NCBI GenBank assembly: GCA_012026655.1
Contig: JAAILG010001477.1
Coordinates: 1-64,000 of the forward strand
Source of the DNA: Hydrolagus affinis
Taxonomy: Eukaryota
Reading direction: 5' to 3'
DNA length: 64,000 nucleotides
Under the pieces are notes generated by a model that worked only from the letters and a program-made list of their open reading frames with translations, searched no databases and was not told where the DNA came from. A program made the translations under genes and the position numbers. Positions 1 to 64,000 of the stretch are shown here, in pieces (positions within the stretch are counted from its first letter, which is position 1; each line of letters begins with the position of its first letter).

Positions 1-139
1 ACAGCGCGCCGGCCGCCCCTCCTGTTTACTGTATTTCCGAGGCTCAAAATTTCTTGTACCTGCGTATAAGGCGCACCCCCAACTTTCGAGATCTTCCGAC
101 GTGCAAAAAAGTGCGCCTTATACGCGGAGATATACGGTA
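1..139. mobile_element. Truncated end of a Tc1/mariner-type MITE
   Basis: GC/CpG-rich segment ending ...GCGCCTTATACGCGGAGATATACGG|TA, a mariner-like terminus followed by TA. The other end lies outside the window. Confidence 0.45.
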
Positions 140-192
140 GTTAAGAATCTAAACCTACAATAAACAAACCAAAAGTCTCTCTTTTCTTTCAG

Positions 193-336
193 TAAAACCC
201 TCCTTAATAGAAACAAGTTCTCTGGGCGCTGCCATGGCAGCAGGTGCTGCAGAAGGTATTGATGTCTGGAGTCTACACCCTGACAATCTCGCTGTATTTC
301 GATGGCAGCAGTTTGATCCACAAATCGAGGCAAAAG
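193..336 (+). CDS. GK: Glycerol kinase internal exon (144 nt, phase 1-1)
   Basis: ttctttcag acceptor and AAG|gtcaga donor. Translates [47 protein letters not shown], matching human [34 protein letters not shown]...FEPQINAE. Confidence 0.96.
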
Positions 337-540
337 GTCAGATTCAATGAAATAAGAACATTTTCTTACATTTCTTATTTTCTTAAAGGTGCGATGAATA
401 GAACTGTATTTTGCCTTTGCCATAGACAAAATATTGGCTAATGGAAAGCAAGCTTTTTATCACAAATCTATGAATTACTTTAAGGGACTATTACTTCAGC
501 ATTTTCCCCTTAACAGGAGTGAGGAAGACCATATAATGAC

Positions 541-960
541 ATGGTAATCAATTTGCACGTGCAAGGTCCTCCAAAAAGACATGAAGAAGAGAAACTCCAC
601 AATCTGTTGTCTTCAGTATCCCAAATTTTCTACAATATAATACAGATATCCCTCCCCAACGTGAGGAGGAAGAATTTGAACTCTATCCTCTGTGGGATGG
701 GGAGCCAGTGGAGTTGGGTGAAGATGATTGTGATGGGGTCACAAAGACTGGTGCATGAGAGGACATGAGCTGCAGAGTTCTGGATGATCTGTAGGTTGTG
801 GAGGGAACAGTTGGGGTTGGCATAATCGAGCTTAGGTGGGATTAACCCCTGAATAAGGGGTTTGCCAACCTGAGGGGTGAGGCAATGGCAGGTGGACGAT
901 GATTTGGAGGGGTGATAGAACGGGTCATGGCACAGATGTTGGGGAGAAAACTGTACAAGC
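541..960 (-). mobile_element. Degraded L2 LINE fragment
   Basis: Purine-rich sequence with L2 ORF2 3' motifs (aatttgaactctatcctctgtgggatggggagccagtggag, reverse of LHWLPIPQRIEFK) also seen in other L2 copies in the window. Confidence 0.65.
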
Positions 961-1390
961 TATACATTGATACAGTAAAACTCACCTACCTTTCACCAGT
1001 ATAATCGTTGAAGTCATACATCTGCCCAAGTCCCGCTGAATTTCCTATTACATCCATTTAATTTAGCTGCACTAGTCATATTAACAATCGCGCAATTCGT
1101 AACGCTGCTACCACATTTATATGAACATCGTATGTACAGCAGCTGAGGGGGTGGGAGAGTTTGGATGGCTGAAAGAGGAAAGCATCATGTGGTGAGCGAG
1201 GGTGAGGAAAGGAGAGATAAAGGGACAAAATACTGCATGTGCACTTGAAGCATAATACATAGTACTACAAGTGATACAATCGTGGGAACACTCCACATGA
1301 TTCCTCACCCCTCCCAACCCATCATGCATATTTTCTGTTTGCAATGCCGAAGGATTGCATGCGCAGTGCATAACAGTAAACAAGTATGGA

Positions 1391-2310
1391 AAACAACAAC
1401 AAAATTACATTTGTACAGCGCCTTTCACGTGTCAAGATGCTGGACAATCAGTATTTCGACATGTGGGTAGGGATTGGGGAGGGTGGAGGGCAGAGGGAGG
1501 AAGGAGGGTGATCGAATGAATGATTGAAGAGAAGGGTCTTGAGAGGGATCTTGAAGTAGGCAAGGGAGGTGGAAAGACAGAGGCAATCGAGATAGAATTC
1601 CGGAGAGTTGGGACAGTGTGACCGAAGGCCCGCCTGCCGTTGATAGGGCTAACAAGTCAAGGGACATAAAGCAGGCTGTAGCCCACAGAGTGGAGAGAGC
1701 GGGCAGGTTGGTAAGGAATTAGGAGGTCACTAAGGTACTGGGGAGTGAGGCCATGGAGGACTTTAAAATGAGAGCCAGGATCTTCAACTGTATCCTCTGT
1801 GTAATGGGAACCCTGGATGTTATGAATGTGTGTATGAGGGTCTCAGCAGCCTACGGTGTGAGACAGTGGCAGAGCCAGGCGATATTGTGGAGGTAGGAAA
1901 AGGCAGAGCTGGTCATGGCATGGATGTGGGGTACAAAGGTTAGTTGAGTGCCAAACAAGTCGCCAAAGTTCTGGACTGGCTTAGTGAGGTGGAATGTGAA
2001 CCCATCGATGGTGATGCTTTCAGTACCTGAGATGTTGAAGTGCTGATGGGAGCCAATCAGAAGGACCTTGTCTTGTTGATGTTCAACCTAGAAAGTTAGC
2101 TCTCATCCAGAATTTGATATCTGACAAACATTGTGTCAGGACAGCAGTGATCCTGGAGTTGACGGTAGAGACAGAGATATGGAGAGGAGGGAACCAAGGA
2201 CAGAGCCTTGAGGAACTCCGCACAAGACGGTACTGGAACAAGAGGAGAAATTGTTTGTGGAGATGAAGTGGAGACAACAATAAATTACATTTGTATAGCG
2301 CCTTTCATGT
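1391..2310 (-). mobile_element. L2 LINE 3' fragment with (caa)n tail, plus a second short tail
   Basis: Starts aacaacaacaaaattacatttgtacagcgcctttcacg (reverse of the L2 3' tail), followed by a degraded RT C-terminal region. Another tail at about 2275-2310. Confidence 0.8.
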
Positions 2311-2514
2311 AAGGAAAAGCAGGTTTTGATAAGCTATCATAGCATCAGGAAAAGCAGTTCACCCAACTAAATGCAAATTAGTGGCAATGACATCAGAAGA
2401 ACTGGATTCTCCAATATTGAAAGGGAAATACTGAAATGAAGAAGAAGGACATTGCCTCCAAATTTGAAGCCACAGACTTTGAATGATTAACTTGTGGTAC
2501 TTTGCAGCTCTATA

Positions 2515-3283
2515 CAGCAAAAGCCCATTTATATGGCACCCTCGGGACCTGGTAAATGCCAGTTAAACCACGTGCCGGATATTCGGGTGGTCAGCTGCTG
2601 AAAACCCAATACACAAAAAAATTATTTAAAAAAAAGTAATTAAATTTTTTTAGACATACCATATTAATAATAGACTAAATAATTATAGAATATTGTATGG
2701 ATACTTACCAATAAAGCAATAAATATCGATTACAGTCTATAAACACAGAACACAATCAAAGAGGTACTCTCATTTTTTTCTTTCTTTCACACACACACAG
2801 TCAATCTGGCATCTCAATGGCTCCAAACCCAACCCCCCTCCACTCCTCATTTTCCATCTAAATTAATAAACTCTCTCTCCCCCACCTCTCTCTCCCCCTC
2901 CCACTCCTCTCTGTTTCTCCCCCCCGTCTTTCCCTCTCTCTCCCCCACACCCTGTCTCTCGCCCCCCCCCCTCCTCTTTTCCTATCTTTCTCCCCGCCCC
3001 CCCACCCTTCTTTCCCTCTCTCTCTCTCTCTCTGCCTCTCTCAAACCCAGAAATGCACTACAACAACATTCAGAGGTAATCGTACTGTACTCCGTGAGGG
3101 AAAAAAAATGGCAGCGCCACCTTCAGGCACTTGTAGCAGCTTACCAAAATACTGATGCGAGGGGAAAAAATGCAATTTTGCCGGATAAGATATGGTTAAT
3201 CGAATGGGGACCTTTTTTTTTGGAGGTGCCGGTTATACGGCAGTTATGGTTGATCAGGTTCACGGATAAACGGGCTTTTACTG
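2515..3283. mobile_element. Tigger/pogo-family MITE
   Basis: TA|CAGCAAAAGCCCATTTAT ... ATAAACGGGCTTTTACTG|CA terminal inverted repeats. Same family at 40192, 52243, 53342 and 62566. Contains a CT-rich tract at about 2870-3040. Confidence 0.85.
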
Positions 3284-3761
3284 CATATAGAAAGATTGGG
3301 ATACCAAATACAGTATATGGATTAAACATGATAAGGAAACCTTAATTTAAACTCACCAGCCAGGTTATTTCTTGTGTATTGGTTATGTGTTGGTCATATA
3401 AAATCCAATTTATACATAACTTTACATAAGTCATATCTGATCCAACACACGTTTTACACAACTCATACTTTGCTTAAGTCGTATTAAATGTATGCTCCAA
3501 ATTGATGAGACTTGTGTGAGGTTTACTTTCACAACTCCCATTTACATATCTATAAGGATGCCTCTTGAGACCTCTTGGAATCAACTCAATTCATTTTGGT
3601 AATAAATACCAGCATTGGTTCATGTTGTGAATGCAGATCTATCAGAAATCAAATGCACTGATGGGATCCACGAGATTTGGAGATTTTGAAGAATTGTTTT
3701 TTAATCAAGCATTGTTTTTCAGAATTAATGTTTTGATGTTTAGAATTTGTTTAATTTTCAG

Positions 3762-3836
3762 ACAGTAACAAACGTTATGCCTGGTGGAAAAAAGCTGTGC
3801 AAAGATCAATGAACTGGGAAACTGTTGATGGTCTGG
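3762..3836 (+). CDS. GK: Glycerol kinase internal exon (75 nt, phase 1-1)
   Basis: ttttcag acceptor and TGG|gtaaga donor. Translates (D)SNKRYAWWKKAVQRSMNWETVDGL, compared with human [22 protein letters not shown]. Confidence 0.94.
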
Positions 3837-4059
3837 GTAAGAATTTGTTAGTTACGTTGTATTATTGGTGTTGCTAAAAATAGATTTTAGATGATTCAAT
3901 ATAGATTCACTTTAATCCCAAATCTTAATTTTTGCATTTTGTGCACTTCCCTTCACATCAGGAGTGTGTCCTAAAGAAATTCACAGGATATATTAAAATG
4001 TAGAATTCCTTGGGATTTCCTCCTGATGTGGATGGTGCTATATATATGTAAATTTGTAT

Positions 4060-4240
4060 TGTGTTGGAGTGACTGTTTTTGTAGGAAAACATGACATCTA
4101 ATTTGCATACAGCAATGTCCCACAAATGGCCATGGAATGAGTGACTAATTTTATTTGTGGCATTGTTGGTCAGGACTCCAGGAGAAACTACCTTCTATTT
4201 TTGAATCATGCCATGGGATCTTTAACATCAATCTGAATAG
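4060..4240 (-). mobile_element. Old Deu-domain-type SINE fragment
   Basis: Reverse complement contains gatcccatggcatgattc...tttctcctggagtcctgaccaac...tgtgggacattgctgtatgcaaatt, resembling Deu-SINE core and tail motifs (from memory). Confidence 0.55.
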
Positions 4241-4394
4241 GCTCTATAGAAAACAGAAGCAAAATTGTAAAAAAAAAAGCATATTTGACATGATAGCACT
4301 TGTTAGCACTTAAAATTTATTTTTTATTTATATCTTCAAATGTAATTAATCATAAAATTAAAAGTAATTAATCAGATTAAAAGTAATTAATCAG

Positions 4395-4980
4395 ACATTT
4401 TAAATCAGAAAATCGGGATGCAGAGTCAGTTTGGGTAGAAGTACGAAATAACAAGGGGAGAAAACACGAGTGGGAGTAGTGTATAGACCCCCGAACAGCA
4501 ATCACAGTATTGCGCAGGATATTAATCAAGAAATTAGTGGGAGCATGTAGCAAAATCACAGTGGGTGATTTCAATCTTCATATAGATTAGGAAAACTAAA
4601 TCAGCAAAAGTAGGTTAGAGGAGGAGTTCATAGAATGCATTAGAGATAGTTTTCTAGATCAGCATGCCAAAGAACCAACTTGCGATCCTTGACCTTGTGG
4701 GCTAATCAGCAATATGGATGTTAAGGCTCCTCTAGGGCAAAGTAACCATAACATGATGGAATTTAGCATTAAATTAGTCAATAAGATGTGAAGCACTATA
4801 TCAGCTGCAAGGATTATTATTATATTCAAGACTGAGATTGATAGATTTCTAATGGATAGAGGGATTAAGGGATGGGGATAAGGCTGGCAGATGGAGATAG
4901 ATTAGATAGATCAGCCGTGATCTTATTGAATGGCGGGAGAGGCTCGAGAGGCCCAATGCTCCTAATTCCTATGTTCCTAT
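4395..4980 (+). mobile_element. Internally deleted CR1 LINE (endonuclease piece plus 3' end)
   Basis: Encodes SVWVEVRNNKG...GVVYRPPNS...VGDFNL with frameshifts, joined to a CR1 3' end with a cctatgttcctat tail. Confidence 0.85.
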
Positions 4981-5940
4981 CAGGATTTGTCAGACTGAAA
5001 ATTTCCAATACAATTGGGACTACAATTTCAACTTTTTGCAGAAACAGAATATTTTATTGGCTTGCCCTCTTCCATGTAATTTCACTCAAGGCTAAACCGC
5101 ACTTTCAGTCATCTTTCCCCTCCACACCGCCATGACTCCCAACTCTAGTTCGCATGTCAAGCCATTATTGTTAAGCATCTCGGGCCATTCACCAACAAGA
5201 AAGGTGTTATATCAATGTATATTTCTATTATAATATTTGTCAACTTCTCTGCTTAGCCATATATCAATAAGTGAAGGTAAGAAAATCAAATTCCCGATAT
5301 ACTAATACTGTATACTATAAGATATTCTTTATCAAATCCTATTTTGTTTCGATGAGTGCTAACTGCAAGGAATGTTATGAACCATGATGCGTTGAAGTTG
5401 AAATAAAGATGATTAGCTTCATTTTGGGTGAAGGTCATGTTTGTAAGCAAGTTCAGTAAATTAAATTTGGAAATAACTGGCCATATGATTGATGATTTAC
5501 CAAATTAACTAAATTACAAGTTTATATTGGTGTCCCTGTTTGAAACTGGTTCTCAAGCTGCCCAGGTGGATTGGTGGCAGATCTCAATTGTGGCATTAGA
5601 GGTGCAACTGCGACAATTCTCACTCCTTGATATATGTGCAAATATTATTAGCGCCTTTGTACTAAGTGGCCTCTACTTCTCTACTAGCCTTGTTGTTGTG
5701 AGTCCCTATTTCAAGGGTAACCCAACCAAGTCAGATTCAGACATAGATTTATTCCCAGGAGGCCTTCTGGGATAGGCCTTGCATTTCCCTTTAATAATAT
5801 TATAAAATATTATTTACACATTACAAAAAAAAACAGGGTATAGGATAACTGACACAACAATCAGCTAAGGTATCACTGGGCTGGAGAGGGAAAAAAATAT
5901 TCTTTTAAAACAAAAATAGATGCCTGAAAAATGTATTAGT

Positions 5941-6052
5941 GGAGTCCTGTAGCTCTGTGGTTAGAGCATACACCTTGCAAGCGAGAGACCTGGGTTCGAT
6001 TCCAGTTAGGGTGAAACACTGTTTCCTTACTCCACACGCCTGATAATAACTG
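5941..6052 (+). mobile_element. tRNA-derived SINE, 5' part
   Basis: ggagtcctgtagctctgtggttagagc...ggttcgattcc A/B boxes, then the family core gtttccttactccacacgcctgataata. Followed by a CR1 3' tail fragment (about 6055-6188). Confidence 0.85.
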
Positions 6053-7364
6053 TTATTTGGGGAGGACAAGTTTGCAAGGCTATGGGAAGAGAGTGGGGGT
6101 GTGGGATTGATTCAGACAACTCTTTCTAAAGAGCCACACAGACATGATGGGCCAAATGGCCTCCTTCATGCTGTATAAATCTATGATAGCAGTGTTAACA
6201 GATTGCCCAATTTCTTTCAACTGAATTGTCATTCTTGTGGAAAACCCTAAAAAGGAAAAAAAAATTAATAAATATATCTTGTGTTTTTGAAATGTATATT
6301 TCTATATTGTACGTTTCTATATTTCTAATATTGTACATGAAAAAAGTTGAAAATCATCCAAACCCCTCCCCACTCCCCTGCATCTTGGGAAATCCTTCCA
6401 ATGTGAAAGGTGCTATATAAATGTAATTTGTTGTTGTTATATCCATGTACACAATAGGAATAGAATCAATTGACAATTAACTGCAGTTTTTTTTAAATCT
6501 GCAGCATAACATTGCCGAACGTACCTTGTGATCTGTTCTCAAGAACATGGAGTACAGTTACAAATAGATAGCTGCTTTGGCAAAAATTGGCTTCAAGCTA
6601 AATAAAATAAAATAAAATAAAATATTGGAGTGCTGTCTAGACTTGTCATGTAAGTTTTGTAAATTACTAAATTTTTATAATAGATTTTCTTAAAGATATT
6701 TGGACAGTGAAGTTGATTTTATGTATTAAATACTGAAGTAATTGAAATCTTGATTTGGGGTCTGCTTAATCCTGAATTCTATCAGGTTTTTGTAAATTTT
6801 TTACCCCATTTTGGGTCTGAAGCATTGACTGTCTAGCGTCTTGGGATTCCCGACATGAAAAGCACTATATAAATGTAATTTTGTTGTTGTTGATTCCTTT
6901 ATAGACAAACTGAATTAAACTCTAGGAGCCCAGATTTTAATTTCATAAACTGGGATGCAATGTAAATGCTCTCTCATGAAGCAGGTGGGCAGTAACATTC
7001 ACTGGACTACCCAGCTCTTCCCGATACAATAATGAGTTTTATTTAAAACAAAATTCCGCATTTTCAACCTTTTTTTTATTTCTATAGGTTTCTTTTTACT
7101 GTTCCTTGTGATTTCTCCTCAAGATTTCTTTCAATGTACTGAGTGACCATTGTTTCCATATAGTTCATCCAGCTCACTAGGTGGGCACAATCACTGTGTA
7201 ACAAACAATCTTCAAGGCATATTGGATTTGTTCAACAACTTGTAAAAAATATTTAACTAGCAGTGATTACAAGTTTTAATTGAAAGAAATTCTTCACTGC
7301 CAAATATCTTTTGCCAGCAAATGTTTGAAACGTGGGATGTGTTAGGTGTTGACCAACTGATAAT

Positions 7365-7505
7365 GTGAAATAAAAACAAAAGTTGCTGGGAACACGCAAC
7401 AGGTCAGGGAATGACTATGTGGGAGGAAAGTGAGTTAACGTTTCAGGTCAGTGACCTTTCGTCAGAAATGTCAGATTTCCAACTTCTGTAGTAATTTGGC
7501 TTTTG
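7365..7505. mobile_element. Penelope-like terminal repeat fragment with minimal hammerhead motif
   Basis: aaaaacaaaagttgctgggaacacgcaacaggtcagg...gagttaacgtttcaggtcagtgacctttcgtcaga. The minus strand reads CTGACGA-A-AGGTC-act-GACCT-GAAACGTT. Confidence 0.65.
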
Positions 7506-7865
7506 CTAGTTGATAATGTGCTTGGTTGGTCGACCTCTACCCCCATTCCATCACAATGGTTATGATGAAATATTGAATTTGTGGCTTGTTACATTTTTGG
7601 TTCATTGACAACTTTTTTGTTGTTGAGTTATGCATTTTTGCGGTCTTAAAGTGGCTGCATATGGTTTTCAACTTTGTTGGGCTTTGAGCCCAACAGTTGT
7701 GATGGAGTCAGAGGTGAGGGAGTAGCCAAACAAAGCATTTTTACTGACTTTTTCAATTGTGTTTATCGATTACTTGGTGGTTATCACCAATTTTGGATTA
7801 GAACTTCCAAAGAGTAATCTGAAAGAAATCTAGTTGTGTTAGTTAACTTATTGCGCACCTGTTGT

Positions 7866-8186
7866 GGACTTTTGTAGCTCAGTGGTTATAGCACTCACCT
7901 TGCAAGCAAGAGCACTCACCTTGCAAGCAGGAGACCTGGTTTCGAATCCAGGCAGGGCCTTAGGCAAGTTTCCTTACTCCACACGCCTGATAATAATCCC
8001 GCGAGAAAAAAAACAATAAATTGGTCATTTCAATCCACGACTGTTTGTGGACACTGCTGTACGCAATTGGCTGCCACGTTTTGCCCACAAATAAATAAGT
8101 CAATTCATTTTACAATATATTCTGTGAAGTGCTTTGAGACTCTAGAAGATGTGAAAAGCAGTATCCCAAATGCAAGGATTATTATT
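7866..8186 (+). mobile_element. Full-length tRNA(Ala-like)-headed SINE with L2-like tail
   Basis: A box tagctcagtgg, cttgcaa loop, B box ggtttcgaatcc, core, and tail tgcaaggattattatt. Internal 21-bp duplication at 7890-7931. Confidence 0.92.
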
Positions 8187-9239
8187 CATTGTTGAAAAGA
8201 GATGTCTCAGAACTAACTGTTTAGAGGTATGTAACATTTTTAATTGTATTGTAAATACAGAACAATACTTTAGGATGCACCGAAACAGTAGTAGAAGAAA
8301 AAAAAAGTTTGCAAACCTCAACATTGTAGGCCAGAAACCAGGGAGTATTTCTTTGTCACAATTACAACAGGTTAATTACTGACTGGAACAGGTTATTAGT
8401 AGGCTGATTGAGACTGGAACACTGGACTCATTTAAAAGTTAACTTGATGGTGTGAACGGAGAATAATACAAAAGAAAGAGATGAAGTAGGCAGAGCTTTT
8501 ATAATCCAAACCAATCTTGTGATCATTAGCACGTTATGTGTCACATTTTCACCTTTAACACTTGTATGTAATTGCGTTTTAGCACTTAAATGCCATTGAC
8601 CCCAATAATTCATCTATAAATAGTATATTTAGAAGGCACTGCAAAATAAAATTGTTTTCTTTGACTTATGGTTTGATCTATTTTTATTATGTGTTAAAAC
8701 GAAATTTGGTTTCATTTGACCTCTTCAATGGAGTATACCTTAGGGAATGCTGACATAAGTATATTGACTGTAAAATTCAGATGTAAATGTAGCAATAGAA
8801 GAAATAGCATTCTTCTCAAGATATTCTCTTGACAACACTGGGTTTGGGTATTGACTGACAAGTTTTTGAAGGGAAACAATCAGAAGGTAATTTAAGTCAA
8901 TGTGAGAAGAGAATTGACATTACAGTGTGTTTATAAATACCACCAAACCTCTGCAGCAGCTTGTTGCTCACTGCTGGGTAAATATTCACAGAAATATTTC
9001 TGCTGCCTCATTTATTTTCATTTGTTTTCCTGAGTGTTTGAAATCATTGTTGTTATTGTTTTACAGTTACTTGTTTCATGCTACATTTACAATTCATATT
9101 TATTGGTGAATTTGTGTAATTTGGAGGAATCTCACCAAAAGTGCAATTGAAATTGAGGAAATGCAGATCTTACTGAATTGCACTTCTGGTATTATTTATA
9201 GGCTGGGCCAATCGAAATTTGCGGCCACAATTTTCCATG

Positions 9240-9400
9240 CATTACAAACACCCCCCTCTACTACAAACAACACCCTCCTCTTCAAACACTACCATCCTCT
9301 ATAAACATTTCCCTCCACTACAAACACTGCCGTCGACAACAAACACCCCCGTTCACTACAAACACCCCACTCCACTACAAACACCCCCCTCCACTACAAA
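9240..9400. repeat. About 21-bp minisatellite (ctacaaacacccccctcca-like)
   Basis: About 7 degenerate tandem units containing acaaacac. Confidence 0.8.
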
Positions 9401-9619
9401 CAGCACTCTCTGGAGAGAAACACCGCCCTCCGCTACATTTTGAGTGTGTCTCTTTGTCTGTGAGTGTGCGTCTTTTTGCGAGTGTGTATCGCTTTGTGAG
9501 TGTGCATCTTTGTGAGTATGTGTCTCCTCCCGATGTAAAAGGCTATAAAAATGTAATTTTGTTGTTTTATCTGTGAGTGTGTATCTCTTTGTGTCTGTAA
9601 TTGTGTATGTCTCTCTGTC

Positions 9620-9936
9620 TGTCTCTCCCTCCACTCAGCGGGCTCCGTCCTGCTCCATGTTCTCCGACCCACCCGCCACACCATTAGCAGACGAGCCATC
9701 AGCCACTCTACCCCCAACCTTTGGAATTCCATCCTGCAATGCCTCTGTCTCGCCCTCTCCCTAGCCGTCTTCAAATCCTGCCTCAACACCCTCCTCTTCT
9801 ACCGTGCCATCTGTCACCCTTTCCCTTCCTTACTTCCACCTTCCCTGATCCAGACCCCAGCTCAGGTCTGAAGCACTGATTGTCCAGCATCTTGAGACGT
9901 GAAAGACACTATACAAATGTAATTTTGTTGTTGTTG
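9620..9936 (+). mobile_element. L2 LINE 3' end embedded in TG/TC low-complexity sequence (9440-10190)
   Basis: ctttggaattccatcc...tcttcaaatcctgcctcaacaccctcctctt...aaatgtaattttgttgttgttg tail. Confidence 0.85.
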
Positions 9937-11064
9937 AGTGTGTGTTTCTCTGAATATATGTCTCTGTGTCTGCATGTGTTTCTCTATGTCTGTGATTGTG
10001 TCTCTATCTGAGTGTTTCTTTTTCTGTGTGTGTGTGTGTGTGTGTGTCCTCTCTGTCTGTGAGTGAATGTCTGTGAGTGTCTCTCTCCCTCTGTGTCTGT
10101 GAATGTGTCTCTAGTATGTCTCTCTCCCTCTGTGAATGTGTCTCCAGTGTCCCTCTCTCTGTCAGTGAGTGTCTCCCTCCCTCTGTGTATGTGTGCGGTG
10201 ACGGCAGAGAGGCAGAAGATGGTAACCTCCTGGCGCCCTGCAGTCACACTGGTATTTATTGCTTCCCCCTCCCCCGAATGGTCCACCCAGTTTTTGTAAA
10301 GGAAAGCATAATTTTTTTTGCAACCATCTAACATGCGTTGTTTATTCATGTTTAGTTGAAAAAACATAGGTTGTTAGTGAAATGTACCTCTCAATAACAC
10401 CAGTCAACTTCCTGCAATTTTCTGCAAAATTTTCTTGAAATATTCCACAACTTTTGCCGAATTGCCAGCAATATTTGGCAAATATTTCCACAATTTTCTA
10501 TTGGCCATGCATATCAATGCTTCACATCATTTATACAGGTCATTTGATTAGCACGGCATCATCATAACATCTTAAAGGGGGTTAAAATAGCTTTTATATC
10601 ACATGAACTTGGTTCCAATCTGAGATCACTTCAGAACTGACGACTTGTGAGTCAGCATGGCGTAAATGGATTCCTTTGAGGAAATGCAGTCCATCACCTG
10701 AACCTGTTTTCTCCAGGGTGGGATTATCATTTGTACTGCCATTAACCAGAAGATTCAATTATTCAACCTATTTTTCCTGGTAAGCTTACAACTAGAACCC
10801 TGAACTTTGGAATGGGTGGCAGATGCTTGTGTTCTACGAATAGGAAAAAAACACACAGAGAATCTTAACCAGAAACAACTACAATCAATGAACTTTTTGC
10901 AGTATACTTTAATATGTAGACATACCTACATTGGTTGCATTCATTGTTGTTTGAAACAATTGCATCCTTGTTGCTGATTTTTCTTTGCAGTACAGATGTT
11001 TAATAATTAATTTCAATTCTATTTTCTTTCATTTGTTTATATGGAACCCATTTGATGACATCAG

Positions 11065-11151
11065 CAGACTCTCGTATGTTCACTTACATGCCAATGGGCT
11101 TTTTTTTACTGGGTAGCATGTGTATGTTAATCGGAGCAAAATACCTCACAG
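11065..11151 (+). CDS. GK: Glycerol kinase 87-nt hydrophobic-tail cassette exon
   Basis: CAGCAG tandem acceptor and CAG|gtcagt donor. Translates (A)DSRMFTYMPMGFFLLGSMCMLIGAKYLT, compared with human [29 protein letters not shown]. Confidence 0.95.
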
Positions 11152-11464
11152 GTCAGTTACCATTTATGCATTATAAATTCTAACTGAGCTTGCCTTGCTA
11201 CAATTGCTACTTTCTTGCCTGCATTCAGTTGAGCATTTTCTTGGAATATTAACTTTCACTTTATGTTTCTTGTCAGCAGGTGTCTAACATATGCAGAAAT
11301 CAATTACCAGGATTAGGAATAGTCAGAGTTATATGCAATCCACCAATACGCAGAAATTCCTGTGTTTGGATTGGAAAAGTGCACTCTCTTTCCGGAGGGC
11401 CACATCCTACTTACCTAATATTCGGTGCAAGTTGGTATCTAACCAACTAAAACCACATAATAAG

Positions 11465-11730
11465 AATAATAATCTTGCATTTGATATTTCGCTTTTCACG
11501 TCTGCTAGACATCTCAAAGCACTTCATGGAATACAGTGTAAAGTGAATTGACTGTATATTTTTGGGCGGAACACGGCTGCCAATTGCACACAGCAGTGTC
11601 CCACAAACAGTCATGGATAGAAATTACCAATTTTTTATTGTTTTTCAAGGGATTATTATCAGATTTGTAGAGTAAGGGATCTTGCCCAAGGTTTTGCCCT
11701 GTCTGGAATTGAACCCACGTTTCTCGCTTG
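11465..11730 (-). mobile_element. tRNA-derived SINE, head partly lost
   Basis: Reverse complement of the family: aataataatcttgcatttgat...cttgcccaaggttttgccctgtctggaattgaaccc. Confidence 0.9.
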
Positions 11731-11912
11731 ACTACACATAACTTGCCATTGAAAGCAGTGTCTGAAACGCTTCCTGCCATTTGACCAATTAGGACCACTC
11801 TACCCCTTAGAGCTTTGGCTTGGATAGTTAACAGTTTGCAGAGCGGGGAAGAGTCCTTGTCACCAGTGACGCATCTGCCTGGCTCAGAAACCGAACTCCA
11901 GAAACTGCATTA

Positions 11913-12227
11913 GGAGCCCTATAGATCAGTGGTCAGAGCATTCGCCTTTACAAGTGTGAGACCTGTGTTTTGCATCCAGGCAGGTCAGGGCGAAACCTTG
12001 GGCAAATTTGCTTACGACATACGCCAAATAATACTCTGTCCAAAAAAAAACTATAATAACTTGGTCATTTCAGTCCACAACTGTTTGTGGGACACTGCTG
12101 TGCGCAATTGGCTGCCGCACTTTGCTCACAAATATACAGTCAATTCACTTTACAGTATATTCTGTGAAGTGCTTTGAGATGTCTAGAAGATGTAAAAAGC
12201 GCTATATCAAATGCAAGGATTATTATT
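11913..12227 (+). mobile_element. Full-length tRNA-derived SINE
   Basis: ggagccctatagatcagtggtcagagc head, ggcgaaaccttgggcaa core, gcaaggattattatt tail. Confidence 0.92.
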
Positions 12228-12989
12228 AGGATTGACTCAATTCTGATATTCCATTGCCAAGTATGACATCAGAGCCAATTCACCGTCACAGACTTCCCAC
12301 CCCCAGATAGCATCAACATTTTCACTGTAAGAATATGCATAATACCACTTCCCAAATACAATGATTGCTTTAGTAGATGAAGGCAGCAGGAATGTGAAAT
12401 GTTGGCTAGGACACTGAAAGAAGCTCGCTTCTTAAATAATATCACTTTATTGGAAAGTCCATCTGAGCAAAGAGACAGAATCTTCTTTTTAATATCTGAA
12501 ACACTTCAATTTTGCCTTCCCCAGCATTACACTAGAGTGTGTAATTCCAACAACAAAAACTTGCATTTATACAGCACTTTCCATGTAGGGTGGCGTTTCA
12601 TGACGCTTAAAGTCTAGCCTATATGGTTCATCAAAAAAAAATGACTTGGAGCTTGAACATACAACCTTCTGACACAGAATCTAGCATTCTACCAACATAG
12701 ACAAAAATCATGCTAACAATTTATATTGTTGTCACAAAGAGTTTATTTTCTTATCAGTTATTTTTTATATAGCTTACACTGAACAGCATTTTCCCTTTCC
12801 TGCAAGCCTCTCTATACTGCAACTAGTTCATCCTATAACATGTTTCCTTTCCCTTGCTGTGCATTTTCATTTGGTTAACACAATTTAAATTCAGATGTAC
12901 TAACGCCATTTTATATGTCACCAATAGTTAAAATGTGATTACTTGTTAGTATTTATTTTGATGAAAAGATTGATTGTTTTCTCCACAAA

Positions 12990-13480
12990 AGGTTTTTCCT
13001 CTCATCCCTGCCCAGTCACCTGTGGAGTAGCCCAAGACACCATCCTAATCCCTTCTTTCCCTTATTTACGTGCCCCTTACCAGTGATGTCGTCAACTTCC
13101 ACATGTATGCAGATGAAATCCAAATCTACTTTTCCACCTCAAGCTATGGCTCCCAGATGTTCTGTCAGCTTGTTTGTCAAACATCAAGGCTTGAATGAGC
13201 ACAAACTTCCTGTAGTTCAATGTCATCAAGACAGAAGCCATGGCTCAAGTCAACATCTTCTCTCCAGTGTTCTGACCTCCTCAACCTCCTTGACCTATCC
13301 CTATGTTTTACTGAACCTGTTTGATCGCCAGTTTTTCTTCCTGCGGTACATCCAGAGCCACTTTCTTCCGTCACATTGCTCATTGCTGACCGCATGTCAC
13401 ACCCCACGCAGCCAAAACCCTCATCTTTACTTTCGTGCACTCTTCTCCCCGGCTCCACAATCCACAAAATCCAGTTAATT
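12990..13480 (+). mobile_element. Degraded L2 RT fragment
   Basis: ggagtagcccaagacaccatcct (GVPQG-like) and ttccacatgtatgcagatgaaatccaaatctac (FHMYADxxQIY). Confidence 0.7.
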
Positions 13481-13539
13481 GAAAGATCACCTGCTCTAAA
13501 CTCTGCAACTAAACTCTGTGGAGATAGTCCCTAAAAAAA

Positions 13540-13876
13540 AACCTAATAATAATTTGGTCACTCAATCCATGATTGTTTGTGGGACACTTGTGTGCAATTG
13601 GCTGCAGCGTTTCACCCGCTGTATATTCTATGCAGCGCTTTGAGACATTCATCCCAAAGTCCCTTTGCTTCGCCCCCTCCCTGGCCTCCTTCAAGTCTCG
13701 CCTCAAGACTCTCCTCTTCGATGGACCCATTGACAACTCCTTATCCCCCCTTCCCCCGCCAGTAAATGTCCAGTGCCTTGGGACGTTCTCCTGATGTGAA
13801 AGGCGCTATACAAATGTAATTTTGTTGTTGTCTAGAAGATGTGAAGCTCTATATCAAATGTAAGCATTATTATTAG
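13540..13876 (+). mobile_element. SINE 3' half interrupted by an L2 3' tail (about 13647-13830)
   Basis: SINE ...gcgctttgagac | L2 tail ending aatgtaattttgttgttg | tctagaagatgtgaa...cattattatt. Confidence 0.8.
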
Positions 13877-14009
13877 TTTTACCTTAATCACAACAACAAA
13901 ATTTCATTTGCATAACGCTTTTTATGTCAGGAGGATATCCCAAGACACTGAACAGGCAGTATTTAGGACCGGAGGTTGTGTTAGGGATCCAGGAGGTTGG
14001 AGGGTAGGG

Positions 14010-14662
14010 CAGCGCTGCCAACCCTCCCGATTTTTGCGGAAGCCTTCCGCTTTTATATGCTCCCTTCCGCCCTCCCGATCCCAGATAAATAGCTTCGGAT
14101 TTTTTGCCATTTCATAATTTAAGGTAAATCCCCCTTGCACCACCCATATAGTTACTATATGTATATGTGTACAAGTCCACAGTGTCTCAGACGTTTGGAG
14201 GGAGTGTGTGCACTAGTTAGCAAGGCCGTGTGTGTGTGGCAGAAACCCCTCTGCAATGTACAGGGAGTCATAGTGTGCATTATGCAGTGTGTGTCTGTAT
14301 GTATGCTGCACTGCTGTACTGTAGTACACGCACGTGCTTGGGAGCTCCAAAGAGAGTAATACAAGGTAAGCTTAACCAGTGCTCCACATTAAATCTTTCT
14401 TTTAGAGGGCCCAGCTGGACCCTCAGATTTTTTCAAGGCGCCCAAGTGTGATGTAGATCCTTACTTTTTTTTTGCACGCTCAACGCTAAAATTAAGGTGT
14501 CCAGGGTGCCAGGATGCCTGTTAATGTCGAGCCCTGGCTTAACTATTGACTGATGCTAAAGTGATAGAGGCAATAACAAAATCCTTCCTGAAAATGTAAC
14601 AAACCTTCCTGAAAAATTACGACAACCTTCCTGAAAATCTTCCTTGAAGGTTGGCAGCTCTG
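14010..14662. mobile_element. hAT-like non-autonomous element
   Basis: TIRs CAGCGCTGCCAACC / GGTTGGCAGCTCTG and three subterminal ccttcctgaaaa repeats (14583-14637). No clean TSD. Confidence 0.65.
14377..14536. mobile_element. Small hAT-like MITE nested in the previous element
   Basis: TIRs CAGTGCTCCACATTAA / TTAATGTCGAGCCCTG flanked by the direct repeat gcttaac on both sides. Confidence 0.75.
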
Positions 14663-14729
14663 CTAGGTGGGAGGAAAGAGAGACTTTCCTACCCCCTACC
14701 AGAGCTGCCAACCTTCAAGGAAGATTGAT

Positions 14730-16560
14730 CGAAAGTACAGTAGAAGAGGGCCTTTAGGTGAGTCTTGAAGGAGGCAAGGGATGGATCCAGGCAGAGGGTT
14801 TTTAAGGGTGGAAGTGATCACGGACATTTCTAAAGTGGTGTGAATACTGCCAGTGGATAGGGAGGTTTATGATGTCTGTGAGTAGTGGGGCAAGGAGGTA
14901 GGGCTGGGAGGTAAGGAGAGGGAGCAGGAGGTAGATATGGGGTCAAGGAAGCAGGTGGTCAGTTTAAGCAGGTTATAGCAGTGGTGAGAGTTCAGTGGGA
15001 GACAGTTTTGAAGGTGTGGAGGGAGGGATGGGTACGGGCTAGGGTATGGGGAGAGAGCGTCGAAGACAGAAGGGCAGAGACAGGTGAGTGAATACCGTTG
15101 ACTTTGGATTTTAGCATCGCCACACAGTTAGCATTGGAGGTGAGGAAGGACGAGGCGTGAGAAGGTGAGTGGAGGAGCCAATTGGTGATGGAGAAGAAGA
15201 GCCTGCAGTGTACTTGGCCTCCACGTGTGATTTGGAGTAGAACCACGATTTAGCAGAGGCGAGGGCAGAACCGTAGGATTTGATAAGTTCCAGCCAGATC
15301 TGCCAATGAATCATTAAATTTGATTTAAGTCAGGTACGTTCAGCAGCACACACCTATGCTTTAAGGGAGCGGAAGTGGCTGGTGACCATGGTAACTTACG
15401 TGAGTTAGAGACGGAATGGGATGTGAGGGGACCAAGGGAATTGAGAATGGTGGAGTGGAAGTTGTGGAGTAGAGTGACCAAGGAGGATATAGGAATGCAG
15501 GAGGAAGCCCAGAGGAGGAGGAGGAGTTCGGATGACTTCAATGCAACAGAGAGGAAGGTGGGGGAGATTTACTTCCTGGGGTAGTACGAGATGGAGGTGG
15601 GTTGGGTGGTGGTGGGAAGAGGGATTGGGGAGTTAGGGGAGATGACGTTATGGTCCGAGATGGCTTTATAGTTGATGGTGTGGACCGTCAGATATGTTTG
15701 GCCCTGAGTGATCACCAGGTCAAAGAGGTGACCTTATACATGGATGTGGAGGTATATGTCGGCAGAGGTAGAGCAGGACGAGGTGATGTGAAACTGAAGT
15801 TGCCTAGGATGAAGAGGCGTTCGGAGCAGAGGGAGGATAGGAAAGTGGAGATATCTGGGAGGAAGGTGAGAGAGGATTGAGGAGGTGGGGGGGAATAGAT
15901 AAGAAGTTTGAGGGAAAGATTGAGGGGTGATAAAGGGTAAGATGCTTAAGGGAGGGGAAGGTTTCAGAGGACTAACAACAACAACAAAATTACATTGGTA
16001 TAGCGCCTTTCACGTCGGGAGGACATCCCAAGGTGCTGGACAGTCAATGCTTTGGACCCAAGCTGGGAACGGGGAGGGTGGAGGGAAGTGGGGTGACCAT
16101 CGGTACAGGTGAAGATGAGGGTCTTGAGGAGGGGGATTGAACGAGGCTAGGGAGGGGGCGAGGCAGAGGAATTGCGGGATGGAATTCCAAAGGTTGGAGG
16201 CAGAGTGGCTGAAGGCTCACCTGCTGATGGTGGAGCAGGCCATGTCACCCAGGTTTCACACCAGTGCCTATCAGACTCCATTGGCTCCCTATCACAGAAT
16301 GCATCAACTTCAAGATCTCAAACGTGCCTATAAATTGCTTCATGCCATAGTACCTCCGACCCCGCTCTGCTGGCTATGACCTGCTTGACCCTTGTCCCTT
16401 TCGCCATACCAGTGGCTGCCATGCTTTCCGTCACTTACCCCCATACTTTGGAACTCTGTCCTTCAATCTTCTTCCACTTCTTGGCTGTCCCATTTGTTTT
16501 ACCTTCAAAGATAATTTGCACGTTTTTCCCTATACTGTCTCTCTTTAAGATAGAGACTCA
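14730..16560. mobile_element. Cluster of L2 LINE fragments (endonuclease-proximal part on -, 3' tail on - at about 15972-16240, + fragment to about 16560)
   Basis: Minus-strand motifs LGNFSF...SDHQ/H and LHNFHST. A caa-repeat tail at 15975. Confidence 0.75.
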
Positions 16561-17127
16561 TCTCCACAGCTTCTCAAATACTCAACACTCACTACCTAAG
16601 CTGATACAAAGAATGATTACTTGAATAAACTACCAGAAAACTATACCCTGGCATAAATCATAGTCTTGATTTGAGAATGGGAGAAAATTTAAATTATAAT
16701 TACACAGTGCCAGCAACAGCAAAATTAAAGGATCCAATTATTTGTAACGTGTTTCTGATTTTTATAATAGAATTATGGAATGCTCACTTTTTTAAAGAGA
16801 CACTGCATTTTGTGCTCCATGTGTTAGATTTTAAAGATTTCATATGCCCTGTCCACATATGGCTCGCCCAAGATCAGTGTTATTTCTACATATTTAATGG
16901 CACTTAACCTCTGAAATTTAGAGTAATAATAGAGATTATCCTATCTATCATGGGGTTATCTACTCGTGAGCACACCTAATTTCAAAGAAAATATTTGTTT
17001 CTGTATGTTTCTCATAATCAGCCAAGTACACATATTAAAAATCAGAGCCAGCAATCATACTGAGAACACTAGTAATGGAACCTCTGCTACAGTTTGTGTT
17101 TCACTATTTGCATTTCTTTCCTTCTAG

Positions 17128-17144
17128 GCATTGCAACACACTGA
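17128..17144 (+). CDS. GK: Glycerol kinase terminal coding exon (G)IATH*
   Basis: Strong acceptor catttctttccttctag. Phase 1 gives G-I-A-T-H-stop (human ends GIP*). Followed by AT-rich sequence like a 3' UTR, with AATAAA at about 18020 and 19713. Confidence 0.78.
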
Positions 17145-20029
17145 CAAGTCATTTAACAGAATAGAAAAATACCTGTGTGGTACCATGTGATTGTTGACTC
17201 CAGCTTGTCAAATCATTCCTTGGAATGGCATCACTTAAGTGCTTCCATTATGAAATTATTCAATTATAGGTCTGATGCTTTAATTGCAGAGCAAATCACA
17301 TAAGACATTTAATTTAATCTTAACATGACATAATGCCTTTTAAGTACAGTGAACTGATAATTTGTCAAGACATAGTGCCTTTTAAGTACAGTAAACTGAT
17401 AAGTTGTGAAGGAAAAAGTGCTCACTGACGAGTTATCCAGTGTGGCGAGTTTCCAGTGTGGCGAGTTAGGCATATGCATATAATCAAAAAATGTGGCAGG
17501 AATATTGACAGCTTAATGATTAAGTGGCAGTGAACAAGTTAAGCCAGGATTGATTTATGAGAAGCCATATTAAAATCATAGGGAAATTGATTATCTAATA
17601 AGCTAATTTAGAAGATACTTTTGAATGTAGTGAATCAAATACTGTATTGATCCAAGGCTAAGATTTACCACTGCATTAATTGTCATTTTGATGCTGTGAT
17701 GGATTATTTCTGCCTGAGGGTGGTAGTGGATGCGGTTGAACTGCAACCATAAAACATGTATTTCTCTTATTAGCGTTGTAAGTGTCCTACTTAACTGATT
17801 TTGAGAGTGCAAGCTCAGAAAGGATCAACTGATAATTGAAAGAGGTAAACTAGGAGTGTGAAAAAAACTAGGAGTGTGAAAAAAATAAGAATATTAAATA
17901 ATATGAAAACAAAAAGGGAGCTAGGTAAAGAGATGTAAAGGTTCAGAACATGTTTGGATACCATCACAACTAACTACTGTGTATCTTGAAATTATCTGTA
18001 GTAAGAGTTTTAAACTCAGAATAAATTGATTTTGGGTGGTGCTATGATACATAAACCCAATTTATTTTGATCCACCTGAATTAATCTAGGCAGAATACAG
18101 TTGATATATGTATGTTTGTTTGAAAAGGTGACATATTAAAGCACTAGCTAAGAAAATTAAAGCATGCTATTAAAAATTAATTGGAGACTACTGTCATTAG
18201 AAGGTTGAAAGATGGGAGACAAAGAGGGAAAAATATTCTTTCAGATTGGCTGGATGTAGTTAGTGGCACATGTCCCAGGGATCTGCTGGGAACTTTTTTT
18301 CACCTTTATTAATAATTTTCAAGTTGAGATGAAGCACAATCTCAAACTTTGTAGAATTTAATTATGTAGAAAAGTGCAAAAAAATTAAGGATGACTTAAG
18401 AGCGCATTGATATGGTAGATATTTATTAATCTCCCACTGTTAAATGTTCTGAGATCAATATAATTTCTAAATATTTACTGGCACTTATGAAATTTAGAAA
18501 AAATCTGTTTTGCAACTGTTAAGTGTTCAAGAAACTGCACTGTTGCTGTAGATGCAGTTTAATGTTGATAGTTGTGAAACAGTAAGTTTTTAAGTATCCA
18601 ATCACATTGCAAAATGTTCCCTCTTCAGAGAACCAAAGCTATCGGTAACTAATCTGGGATTCTTTCACCAAAGTACAGTATATATCCTCCAGTTTCTTCA
18701 GCACAAAGGAGAGTCCAACTGGAAGTATTTTAGTTTTTCATTCTTTGTAACTAGAAACATTTTGTAATCGAGCAAACATGCATAACATGTTTATGCACAA
18801 AACAGCAAAGATCATTCCATGGATCTTCATCTAATGAATAATCCAAGAAGTGTTCCTAACACTAAACGTGTCTCAATTAAATGCTGCAAATTACTCTAGT
18901 AACATTTGAGGCAACAGGTTGAGAATTTGTTTGGGTGATTAACATCCATAGTACACTACTACTAAAATATCATGGGAGAAGTGACCAACTGACTTGCTAA
19001 AGTATCAACTGGTTTCTGGATGAGCTGAAAATCAGTCAGTAAAGTAGTTAACTACTGTAACTACTAAAGTAGTTAGTAAATGGTAAAATTAAAAGGTTGG
19101 AAATTTGTTTTTCATGCATAAAGTAGGTAGAACATGGAATATCCTGCCTATACAGCGGTTGAGGCAAAATCCATATTAACTTTCAAAAGACCTTTCGGGT
19201 CAAAAGGATGGCAGTGACATGGGGTCCACACGAAAGTCCATAATTCATTGAATGACACACTTTTTAACAACAGTGTGTTAATTGTCACCATCATGTCTAG
19301 AAGACATGAAAGGAGCTATATCAAATGCAAGGATTATTATTATCATCTGAGTTAACCGGTTGCATATCACTATTTTCACCCATTTCAATTTCTTCATTGC
19401 AACTAATTTGAGATTTAGAGTAGTGGTCAGGTAGGCTTTCTCGTTCAAATAGAATCGCTAAAGGCAATCCAGTATATAATTTAGCAGCTTTTAATACGGT
19501 ACCAAGCAGATGATCACTTCTGAAAACCTGCAGTTGTGCTTTAACATTACTGTTTATTCAAATGTAATTTTTTTTTTAAAAAGTTATTCTTTTATTTAAC
19601 AGATTCTATGCAAAGCAAACAACTAGTAAATAAGTTAAAACTGGAACTTAATTTTTTTAAATCTATTATTTGTAAAGTGACTTTAATGTATCTTTAAAAT
19701 ATTCCTTAACATAATAAACTATTGTGTTATCGATTTCAGTTTACTTCAGTGTGTATATTTTCTTTGCTTTTTCTCCTTCCAAGTGCTCTGAGACGCTACC
19801 CATGTATATAAATGTAACTTGTATATAAATGCAACTTGTTGTTTATATATTGTTCTTGAAGTGTAAGTATAATTCTCTAGTCAAAACTGCAGCTTTTTTC
19901 ATGCCTACTGTCACTTATACTCATCAGGCAAAATAACATACTCTTATCAATTGCAACTTCTTTTCCCAGGGAGATGTTTTGCCACCGACTACAAAAGTCC
20001 ACTTTTTCCCGCCTGCCCTATCTCACACC

Positions 20030-20330
20030 AATACAAACAAGACCCCCGATCATGCAATTGTCAGCTCCAGATTAAATTTTCCTTGACTCATCATTAACTT
20101 GAGTCACTTATAAATTCCATTTTATCCAGAATATTGTCACTCATATTCCTGCAACAGGCTCTGAGAGCCACAGACTTGGGCAGCACCCGATTCCCCCAAT
20201 GAACTGATTTCAATATCCTTAAAAAAAATCCATGTCCTTCACCCATTCTACCTCTGTAATCTCTGTAATTCAGTTCCCATAGATACTCTCCCCACTGTAC
20301 TACAAAACTGTACTCCCAAGATGCTGCGCT
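20030..20330 (-). mobile_element. CR1 endonuclease fragment
   Basis: Reverse strand shows degraded GEYLWEL-NYRD...DNILD and gacaattgcatgatcggg, typical of the CR1 ORF2 N-terminal part. Confidence 0.55.
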
Positions 20331-20844
20331 GCACAAAGGGTACTATATAAATGAAAGTTTTTGCTGTTTGCTTTGAACCAGCTTCATATCCTGTCTGTCG
20401 GATCATTGGCAGGTGAGCTTTAGCCACTCTTGCATCCCCTATCTCATATACTGATTGAGTTCTCACTTCATTCCTATCAGAAAGATGTTATATAATTCAT
20501 TTGTTATTGTAGCCTAAAAAATCTTTGTTCTTACAATTTTCTTTCCCAAAAACTCTTGACTTGCTAGGATACAATTCAATAGGCACAGCTGATCTCCAGT
20601 GTCTGTCTGAGGTAGCTTTTATTCACTTGTGAGCCCAGACATTGACTGTCAACAGGCTCTTCGATCATGTGGGTGAACATCAGAAGAGCGCTCCCACTCA
20701 CGTGCCATCACTGGAAGAATATTTCTGTCGGACCGACCGATTCCTGAAGAATATAACGATGGGATTCTTCTGGACTGGGATTGCTTTTCTCTTTCTAAAA
20801 CCTAGGAATTAAGCTAGGATATATATATTTTTTGATTGTTTTAG

Positions 20845-21125
20845 TGAGAGGAATTTGGTTCAAATCCCATCAGGTTAGGGCGAAACCTTGGGCAAGTTTC
20901 CTTACTCCTGCACGCCTGATAATAATTCCTCAAGAAAAAACCCACAATAAAAACACAATCATAAATTGGTAATTTCAATCTACAATTGTTTGTGGGACAT
21001 TACTGTGCTGCCGAGTTTAGCCCACAAATATACAGTCAATTCACTTTTACACGATATTCTGCGAAGCGCTTTGAGATGTCTAGAGTACATGAAAAGCACT
21101 ATATCAAATGCAAGGATTATTATTA
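20845..21125 (+). mobile_element. tRNA-derived SINE
   Basis: ggttcaaatcc...ggcgaaaccttgggcaagtttccttactcc...gcaaggattattatt. Confidence 0.9.
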
Positions 21126-21744
21126 AGGATTATAGGTGGTATTTATCAGCAATGACTAGATAATGACTAGGAAAGCAATGAAATACATTTTTAAAGATAA
21201 AAGAAATTTATAAAAAAGCATTTCCCCACCATGCCTGAGATGGTGCTGGCTCATCCACTGGATGAGTTATGATTATTATTTTTCTATCATCAGTTATTAT
21301 TCACTATATTCCCAAATCCTTGCTATTTCCCTGTATGTTTTTACATTTTTTCTCTTAAAATATGTGGCCAATTCCCTTTTGATGTTGTTTTGGTCTCAAC
21401 CTCAACAGCCACTTACAGAATACTGCCATGTTCTAATGATCCTTTGCCCTCTGTCTTATGAGAATTTAATCACTACTGTGTATTGTAATTTGCAATTTCT
21501 GAAAATAAATACAAAAAAAGTATTCCCCAAATGAATCCTTTTCCCTGAAACTCACTCATTATTACTGTTAAACATTGCTCAAAAAGTATTTCACCGTTCA
21601 TAATAGAAATAAGATTCATGTTGCATCCCATTCAGACATATTACCAATTAGTGATTTTTTTCCCCACTAAATTCCAATCAAAATATCTTTCTAAGCGTAC
21701 ATTTAAATAATTTAAAATACTGTTTGAAAAATTTAACGTGGGCG

Positions 21745-22178
21745 AACAACAACAACAATTTAAACTTATAAAGCGCCTTTCATGTCGGGAGGACGTCCCA
21801 AGGCGCTGCACAGGAGGCGTGTGACCCGAGCTGGGAGGGGAGTGTTCGGGAAGCGGTGAAACACGTAGGGGAGGTCGAAAAGTTCGGGGGGGAACAAAAA
21901 GGCACGGTCGAAAAGGAAAGTCTTCAAACCGGCCTTGAAAGAGGAAAGGGAAGAAACAAGGCGGAGGGATTGGGGGATGGAATTCCACAGGGTGGGAGCA
22001 GAGAAACTGAAGGCCCGGCCTCCGATGGTGGGGCGGTTCAGACGGGGGGCTTGGAGCAGGCCAATTCCTGCTGAACGGAGGGTCCGGGTGGGCTTATAAG
22101 GGGAGAGCAAATCGGTTAAATTGGGAGGTGCAAGGCCTTACACGGCCTTGCAGGTGAGGACGAGGATCTTGAACTCGA
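21745..22178 (-). mobile_element. Young L2 LINE 3' fragment
   Basis: (caa)n tail. ORF 21766-22110 contains RAFSFSAPTLWNSIP...FKAGLKTFLF, the L2 ORF2 C-terminus. Confidence 0.92.
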
Positions 22179-22179
22179 T

Positions 22180-23838
22180 AACAACAACAACAACAACTTT
22201 GATTTATATAGCGCACTCCACGCCAGATGGCATCTCAGAGCGCTTCACAGTAGCGGATCCCGGGACCGAGCTAGGGGCAGGGGCAGGGGCAGGAAGGTGA
22301 CCAAAAGCTCGGTCGAAGAGAAAGGTCTTCAACTGTGACCTGAAATTGGGAAGAGAGGAGGCGAAGCGAGTGAGGAAGGGAGTTCCAGAGCCTCTGGGCG
22401 TAGTGGCGAAAGGCACGCCCGCCGAGGGTGGAGTGGAGGATTCGGGGGACGTGGAGGAGGCCAGACCCAGAGGAGCGAAGGCAGCATGTGCTGGGTTGTG
22501 GGGAGAGGAGATCAGAGAGATAGGAGGGTGCAGAGGAGTGGAGAGATTTGAAAACAAGGGTGAGGATCTTGAAGTGGATCCTCTCTGGGATAGGGAGCTT
22601 GTGAAGTCTGGCAAGGACTGGGGTAATGGGGGAGCGAAGCTTAGAGCGGGTGAGTATGCGGGCGGCAGAGTTTTGAATAAGCTGGATTTTGTGGATTGTG
22701 GTGGAGGGGAGACCGGTGAGGAAGGCGTTGCAATAGTCCAGCCGAGAGGTGACAAAGGCATGGACCAAGGTTTCAGCAGCTTTTAAGGTGAGGTATTGCC
22801 GGAGACGGGTGATCCGTCGAAGGTGATAGAAGGCAGTGCTGGTGACGGACCAGATGTGGGGGAGGAAGGACAGTTGGGGGTTGAACCTGATGCCAAGGTT
22901 GCGCACAGGTTTGGAGAGTTTTAGGGGCAGGCCAGGAAGGTGGAGGAGGTGAGAGCCATGCAAATGGAGATGTTGGCGAGAGCCAAGGAGTATGGCCTCC
23001 GTCTTGTCAACATTCAGCTGCAAGCCAGCAGTTGGCAGAGGAGGGGGAGTTGGGTGAGCAGTAGGTTAGTGGGGATGGCATCGAGGCAGCAGGTTGTTGG
23101 CCTCTTAGGGGTGAGAGTGCGTGAGAGGGAGGAAGGAGAGACGAGGGAGAAGGAGTGTAGGAAGGGGGTTGAGGTAGGAGCTGAAGGTGGGGGGGGTGAG
23201 GGGGATGAGGTGAGGGTGCTAGTGGGAGACGAGAGGCTGGAGGATGATACTGCCTGGCGGATGTTGTGGATCTTGGAAGAAAAGAAGTCCATGATCTCCT
23301 CGCACTTCGCATTTGAAGTGAAGATTGAGGAGGCCTGAGGGGGTGCGTGGAGGAGGTGGTGGGTGGTGGAAAAGAGGACTTTAGGGTTGTTGTTTGTCTC
23401 TAGGATGATGTTGGAGTAGTAGGCCGTTTTTGCTTGACACAAAGAACGGCAGTAGCTGTGGAGATGCTCGAGCCACAGTTGGTGATGAACCGTGAGGCAG
23501 GTTTTCTGCCACCTGCACTCGAGCATCCGGGTTTGGCATTTGAGGGTGCGGAGATGAGAGTTGTACCAGGGGGAGCGGGTGGAGTTGGAAATAGACCTGG
23601 ATTTCAGGGGGACGAGAGAGTTGAAGGTGGAGGAAAGGTGGTCATGGAGCAGCTGGACAGCTGCTTCAGGATCGCTGTGGGTGGAAGACCAGATGGGTAG
23701 GAGGTCAGAGGATGTGAGGGCATCTGTGAGGGTCTCAGGGGGGAGACTTTTCCATGGGTGGAAAAGTATGGTTGAGGGCTTGGTGGAGGGGAGAGGGATG
23801 GAAGAGGAGAACGAGACAAGAAGGTGGTCCGATAACCT
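22180..23838 (-). mobile_element. Young L2 LINE, 5'-truncated, with the RT core deleted
   Basis: ORF 23014-23931 (SDHLLVSF...SPWYN...NNPKVLFS...TTCCLDAIPT) is followed directly by ORF 22271-23023 (LNVDKTE...VHAFVTSRLDYCN...LWNSLP). (caa)n tail at 22180. Confidence 0.92.
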
Positions 23839-23964
23839 GCAAAGTGAACTGAAATAATTGAGTTCTAATCTGCAGTTTCCAGTTTCATTGTGAATCAAAT
23901 AGACAAGTCTAGGCCTGCCTCTGTTTGACAATCTATTATCCTCAGAAAGATTTGAGACTGATAA

Positions 23965-24256
23965 ATGCTGAGCAACAAATCAGAGTTACTATAGCACAAC
24001 TGAAGAAAAGGGAGTGAAGCACTAGCTGAGATTAGATTGTGCTTTAGGATGTCGGAGAAGCTAAGGCAACCAATTGCTGCCTTAGAGCAGAGGTAGCTAG
24101 GTAACAACAAGCAAATAAAGTCAAGTGTAGTTTGAGAAAACATCAGCAACTGGCCATGAATTTCTGTGAAAGGTATTCCAGTAGCAGAACAGCATTTGGA
24201 GAGTTTTGTACTTTTACATTTCAGTTCTATATGGACTAGATAAAGGCTTTGTTAAG
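23965..24256 (+). promoter_or_regulatory. Candidate promoter and non-coding first exon of the CAP-Gly gene, with X-box (RFX)-like motifs
   Basis: GTTACTATAGCAC (23985), GTAGCTAGGTAAC (24093) and several RGCAAC half-sites. Perfect donor AAG|GTAAGT at 24256, upstream of the acceptor at 25288. Confidence 0.45.
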
Positions 24257-24902
24257 GTAAGTTTATTTTAAAGCAGAATACATTATTTAGACACTAATTT
24301 GCATCTGATGAAAAAATTAATTCAGGCTGTTTGAATACAATATATCAATATAACAGCAACAATAACAACAAAATTACATTTGTATAGTGCCTTTCACGTT
24401 GGGAGGACGACCTAAGGTGTTGAGCAATTCAGTGTTCATTTTTAATTTCAAATTAAACAATTCAAATTAAACAAATTGAACACTGAAATTCAACAATTTT
24501 AGTGTTCAATTTCTTGCAGCAGAGTATTTTGCAGTGTTATTTTTCGAGATTCAAGTCTACATCTTTTCTAATTAAATTTCGGAATGATTCACTTAACAGG
24601 CTGTGCAAGCAGATACCAGTTAGTACAGAATTTCTTTAACCTGATGTTAAATGATGCCTGGAACTGGTTACCTGGAAGGGTGGTTGAGGTCGGTTATTTA
24701 AAAAAAAATCTTGACGCTATGATGGGAAGATCATTGGATGGGTTTTCTGTAAGAGGATGTCAGGGCTGCAAACATGTGTTCTCCGTATATCGACTTTAAA
24801 ACATTCATTTCTGGACTTCCACCTTTTATTAGTGTTTCAGAACCAAAAGCCGAATGTTTTAAATGTTCCAGGTATGTCAACACCACATTGTGACAATAAT
24901 GT

Positions 24903-25210
24903 GATGTCCTGCAGCTCAGTGGTTAGAGCACTTGCCTTTCAAGCATGAGACCTGTGTTCGAATCCAGGCAAGTCAGGGCGAAACCTTGGGCAAGTTTCCT
25001 TACTCCACACACCCAATAATAATACCTCCATTAAAAAAAAAAATTGGTCATTTCAATCCACGACTGTTTGTGGGTCACTGCCGCGCGCAAGTGGCTGCCA
25101 TGTTTCGCCCACAACGATACAGTCAATTCACTTTACAGTATATTCTGTGAAGCACTTTGAGGCATCTAGAAGATGTGAAAAGCGCTATATCAAATGCAAG
25201 GATTATTATT
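24903..25210 (+). mobile_element. Full-length tRNA-derived SINE
   Basis: cagctcagtggttagagc...gttcgaatcc...gcaaggattattatt. Confidence 0.92.
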
Positions 25211-25652
25211 AATTTCTGATCACTATGGCACTGCCATAGCAAAGCACAATTCAGCAACAACTTGCTGAACAGCTTCCTGTTTCTCCAGTGTTTGGCTCCT
25301 CACTTTATGAGGCTGAGCAACAGTCACTAAAAGGGACCTCAGGCAACAGTGAAAACCTCCGCAACAATATAAAATGTCTGAAAAGCTCTCATTTTTTACC
25401 AGGCCTCACTACCAGAACACTGGCAAGATGCCCGAGAAGGAGAGTGAAGCACACAACTAGACACACTACAAGAAAGCATCGGATCAGACATTTGAGTTGT
25501 GTTTTGGTAATGAGGAGCACTTGAAGAATCTACACAAGAAGCAGTGTAATCCTGAAGAAAATCTATCTTATTCTGGCTTCTTGCAGCTTTGCTGCTCATT
25601 CCACAATAAATATTTTCACAGCTTCAGTCCCCCACTGATTCGATCGTCGAGT

Positions 25653-26183
25653 ATGCAATGTATAGTTGACAAAGGTCTAGATGTCACAAGTAAAAATCAA
25701 CAGCAAACAACATTAGATGTAGTGGATGATGTTATAGGAGATGAACTTGCTGTTAAAGCTTCTCCCGCTTACTGCTCTAGTATTGATGCTTCAAAAAACA
25801 CAGCCTGGGAAAAGCACATTACGTCTCTCTCACATAATTCAGGAGGTTTACCTGACATAGCCAAACACACTGGAAGCATTTCTGCTGCAACTCACTCCAG
25901 TTCTGGGAAGTCAGAATCAGATTGCAGTCCCACAGAAACAAATGATGGTGCCATGCCTAAGTTTCAGCCAGTAACTTGCAATGTCGGGCTCAGCCAGGTG
26001 GTTGATAGCCAGAGTGTTGCATTCCAGTTATCACCATTTCCATCATCATCCTCTTCCACCTCTTCTTCATCACTGGCAGAAGACAGAAATGTGGAGTCAG
26101 AGCAAGTCATACCCTGTATAGTCAGAAATCCCTCCGGAGACAATGTACCGCAACCCAAAAGCAACGTAAGTGACAGTGTTGAG
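25653..26183 (+). CDS. Novel coiled-coil/CAP-Gly gene, first coding exon (exon probably begins at 25289; start codon uncertain)
   Basis: Frame open from 25461 to 26225. The first ATG after the in-frame TAG is at 25653 (MQCIVDKGLDV...Ser-rich...SDSVE). Phase-0 donor GAG|gtaggt at 26183 (alternative AAC|gtaagt at 26165) matches the phase-0 next exon. Confidence 0.72.
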
Positions 26184-26289
26184 GTAGGTGCAATCCTATT
26201 CATTTATGTTTTACAATGTCCTTAATGAAGTATTAAAGGAAATCGTTGATTTGCAGGGGTTTAAAAAATGTTTATATATACTTTTCAGG

Positions 26290-26670
26290 ATAATAATCCT
26301 TGCATATAACGGTACCTTTAACATCGAAAAATCTCAAAACACTTCACAGATAATTGTTGACTGTGCAGCTAAATATTAAAGCCATTTTGCACAGGAAGAT
26401 CATGTGAACACTCCCAAAAATGAATGATTGATTTATCTGGGGGAATGTTGGCCAAGACAACAGTATAAACTCCCTTCTCTTTCAAATAGGGATTTTCAAT
26501 GTCCACTTGAACTGGTAGACAGGAAAGGGGTTTAATGTCTCATCAGAAGGTCAGCAATGTAGCACTTTCCCAGGAAAGCACTGGAGTATCACCCTGGATT
26601 ATGATCTTGAGTGAATGACATGGGACTTGAACCCACAATCTTCTTACCCAGAGACAAGAGTGCTGCCAAT
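26290..26670 (-). mobile_element. Old Deu-domain-type SINE
   Basis: aataatccttgcat tail, aactcccttctcttcaaatag core, gggacttgaacccacaatcttc B-box region on the reverse strand. Confidence 0.6.
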
Positions 26671-29090
26671 CTTGTAAATACAACTGAATATGTACTCAGT
26701 GCCATACAAACTTAGAGTGAAAACTATAAAACTCAATAGCAAGTAAATTAACCATTAAGGAGATATTAGTTCCACCTAATATACTTCACAGATAGAAATC
26801 TATTCATCCTCCCCCATAAAAACAGACGAATATTTACTGTTTATGACGACAAAACTACCATTCCTGAGGACATGACAAATAGAACAGGAAATGTCCGCAC
26901 TATAATGGGATGAAAAGCATGAGGCTTCAAACCAAAATTGATGATAATCAAATCTACTGAGAATCATCGGAAATTTGTATCAATAGATAAATGGGGTATT
27001 TACATAATGGCTGTTTGTGGGACCTTGCTGACATAAATGGCTGGCAAGTTTGCCTATACAAACACCATACTTTGTAGAAACTAGTGGGGGGGTGCTAAAA
27101 AAAAAAATGCCAGGTTGTTTCAAGTTGATTCTTATTGAAAAACAATCAATTTACATATTGTGGCATTCCAATAGCATTACATCTGAGGTGTAATCCATTT
27201 CATGGCTCTCAGGAAAAAGAGTTGAATAACTGGTGTGTTACAGTGTACAAATTCTATGGTTTACAGTAGATACAATAATGATAATCCTGGCATTTCATAT
27301 AGCGCCTTATTGCGTCTTCAATATGTCTCCAAGATGTTCAATTGAAGCTGAATAGTAGGTAAGGGCAATAAATCTGAAGAATAAGAGGTAAACAAAGAAA
27401 AGAACGGCATTGAACCCCTCCCCCACACTCTCAAAAAAAAGCAGCTAATTCTCTTCAAATGTATCTGAATAGGAATAATTACTACAGGAATAAACATAAT
27501 TTACATGTGTGGGTACATACGTATTGTATGCACATAAAATGTTTGCTTGCTATTCCACACTAATAAAATCAATCATCGACTGCAGAAATAATGAGTTAAG
27601 CATTTACTGTTGTGACATTATACTTTAGCAAATAACTGGAACAGACAAATAGTGGAACTTGACAAGCAACAACACCAAAATACAACAACATTACATTTAT
27701 AGAGCAGTGAATATGGGAGAGAATAAAGAAGCATTGTTCACCTGGAGTCTGTTAATCCAGTTGTGAAACATCTTTTCAACTGACTGAACAAACATTAGAA
27801 TCTGCAAAAGATTTTGTTACAGTATTCTGTTTTTCATCACTCAACTGTAAAGATTAGTAATGTGTCATTTGAAATTTGTTCAGTTAACTCTTGATTGAGG
27901 TATTCAGTCAAGTTACATCAAGTTACATTTTTCAGCAGTGTGTTTCAAAGCTCTTGGTTTCATACTGCTGTGAGATTTGTTGTTGTGTATGTTGATTTTA
28001 AAGGGTTATCATTTTATATGAATAAGAGAACATTTAAGTCTGCTGTTGGTGGTAGTGATGGGGGATGGGTGAAGGACCTGCACTCATTGTATGGTCTTTT
28101 CTCAGTGCGTCATATCACAGTCAGTATGAACACTGGTGATTATTGCTCTACACTGTTTGAGTGTGGATGGTAATGAATGGAGAAACATGATTGGAAGGCA
28201 GAGAATATTCTTGTGCTACTTGCGAGCAAGCCTCCCCCTTAGAGTGGCGTATGAATTCGATGACAGTCCAATGGCCCACGATGACAGCTGAGGCACCAGA
28301 TCTGCTTTGGTGAAAAACATCTGAGCCTACTGTTGCCAAGCATCACTTTAAATCAACAGTATGGAGTGGCAAAGATGTGTTTTGGCCGCTTAGCTTGTGA
28401 ACAGAATCAACAATGAAGGTAAATGAACTGCAGCTTCTTACTGGATGTGAGATCAGTCTGAAGTAGCCAGACTTTTTGCTTAGTAAGGTGTGTGTGTGTG
28501 TGGGGGGGAGGGGAGATGGAGTCAGGTTATCCTTTTTGTTTATGCACAGATTGTGTGAACACACAGATACTCTACTCCTCCATTCTGTTCGATTGCATTG
28601 TGTGCAAGGACAGATTTGAGGGGCAGAATTACTGCAGCTACAGCAGCTTCTTTGTTATGAACACCAGTGTTTCACTGAAAAGAGGATTCATCCTGAATCT
28701 GCTGATAGATTGTACAAAATCGTATGAACATCACCTGTAGGCAAGGAATGTTTGTGGAATAGCTTGCTGTTGAAAGCCAAAACCAAACCCTTTTGATTGA
28801 AGCTTCCATGGTGCCTACTAAGAAAATTAAACCTGCCTTAGTGAACATTTTCAATTGTATATTTTTTATATACAATATAAGTTTTTTTTATTACAACTCA
28901 ATATTTGATTTGCTCATGGAGAGACTATGATAAATTCAAATGATCTTGCTTGTTTGTTACATACTGTATATTCACCGCTACTGTCTTAACAATGTATCCA
29001 CAGCAACAATGATTTTTAGAAAGGACTACTGTTTGTTTTAATTCAACATGGTGAAAAACGCTGTATGTGATGCAATAATTATCATTATAT

Positions 29091-29402
29091 GGAGTCCTAT
29101 AGCTCAGCAGTTAGAGCATTTGCCTTGCAAGAGAGAGACCTGGGTTCAATTCCAGACAGGGCGAAACCTTGGGCAAGTTTCCTTACTCCACACGCCTGAT
29201 ACTAATCCCTTAAAAAAAACCAATAATAAATTGGTGATTTTAATCCACGACTGTTTGCAGGACACTGCTGTGCACAATTGGCTACCGTGTTTCACCCACG
29301 TATTTACAGTCAATTCACTTACGATGTATTCTGTGAAGCACTTTGAGACGTCTAGAATACATGAAAAGTGCTATATCAAACGCAATGATTATTATTATTA
29401 TC
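29091..29402 (+). mobile_element. Full-length tRNA-derived SINE
   Basis: ggagtcctatagctcagcagttagagc head through a (tta)n tail. Confidence 0.92.
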
Positions 29403-29621
29403 ATTCATAATCATAATACTGTAATCTGTTGCCCCCCTCCCCCGACCAAAATAATCTATATTTGACCAGTTCAAAGAGCTTTTAATGACCAGCTCAAATG
29501 ACCTGAAATATTTGAGCAAAGTGGGGGAGAGGGTTGCTGCACATTGGCAAATTATAGACTGCTATTCTAGCAGTTTTTATTACATTGTAGCAAATATTTG
29601 AAACCCATATCATTTAATATA

Positions 29622-30187
29622 CAGATACCTCGCCCCAGCCGCGGTTTTTTCTATCATGAATTTCACTCATCCACGGTTGGCTCGCTGCGACAACCCTTGC
29701 TAACCACGGCAATGGGTTTTGCGTATCCACAGGTTTGAACACTAACACTAGCATTTAGTGCTAGGACCCAGTTGCATCAACCAGCCACAATGTCGCTTTG
29801 CGCTAGCGTTTGGGGCTAGGACCCAGTTGCGATGTCGCAATCAACCAGCGATGATGTCGCTTCTCCACATCCACCCACCTCCGTGTCACCCACCACACCA
29901 CCTTCTCCACATCCACCTCTCTCGCACTTGTCGGTGATTTATGATCTGGAGGAGGAGGCAGAGGAAGAGGGTGCGCAGGGCCTCTCTTCCATGTAAAAAC
30001 AACCACATCATCATCATCATTAGGATTTAGGTAAATAACATGAATTTTTTTGTATGTAGGTCAAGGACAAGCAAATGTACTCCCCCTATCCCCATGTTTC
30101 CCATAGGGCCCTGCATTTTCCAACTGCGGTTTTACTAACCGCGGAGGTTTTCGGAACGTATCCCCTGCGGTTGGGGAGGGATACCTG
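29622..30187. mobile_element. Tigger-like MITE
   Basis: TA|CAGATACCTCGCCCCAGCCGCGG ... CCTGCGGTTGGGGAGGGATACCTG|TA imperfect TIRs. Internal duplication ctaggacccagttgc. Confidence 0.75.
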
Positions 30188-30344
30188 TACTCATCTTGCA
30201 TCATAGACTGATATAATATGCTCGTTTAGCACAATATAAATTGGGTGATCTTTTGGGATGTTTCTTAATGCCTTTGTGGAGATCACTATCATATCAGACA
30301 CTGTGAAATACTCAATATTTAACTCTGTTCCTTATCATGACATT

Positions 30345-30585
30345 GAGAAGTCACAGTGTAAAGTGGATTGGCTGTGCATTTTGCGAGCGAAACATAGCAG
30401 CCAATTGCACACAGCAGTGTCCCAAGAATCGTTGTGGATTGAACCACTAAATTATTATTATTTTTTAAATTGGGTCCCTATTTACTGTTAGGTAAACAGA
30501 GACATGTAGAGTAAGAAAACTTGCCGAAGATTCACCCTACCCAGGAATCGAACCCGGATCCTCACTTTTAGAGTGCTCTAACCAA
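30345..30585 (-). mobile_element. tRNA-derived SINE variant
   Basis: cagccaattgcacacagcagtgtccc...ggaatcgaacccgg on the + strand is the reverse of the SINE. Confidence 0.8.
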
Positions 30586-30778
30586 TAGTCTCCCTCCAAT
30601 CTGACTCAAATTTCATTTGAGATTTTGGAAGCAGGTTTCTATGATTTTTGGATCTATTATGGTGAGATCGCCAGGGAGGTAGTGGAGTGATCCAATATGA
30701 AATGCTGCATATTTCACCCCTTAATCAATTGTATTAATTATAATTGTGTTCACATTAGTATCCCTTCCTTTATTTCAG

Positions 30779-30955
30779 GCTGCAGAGGGGACTGTCAGTC
30801 AGGCCACTGTGGCTGGTCTCAGTGCTCTCCTGGCTGTGAAAGATAAGGATTTCAAGGAGCTCGACAAAGATATGAAGAACCTTCAGCTGATCAACAAGCA
30901 GCTTTTGGAAGAAAAGTCCATACTTGTGTTAGAAAATCAATGGCTTCAAAAAGAG
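30779..30955 (+). CDS. Novel CAP-Gly gene exon (177 nt, phase 0-0), start of coiled coil
   Basis: ccttcctttatttcag acceptor and GAG|gt donor. AAEGTVSQATVAGLSALLAVKDKDFKELDKDMKNLQLINKQLLEEKSILVLENQWLQKE, with heptad pattern. Confidence 0.88.
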
Positions 30956-31051
30956 GTGTTTTTTCATTCATTAGTTTCCATTTCTGTTCGTCAAATACGC
31001 ACATTTATAATTTTGTCAGAATAATGACGCCTGAAGCCAATATTGAAAATA

Positions 31052-31774
31052 CAGGCGCCACCGCGTAATCGGGAACCGCTTAAGCAGGATCATCTCTTAA
31101 TTGGGACGAAACAGCGTGTGACTGTTTTTATGCTTGTTATTTGCATTGGATAAGCGAGACTGCACAAGGCTTTGACGGGACATTTTTTGTCAACACAGAT
31201 TTTCAGTCACCAATATTCTCGCTTGCCGTAACATATTTCTTCCATGTAACACCTTACCGGCCATACATACATGTGCAGGGAGTACTTAACAGCGCAGCCA
31301 GCCAGCCATACAATGTACACTTTGCAGTGTGCGAAGTGGCTATACATGTCGTGCAAAGATCGTATGTACGTTCTGCCAGCTGCACTAGCTAGCGGTACAC
31401 ACACTGTATGTCAGCATGCATACACACACTGCAACAGAAAGTTAACCTTGTGTCATGAGAGAGAGCGGGAGAGAGCGCACGCAGGAAGAAACAGCCACAG
31501 GGAGGGACATTGCTGTATTGCTTTAAAGAAGGAATAACAGTAGAAGGTTTTTTTTAATACATTGTTGATTCTTTCGTGATTTCCGCGTGTACTTTACCCA
31601 TGTTTGTTCGTGTTGTGTTATGAATCTGTTGTGTGTAGAATGCATGTGCCCACGTACTGAGCTTTGTGTTGGGTGAATAATGCGTCTGCTGCTTGGCATC
31701 GCCTAAACTGGAGCCTCGCTTAAACGGGACATTTAATCGTCTCCCAAGCTGTCCCGCTAAAGAGGGGGCTACTG
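31052..31774. mobile_element. Tigger-like MITE
   Basis: TA|CAGGCGCCACCGCGTAATCGGGA ... TCCCGCTAAAGAGGGGGCTACTG|TA degenerate TIRs, CpG-rich termini. Confidence 0.6.
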
Positions 31775-32518
31775 TACTTGGAGCAGGCTTCTTGGATTCA
31801 CTCTCAGCACAGCCACTAATTTCAAATAGGTAGTCACTTTTCAGGTGCCACTTTGCACGACACTTAAAAACATCTCAATAGCAAAACCTCTGATCTAATT
31901 GTTGCTCACAATTTGCAAACTCTGCATTTTCAACCTCACACTGTTTGTTTAAGTGGCTCTTGGATTTCTACTTGATACCTATTCTGTTAAACCAGACACA
32001 AAGCTACTCAATGTCAAAGTGGCTTCACCAGAGTTAGAGGACAAGTGATGTCAACTGCAGTTGCTGTGTGAAAGTATAAACCTTCTTCAAACTGGACCTG
32101 CAAATCTAACTGTGCTCCAAAGTCCAATTGGGTCTCTAATCCAATGTGATAATTTGCTGTAGGGTAAAGATGCAACAGAGAAAACTGCAGAATAATCCTG
32201 GCACATTCACTGGTCTCAAGTCCAGAGGCGTTTTTAACGTAGGTGTGATCGGTGCACCAACAGGCCCCTCATACTGTGGGCCCCCAAAGTAATGCAAAAA
32301 ATCATCGAAATGGGAGGATTTAAGTGTGCTGTGCTCTTGCCTTTTGTTAAATACCTGTATAGCTAAAACCAGAGCTCTCCCCAGCCCGGCGGAGCAGGCG
32401 GTCCGCCTAAAGAGGCATCGCACTCGCCGAAAGTTAGTTTTTGCATAAAATAAAATTGCGCATGAGCACTTATTAAACTTACCGTCAGTGATGAGCCCCC
32501 TAAGAAAATTGACCGAGT

Positions 32519-32618
32519 NNNNNNNNNNNNNNNNNNNNNNNNNNNNNNNNNNNNNNNNNNNNNNNNNNNNNNNNNNNNNNNNNNNNNNNNNNNNNNNNNN
32601 NNNNNNNNNNNNNNNNNN
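32519..32618. other. Assembly gap (100 N)
   Basis: Run of N, flanked by a possible DNA-transposon end (about 32223-32518) and a minus-strand SINE (32619-32792). Confidence 1.
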
Positions 32619-34333
32619 CTGTATATATTTGTGGGCGAATTGTGGCAGCCAATTGCGCACAGCAGTGTCCCACACACAGTCGTGGATTGAAATGACCAAT
32701 TTTATTATTGTGGTTTTTTTGGAGGGATTATTATTAGGCGTGTGGAGTAAGGAAACTTGCCCAAGGTTTCGCCCTGACCTGCCTGGATTTGACTAGGTTG
32801 ACTAGGTGGGGAGAGGTGAGGTGAAGCTGAAATGCTCTCTACAGACAAGTGGCTCACTGAGATTCACTGCCAAGGCTCACGAAGGAACAATTTGTCCTGG
32901 AGTCCTGTAAAGTAACAACACCAATGAACTGCACTCCAGCAAGAGGAGATCAGTCAAGGTATTTGCCGATTACAAAGATTAATTCGACACAAATTTCTTT
33001 TAAAAATTGATTTTGGAAAAAAAAGGGCACAGCCAGGTGTAAAATCATTCTGTGAATGGCTAAAAAAAAGAGAAAGCAATAAACTGCAGGGGAGCAAAAC
33101 ATATCCTTAACTTTAAGAACACGACTGGAATTCCTCAGACAAGTGTACTATAGAACTGAAAAACCGTTTGCAGTTATAATCACTACCCTCATCTGCGTGA
33201 TTGTTTGGAAACAATTCCCAGAATATTGTGTTCCAGCATAAACTGTGTAGTTTATTGCTGGTTCCATGCCAGCAACAAAGCCTTCAGTCACAACACACGA
33301 GTTGTGTGTGCAGTATCTTCAACACTGAGGAGTCACATGCATCAGTGCCATGGAGATAAAGTGGTAATGTTTGAGGTGGTATCAGTCTTTGGCCTAGTCT
33401 ATGAATAGAAATAGAACAAAGGGACTTCAGAGTAGCATATTGCAGATAGATTTGTTTGCTGCTTCGGCCACGCTACGTGTCTTATCAAAGTTAGCAAATG
33501 TTCCCAATACCTTTTAAATCTTCTGCTTACCAGTGAGAACAATTATACAAACAAACACAACTTGTAGCTTTCAAGTAAACCACTGTCAAGCAGTATTTTA
33601 AGGAAAGTTTATTTATACATAACACTAAGGGGATCGATATTGGACATAAATGATCCAGTTTCTCTAATTTTGACACGATAAGAATCCCTCCAGTATACAA
33701 CCAAACAGTTTTGCAAATTCTGCATAAAATAGTGGGATTCAGTGGCTTTATGATAATAATAAACCTTGAGTTTAATATAGAGCTTTATCACCTCTTTGAA
33801 ACCTCTCAAAGCGCTTCACAGAAGATACTGTATTGGCTGTATATTTTCAGGGCGAATCATGGGGTCCTTTTAGACCAGAGGTGGATTTTCAAATATTTCC
33901 AGCTCCGTTTTCAAACAGGTAGTGTTCAATTGAATGTGGTGTTTTACTTAGCAACAGGCTAACAGTAGGATGTTTTGAAAGCTTTGAAGTACAGTACCTT
34001 GAGCAGAGATCATGTCAGTGAGCACAATCAGGCAAATCAGCTCATTCTTTATGCTGGCGCTGTCTGAGCTCAATATCTTTCTCATCAACCCATCCTCAGT
34101 GAATTCTGTCGATTGTCAATTGTGTTCAATACTGTGATGTTTGAATACAGATTATTGAGATATGTGAACAACATCAACAACAACCTCGATTCATATAGCG
34201 TCCTCCACGTAGGACAGCGTCTCAGTGCGCTTCACAATAATGGATCCCGGGCCCGAGCCGAGTGAAGTTGATAAAGATAATGAATAAAGTATAGGAAAGA
34301 TGTGAATGAGATTTTGCTCTTCTATCGTTTTAG

Positions 34334-34430
34334 ACAAAAAAGGCTCGCGAAGAAAAGATGAAGGATGAGTGTGGCGCAGAGCACTTTGCCTTTAACCCAA
34401 TTGCGCCAACTGTGCTACAGCGACAAATAG
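34334..34430 (+). CDS. Novel CAP-Gly gene exon (97 nt, phase 0-1)
   Basis: cgttttag acceptor and TAG|gtaata donor. TKKAREEKMKDECGAEHFAFNPIAPTVLQRQI. Confidence 0.88.
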
Positions 34431-34673
34431 GTAATACATCCTTCCATTTCCGGTTTGTTCGTATCATAAAACAGTATCTGGTACTTTGCAGCACTTACTA
34501 ACTGCACACTGTGATTTCTGACAACAGATAATTTGATTAAAAACTGAGGATTTAAGCATTCATGTTTCTTTCTCACAGAATCAGCTTTGATCAACCTGGC
34601 CCATTACACGGAATAGAAAAATAATATTTGGCTTTGTTCTGAGGATGAGTAAAACAATGTGTTTATTTTTCAG

Positions 34674-34843
34674 AGGATTTAAAAAGCCACATTAGAGATC
34701 TCCAGGAGGCCAATGAAACTGTTGTCAATGAACTCTCCAAGGCAGATGAAGAAATCTCTGAGCTGAAAGGCGAGATAGCAAGATTGAGAGTTCCCGATGA
34801 ACTACGAGATGCCAGGCAAGAGAGGGATTACTGTAAAGATAAG
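34674..34843 (+). CDS. Novel CAP-Gly gene exon (170 nt, phase 1-0), coiled coil
   Basis: tttatttttcag acceptor and AAG|gtac donor. (E)DLKSHIRDLQEANETVVNELSKADEEISELKGEIARLRVPDELRDARQERDYCKDK. Confidence 0.9.
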
Positions 34844-35337
34844 GTACTCACGTTTCTGGATAAATCTCCTGTCAGTTTAAAAATGTAACTTTGAGAGATA
34901 ACCAATAACCAACAATAACTACTTGGATTGATACAGCTCCCTCCACACCAGACGGCGTCTCAGAGCACTTCACAATAATGGACCTCGGGGCCGAGCCAGT
35001 GGGAGGGGGAAAAAGGTGACCGAAAGCTTGGTCGAAAAGTCTTTAGGCACGATTTTTCTTTCTGCTTATTTGCATTGAATTGATGATGTGATTTAAAAAT
35101 GTAGCCAGGAGTGATGCTCCACTAATGTACAGTGTACTCTATATGAGTTGTACGTTATACAGAGATTGTATTAGGGTTTTAAAAATGCATACTACGATGT
35201 GGGAATAACAATTTTTGAGTACAGTACAGGCAGATTTTTGTGCATAATATACACACAATTTTGCATTAACCTGATTTCTATTACATCAATCAGTTTGCCA
35301 GCATGGAAACTAATATGAACTGATTCAATATCCTCAG

Positions 35338-35575
35338 ATCTGTAGGCTGCATTCTGATTCACCCCAGCTAACAGGGAAAGACAATACTTCAGATTTACTG
35401 GAAGAAATACAACATTTAAGGATTGAGTCCAGGAAGCTCAGAGAAAACAACCATCAACTTGATGAGGAAAACCATCAAATGAAAGAAGAACTGTGGGATT
35501 TTAGGCAGCACCAAGAATGGTTCTTCAATGCAAATCACAAAGAGAAGAAGCAAAATTTGGAAATTAACAAAAAGG
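35338..35575 (+). CDS. Novel CAP-Gly gene exon (238 nt, phase 0-1), coiled coil
   Basis: tcctcag acceptor and AGG|gtagga donor. ICRLHSDSPQLTGKDNTSDLLEEIQHLRIESRKLRENNHQLDEENHQMKEELWDFRQHQEWFFNANHKEKKQNLEINKK. Confidence 0.88.
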
Positions 35576-35629
35576 GTAGGATTTTATAAAACAACAATTT
35601 CACAAACTCAGTGCAATCCTGATACGTAA

Positions 35630-35830
35630 CAATAATAACAATAATCCTTGCATTTAATCTCGTGCCTTATCATGTGGTTGAGATCGTCTCAAAGTGCTTC
35701 ACAGGTGATATTGTCAAGTGGATTGACTGTATATTTTGAGGATGAACATGGTAGCTAATTGTGCATAACAATGTCTTACAAATAGCGATGTAATGAGTAA
35801 CCAATTTTATTTGAAAGAGATTTATTGGCC
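35630..35830 (-). mobile_element. Old SINE 3' part, followed by a (CA)/(CAGA) microsatellite at 35940-36010
   Basis: aataataacaataatccttgcattt...tctcaaagtgcttcacag is the reverse SINE tail. Confidence 0.7.
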
Positions 35831-37269
35831 AGGTTTGGATAGACCAAAATAAGACTGGCAGCAGTATTATATTGACTATGTAAAATGTAACAAAGAGCCA
35901 TTTGAAGAAAGGGAGGGAGGGAGGGGTATGTGTATGTGTACACACACACACACACAGAGACAAACAGACATACATACAGACAGACAGACATACATACAGA
36001 CAGACATACAAAAATGCATACATACTGGAGCGATATCTGTCACTTTCCTTAACCCACTCCTTATATATTAATTGGTGCCAGTGTATATCAAATATGAAAT
36101 TATATAAAAATGTGTGATTAAAAGTTGATGTTATGAAAAATATATGCTGTAAACAAGCCTGTTCAGGTCACTGCTAGTTTACAATTTGTACATTCCTCTG
36201 ATCCACCAGCATAATTAGAAGCCTATCAGATTATCTCTATAGATAAATGGATAGATGTGTGACTCTCTACCCCTACATTCACACTTTGATCCTGACCTCT
36301 ACTCCTGGCAAATATCAGACATATTTTGTTAAGAATATAATCTATAATCTAGTTTGCTGTTTTGAATCAGTATTTTTTTCCCCAATCTTCCAAATTGAGG
36401 AAACTGAGTTCCTTTCTTCACACATTTTAAAAATATGTATTTTTCATCATTTGAATCCTCAAAGTGGTTGATTTCTGCGTAATAAGATTGCCACGGATGT
36501 CACTTCCTGCAAACTGCAATCCTCACTATCACTAGAGGCCATTTGTGCAATTGAAACATTCAATAACTATTAAAAAAAAACTGAAAATAGCAAATGTAAA
36601 ATAATACTATTCATTAAACAATTATAAAAATATAAGGAAATATTTTTTATACAATATACTGTACTTTCATTGCCACAAGGGTCATATTGAAGCTGGACTA
36701 ATTGAATCATCTAAAAATGAACTGAACAAACAGCAGTAATAAAAGATTAAATGATATGGGAGATCTACAGCAGCAAAATTATATTAATAAAATGATAGGG
36801 AACTTTAGTAATTCAAATAGCAGACTTAATGCATGAAATGTTTCATTTCTGTGCTGAAAATTTCTGTTTCTATCAGGCACAATTACAAGTAGCAGAAATG
36901 TCTGGTTGAACACTGTTTACAACAGAAAAATTACATTTATATAGCGCCTTTCATGTCGGGAGGACATCCCAAGGCGGTGAGCAAGGCACTTTAGCAATGA
37001 AAGCAATTCAGTGTTCATTTTCAGCCCTCTCTGATAATAGTATCAGCCAGTCAAAGATTTTGGAGACCATAGGCTAAAGTCTCTCTTTGATGCTATACTT
37101 TAGATAGTTAAACACAAATTTTGCAATTGTTGTAACCTTTCTCAAGCTATTAATAAATAGGAAATTTGAATCACTGAAAGAGAGTTCAGTGGCCTCTCAT
37201 TCCTTTTCTCTTTTTTTTACTGGAATATTAACTCTTAGGCTTCTGACATGAATGTAATTTGATTGTTAG

Positions 37270-37381
37270 GTGGAGTTGTAAGACTAGCACAGAAGGTACC
37301 GCTGTGTAAAAAACAAGTTGTCATCCTGATGAAAGAGCCTTTGCAAGAGTTGAAGCGCATCGCCCCTTCCTCCAAGTGCAG
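37270..37381 (+). CDS. Novel CAP-Gly gene exon (112 nt, phase 1-2)
   Basis: Weak ttgttag acceptor and CAG|gtaaaa donor. (G)GVVRLAQKVPLCKKQVVILMKEPLQELKRIAPSSKC. This is the only open frame, and it supplies exactly the phase 1->2 bridge needed by the flanking exons. Confidence 0.65.
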
Positions 37382-37567
37382 GTAAAAACAGTGTTCAAAA
37401 GAGAAGAGCTCACATATATCGCAAGAATGAACGGACAATTTTAGATTGGTAATTTAAAAATATCTTCCCCAAAATTCAGACATTTTTGCTTTCACTGATT
37501 CCTGTAAGCAGGTGTGTTTTTTTTAAAAAAAAAACTTCTTAAATGACTTATGATTCACATTGAATAA

Positions 37568-37790
37568 AATCTGAAATAAAAACAGAAGTCACTGGGAATA
37601 TTCAGCAGATGAGGCAGCATCTATGGAAAGAGGAAAGGGAGTTAACATTTCAGGTGGATGACCTTTCGTGATCATTGACCTGAAGCGTCAATTTTCCCCC
37701 TCCATAGATTCTGCCGGACTTGATCCGTGTTCCCAGCAAACTCTGTTTCGATTTCAGATTTCCCAGATCTGCAATGTTTTTCCTTTTGTT
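37568..37790. mobile_element. Penelope-like inverted-repeat (fold-back) element
   Basis: ctgaaataaaaacagaagtcactgggaa...tttcaggt is mirrored by acctgaag...ttcccagcaaactctgtttcgatttcag. Confidence 0.7.
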
Positions 37791-38372
37791 TAATAAAACC
37801 TAATAAATTCATCATCATAGCCTCATGAAGATAGGAAAGCTCGTATCAGACTTTTAGACTATATTGCCAGAAATCTCCAACCACTTTGATCAATTTCTCA
37901 TAAATAAGGTGTAAGAAAATTGTGGCCTAGAAACTGAAACTTTTTGCAACTTTTAATGATTACAGTGAGTACCCATTCCCATTACACCATCCACCTACCT
38001 CTGTGCCCACTATCCATCACCCTATCCTACACCCTCATTGGACCATCCTACCGTTAGCCCAGTCTGTGATTTCCAATCTAAATGTAAGGATTATTTATTA
38101 TTATGTGGCACACATCGAGTACAAAACTTCAGTTACAAAATAAAATGGAACCCAGTCCAGCTGACATTATACGTTTGAAAGTACTGTAGTGGGAATGTTT
38201 CTGGGAATATTAGGCCAATTGTCCCAGCTCATGAGCTATGTTAAGTTATTACAACACTAAGTTTGAACAGAATTGCATTGAGTTCTCTTGTGCGGAAAGT
38301 AATGGGGATGAGTCGTTCTTTTATTTACCAACACATTTACTCAAATTATCTTTTCTCTAAACCCTTTGACAG

Positions 38373-38470
38373 AATTGAATTTGCCACATTAGAAGAGAAA
38401 AACGGTCGACTTAAATCAAGCCAGAAAGTAACCAGTGCATCTTTTGATCAGACAATCCAAACATGGGACG
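38373..38470 (+). CDS. Novel CAP-Gly gene exon (98 nt, phase 2-1)
   Basis: ccctttgacag acceptor and ACG|gtaaat donor. (R)IEFATLEEKNGRLKSSQKVTSASFDQTIQTWD. Confidence 0.8.
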
Positions 38471-39297
38471 GTAAATTATTTTTCATTTAGACAAAACTAT
38501 TTCTGCCACATGAGGACAAATGTAAAAGCAAGTAGAAAACAGTTATATTGAATACATATATTTCAACCTTTATTTCAAATGTGAAAATGTACTTTTAAGC
38601 CTACTGTTTGCAGGGTGGAGACTGCTGAGAGGAATGGGGATCAGCGAGTCTGTTTTTTCCTGAATTCTGTACATCGCTTTGAATTGGGTGTAATGCACAA
38701 CATTCTTTTTGACATTCTATGCATGAATGCAATTTTACTGTTTAATAGGATCAATCAACAGTCTGTTCAATGGTCCAATAGCCTCTGAATAGAGAACAGC
38801 AAACCCAATGTTATTTATCCACATGGGTGAAAATCACATTTCTTCAAAACTACCCATTTCAATAGATGGAAGGAATAAATTGTGCTAGGATTAACTGTGT
38901 AATAAGTAACCTGCCACTCAACTGGACTTTGCGTCAAGCTCCAAATAAAAAATACATGAATTTCAGGACAGGCTGAAACAGTGAAGTTATCTGCTCTATT
39001 TGAAATTAGCTTGGAGTAGCTATATATTCTTTCCATCAAAGAAATGCAAAGTTATGTTGAATATTTGAACTACTGGCTTGGTGTGGTTAGGAATGAGCTT
39101 TCTTCAAATTAACCGCAGTGTACTTGACTCTGTTCAGTAAAATTCAGGATTTTCAAAAACCAAAGATCAGTGCACCAAACCTAGTTTCTGATCCCTTTAA
39201 CCCTTTTCGCAATCTGATACAAATTACTTTTTTTTGTAATTTACTAAAGTATTGTGCAAATTGGTCGGAATTCAGTCATCTAAAAAAATTCTATATT

Positions 39298-39470
39298 AAA
39301 TTGGTCATTTTCAATCCACGACTGTTTGTAGACACTGCTGTGCACAATTGGCTGCTGCGTTTCACCCACAAATACACAGTCAATTCACTTTACTGTATAT
39401 TCTGTGAAGCGCTATGATACTTCTAGAAGACGTGAAAAGTGCTATATCAAATGCAAGGATTATTATATTA
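39298..39470 (+). mobile_element. SINE 3' half
   Basis: aaattggtcattttcaatccacgactgtttg...gcaaggattat. Confidence 0.88.
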
Positions 39471-39512
39471 TTATTATTTATTATCTAATACATTTCCATT
39501 GCTGTCTCTTAG

Positions 39513-39647
39513 TCAAAGACAAGGAAAGAGCTGAAAACTGTGTCTCTCCTATTTCATTGGACAGTGACAACACAGAAGCTCTTATTGCATCATGCAACAA
39601 TGGGATCTTCAGTCAGTCTTCCCACTCAAAAATCAACAACTTTAAAG
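39513..39647 (+). CDS. Novel CAP-Gly gene exon (135 nt, phase 1-1)
   Basis: gtctcttag acceptor and AAG|gtaatt donor. (V)KDKERAENCVSPISLDSDNTEALIASCNNGIFSQSSHSKINNFK. Confidence 0.82.
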
Positions 39648-39990
39648 GTAATTGCTAGAGTGTGACTTTTCATGATAAATAATAGCTTGGTTGGTTCTGA
39701 CCTGTCATGCTCAAAACACTGGACTGACCATTTGATTTCTCCTCATTATTAACTAAATATCAGCCTGGGTTGATTGGTAGTAGGCTATAGGTTGTCCAAC
39801 TCCATGTCACTAGGCTGATAGTCTTGGGGAAGTGCTGGAATGTTAGAGGTGCAATATCACATTTTGGATGTGATATAAAGCAGAGGGCTCATCTGCTCAT
39901 CTGCCAATCATAGCTAAAAACAGAGGGAGAGTTATTTTTTAAGTGCTGGATTTAACATTTCCTTTTTATTCCTTTGAGATCATCTCCTAG

Positions 39991-40135
39991 ACCTGGATGG
40001 CTTGAGTGATGAGGATGTGCCCTCTTTAAGGGAGATCAATGGTGACTCCTTAAAACACTGTTCCAGGCCAACTCCCAGGAAATCTTCACAGGCAGTAATT
40101 TGGAAAACCTTTAACAGGAATAACCATCTCATGAG
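39991..40135 (+). CDS. Novel CAP-Gly gene exon (145 nt, phase 1-2)
   Basis: catctcctag acceptor. The GAG|gtttgt donor gives the phase 2 needed by the CAP-Gly exon. (D)LDGLSDEDVPSLREINGDSLKHCSRPTPRKSSQAVIWKTFNRNNHLM. Confidence 0.78.
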
Positions 40136-40191
40136 GTTTGTGAGCTACAGCTCTGAGCAATGGAATTCAACAATAAGTACAATAAGCAGTA

Positions 40192-40398
40192 CAGTAAAAG
40201 CCCATTTATCCGGCACCCTCGGAACCTGGCCAATGCCAGTTAAAGCGCCTGCTGGATATTTAGCCGAAAACACACAAAAAAAATTTCAATGCATTTTTCC
40301 GCATAAATTCCGGTTAATCGAATGCGGACTTTTTTTGGGGGATGCCAGTTAAACGGAAGTTGCGGTTGATCGGGTGCCGGATAAACAGACTTTTACTG
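40192..40398. mobile_element. Tigger/pogo MITE (short)
   Basis: TA|CAGTAAAAGCCCATTTATCCGGCACCC ... GGGTGCCGGATAAACAGACTTTTACTG|TA. Confidence 0.92.
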
Positions 40399-41216
40399 TA
40401 CTTCAGTTTGGTTGTGTTTCACGCTGGAGGGAGTACCAGGTTACAATCTCACCTCGAATGTGAGATAGGCTCTTAATTAATGCCGGTGTCATTTCAAATC
40501 AAGAACTTAAATGCTTGTTTTATCTAACCTCAAATATGGTTCTACACCATAGCTTTCTATTTTCAACCTGTTGATTGAGTGTTGGCTTGCAGGACACTGC
40601 CTTTAATTCACTTTACAGTATATTCTGTGCAGTGCTTTGAGACGTCTAGAAGATGTGAAAATCGCTATATCAAATGCAAGGATTATTATTATATTATTGT
40701 TAAAAGTTGAGTAAAGACAGTATCCTGTTAACCGGTATTCCAATGCCACAATCCAATGCTGTCAACAATAACAACAAATTATGTTTGCATAGGGTCTTTC
40801 ACATAGGGTGGACATCCAAAGGCGCTGGACAGTCAGGGATATTGACACGAGCTGGAGATTGGGATCAAAGAGGGTGGAGGGCAGCGAGGGTAAGGGTAGG
40901 AGGATGGTCTATATAAATTGCATGTATATAGATCCTTTCGTGCTGTCAGTCATTATGAACAAAGTTTATGAATGAGTTTACCAATGGGAAAGACCGAATT
41001 ACAAGTATTTAATCGTATGGGATGAAAATATCATCGGTCCTGCCCCAGAACTGTTGCTTTTCCTGGGTTTTCCATGTACCTGTGGGGACAGCACAGCATT
41101 CCAAGCACATTTAGTGAATGTGAAGTGGCTTGAGTGTTGCAGATATATCACATATTCTTAGAGCAGTTCACGTTTAACTGCAGTCGGCTATAAAAGATGT
41201 ATTCCTCTTTAAATAG

Positions 41217-41453
41217 GCCTGCGCTTTGTAAAGCAGTGCTGCCACGACGCCCATTCGCACCAAGGAGTGTTGCAGACCTGAAAATAGGGCATCTTGTGAA
41301 GTTTTCTCGGCCAGCAGGAAAAATCAGCAATGGAGCAGTTAAATATCTGGGTCCCCTACCGGGCCGACAACAGGCGTACATCGGTGTAGAACTGGAAGGC
41401 AATGAAAGGGGAAAGCACGATGGGATATTCGAAGGTGTTCGTTATTTCATTTG
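41217..41453 (+). CDS. Novel gene exon encoding most of a CAP-Gly domain (237 nt, phase 2-2)
   Basis: ctctttaaatag acceptor and TTG|gtaagt donor. ...DLKIGHLVKFSRPAGKISNGAVKYLGPLPGRQQAYIGVELEGNERGKHDGIFEGVRYFI fits the CAP-Gly signature G-x-V-x-Y-x-G...GVEL...GK[NH]DG...G-x-RYF. Confidence 0.95.
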
Positions 41454-42004
41454 GTAAGTTTGTACACGTTTGATTGTTGGTAGTAAAAGCTAATAAAATG
41501 TATGGATTTGTCACTTAAATGCGTCAGTTCAATTTTAGAAGACTCGGCGTCGAAGGGATATTGTGCAGCGCTCAATTGTGCATGACTACAACAAAATTAC
41601 ATTTATAGAGCGCCTTCTACGTCGGGAGCACGTCCCAATGCTCTGGCGGTTCATAACAGTTTCTCCTTTCCACTCTTCATGTTTCTACGCAAGCGATTTT
41701 GTCAACGATTAACAGAACAACATTTGTGGAAAGCCAATTTTCCTCAAGATTTTTTCAGTCTGCACAATTAGGAATACTAATTCAAAACCAGCTGAACACA
41801 GACACCAATGGAACAGACACATCTGCTGGAAGGTTTTACCTGGTCTGAAAGGATAGGGTGATCCTAACTTGCGTGATGGTTTGATAGATACAATAATCAC
41901 ACCATGGTGGAAATGTTAGTTGCTAAATTAAATAACATTAAATAAGCAAAGTGGGAAAAAATTAATTGGATACAAGGTCATGACTCATGTTATTTAAGTA
42001 GAAT

Positions 42005-42628
42005 GCAAAATACAGTACTGCAGATGGTGGAAATCAGAAAACAGAAGTCGCTGGGAACACTCAGAAGGTCAGGCAGCATTTATGGAGAAAGGAAAGTGAA
42101 TCAACGTTTCGGGTACATGACCCTTCGTTGGGAGGGAGAGGCTTTTAAGGACTAACAAAGAGGGTTGGGGGGAACAGAACCTCATCTATCTGCTAGGGAT
42201 CTTACAGCTCTGGCCTCAATAAACAATTTCAGACCATAACAGCTCACCTTCCCCCTCCCTCTCTTCTGTGACCATTACCACGTCATCCGGATCCCAGACA
42301 CACCTTTTCTCTCTCAGGTCTGCCTGTTCTGTTGCAACTCCCCCACTTTGTTTTTCATTATTAACACCACTTCTCCAGTTTTGTTGCAATCCTCCCTTTG
42401 TTTGGACCATCAGCACCTCTTTAACTCATCATCTCCTGCCCTCCACCCCATTTTGTCCTTTGTTTTCCTTGCCCTACCTCCCCACTCTCCATTAGTCTTT
42501 AAAAGTCTCCTCCTCCCAACATGCCCTAGTTGTGACAAAAGGTCATGGACCCAAAACATTGACACACTTTCCTTTCTCCATAGATGCTGCCTGACCTGTT
42601 GAGTGTTCCCAGTGACTTCTGTTGCTTT
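42005..42628. mobile_element. Penelope-like element with inverted termini
   Basis: aacagaagtcgctgggaacactcagaaggtcaggcagcat at the left end is mirrored by atgctgcctgacctgttgagtgttcccagtgacttctgtt at the right end. Degenerate hammerhead-like cores at about 42103 and 42530. Confidence 0.75.
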
Positions 42629-42719
42629 TATTTAAGTGATTGTAGACATCCATACATTTCTAATGAAAGCTAAATACTACAGCTTAAAACAATTGATCTG
42701 CTTTGCTCTTTTCTCACAG

Positions 42720-42777
42720 CAAATCAAACAAAGGAGTATTTGTAAACTTCAGTAAGGTTATCATGGCCTGGGAATAG
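42720..42777 (+). CDS. Novel CAP-Gly gene terminal exon
   Basis: ctttgctcttttctcacag acceptor, phase 2. (C)KSNKGVFVNFSKVIMAWE* completes the CAP-Gly C-x-x-x-x-G-x-F-V motif. AATAAA at about 43549, 43565 and 44685. Confidence 0.93.
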
Positions 42778-44699
42778 AAGTGTACGGACTGATGTGCAGT
42801 GCTCCAGACACTAATTGAAAAAAGGCTTCAATTTCAAGATGGTGATTTTGTGACAACCTTCTTCAACTCTGACATTCCAGAAACATTTTGTTTAGTCTCA
42901 TTTTCGAATTTAGGATTTTATAAACTGTTGCGAAAAATCTGTTTCTCAATAATTTTAGCTTTGGACCAACAGAAATATTTCTGCAGTTGTATAGTTCAAC
43001 AAATTTAATTATAGGCTCAGATCTGCAAACAATACGGTGATTTGGAATGCTACTTGTTGGCTGCAATTGAGCAATGTTTTGCAATCTGAGAAAGGTTTGA
43101 ATATTGTTCAAAAATTTGTGCAAAAGAATGACAGTATAAATTGAATTGCTGCTCTCTTTAATACTATTTACAAGAAATATGGTGACTTCAGTATTGGATC
43201 AGACTACACAGGAGCAATTTTGGAATGGAAAGATTTCAATAAGCTTCAAATCATTATGTTTAAACTTGGCTTCGTTGCCCCCCAACCCACTATTAAATTA
43301 ATCATGCCAGTGTAACAATAAAAGGAAGTAACAGAAAACCTTTATACATTACATATTAGCTGAGCCTTACCCAATTATTATTGTAATATTCAATGGACTT
43401 TATTCATACAAGTTCCTATTTATTAGATAGTTCAGTAAACAGCCTTGTAAATTTCTGCTGACATTGTCGTACAGTATTGTCATTTCAACCAAACAGCTTT
43501 TATACTGTAATTAAAGGATGTCAGTAATTTGCACACAAGCTGTTATGGAATAAAACCTCTGGCAAATAAAAGTTATTGCTTACCTAAATAAGGCTGTATA
43601 ATATTACTTGTGTTTAAATTCAATTTAATTTATTGATTTATTTATGGATATCAAAAGGGCAATTCAACGGGATTATACTTTTATTTAACACCAAGACCTT
43701 AGGTGAAGCAGCATACTTTAAATAGCACATAAACTGAGGAAATATTGAACAACAAAAGTTACCCTCTTCAACCTTTGATTTAATTTAATGACATGGGAAC
43801 TTTTTAGTCAACAGTTTAGGCTGAAAGTATTTCAATTTAACATTTCAGCTGAAGTAGCATTTCTTTTAACAGTTCAGTAATACAGTACTTTAGTTCAGCA
43901 TAGAAATGTTGAATCGAATAAGATTGATTTTCCCACCTGAACTCCATCTAGCCAAGGAATAGTAGACCTTCTCATTGGCCTTTCAAAATGTCGAAAATGT
44001 ATTGCAAATACAGTTTTTAAAAAAAATCATTATGAACAAATGCCGCATTAAAGAGTGGCTAATCCATTAGATTGTTTGTGTTTACAAATGGTACATACCA
44101 GTAATACTTAGAATTTGTTTGGAATTTATATTTTTAATTCTAGTTAGAATATATTTTTCAATTTCCTTTTGTAATTAGCATGTAGATATTTGTTCATAAT
44201 ATTAAATTTAATCTACCCCCTTTGTATAGTACAATGAGAAAATTAGATAAGAGTAAGCTACAAAATTCTGCTTTAGACAGAAGGAAGACATTTGATTTTT
44301 CTGTATTTAACTATTCTATGTCTTAAAGCAATCTTTGATGCTAGAATTCATTCAGCAGTACAGTAGCTGTCTAGTTCTGACCTGGGTACATTTTTAAAGA
44401 AGGTGTACCAGAAAAAACTAAGAACAATTGCTTCTCAACTGCAATGCTTACTTACTTTTTAATGGAATTTATTTCAAATCCTCAAAGGCAAGTTTTTTTT
44501 TTAACAGTGGACAAGCCTGATGGAGAAATGGATGGAGAAATAACACAGTGCATTATAAGACAAATTATTTTATAAACTATTCTTTGTGTTAACATTGCTG
44601 TTTTTTTTACCACTTGAATTTTAGTTCAGATTTTCATCTATAAGTGTATGTATATTGACGTATTTGTGGGAATTACTTTGCTGTAATAAATGTTTTTAA

Positions 44700-44861
44700 T
44701 AATAATTATCCTTGCATTTGATGTTGCGCCTTATCACGTCTTTGAAATGTCTCAAAGACATTCTCAGAATGTACTGTAAAGTGAATTGATGGTATATTTT
44801 GTGGGCAAAATGCAGCAGCCGACTGTACACAGCAGTGTCCCTCAAACAATTGTAGATTGAA
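44700..44861 (-). mobile_element. SINE 3' half
   Basis: attatccttgcatttgat...cagcagtgtccctcaaac. Another such fragment at 45581-45740. Confidence 0.85.
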
Positions 44862-46499
44862 GAGAAACAGTGGGCATATTTTATAAACTAACGCGTTTCT
44901 AATTCAAATATTAAGGAATATTTTCATGCCTCTGTCTGGGCAAATAGTCTCTAGTTGCAATTGCAGATTTTGAAAAGATCCTGATTGAATCAAATTTATT
45001 GTACAGTATTTAAGGAATTACCCATTAAATGATATGCTCTTTTCACATTTCACCTGGACATTTGCAGTGAAATAGAAAAAATAGCTTCCAAAGTACTCTA
45101 CTTTTGCGAGCATTCAATAGCACCATCTAGTGTATGTGAAACTTTTAGCACGATTTTGGTCAGCTAACCACCAACAACAAAGAAATTACATACATAGAGT
45201 GCCTTTCACGTCGGGAGGTCTAAACACGTGCCAACAGCAGCACAAAACATTTATTGCAGCAGCTGTACTCTCTTGTCCCAGCCTAAAGCTGTACAGAATT
45301 GACGCTGCTCTGCTGTAAAGAACCTTTGTTGGATACGAACTTCAAAGCTTTCCCTTGAAAATGCATAGATTTCCTTTGTAACACGATGAGAGTAAGATTA
45401 CCACCCAGCTGGTTTATAACCTGTTTAGCTATTTTTTTCTCTCCTCTCTCAATCCCTTCCAAAGATCATTCTGGATCCCAACTGCTCCATATAAATGTAT
45501 TTGCACAACCTCACTCGATTAATCATCAAAATCACTGCTCAGTTCAGAGGCAAAAGTAGTACCGATAGGGCCAGGGATACTAATCATAATCCTTGCCTTT
45601 GATATAGTGCCTCATCACATCATTGAGGTTTTCTAAAGGCAATATAAAGTGAATTGACTGTGTATGTTTATGGAGGGATAACATGGCAGCGAATTCCACA
45701 CAGCATTGTCCCACAAACGTTCATGGATTGAGTGATCAAGTAAGATAAGAGGAGAGAAACTGTATACAGGAGGTAAAGGAAGAGGGTTTGATTGTAATGA
45801 GCAAATTATATATGTGGGGGTGCACGTAACAGCACATCTCAACTGCAATTGCTGGGTTTGCATTTGCAAACCCAGGCAGTACCAGGCAGTACTTTTTTTT
45901 AACAATGAAGGCAATTGGCAGCTGGTATTGGTTACTCGGTTGAGTGGTAGAGGCTCAAACCGGAAAATGACAGAAAGGTTGTCCATTTATAAAGCAAATT
46001 AAGCAGCCAAGTGGATTGCTTCAGTGTCGATTTGGTGCCATGATTCCTATACTGTATTTCTAATCTGTATGTTTAGATTTGGGATTTCTGCGATTCCAAT
46101 TAGTATGTTTGAAACACTATGCAGAAAATTTCAATCACTCCCTTCTGGATCTAACCATTGTAATCAGACAGGTTACACATTTGCAATCAAACCATTTCAT
46201 ATAAAAAAAACTTTAAATCTATTTATTCCAAACACACTTTCCTTGAAGCCAAATATGGTGATATTGATACCTCGCCGGTTGCTTATAATATGCATGTCAA
46301 GCAATAGATAAACTCTTAACACTGAGGGATAATTATTAACAAAAACTAAAATAAAGGTTGTTGTTTTCCATTAATCCTTGGCAGGAAAGGAACAATTCTA
46401 GTTAGAAGAGAAAACATAACCATTATTAAGAAAACATGAAGATCAAATTATTTTGTTTTTCAGATTAGTCTTCTCTTTGGATCTAGAAACATAACTAGA

Positions 46500-47050
46500 A
46501 ATTCCTTCCCTATCTTACCAGTAGACAATCAATTCCCAGTAAGTTAAAATCTCCAATTACAATGGTTGGTCCCTCGCTAGTCGTCTTCCCTATCTCATCC
46601 AAATGTTCTAGATCTAGGCTGTCACCCTGGCCTGGGGGTCTATAGCAAATCCCCAATAATAGTTTGCCTCTGTTGCCATCTATCATCAACAACAACTTAA
46701 ATTTATATAGCGCCCTCAACACCGAACGGCATCTCAGAGTGCTTAAATTCTACCCAAAGTGATTCTGCGGCTGCTCTTTCCTTTTTCATATCCTCATTTA
46801 TATATACTGTATATATTTAATATACTACATATATATATATACTGCCACACCACATCATCTTCTCCAGATTTCGACCCTGCTAAAGTGAATCCTTCCGCAT
46901 TTGTGTCCAATTAAATGGAATCATTCCATCATGTCTCTGTGACTGCTAATGATGTCCAATCTGTCAGCCCTTGCAACAAACTTCCAGGTCGCACATCTTG
47001 TTAACCAGACGTCTTGCATTAATCCAAACTAGCTCCATTGTTAGGTGGCT
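46500..47050 (-). mobile_element. CR1 endonuclease region interrupted by an L2 tail (about 46686-46745)
   Basis: ORF 46510-46722 contains LLGICYRPPGQ...IVIGDFNLLGID. ORF 46964-47146 contains INARRLVNKMCDLE. Confidence 0.85.
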
Positions 47051-50000
47051 TTCCCCATGTACTGTACAGTACTTTATTTGTACAGTATTAGTTTCCTTAT
47101 CGCACACCAATGAAGTTAAATCTATTATACTTTGGTTTGTTTCCATTGCTGTGCTAATTACTAATGTTGTCTTACACCTCCAGCAATCAATCCTGTATCT
47201 TGTTTACCATTCTCTTACATACTATCTATCCTGTCTGCTAACACAACATCCCTTTTATTCAGGTGCAAACCATTCTGTGTAGATGCCCCCTATTCCCAAA
47301 GGTGCCTCACTGTTTGAGGAACCTAAAACCTAATTCCCTACACCAATGCCTTAGCCACACATTGGTTTTCTTTATTACCGTCTTTCGTGGAATGGAGAAT
47401 AGTTAAAAAAAATACTAAACTTGGTCTTTCCCTTATGCTTCCTTCTTAAAATCCTGAATTCATCATTTAGGACTTAGTCTACTTCTACATGTTATTTCTT
47501 CCCACATGGATGACCACGATTGGTTCCTCATCTGCTCCTTCGAGCACTTTTCAACCTGGACATCAGATCCTCAACTCGTGCACCCGGGTGGCAACTTACC
47601 ATTTAAATTTGTGCATCGTTTGGTTAAACATTTTTTTTTGAAGATAAACAATTAAATAAACAAAATATTAAAAATTAACACAAGAAAAAAGTTTTTTATA
47701 CAAAAATATTTTAACGCAAATAAATACTGGCAACTCTTTTGTTGTTTCCAAGCTTAAGTATGTCAAGGCACCTGGGCTCTACCTCCTCTATAGTCTATTT
47801 GTCAGGAATGCACATTGTGTAGGTAAAAGCCTTCCTTCAGTGTGGAAATTCACATTTTGCCGTAAGGTTAAAATGTCCATTACAAATTAAATGGCTATTA
47901 CAATTAAACACAATAGAGGTTAGCAAAATAAAACCAAATTTTTAATGAGCAAAATGAAACAGCAAGAAATTCCCCCAAAATAAAACCAAAAATAAGAATT
48001 TCATCAGGCTCTTATTTATATGGGTCTCGAATCCTTAATCTACTTTTAAATATTTTTGGTGTCAACATCTCTTAATATGATACATGTTCTGAAACTCTGG
48101 AAGTGTAACAGGGGAAAGGTTATCAGGCGATTCAAAATTACTAATTTTACTGTGATTTGCAGTCCCATAGCAATTTAAAGTTCATCAACTAACTCCTCAT
48201 ACGTTAAATTTATAAAGCTTACCTCACCTACATGTAGAATTACAGAAGTATTCAAATCTCCTTTATTAACATCTTTAATATAAGGATTAAGACACTGAGG
48301 AAAGGAAGTCTTCCAGAGAACATGACTTCAAGTTCCTAAACTCTCATGATAACCATTCATAACTTGAAAACCATCCAATGACTAATTGGAGAAAAGGGGA
48401 TCTAATTTGTGATATTCACAATCTGGATTAGATGCTTTATTTCAACCTCCTGGTTTGCAACTTCCAGTTTATGAATTCTGGAACTCATAAAAAAAATCTT
48501 TGCATTTGGTATAGCACTTTATCACGTCTTCAAGACCTCTCAAAGCCCTTCACAGAATAAACTGTAGTGAATCACCATTCGCAAGACAGATATGCAAGTA
48601 AAATATCTCCACTTCAGCCTCCTTGTTGCAATATTTGTAACACCTTCTGAAGATAAAGAAGCATTATATGACCATAAAAGCATTACATCAGTTTAAAGGT
48701 CTACATTCGATTAGAAAACATAAAGCAAATGATTTTATTTTTCATTTCTAACATAATACTGGTACTGGCACAATGCTCAAACTTACCAACCAGAAATGTA
48801 TACATGTGGGAAAAATCCATTCATGAGAGCATCTGTATCATATTTAAACTACACGTGGCATCCTTAACATACTGTATTTTCAAAACAAATCAGATCACAA
48901 TATCCCTTTTCCACCCTGTTCAAGATCCATTTCTTTTGGAGATTATCAAACTTTAGCTATCAAGTACTGGCAGAAATGCTAGCTGCTCCTGGCTGCAGTA
49001 TATTAGAAGATGTTTTAGCAAATTATTAAAGGATACTTTTAGCTATGCATTTGGAGGGAAAAGGACCAAACTGTTTTTTTTTAAAAAAACTACAATTTCT
49101 CCTTTTCCAAGGAGGTTCCAGGTTTTGCTGTATTAACGAGTCTCCTGCAGCAGTGATACATATACAAACTGAAAGTGCCAGGTTATGTTAACATTAGTTC
49201 TTTCTTGTTTTAAATCCCAATGATGGCTACAGAAAATCTTCCTTCAAATGTGAAGATATTTTAAAAATCAGATGAGTTATCATGGGTGGTTCTGCTCACA
49301 TACAATTATATGGCAGTCTCCATCTTCACTGTACTATTTTATTGAAACAAATTGCTCTGGGTTTTTATGCAATAGTCCGAGTGAACATCACACAATTTCC
49401 GTAATCATGCCTTCCTGTGGTTTCTCTACCCTAAAGTACAGCAAGTGGAAAACAACAAGCTGCAGTTTCTGCCAGTTTGCACTTTTGTTCAGCAAAGGCT
49501 GGTACTCCTCACCGTAGCACAAATGTTTTCATATCCATATCCCTGCATCCTCTCAGGGAAATTATAATCAAAGAATTAAAACAGGCTCAAAGGGACCCCT
49601 CCTTTTCCTGTTTCCTAAGAAAGGCTAATTTGGATGAATTTTAACTTCAAGTCTTGTGCTGAGGTTGCACAAGCTCATTTCCTGTAGGATTTCATTTTGT
49701 CAGTTTAGATATAGAACACAGGTTAAAGATAAAAGGTGCAACATATACAAGGACATAATTTTTACTGTTTTTAAAATAGTCTCATTATAAAGAACCATAA
49801 ATGATTCAATCTACTTTTACAAGTCAAATTACAATACCATCTTATAGTGAATTGCCAGGTATTTCAACATATCCTTTAATATACACATTCTTATCAGAGT
49901 ACGTTTTTCACCATTTACCCAAGGAAAAAAAATCAATGTTTTTTTCTTCACTTTGTGACTTTATTTGAAAAATATTGCAGCCACCAGAATGTTCATATAT

Positions 50001-50224
50001 GTACCATACATGCATTGCCCCCATTCCCTTTGCACAATTTTGCCTCCAGCTAAAACTTTAGACAAGATCATATATTACATAGTTATCTAAATTGTAGAGA
50101 GCAGAACCATACAAAGATAGGCGCTTCATTGTGTAGGAACACAAACATCCTATTCACTCACAAATTGTATTCTCATTCAGCTGCCCAGACCCAACAAATC
50201 TGTGATTTCACAAAGAACAAGTAC

Positions 50225-50230
50225 TTTATT
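50225..50230 (-). promoter_or_regulatory. Candidate TAB3 polyadenylation signal (AATAAA)
   Basis: tttatt on + with a GT-rich element downstream on the minus strand (ttgttctttgtg). About 1.3 kb after the TAB3 stop, in repeat-poor sequence. Confidence 0.5.
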
Positions 50231-51556
50231 GAAGTTATAGCAACCTGAAGCATTTAAACTAAATATCACCTTTAATAATACAGTTTTACATCATATGCAT
50301 AAAAGTACCAGCAAGTTCATCATGAACCTTGTTTTGCGGGTCCAGCAAATTCCATTCTTTTGTGAATGAAGAGTTTGAACAGTTTTTTTTACATTTGCAG
50401 TGTGCGACCATTTATTTTCAGGCTGCATTTAGGCAAGTTTCGTACAGGCTGGTTTCTTAGTGATGTGCAAACTCACTCTTATTAAAGAGCTACTGATTAC
50501 AAAATGCACCTATATGCAGGAAGAAGGGGCACAAAACTATCTTTTGTGCTGTAAACAAGATGATTTCTTTACAGAGTGGAAGCTCATGCTTAATAGAGGA
50601 AACAACAAATCCTCTTTGAGGAGTGGATTCGAGTCTTGGGCAGGTCCGAGAATACTTGCATTTGGCGTAGGTTTTCTGTACTGTTACAGAGCACAACCTA
50701 AAGGAAGCTTCAGTAAAAATTTTTTAAAAAGCACTAGTGACTTAAAATCAAGGAAAGGGCCCACAGCCTAAAAACAATTCCCTAATAAGAGCATGCAGCA
50801 CTGTTCTGATCTGCAAAGACTCAATTATTCATCAGTGTCTGTGATGTAGCTCAAACACAGTACAAGCAAAAGGGATTGTTGATTATGATTGTACTTTCAG
50901 AACACCTAAGGTCATTACCTCATCTCTTGTCATTGTGACACTCATTACATTTTATACATTATTGATTTGTGTAAAGATTGCAATTACTCTGAATAAAGCA
51001 GCAATTACAAGTAACTCAAGTCTTTTACCATACTGTAGTGTCATAGCAGTTCCTTTTGCCTGCATGACTGAGTCAGTCAATACGCCAACAGTTTACAATG
51101 ATTCAGCAAAAGGGACATTCCACTCCAAGGAATCAGGATCTTTCATGAATGACACCATTTTTCACATAGATGCTCATGTAGACAACCAAATTCACCCTGT
51201 GGATAGACATCCTACAAAGAAAGGGCAACAAAACAGCATCCTGACTTGTGATCCACAGACCTAGATGTGGCAGCTACAGTCAGCGGAGGACCATCTTCAT
51301 GGCATTTAAAAATTTACAGAGTGCATCACATAAAGGACATCAGTGTGTGACTAGATGCTGTTTACAGTTAAGCATTTCTACTGTGGTAAAGACAGCCATG
51401 ATTGTGGTGAGAATTTAGCTGACTATGTTTCAGTATGCTGCAATTTAAATATTTCATCCTCACAAAGGTCTGATAGATGGGTTGCAACTTTCAGTCCCCT
51501 CATAACCCCCAAAGTTTCAGGATCCTGCTCGCTGCCAAGTGCAAGGCCGCTCAAGT

Positions 51557-51705
51557 TCAGGTGTACCTCGGCATTTCACACTGTTCACAGCGATTCAGCG
51601 CTGGGTGGTTGAGAAAGGTGCAACTGTTACAATTCCATGGGGCACCTTCAAAATCTTCATCTCTTTGATGAGGCCTTGGACTGTACTTCATAGCGTGACT
51701 GTGCT
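51557..51705 (-). CDS. TAB3: TAB3 terminal coding exon, NZF (RanBP2-type) zinc finger
   Basis: ttttaatgcag acceptor. (E)[48 protein letters not shown], near-identical to the human TAB3 C-terminus (TAB2 ends ...MPRHF). Confidence 0.98.
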
Positions 51706-52242
51706 CTGCATTAAAAGTGAAACCAAATTTAGACAATATGACAAAGGCAAAGGAATTTCATGAAAATTAACATGATCTCCCCATTCAGTTTCCAAGAATA
51801 CTGAAAAAGATTTTAAGATACAAGAATGACAAAAGCAGTACAAACAATCTAATGTTTAACATGTAAAACAATGTTTTCAGCATCATCTCAATCACTTCCA
51901 AATAAATAAATGCTCCTTCCAGATGATCGAAGTTTGAAAGGCCATCAAAAATACTGTCGACTGTTTCTCACACTTCAAATTAACACAGTAAAACATTTTG
52001 CTGCATTTGTCAAACTTCACTAAAACTCAAGTGACAAAATTCAAACGAGTCAAAAGAACAGTCATTCAATTATCAGACTTTAACCATAAACTGAGATCAG
52101 AATGGTTATCATTTGCAGCCAAAAACTCAAGAGACATCAAATTTAAGAAGAAACATGGCCATATTCTTGTAACTCTGCCCAGTTGATTGAAACCGGTAAG
52201 CACTCTAGTAAACTGCATTGTGTAGAGGTTAAACAGTTAGTA

Positions 52243-52976
52243 CAGTAAAAGTCACCACCCGAGGGACCTGGCCAATGCCGGTTAAAGTGCCTGCCGGATA
52301 TTTGGGCAGCCGAAAACCCACACAAAAAAATTAAAGTTCTTTTAACACACACCATACACAGCAGACTAAATAATAACAGATAATAACAGAATATTGTATT
52401 GGTACTTATTGTTAAAACTACTCTCTTGCGCTTCTCACCTTTACTGATTGAGGTTTACAGTCCAATGATTCTTTTTTAAATAGAGGACACCAAGCGGGTG
52501 AAAAAAACGGCAGCATGATTTTAAAGTCTCGCGACTTTACTAGCGGCAAGCCGATACCCCTAGATAGCCCTAGACCCGACTAGCGGCAAACCAAAATACT
52601 GCACCTGCGCGACAATATGGGTGATTGGCTAGCATTATCGGCTTGCCGCTACTATGGCTTTAAAGTCACGCTCCGTTTTATTCATCTGATTGGCGTGCTC
52701 CATTTTAAAAAGAACCGCTGGACTATAAATCTCAACCGCAGCATCATGGCTTCAAGCGCAGCATCTACTAGTAAAGGTGAGAAGCGCAAGAGAGTAGTTT
52801 TAACAATAAGTACCAATAGAATATTATGTTATTATGTTATTATTTATGCATTTACAAATGCTCCACTGCTATTGTGCCGGATAAGTTCCGGTTTATCGAA
52901 TGGGGACTTTTTTCGGGGCGTGCCTGTTATACGGAAGTGGCGGTTCATCAAGTCACGGATAAACGGGCTTCTACTG
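52243..52976 (+). mobile_element. Internally deleted pogo/Tigger transposon retaining the transposase N-terminus
   Basis: TA|CAGTAAAAG ... GGATAAACGGGCTTCTACTG|TA. The ATG at 52746 gives MASSAASTSKGEKRKRVVLTI. Confidence 0.85.
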
Positions 52977-53322
52977 TACTGCTTAGATGGGAGTTGGGTC
53001 CTCAGTGGCTAAATCTATTGAAAGGTGAAGTCAGCCATACAAACGGTCAAGATCCTAGGTTTGATTCTCTGATTGGTTTCAATTTAACTGATCTGAGCCT
53101 TGAGGCCAATTCATCTCAGCGACTCAAGATGAGGGAGAAATTTTTCATTAAGGTGGCACCTGTGGAATTATATGCCAGCATGGGTCACCATTTTCTGGAG
53201 AGGGGAGAAAATAATTACACTGCTGAAATATACTGAGGCAAATAAATTTAGCAATGGGTGACTGATCCAAGAACCAGATCATTGCATATGGACACTAAAC
53301 AGAGTCTTGTAGTTTAGTTGGT

Positions 53323-53797
53323 GGAGTCCTGTAGCTCAGTACAGTAAAAGCCCATTTATCTGGCACTCGATCAATCATATCAGTATAACCGGCATCGCAA
53401 AAAAAACAGGTCCACATTCGATTAACCGGAATTTATCCGGAATTATTATTTTATTTTTTTAAATTGCGTTTTTGGCCGAATATCGGGCACGCGCTTTAAC
53501 CGGCATTGGCCAGGTCTGGATAAATGGACTTTTACTGTAATTAGAGCACTCATCTCACAAGAGAGAGACCTGGGTTCAATTCCCAGTAGTGTCAAACTTT
53601 GTGCAAGTTTCCTTACTCCACACACCTGATAATAATCCCTCAAAAAAAATTGTTTATGGGACACTGCTATGCGCAATTGGCAGATGCATTTTGCCAACAA
53701 ATATAGTCAATTCACTTTACGGTATATTCCGTGAAGCGCTTTGAGACATCTAGGAGATGTGAAAAGCACTACTTCAAATGCAAGGATTATTATTATT
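53323..53797 (+). mobile_element. tRNA-derived SINE with a Tigger MITE (53342-53537) inserted in its head
   Basis: ggagtcctgtagctcag|TA-CAGTAAAAGCCCATTTATC...GATAAATGGACTTTTACTG-TA|attagagcactc...gcaaggattattatt. Confidence 0.92.
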
Positions 53798-53994
53798 AGA
53801 TAGTGCTGGTCACACAATTTCTTGCCGTACTTCGCTTTACCAAGCATTAATACACTAAATTGTAGAAAATGTAATTTAACTGAAATAAGATTTTGTGTCA
53901 GCAAAAATGCCAAAGAACTCAAGTAGGAAATTTATTCTACTTAATGAATATATCAATGTTCTCCGCTCTTAAAAGTGCCAACTCTTTCTAGGTA

Positions 53995-54930
53995 CACAAC
54001 ATTACCTTTGTAAAGCACCTTTCACATCAGGAGGACGACCCAATACACTAAACATTAAGGGGTCAGGATCTGAGCATAGGTGGGGGGGAGGGGGGGGGAA
54101 GGTTGGACGGGGTTGCATTGAGGGAGGGCAGATATAGGATGGCTGCTGAAGGCACGGTTGAAAAGGAGGGTTTTGAGACCGTCTTGAAGGAGGTAAGGGA
54201 GGCAGCAAGGCGAAAAGATTGTGGGATGGAGTTCCAAAGCTTAGAGGTGGAGAGGTTGAAAGTCCAGCCACCAATGGTAGGGCGGGAGACATGGAAGAGG
54301 CCAGAGCTTGCTGAATGGAGGGAGCAGACAGGTTGAAAGAGGGTCAGCAGGTCAGAGAGGTAGGAGAGAGCAAGGCTGTAGAGGGCCTTGAAAGTAAGGA
54401 TAGGGATTTTGAATTTGATCCTCTGAGGAATGGAGAACGAGAGGAGCCAGGCGAGCGTGGGGGTGATGGGGTCACAGAGCCTGATGCAGGAAAGGACATG
54501 AGCTCCGTAGAGTTTTAGATGATCTGCAGTTTGTGGTGGGAAGAGTTGGCGAGGCCGTCAAGGAGGGAATTGTCGTGGTTGTGCCTTGAGGTGACAAACA
54601 CATATGTAAGGGTTTCAGCGGCCTGAGGGGTGAGGCAGTAGTGGAGATGGGTGATGTTACGTAGGTGGTGGAAGACAGTGCTGTTCATGGCACGGATTTG
54701 GGAAGAAAGGACAGTTCAGGGTCAAACAAGTCGCCCAGGTTCCTGACCAGCTTGGTGAGGTGGAGTGTGCATCCGTGGATGCCGATGCTGCCAGTGGCTG
54801 AGGTGCGGAGGCGTTGGCGAGAGCCAAACAGTAGGGCCTTGGTTTTGCTGAGATTCAGCTGTAGAAAGTTGTCGCTCATCCATGGAGTGATGTCTGACAG
54901 GCAGTTCATCAGGATGCCATTTCTCTCTTA
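53995..54930 (-). mobile_element. L2 LINE 3' fragment
   Basis: ORF 54685-54909 contains CLSDITPWMSDNFLQLNLSKTKALLFGS. Tail at 53995. Confidence 0.9.
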
Positions 54931-54959
54931 TCAGGGCAGTTGAAGTCAATCAGAAGACC

Positions 54960-55583
54960 CCCAACTGCTCCCCTGTTAACACTTATACACGCCTTCGTCA
55001 CATCTAAGCTCGACTATGGGAACTCTCTCCTTGTCGGCCTTCCCAGCTCCTCCCTTCACAGGCTGCAGAACATTCAGAAATCTGCAGCTTGTAAACTCTC
55101 CCGCACTAGGCTCCGCGACATCACTCCCACCCTTGCTTGTCTCCACTGGCTCCCCATCCCCCAGAGGATCGAATTCAAGATCCTCGTCCTCACCTTCAAG
55201 GCCACTCCCCGCCTATCTCTCTGACCTGCTGTTTCTCTATCAGCCTGCCCGCCCCCTCCGTTCAGGAGACTCAGGCCTGTTCCGCGTCCACCGCCCTAAC
55301 CATCGGCAGCCGGGCTTTCAGCCTCTCTGCTCTCACACTGTGGAACTCCATCCTGCAGCCCGTCCGCCTTGTTTCCTCCCTTTCCTCCTTAAAGGCCGGT
55401 CTCAAGACCTTCCTCTTCGACAGCGCCTTCGGCTCCCCCACTAACTCTTCCCCCTCTCCTTCCCCCTACCCCAAGCCTCCCCACACCATGGCTTGGGTCC
55501 CGACCTGACTGTTCAGCGCTTTGGGATGTCCTCCCGACGAGAAAGGCGCTTTATAAGTGCAATTTTGTTGTTGTTGTTGTTGT
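54960..55583 (+). mobile_element. L2 LINE 3' fragment
   Basis: TLIHAFVTSKLDYGNSLL...LHWLPIPQRIEFK...LWNS...LKTFLF, and a (ttg)n tail at 55565-55583. Confidence 0.92.
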
Positions 55584-56099
55584 TAAGATCAGCCAACTCA
55601 GCACAGAACTGAAACAAACCATGCAACCTTATAATGTATATGCCTTCTCCTACCGGATCAACCAGAAGATCTACATTTTATTAAAAATGCAATGGAGCAT
55701 TTCGGCAACATAGAAAAAAGAAGTATTTCTAAGCCAATTCCTAAACTCAACATGTTTTAAATTAAAAGGAGATGGATATGTCTAGAATGCATTATCATTA
55801 GCTGATTCAATACCCATTGAAACTTTCTGAAATCACACACACTTTGAAAAAAAAAGTACGTTAAGTTATTCAGGACATTGATTTCTAAATACTGTAGAAT
55901 TTTCTTCAATACCTTCAACCTCATCCTCAGTTGAGTGTTCCCAGAGATTTCTAAGATGACCTGAACTCTGCTCATTCGATTACCTGCATCTTCCATTCAG
56001 AAGCTGCAATCTATCCAGAACTCCTGTCCATTCCCGCACTCGGTCCACAAGCTGACTGACCAACTCCATCCTGGATTCCTATAGAGTATTGATTATACA

Positions 56100-56440
56100 G
56101 CACTCAGAAGTGAGAGCACACAGGTATGATTCCCAGGCAGGAGGAAAGGTTAGGCAAGTTTCCTTAGTCCACACACTCCTGTTTACCTAGCTAAGTAGGA
56201 ACCCGGTTGTTAAGTGATTGGCAGAACGCTATTCCGGGGGTAATAATCCCTTAAAAAATGATGATAATTTGGTCATTCAGTCCACGACTGTTTCTGGGAC
56301 TCTGCTGCGCACAATTCGCCGTCTGGATTCGCCCACAGAATATACCATCAATTCACTTTACAGTATTTCCTCTGAAGCGTTTTGAAGTGTCTCAAAGACA
56401 TAATAAAGATCTATATCAAATGCAAAAAAATTATTATTAT
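56100..56440 (+). mobile_element. tRNA-derived SINE variant
   Basis: ggcaagtttccttagtccacac core, ttggtcattcagtccacgactg, and tail ctatatcaaatgcaa...ttattatt. Confidence 0.8.
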
Positions 56441-57450
56441 TTATCAGCAATCCCAATGATACAGATTAAGATGTTAAATCTGATCAGTAATCCATCATTC
56501 CACTAATAAAGCTTCCAGGTCACTCCTTGGCTTTTTAAAATAATTACATCTTTGTTTTAATTAAACATTAAACAATCACCTGGGTCAAAAAATAATTCAA
56601 CTCATTAATCCTCAGTATTAAATGGACTCCCTTCAAAGAATATTCAATGAGTCTGTGTGTTATTCTGTTTGAATGACATTGTCATATACCCTCCCACCTC
56701 CTCCCACAAAAATACTTATAATGTCCCAACCATTAGGTCAAACATGCTAACTGTTACTAATTGAATACAACCCACAAAATATACAGTCAATTCGCTTTAC
56801 AGTATATTCTGTGAGCATTTTGAGATGTCTGAACAAATGGAAGGATTATTATTATTACAATACATTATGCCCTGGTAGATATCCTGGACAATCAGTACTG
56901 TAATCCGATAGGTCAAAAATATAATAAACTATCAACTTCATACGTAAACTTCCTACAGTGAATATGCTGCAGTTAGTAAAACATAAAGAGATCATCAGGA
57001 AACACGAATAGTTCTGTGCCAAATTCATTGTAACAAACAATTGCAGTTTTTAATCTTGAGGAAATACAATACAAAAAAATGAGAAATTGAAAATTTTAAA
57101 TATTGACACTGTCCTTAGATATTTAATTCTGTAAAATATTTTGAAGATAAGCCCTGCTAATAAACCAACCAAGCAATACACATATCTATATAAAAAAACT
57201 TTAAAATTATGGTGTTGAAAATAAAGCAAGCATTTTACGTAATTACACAGTACTGAAGATAACACTGCAAAGTTAACGAAAAGAACAATCAAAAGGTTTT
57301 CCTGATTTCATGCAGTTTTCAGACTTTGAAAGGGCTAAGCAAAAAAAATCATATTGCTTTAAAACACATTCCGGATTGGTCCTTTTGCCTGATTAACTGT
57401 GAATATCTACTCCAATCTGGTTATCAGGTGATATTCACGGAAGTACCCAC

Positions 57451-57546
57451 CCTCAGCTGGAGCAGCCTGGGAATCACAGGAGTCCTTCTTTAACTTTGAG
57501 GTCACACTAATTTTCCTTGCTTTTCTTTCTAGAGTATCTGAAGGGT
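57451..57546 (-). CDS. TAB3: TAB3 penultimate coding exon (96 nt, phase 1-1)
   Basis: cttgtacag acceptor and AGG|gtgggt donor. (D)PSDTLERKARKISVTSKLKKDSCDSQAAPAE, compared with human ...IERKARRISVTSKVQADIHDTQAAA. Confidence 0.92.
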
Positions 57547-59029
57547 CTGTACAAGACAAGTCATGAAGATTGAGAGGGATAAAGGAGCAAGCCTCCAGTA
57601 ACCTAAAACATAACCCCAAACAAATAGAAAAGACACCACCACTAGATACAGTAGAAACATATTTCTTAACTGCTTATCTACCCATTTCATACCACTGTAA
57701 TAAACTACTGATGAAGAGAAACCCAACACAAAAACAGAACAACTGAAAGTTCCAGAAAACCCAAGATTCATGCACAGTCAGTCAATCAATCCTTTACAAA
57801 CACTTCTGGCGGGATAGCACTAAGGCTAGAAAACAAATTTTTTCAGTGAATTTGATAGATAGATTCTGCACTTTTTTTCTTTGCAAATAATGGAATAAAT
57901 AAACATTATAAGAAAGTCCAATTCAAGGATATTGTTTGCTGAATGTTGTATTTCATTTGGAGGACTATTTTATTGCCAATACGCTTATAATATATTGAAT
58001 ATCTGTAATATATTGAATGGAACAAAGTTAAAAATCGGACACAATTGGTTTCAAGACATCGCAAATGCCCTGCAAACAATTTTAACAAAACATTCCAAAA
58101 CGTTTTAACATGGCTATGTTATAATATAGTGAACAGATGAAGCTTTTTTTTGAAGGCACAAGTTAAATTTCAGAAGATTCTGTGAAACTGAGTTATCCAT
58201 TAGCTAGGATAAGATCTTACCCCAAAAACCTGTACCTTAGAATTGAGCAATGATGACTAGAATACACACAAGAATGGTTTTAATTGGTATAGTTCTGTTT
58301 CAATTAAAATACACTAACCATCGGCAAAATTACCAAAGCAGTTGTCAGTTAAGTTTAAAATTGTCTTAAAGCTGAAACTGTGAACAGATGTATTTTAGTT
58401 TCTACCAGCCGTATGCAATTTTTAATGTGATACTCTCAAATTTAAAAGTTGCCCCAAGGAGCCCCTAAATCTACTCACTCCTCCTGTGGATTTTGAAAAA
58501 AAAGTTTGGTGATCCATTACATGTAGCACATTAAAACTAACAAAAGTAGTCAACAGTTCCCATTTTATTTGTGCCAATAATTCCCCATTAATTTCCTCAT
58601 TCTTGACTTTCATTCACTATTTCACATCTTATTCCTTAACCAAGACAAGAGCTAGCTGCCATACTCCGAGTGTCTTATGCTTTAGGTTATCACTACATTT
58701 GCCATTTTATTCTCCTTTTATTACAATGAAAGCATGTATTATTTTAGTAATTTAGTAAAAGCGGGATCTCAATGTGTGAATTCCATGAGAAAACTGTTTT
58801 TGTTTAATTGTGCAGTACATTTGTACACAACGTGTTCCCACCCAATTATAACAACAATGGCACACACGTTGTTTGATAACTATGGTTATCACTGCAAGTA
58901 TACTTGCATATAAAGAATAATATTTCTATTCAGCAAGTGATAGTTCACAATCAATCAAACCATGGTAGATCAATTTCAATGTAATGCAGCACAAACTTGT
59001 TTTAAAAAATAGAATGTATATGATGTTCA

Positions 59030-60037
59030 TGGAAAAGCATTAACATGGATAGAAAGTTGATTAAAGGATAGGAAACAAGAGGGTGACAGTACAGGGTTGT
59101 TATTCGCAATGTATAGATGTAAATAGTGCTGTCTCCCCCAGGGTCAGTGTTAGAACCATTCATTTCTCCATTTATATAAAATTATCTGGATTCTGGAAAA
59201 AGGAGCACATTTTCTAAATTTACAGATAACATGAAAATAGTAGGTGTACTTAACAATGAAGATTGCAAACAACTTCAGGAAGACAGATTGGTTCATTGGG
59301 CAGAGAAATGGCAAATAAAATTTAATGCAGACAAATGTGGGAGGAAGAATAAGAACAAGTATATGTTAGATGGTATATTAAAAAGGAGTTGTATTGCAAA
59401 AAAATATTGGGGATTAAGGCACATCATCCTTGAAGGATTAAGGGAAGGCAGTTGGGCAAAACTGTCAAAAGCTATTGAAATCTTGGTTTTTGTAAATACG
59501 GATAAAGAATATTATAGGAAAGAGGTAATGCTAAACTTATACAAATCATTAGTTAAACCACAGTTAGAATATTGGTCGCCCTACCTTAGGAAAGATGTCA
59601 AGGTGATAGGAGTACAGAGAGTATTATGAGGATGATATCGGGGATATTAGTGGTTGGGCCCAGAATTGGAGACTGAACGGACGTGCCCGCCGGAACAAAG
59701 ACGGCTGAGCGGTGACCTACTTCATAGAGGTCTTTAAAATTATAAGGGATTTTGAGAGTCAACAGGGAGAAAATATGGTTGGGGAATCAATAATTAGAAG
59801 GCAACAATTTAAGATAGTTAGTAAATGAACAAACAGGATATTTCACAGACAGGATATAGAATGCCTTGCTGAGAGCAGTGGTTGAGGCAAAATATATATT
59901 GGTCTTCAAGAGGGAACTAGATAGATACCTTGAATACATTTAGCTACAGGAGGTATGGGGAAAGAGCAGGTACATTGGATTGTAGGGATTACTTTTGAGG
60001 TAGATTGGCCTTCTTCTGTGCTGTAAGTTTCTATGGT
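59030..60037 (+). mobile_element. CR1 LINE 3' about 1 kb (degraded RT)
   Basis: ccccagggtcagtgttag (PQGSVL), KFTDNMKI, WAEKWQIKFNADKC, LNLYKSLVKPQLEY, and a 3' UTR ending gtttctatg. Confidence 0.92.
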
Positions 60038-61926
60038 TCCAAATGTTGTTGCACAATTTATTTCCCAGTTTTAGCTCACTGTCTTATATTGTGCTCACTA
60101 CCTTATCAAATTAACATTGGACCACAATCTGCAAAGGTGGAAGAATGTCACCATATTCAAAAAGATGGATCAAAAAATGTCATAATGAATCAGAAAACAA
60201 ATGTAGCCCATCAGAATTACCAATAGTACAGAATTGCAAAATATCCACTCCCAATTTACTAATGAAAGCCACAGAAGTTATCCCAATTGATTTAGAGAAC
60301 ACAAGAATATGAAAACTTCTTCAACCAGATGAATAATACTGTAAAAGCATTCCAGATAGCTATGCTATGTATTTGTTCTAATATATGCAGTTTTAATGAC
60401 TATCATATGGAAATTGAAGCAAAGTGTTTTGTTTGTTGGATGCCAAAGACAGAGGAGAAAATCTGAATGCCTACAGTGAGTGTAAATATCCCCTGGTAAC
60501 AGGTTACAATTTACAATACATTCTGGTTTAATCCAGAGATACACAGTAATCTTCTGCTGTCTGATCAAACATACACATGCCAAACCTCTACTAAATCAAC
60601 TCTACTTCATGACATGCCTGCCTATCAATTGAAAAACATGCCTGTTTTTCATTGGAACTTTGGTGGATCTTAAGTTAAATGAGGAAGAAGGCAAAAAATA
60701 CACACTGTATATATATTATATATATCATATATATTATAATAGATATATGTATAATATAGAGCATTCTAGTATTTTGGAAGTGTGAAATATATCTCTGCAT
60801 TTGTGTGTTTTGAAACAAAAACACAAATGAAGAGCTTCACAGCTGTACATAATTGAGAGTTACAGCTTAATATTGAAATGGTGTTACTTGTGCTGAATGC
60901 TTTTTATCATTAAAAACAACCTGCTTCTATATAGCATCTTCTATGTAAAATATATAGTGATTTATAAAATATAAGTCTTTAGAAATGAAAGCACATTTTA
61001 TTTGGTGAGCCAATCTATGCCAACAATGTTCCACAAACAACTAGTTTAGTAGTGAATTAATTTGAATTTGGTGCTAAATGTGGATAAGGAAGGAAATTTA
61101 AGTTACGATAACCAAGAGAAATACTCCAGTTTTCTTGAAAATAGAATTGGCAGTGCAGGCAGACCCTTTACATCCACTTTAACAATCCAAATAGTGCCCA
61201 AATGAACACAATCCATAATGAAATGTTGATGTGGATACTCAATCAATGTGTGTATTCTATAATAAAAACATAAGAACAATATATACACATATATTATATA
61301 TAATTATTATATAGACACACACTAGGAAAAAGGCCTTTTGATTTCATCCTTCCAGAGTAACAACACTAGTCTACCTATTAGAGCATTGAGATTTCCAAAA
61401 TGAGTTCCATTGTACTGGCTTCACCAATCCTTTCTGATAAACTGTTTCAGCAATGAGTTACACTTCGTGTATAGGATTATTTTGTTTCTGCCCTAAACTG
61501 ATTCTTCATAACTTTTAACTAGTTCCTCTTTTGGAGTATCAAAATACTGTTCCAAGTTTATTACTGTTCCAGACTTTATTGGATCTGTTAAGAATATCTA
61601 TAAAAACATTGATGGTTCTCACTATCAAAATGATTATTAATCACTAGCATGTGATCTCTGCAGGGAAGTCTTCATGCGGAACTCAGCTAAAGACTGGAAT
61701 GGGCTAGTTTTAAATCAATCTTGGCTAAATTGAATAGGAATACACAGAATCAACACTGTATACTCCTTTTCTGATGTGTGTGGAAGAAATAGGAAGGCAA
61801 TAACTAGGATAGGCATTTTCTAATCCATAGTGCTATCCCTGGTACAGATAGAGCCAAAAGAACCCGAAGAATTTACAAGGAAAAAAAACAAACCCAACAA
61901 TGTGCATTATTCTGTAAATAACTTAC

Positions 61927-62019
61927 CTTTTTTGCTAGACTTTGGGGGAACAGCTCCTACAGGACCAGTTAGTCCCATATTGTCATAAAAATTGTTCATG
62001 GCTTTTGGATCAAAGTTCC
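61927..62019 (-). CDS. TAB3: TAB3 coding exon (93 nt, phase 1-1)
   Basis: ctctttcag acceptor and AAG|gtaagt donor. (G)NFDPKAMNNFYDNMGLTGPVGAVPPKSSKK, compared with human GNFDPKAMNNFYDNIEPGPVVPPKPSKK. Upstream exons lie outside the window. Confidence 0.97.
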
Positions 62020-62430
62020 CTGAAAGAGATCAAAACATTTTAAAAATTACAAAGCAAAGTTGTTTCTTCATTAAAATTATATTCAATATGGATTCAAAGT
62101 ATGTAAACAAAGTAGCTAATAGTTTTATAATACTCTTCTTTGTTGCTTCAATCTAAATGTGCTGTTATTAAATTCAGGTTGTTCGATGCTCACAAACATT
62201 GTATTTGAGAGGTTTTCCTTCACAATTAAGTAAAACTACTTTTAAACGAAAAATTCCTATCAAATCTCAATGAATTTTCATGAACACAAAACAACATTGA
62301 TTGACATTTGCAGTGATGGAATAAGTCTCCCTTTTGTACAAAGAATGCCAGCAACCACCACATCAGATCATACAATGGCATGAACAGATGAAGTCACAAT
62401 AATGAGGGATGTGCTGGCTATACTCTAAAG

Positions 62431-63118
62431 CAGTGGTTCTCAACTTATTTCAGTGATGTACCCCTTGTTAATTTCAACATTATCGTGTACCCCCGCTCAA
62501 CCATATACACACACCACCACCACCCTCATTCCACTTGCATTTTATGACCAAGCTTTTCTTATATACAGTAGAAGCCCATTTATCCGTGACCCGATTAACC
62601 GGATTACTCGACCCCTTCCCGGGGCAATTCCCCATTCCAGCAATCGAGAGTATGCTCAATTTGAGCATGTGCGCAATGCATGTGCACTTATTAAACTTAT
62701 GAACTTGGAGGTTTTACCGATCGGTAAAAAATGCTTTTTTACAGATTTGTTTTACTGAGTGTGCTGAAATCTTTATTGGTAAGTAGCTATACAATATTCT
62801 GTTACTATTTAGTATATTATTAATATAGTATGCTTTAAAATAAGTAAATTTTTTGTGTTGGGTTTTCAGCAACTTGCCGCCTGATTATCTGGCACAGTCA
62901 ATTAGTCGACCCCCCTGAGCGTGCCGGATAAACGGGCTTCTACTGTAACAAAATAACCAGCACATACAAAACAAGGGGAATAACAATTAAATATACAATT
63001 TGGAAGGCTATAAAACGTTAAATATGAGAGCTAAATAAATCAATGTACCGCCACCTGTACCCCTTGGAAGTAATTTTGTACCCCCTGGGGTACATGTACC
63101 CCTGGTTGAGAACCGCTG
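62431..63118. mobile_element. hAT-Charlie-like MITE with a perfect 8-bp TSD
   Basis: ctctaaag|CAGTGGTTCTCAAC ... GTTGAGAACCGCTG|ctctaaag. Confidence 0.93.
62566..62945. mobile_element. Tigger/pogo MITE nested in the hAT element
   Basis: TA|CAGTAGAAGCCCATTTATCCG ... CGGATAAACGGGCTTCTACTG|TA. Confidence 0.92.
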
Positions 63119-64000
63119 CTCTAAAGGGCAATAAAATTATCTACTCTGCAGCCAATTGGCCTGTACATGTCCAATTCTCCCACAGATTGCAATGCATTGG
63201 TACCCAATGGCAAAAAGGTAGTCAGAAATCAGTTGTGATTTGCACACTACAGTAAATTACCTCCAACTAGTGCAAGTTACCCAGCAGCGGTTGACCATGC
63301 TTTTATAAAATCTTTGCTCTTTCCAACTTTTTTAACTCCCACCCGTATCCCACAGCACAGTGAAATGCTCAAGATGTCCTCCCGATGTGAGAGGTGCTAT
63401 ACAAATGCAAATCATACTTTAAGCAGTCAACGGGAAGGACTTAATTATTTCTGTTATTCATACAATGAAAGATGTAATGCTCAAGATTTCTTAAATAGAA
63501 GGGCCAAATTCTCATGCCAGATAGTTCACTGGTAGCATTTGGAGTAAAGCGTCCCTAGGAGTATGTGAATTGCAGTTTGTGCATAGCAATAGGGATGCAA
63601 CACTTATTAAATCCACCATTTTCAAGAATTTCACATTTCGAGGATGCTTTTTTAAATGCTTTATGAGTTTTGATTTCATAGTCCATTGTTTGCTCATTGC
63701 GCTACTTAGGATTGCTATTTTGCAAACAAATTTATCTTGGTTTATTCACAGAAGCCAAGAGCCAGTTTGTAATACTTTCATCTAGAAAATCGAGAGTATA
63801 AGAGAATGTAAAGATTTTGTAAAATCAGGTAAATAAAGATGGTTGTTGGTCCTGAAAGGCAACTTTAGTAAAAGGATAAGAACTACAAAGGTGCATGGCT
63901 ACATCATAGGATATGCAGGAGTATGTAATTGTGTGCACGTCTTGAAACAAAAAAGGTCTAGACTTTTTGAACTACAATATGAACAGGTGAAAAAAATGTA

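What the first reader, a model, noticed from the sequence alone, without database searches (positions are those of the whole stretch)
25289..42777. Unrecognised coiled-coil + C-terminal CAP-Gly gene between GK and TAB3
Seen in sequence: 11 GT-AG exons (25653-26183, 30779-30955, 34334-34430, 34674-34843, 35338-35575, 37270-37381, 38373-38470, 39513-39647, 39991-40135, 41217-41453, 42720-42777) join in matching phases into a 1998-nt stop-free frame (about 665 aa). The product has a Ser-rich disordered N-terminus, a coiled coil of about 200 aa, a linker, and one complete CAP-Gly domain at the extreme C-terminus. Established knowledge: this architecture matches none of CLIP1-4, DCTN1, CEP350, KIF13B, TBCB, TBCE or CYLD. 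GK and TAB3 are convergent neighbours on human Xp21, and I recall no coding gene between them. Inference: this is an uncharacterised microtubule- or tubulin-tail-binding protein, probably an ancestral gene lost in mammals or else lineage-restricted.
Basis: partly seen in the sequence, partly recalled or inferred. Interest (0 to 1): 0.85.

Follow-up and report, generated by a model that had tools for sequence, protein, structure and literature searches.

The report
Unnamed ancient CAP-Gly gene beside GK
Between the glycerol kinase and TAB3 genes of this cartilaginous-fish genome lies a real gene for a coiled-coil protein ending in a CAP-Gly domain, one copy of an old animal gene family that nobody has named or studied and that did not turn up in mammals, birds or teleost fish.

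Summary
All 11 exons have AG/GT borders, matching phases and open frames, and end at TAG 42775-42777. Exon 10 alone passes Pfam CAP_GLY. GK ends at about 3.87 kb (+) and TAB3's last exon is at 51560-51691 (-).

The gene is the orthologue of Callorhinchus milii 'uncharacterized protein LOC103186410', at 72-94% identity per exon with the same exon borders. Relatives carry only placeholder or spurious automatic names. They occur in lampreys, sharks and rays, bichirs, sturgeons, gar, bowfin, coelacanth, amphibians, turtles and lizards, and in amphioxus, tunicate, crinoid, brachiopod, molluscs, rotifers and coral. None came from mammals, birds, crocodilians, snakes or teleosts.

Two corrections:
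- The exon 9 acceptor is more likely 39979 than 39991.
- The ancestral first 146 codons (25225-25652) are still recognisable but carry two TAG stops and a 4-nt loss.

The rest keeps every invariant family residue. RNA support is almost nil, at two reads. Binding to microtubules or tubulin tails is inferred, not shown. The nearest solved CAP-Gly is CYLD's third.

The parts
192..326 (+). GK (glycerol kinase) penultimate coding exon, upstream neighbour
   Evidence: tblastn with the GK part of the Polypterus merged model P0189 (aa 331-375), 62% identity, E=5.8e-5
3761..3874 (+). GK last coding exon, running to its stop
   Evidence: tblastn with E. coli glpK taken from L001 (E=0.002) and with P0189. 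The translation runs to a stop about 3872-3874.
24905..25211 (+). tRNA-derived SINE that ends 14 nt before the ancestral start codon
   Evidence: Rfam tRNA match at 24905-24976, 39.8 bits. Read depth in the millions up to 25211, with many repeat joints there. Further copies of its 3' part lie at 39333-39466 and 40556-40689.
25225..25652 (+). Decayed ancestral N-terminal coding stretch (orthologue aa 1-146): TAG at 25237-25239, a 4-nt loss after 25376-25377 that shifts the frame, and TAG at 25458-25460
   Evidence: tblastn of P0001 gives two HSPs in different frames, each with an in-frame stop (letters checked). Relative 'organism A' has TCGA at 25376 and 6 extra nt at 25612, as C. milii does in length, but carries its own 8-nt loss at 25421.
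25653..26183 (+). Exon 1 as modelled: first ATG of the remaining open frame; holds the DVVDDVIGDE motif and the Ser-rich disordered region
   Evidence: The orthologue region has pLDDT below 50.
30779..30955 (+). Exon 2, start of the long helices
   Evidence: 82% identity to P0001 aa 320-380
32519..32618 (.). Assembly gap inside intron 2; not filled
   Evidence: one search shows the N run. Orthologue residues 380 and 381 abut across exons 2 and 3.
34334..34430 (+). Exon 3 (FNPxxPxVLQRQI block)
34674..34843 (+). Exon 4 (DLQEANE...KADEEIS block)
   Evidence: The invariant L, L and A are kept.
35338..35575 (+). Exon 5 (LRxESRKLRExNHxLxEENHxxKEELWD block)
37270..37381 (+). Exon 6 (linker)
38373..38470 (+). 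Exon 7 (linker)
39513..39647 (+). Exon 8 (SPxSLDSDxTE motif)
39979..40135 (+). Exon 9 with the acceptor favoured here.
   Evidence: The orthologue has DHLLD there. A pyrimidine tract precedes AG 39977-39978. The split codon G|AT reads Asp.
41217..41453 (+). Exon 10: the RPFAPR motif and most of the CAP-Gly domain (GKHDG loop)
   Evidence: Pfam CAP_GLY E=5.1e-12; 90% identity to P0001
42720..42777 (+). Exon 11: last strands of the CAP-Gly domain, C-terminus ...VIMAWE, stop TAG 42775-42777
   Evidence: The junction codon TG|C keeps the invariant Cys.
51560..51691 (-). TAB3 last coding exon (NZF zinc finger), the convergent downstream neighbour
   Evidence: A motif scan located it. Best PDB match 3a9k_C, TAB3, E=3.8e-18, ahead of the TAB2 chains.

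Best explanation
This is a real protein-coding gene. It is the local orthologue of an unnamed, ancient metazoan family with five parts: a disordered Ser-rich N-terminal region with an acidic DxVDDVxGDE motif, about 200 residues of long helices (a probable dimerising coiled coil), a disordered linker with an SPxSLDSDxTE motif, an invariant RPFAPR motif, and one CAP-Gly domain that ends the protein (...VIMAWE). In jawed vertebrates it sits just downstream of GK on the same strand, here convergent with TAB3.

In this genome the ancestral first 146 codons have decayed. The product would therefore start at the internal Met at 25653 and have about 665-669 residues. One shark RefSeq model begins 13 residues after that point.

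Inferred mechanism: a coiled-coil dimer presents two C-terminal CAP-Gly domains. Their conserved basic and aromatic groove (Y, K/R-H-D/N-G, R-Y-F) would bind an acidic C-terminal tail, most likely the EEY/F ends of alpha-tubulin or EB proteins. This would tie whatever the N-terminal motifs bind to microtubules.

What is shown: the gene structure, orthology, domain and fold, conserved position next to GK, and taxon range. What is inferred: dimerisation, the ligand and the cellular role.
For: Structure: exons, phases, split codons and stop are all in order.

Orthology: exon 10 finds proteins of about 460-870 aa with a single CAP-Gly ending about 19 residues before their C-terminus, best P0001 at 90%.

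Constraint:
- The window keeps 20 of 21 invariant and 58 of 60 near-invariant family columns. The 21st invariant residue, a Cys, is the split codon TG|C.
- A relative-rate count with a shark as outgroup gives 20 window-only against 23 C. milii-only changes in 642 sites, and 4 against 4 in exon 10.
- There are three disabling lesions plus a 6-nt loss in the 428-nt ancestral N-terminal stretch, against none in the 2010-nt frame that remains.
- Relative 'organism A' has a different frameshift in that same stretch and no indel in exon 1's coding part.

Short start: the Chiloscyllium punctatum model P0154 (664 aa) begins 13 residues after the window's Met.

Synteny: GK and TAB3 flank the gene. Merged GK plus CAP-Gly gene models exist in Polypterus, Acipenser ruthenus and Podarcis raffonei.

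Fold: the AlphaFold2 model of the orthologue has pLDDT of 86-96 over the C-terminal domain and 84-95 over most of the three helices. In Foldseek, every row shown through rank 44 is a CAP-Gly structure, at 1.6-2.3 A over 72 columns for the best five.

Vertical descent: a quick ML tree of 40 orthologues recovers chondrichthyans, ray-fins, amphibians and reptiles as single clades.
Against: - The ancestral N-terminus is broken. If transcription still starts upstream, the ATGs at 25225 and 25374 open short upstream reading frames ahead of 25653.
- RNA support is nearly absent. In the single-cell poly-A run X14 of a close relative, with 27% of the run read, two reads with one start lie on exon 1. 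None lie on exon 2 and there is no junction read.
- Of the 18 listed differences from organism A inside exon 1's coding part, 15 change the residue and 3 do not. That is what neutral change would give. The table shows only part of all differences, and 12 of the 18 cluster in the Ser-rich tract.
- dN/dS on exons 2-11 could not be computed.
- The CAP-Gly loop is GKHDG, not the canonical GKNDG; the canonical form is recalled, not from a call. It has one extra loop residue, and its nearest solved relative is CYLD CAP-Gly3, deposited bound to ubiquitin.
- The window has its own changes at well-conserved CAP-Gly positions: GKISK/QG becomes GKISNG, and EVGKHDG becomes ERGKHDG.
Confidence: 0.7

Rival explanations
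1. A young unitary pseudogene. The lesions in the first 146 codons mark the start of decay of the whole gene in this chimaera lineage, and the open frame from 25653 has simply not been hit yet.
For: There are two TAG stops and a frameshift in 25225-25652. Organism A has an independent 8-nt loss in the same stretch. Listed changes in exon 1 run 15 non-synonymous to 3 synonymous. Almost no RNA was seen. A SINE sits 14 nt before the ancestral ATG.
Against: There is no stop or frameshift in 2010 nt, whereas the 428 nt upstream hold four lesions. At that density about 19 would be expected in the frame that remains (my arithmetic). The window keeps all 21 invariant and 58 of 60 near-invariant residues. 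Its branch is no longer than that of C. milii. A shark RefSeq model begins at nearly the same point.
Confidence: 0.12
2. The gene is real, but its CAP-Gly domain does not bind tubulin tails. Like CYLD's third CAP-Gly, it would bind ubiquitin or a proline-rich partner, making the family a coiled-coil signalling or scaffold adaptor rather than a microtubule-associated protein.
For: The best sequence and fold matches among solved structures are CYLD CAP-Gly3 (1ixd, 7owc, 7owd; E=2.5e-7 by sequence, 2.0e-6 by fold), with the same loop length. The 7owc entry title says it is bound to Ub. The canonical Asn of the GKNDG loop is His here.
Against: The Lys/Arg of the loop, the aromatic before GVELEG and the R-Y-F are kept across the 10 orthologue sequences shown, whereas CYLD CAP-Gly3 has GCTDG. 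TBCB, CLIP and dynactin domains match the fold almost as well, at 1.6-2.9 A.
Confidence: 0.2
3. These are not exons of a separate gene but alternative 3' exons of GK, giving a GK plus CAP-Gly fusion product.
For: Merged models carry FGGY_N, FGGY_C and CAP_GLY in Polypterus (P0189) and Acipenser ruthenus (P0291). A Podarcis raffonei model named 'glycerol kinase isoform X5' also contains the coiled-coil core.
Against: GK's last exon ends in its own stop at about 3874, 21 kb upstream. Dozens of species have stand-alone models with their own start. Invertebrate members also lack any FGGY domain.
Confidence: 0.04
4. A diverged or fragmentary copy of a named CAP-Gly gene (CEP350, CLIP1-4, KIF13B, TBCB, TBCE, CYLD or DCTN1).
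For: Some automatic names say 'centrosome-associated protein 350' or 'CLIP2'.
Against: The CEP350 CAP-Gly ranks 30th of 31 PDB sequence hits, at E=0.0053. No other Pfam domain passes its cut-off in seven orthologues. Within the family the CAP-Gly is 55-90% identical from molluscs to sharks, against 23-36% identity to the solved domains.
Confidence: 0.02

Closest known systems
CYLD, third CAP-Gly domain (PDB 1ixd, 7owc, 7owd)
   Same: It is the best sequence and fold match among solved structures. It shares the loop length before the G-x-x-D-G turn and a similar PG..EV..G.ELE stretch.
   Different: CYLD has three CAP-Gly domains and a USP deubiquitinase domain and no long coiled coil. Its loop is GCTDG, where this family has GK/RHD/NG. 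Identity is only about 33%.
TBCB (tubulin-folding cofactor B; C. elegans F53F4.3, PDB 1lpl and 1tov; mouse 1whg)
   Same: It has a single CAP-Gly at the C-terminal end of the protein, preceded by a helical segment. The fold match is 1.6 A over 72 columns.
   Different: By recall, TBCB is about 240-250 aa with an N-terminal ubiquitin-like domain. No such domain is found here, and the protein is 660-870 aa with 200 aa of helices.
CLIP-170 / CLIP-115 (CLIP1/2)
   Same: They also combine a coiled coil with CAP-Gly domains, and they are the model for a dimer that binds EEY/F tails. Their fold matches at 2.0-2.9 A.
   Different: By recall, the CLIPs have two CAP-Gly domains at the N-terminus, before the coiled coil. 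Here there is one domain, at the extreme C-terminus; one search reports a single matched stretch, and one search agrees.
CEP350 and KIF13B
   Same: Each has a single CAP-Gly towards the C-terminus. Some orthologues are auto-named CEP350.
   Different: By recall, CEP350 has over 3000 aa and KIF13B has a kinesin motor. Their CAP-Gly domains are weak matches, at E=0.0053 and 0.00032, and no motor domain is found.

Membership tests
CAP-Gly domain proteins (Pfam PF01302) | Profile match above Pfam's gathering score | tested here: met
   Exon 10 alone scores 46 bits against a cut-off of 26.5. The orthologue P0001 scores 59.9 bits over profile positions 10-65 of 65.
CAP-Gly domain proteins (Pfam PF01302) | CAP-Gly beta fold | tested here: met
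   Tested on the C. milii orthologue, which is 90% and 94% identical to exons 10 and 11. Its pLDDT is 86-96. Every Foldseek row shown through rank 44 is a CAP-Gly structure. The window's own joined protein was not folded.
CAP-Gly domain proteins (Pfam PF01302) | GKNDG loop that lines the EEY/F-binding groove (motif recalled, not from a call) | tested here: inconclusive
   The window has GKHDG. Relatives have GK/RHD/NG, so Lys/Arg is kept and Asn is replaced by a near-invariant His, with one extra residue before the loop.
Unnamed orthologue group of C. milii LOC103186410 | Conserved blocks in order: DxVDDVxGDE; FNPxxPxVLQRQI...LQEANE...KADEEISQL; LRxESRxLRxxNHxLxEENxxLKEELWD; SPxSxxSxxTE; LPRRPFAPR followed by CAP-Gly and ...VIMAWE at the C-terminus | tested here: met
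   All blocks are present in exons 1, 3-5, 8 and 10-11. The window keeps 20 of 21 invariant and 58 of 60 near-invariant columns, and the split-codon Cys supplies the 21st.
Unnamed orthologue group of C. milii LOC103186410 | Position just downstream of GK on the same strand | tested here: met
   In the window. In other species this is shown only indirectly, by merged GK models in three species.
Unnamed orthologue group of C. milii LOC103186410 | Full-length N-terminus (about 150-190 residues before the DxVDDVxGDE motif) | tested here: not met
   The homologous stretch 25225-25652 has two stops and a frameshift. The open frame starts 21 residues before the motif.
CLIP1/CLIP2 | Two N-terminal CAP-Gly domains before the coiled coil (recalled) | tested here: not met
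   There is one CAP-Gly, at the C-terminus.
CLIP3/CLIP4 | Ankyrin repeats plus two or three CAP-Gly domains (recalled) | tested here: not met
   No ankyrin match was found and there is a single CAP_GLY.
KIF13B | Kinesin motor domain (recalled) | tested here: not met
   No kinesin match in seven orthologues.
CYLD | USP catalytic domain and three CAP-Gly domains (recalled) | tested here: not met
   Only one CAP_GLY and no USP domain, although CYLD's CAP-Gly3 is the nearest solved domain.
TBCB / TBCE | Ubiquitin-like domain, and LRR in TBCE (recalled) | tested here: not met
   No such Pfam match.

The most novel reading that the evidence does not exclude
This would be a further, so far unnamed CAP-Gly protein family of animals. 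It would date back at least to the cnidarian-bilaterian ancestor and have been kept next to GK since early jawed vertebrates. It would have been lost separately in mammals, archosaurs and teleosts. No arthropod or nematode was among the 30 representatives I looked up, so the family would be missing from nearly every genetic model organism except Xenopus and lizards. Its CAP-Gly is closest to the ubiquitin-binding third domain of CYLD, so it may link ubiquitin or another non-tubulin ligand to a coiled-coil scaffold rather than act as a classical plus-end tracker. In chimaeras the family would be shedding its N-terminal region while keeping the rest.
Probability: 0.3. Interest if true: 0.65.

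Novelty: new member of a known kind. Interest (0 to 1): 0.5.

Why it matters
CAP-Gly proteins are a small, well-studied set that read the tyrosinated ends of tubulin and EB proteins. This family is conserved and single-copy, runs from coral to lizards, and has no name, no paper and no mammalian member. That marks a gap in the catalogue of microtubule-associated or CAP-Gly-based adaptors. Its absence from mouse, human, chicken and zebrafish, and apparently from fly and worm, would explain why it was overlooked. Xenopus has a copy (LOC108708387 and LOC100495307 by the source names), so the function can be tested directly. The repeated losses could be compared with traits shared by the lineages that kept it. 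For this genome, the practical result is a corrected gene model: the exon 9 acceptor, and a shortened start with a decayed ancestral N-terminus.

Tried and rejected
I therefore could not fetch orthologue DNA, read neighbouring genes in other species, or compute dN/dS for exons 2-11. In their place I used a protein-level relative-rate count, retention of invariant residues and the merged GK gene models.

It gave DNA of two relatives about 2% diverged from the window but only two RNA reads. The junctions of exons 2-11 and the choice of exon 9 acceptor remain untested by reads. Table 3 of that call shows 40 of 194 differences, so I cannot say whether the two TAG stops are shared by the relatives.

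Named kin for the coiled coil:
- Pfam gave only sub-threshold coiled-coil matches (ZapB, YabA, Rab11-FIP3, DUF7491 and others).
- The protein atlas gave generic coiled-coil look-alikes (PPP1R21, Spindly, CEP128) sharing at most 109 of 256 features. I rejected these as kin.
- The atlas search with exon 10 returned only CAP-Gly clusters.

First whole-protein word search: with coelacanth P0013 it was swamped by low-complexity words. Only the 8000 candidates sharing most words were scored, giving 25 hits and missing known members such as P0001. The two region-limited searches worked better.

Other checks: ARAGORN found no tRNA gene, while Rfam found the tRNA-like SINE head. Two look-ups in earlier findings of this scan gave nothing relevant. 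The careful tree did not finish in 288 s, so the tree I cite is the quick one.

Papers: of eight searches, one failed on a term that was too short. The other seven found nothing on this family. I saw search listings and abstract starts only and read no paper.

Taxon absence rests on protein databases, not on genome searches. Of the 150 representatives listed, I could look up only 30. Two of those, P0025 and P0027, carry no name or taxon.

Full report
WHAT IS THERE. They are open in frames whose phases match, and they sum to 1998 nt. The seven codons split by introns are all sense codons, and the frame ends at TAG 42775-42777. Exon 10 on its own passes Pfam's CAP_GLY threshold: 46 bits against 26.5, E=5.1e-12, profile positions 10-50 of 65. 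Every search with window sequence used one exon at a time. Whole-protein questions were asked of natural orthologues that the tools returned.

THE GAP. The N run at 32519-32618 lies inside intron 2. In the closest orthologue the residues encoded by the end of exon 2 (aa 380) and the start of exon 3 (aa 381) are adjacent. No orthologous coding sequence is therefore missing, and the frame does not depend on the gap. Its true length is unknown. I did not fill it.

NEIGHBOURS. E. coli glpK and the GK part of a Polypterus model both hit the + strand at 3761-3835. The Polypterus model also hits 192-326. That last GK exon runs to its own stop at about 3874. On the - strand, 51560-51691 encodes an NZF zinc finger that ends the frame. 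Its best solved match is TAB3 (3a9k_C, E=3.8e-18), ahead of the TAB2 chains. The order GK(+), this gene(+), TAB3(-) is therefore confirmed.

WHAT IT IS. I scored exon 10 against 1.84 billion representative proteins. It found 351 proteins at E<=0.001. The top of the list is a set of proteins of about 460-870 aa with one CAP-Gly stretch that ends about 19 residues before their C-terminus, as here. The best, P0001 (90% identity), is Callorhinchus milii 'uncharacterized protein LOC103186410'. tblastn of P0001 against the window hits all eleven exons in order, at 72-94% identity. The window therefore comes from a relative of C. milii, and the model is supported by an independent annotation.

I looked up 30 of the 150 listed representatives. 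Twenty-eight carry a taxon:
- cartilaginous fishes: chimaera, sharks;
- ray-finned fishes: bowfin, sturgeon, gar;
- coelacanth;
- amphibians: frogs, a caecilian;
- reptiles: turtles, an anole;
- lampreys;
- invertebrates: amphioxus, a tunicate, a crinoid, a brachiopod, five molluscs, two rotifers and corals.

Two region-limited searches added rays, bichirs, paddlefish, Xenopus laevis and X. tropicalis, more frogs, caecilians, turtles and eight lizard genera (51 hits, 49 hits). Every name given by a source is 'uncharacterized', 'hypothetical' or an evident mis-transfer. None of these hits is a mammal, bird, crocodilian, snake or teleost. No arthropod or nematode was among the 30 representatives looked up.

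A quick maximum-likelihood tree of 40 orthologues recovers cartilaginous fishes, ray-fins, amphibians and reptiles each as one clade, and tetrapods together (the careful search did not finish). This fits vertical descent of a single-copy gene. Turtles and lizards have the gene, so its absence from mammals, archosaurs and teleosts, if real, means at least three separate losses.

CONSERVED POSITION. Three gene models nevertheless merge GK with this gene. Polypterus senegalus P0189 carries FGGY_N, FGGY_C and CAP_GLY (one search confirms all three). Acipenser ruthenus P0291 carries the same three families. A Podarcis raffonei model named 'glycerol kinase isoform X5' contains the coiled-coil core. 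Such mergers arise when two genes are adjacent on one strand. The position downstream of GK is therefore shared by a chimaera relative, a bichir, a sturgeon and a lizard.

ARCHITECTURE. A 40-sequence alignment shows conserved blocks in this order:
- DxVDDVxGDE;
- an FNP..P..LQ.QI block running into LQEANE..V.EL.KADEEISQL;
- LR.ESR.LRE.NH.L.EEN..LKEELWD;
- SP.S..S..T;
- VLPRRPFAPRS followed by the CAP-Gly domain and a C-terminus VIMAWE.

AlphaFold2 on the C. milii protein with that alignment gave a mean pLDDT of 54.7. Residues 1-320 and 580-727 are below 50. There are three long helices at 327-393, 405-477 and 487-546, with 10-residue block means of 84-95 over most of each. A beta domain at 738-817 has block means of 86-96. 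Foldseek against the PDB gave 35 matches at E<=0.001. Every row shown through rank 44 is a CAP-Gly structure. The best are CYLD CAP-Gly3 (7owc, E=2.0e-6, 2.3 A over 72 columns) and C. elegans F53F4.3, a TBCB (1tov, 1.6 A). By sequence, too, CYLD CAP-Gly3 is nearest (E=2.5e-7), followed by CLIP4, CLIPR-59 and Bik1. CEP350 is 30th of 31. Pfam finds no other domain above its cut-off in seven orthologues.

TWO CORRECTIONS.
(1) Exon 9. Using it adds DHLL, which is exactly what C. milii has and where sharks also have residues. Both acceptors keep the frame, giving 2010 or 1998 nt.

(2) The start. P0001 begins 146 residues earlier, and those residues align to 25225-25652 at 78-92% identity. The alignment shows TAG in codon 5 (25237-25239), a change of frame after 25377, where the window has 2 nt in place of two codons, and a second TAG at 25458-25460. 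This N-terminal stretch is weakly but detectably similar between C. milii and two sharks at matching positions (E about 1e-3 in a 14-sequence database). It was therefore coding in the ancestor.

Contigs of two close relatives lie on this region at about 98% identity. 'Organism A' has four extra letters exactly at the window's frameshift and six more at 25612, both matching C. milii in length. It also has its own 8-nt loss at 25421. Its five indels between 25189 and 26985 account for all 23 gap letters reported. Three lie in the old N-terminal stretch and two in intron 1. None lies in exon 1's remaining coding part. Two related genomes thus carry different frame-breaking lesions in the same stretch and none after it.

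A tRNA-derived SINE (24905-25211) ends 14 nt before the old ATG. A RefSeq model of Chiloscyllium punctatum (P0154, 664 aa) begins 13 residues after that point, so a product of this length is not odd for the family.

IS IT STILL A WORKING GENE?
For:
- There is no lesion in 2010 nt, against four (two stops, one frameshift, one 6-nt loss) in 428 nt just upstream.
- The window keeps 20 of 21 invariant and 58 of 60 near-invariant family columns. The 21st invariant residue, a Cys, is the split codon TG|C. The one changed near-invariant column is shared with C. milii.
- With a shark as outgroup, there are 20 window-only against 23 C. milii-only changes in 642 sites, and 4 against 4 in exon 10.

Against:
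- Among the differences from organism A that the table lists inside exon 1's coding part, 15 change the residue and 3 do not. Only part of the differences are shown, 12 of the 18 sit in the Ser-rich tract, and this exon is disordered and fast-evolving in all lineages.
- The only RNA run available is a single-cell poly-A library of a relative, read to 27%. It put two reads with one start on exon 1, none on exon 2, and no junction read.
- The window has private changes at two well-conserved CAP-Gly positions.

I could not compute dN/dS for exons 2-11. I put a working, N-terminally shortened gene at about 0.8 and a young pseudogene at about 0.12.

HOW IT PROBABLY WORKS. This part is inferred. Long helices of this kind normally pair, so the protein would be a parallel dimer with two CAP-Gly domains at its end. 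The aromatic before GVELEG, the Lys/Arg and His of the G-K/R-H-D/N-G loop, and the R-Y-F that follows are conserved across the 10 orthologue sequences shown. That speaks for one conserved ligand that is acidic or C-terminal. By analogy with CLIP-170, p150Glued and TBCB, whose domains match the fold nearly as well as CYLD's, the likeliest ligand is the EEY/F end of alpha-tubulin or of EB proteins. The conserved acidic N-terminal motif and the SP.S..S..T motif would bind or regulate the other partner.

The main rival on mechanism comes from the nearest solved domain, CYLD CAP-Gly3, which was deposited bound to ubiquitin (entry title) and shares the longer loop. A non-tubulin ligand is therefore a real possibility; I put it at about 0.2.

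KNOWN OR NEW. Seven answered full-text searches found no paper on such a family. Three were by topic, one by CAP-Gly, C-terminal position and cilia, and three by 18 gene or protein ids. I saw listings and abstract starts only, and supplements are closed. Annotation pipelines already predict the gene in dozens of species, so it is not an unseen gene. It is an unnamed, unstudied family. I file it as a new member of a known kind (CAP-Gly proteins), with moderate interest.

Noticed in passing
window 24905-25211 (+); also 39333-39466 and 40556-40689: This is a tRNA-derived SINE: Rfam matches its head as tRNA, and relatives' reads pile up on it to depths in the millions. One copy ends 14 nt before the ancestral start codon of the CAP-Gly gene, and other copies lie in its introns. 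Short open frames of the 'DTAVHNWLP...VNSL' kind elsewhere in the window (for example 11514-11798, 29048-29410, 45633-45986) look like the same element.
   Followed up: partly
window 39977-39990: Two acceptor sites lie 12 nt apart, both in frame. They could give two isoforms that differ by four residues (DHLL).
   Followed up: partly
P0189 (Polypterus senegalus), P0291 (Acipenser ruthenus), P0289 (Podarcis raffonei): Public gene models merge glycerol kinase with the CAP-Gly gene. They are either annotation errors or real read-through transcripts, and they are a source of misleading 'glycerol kinase' names.
   Followed up: partly
window 21600-24000 (-): Long open frames on the - strand (for example 22271-23023 and 23014-23931) in a G+C-rich patch look like the remains of a retrotransposon. 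A similar patch lies at 54000-55500.
   Followed up: no
window 24960-30959 against runs X1, X5 and X6: None of the DNA runs that hold this stretch is identical to it. Two differently labelled organisms each differ by about 2%, at partly different places, so the window's own individual or species seems not to be among the indexed runs. Gut-metagenome runs also hold the stretch, presumably as host DNA.
   Followed up: no
window 25225-25460: If transcripts still begin upstream, the old ATG at 25225 now opens a 4-codon frame and the ATG at 25374 a 28-codon frame, both ahead of the main ATG at 25653.
   Followed up: no
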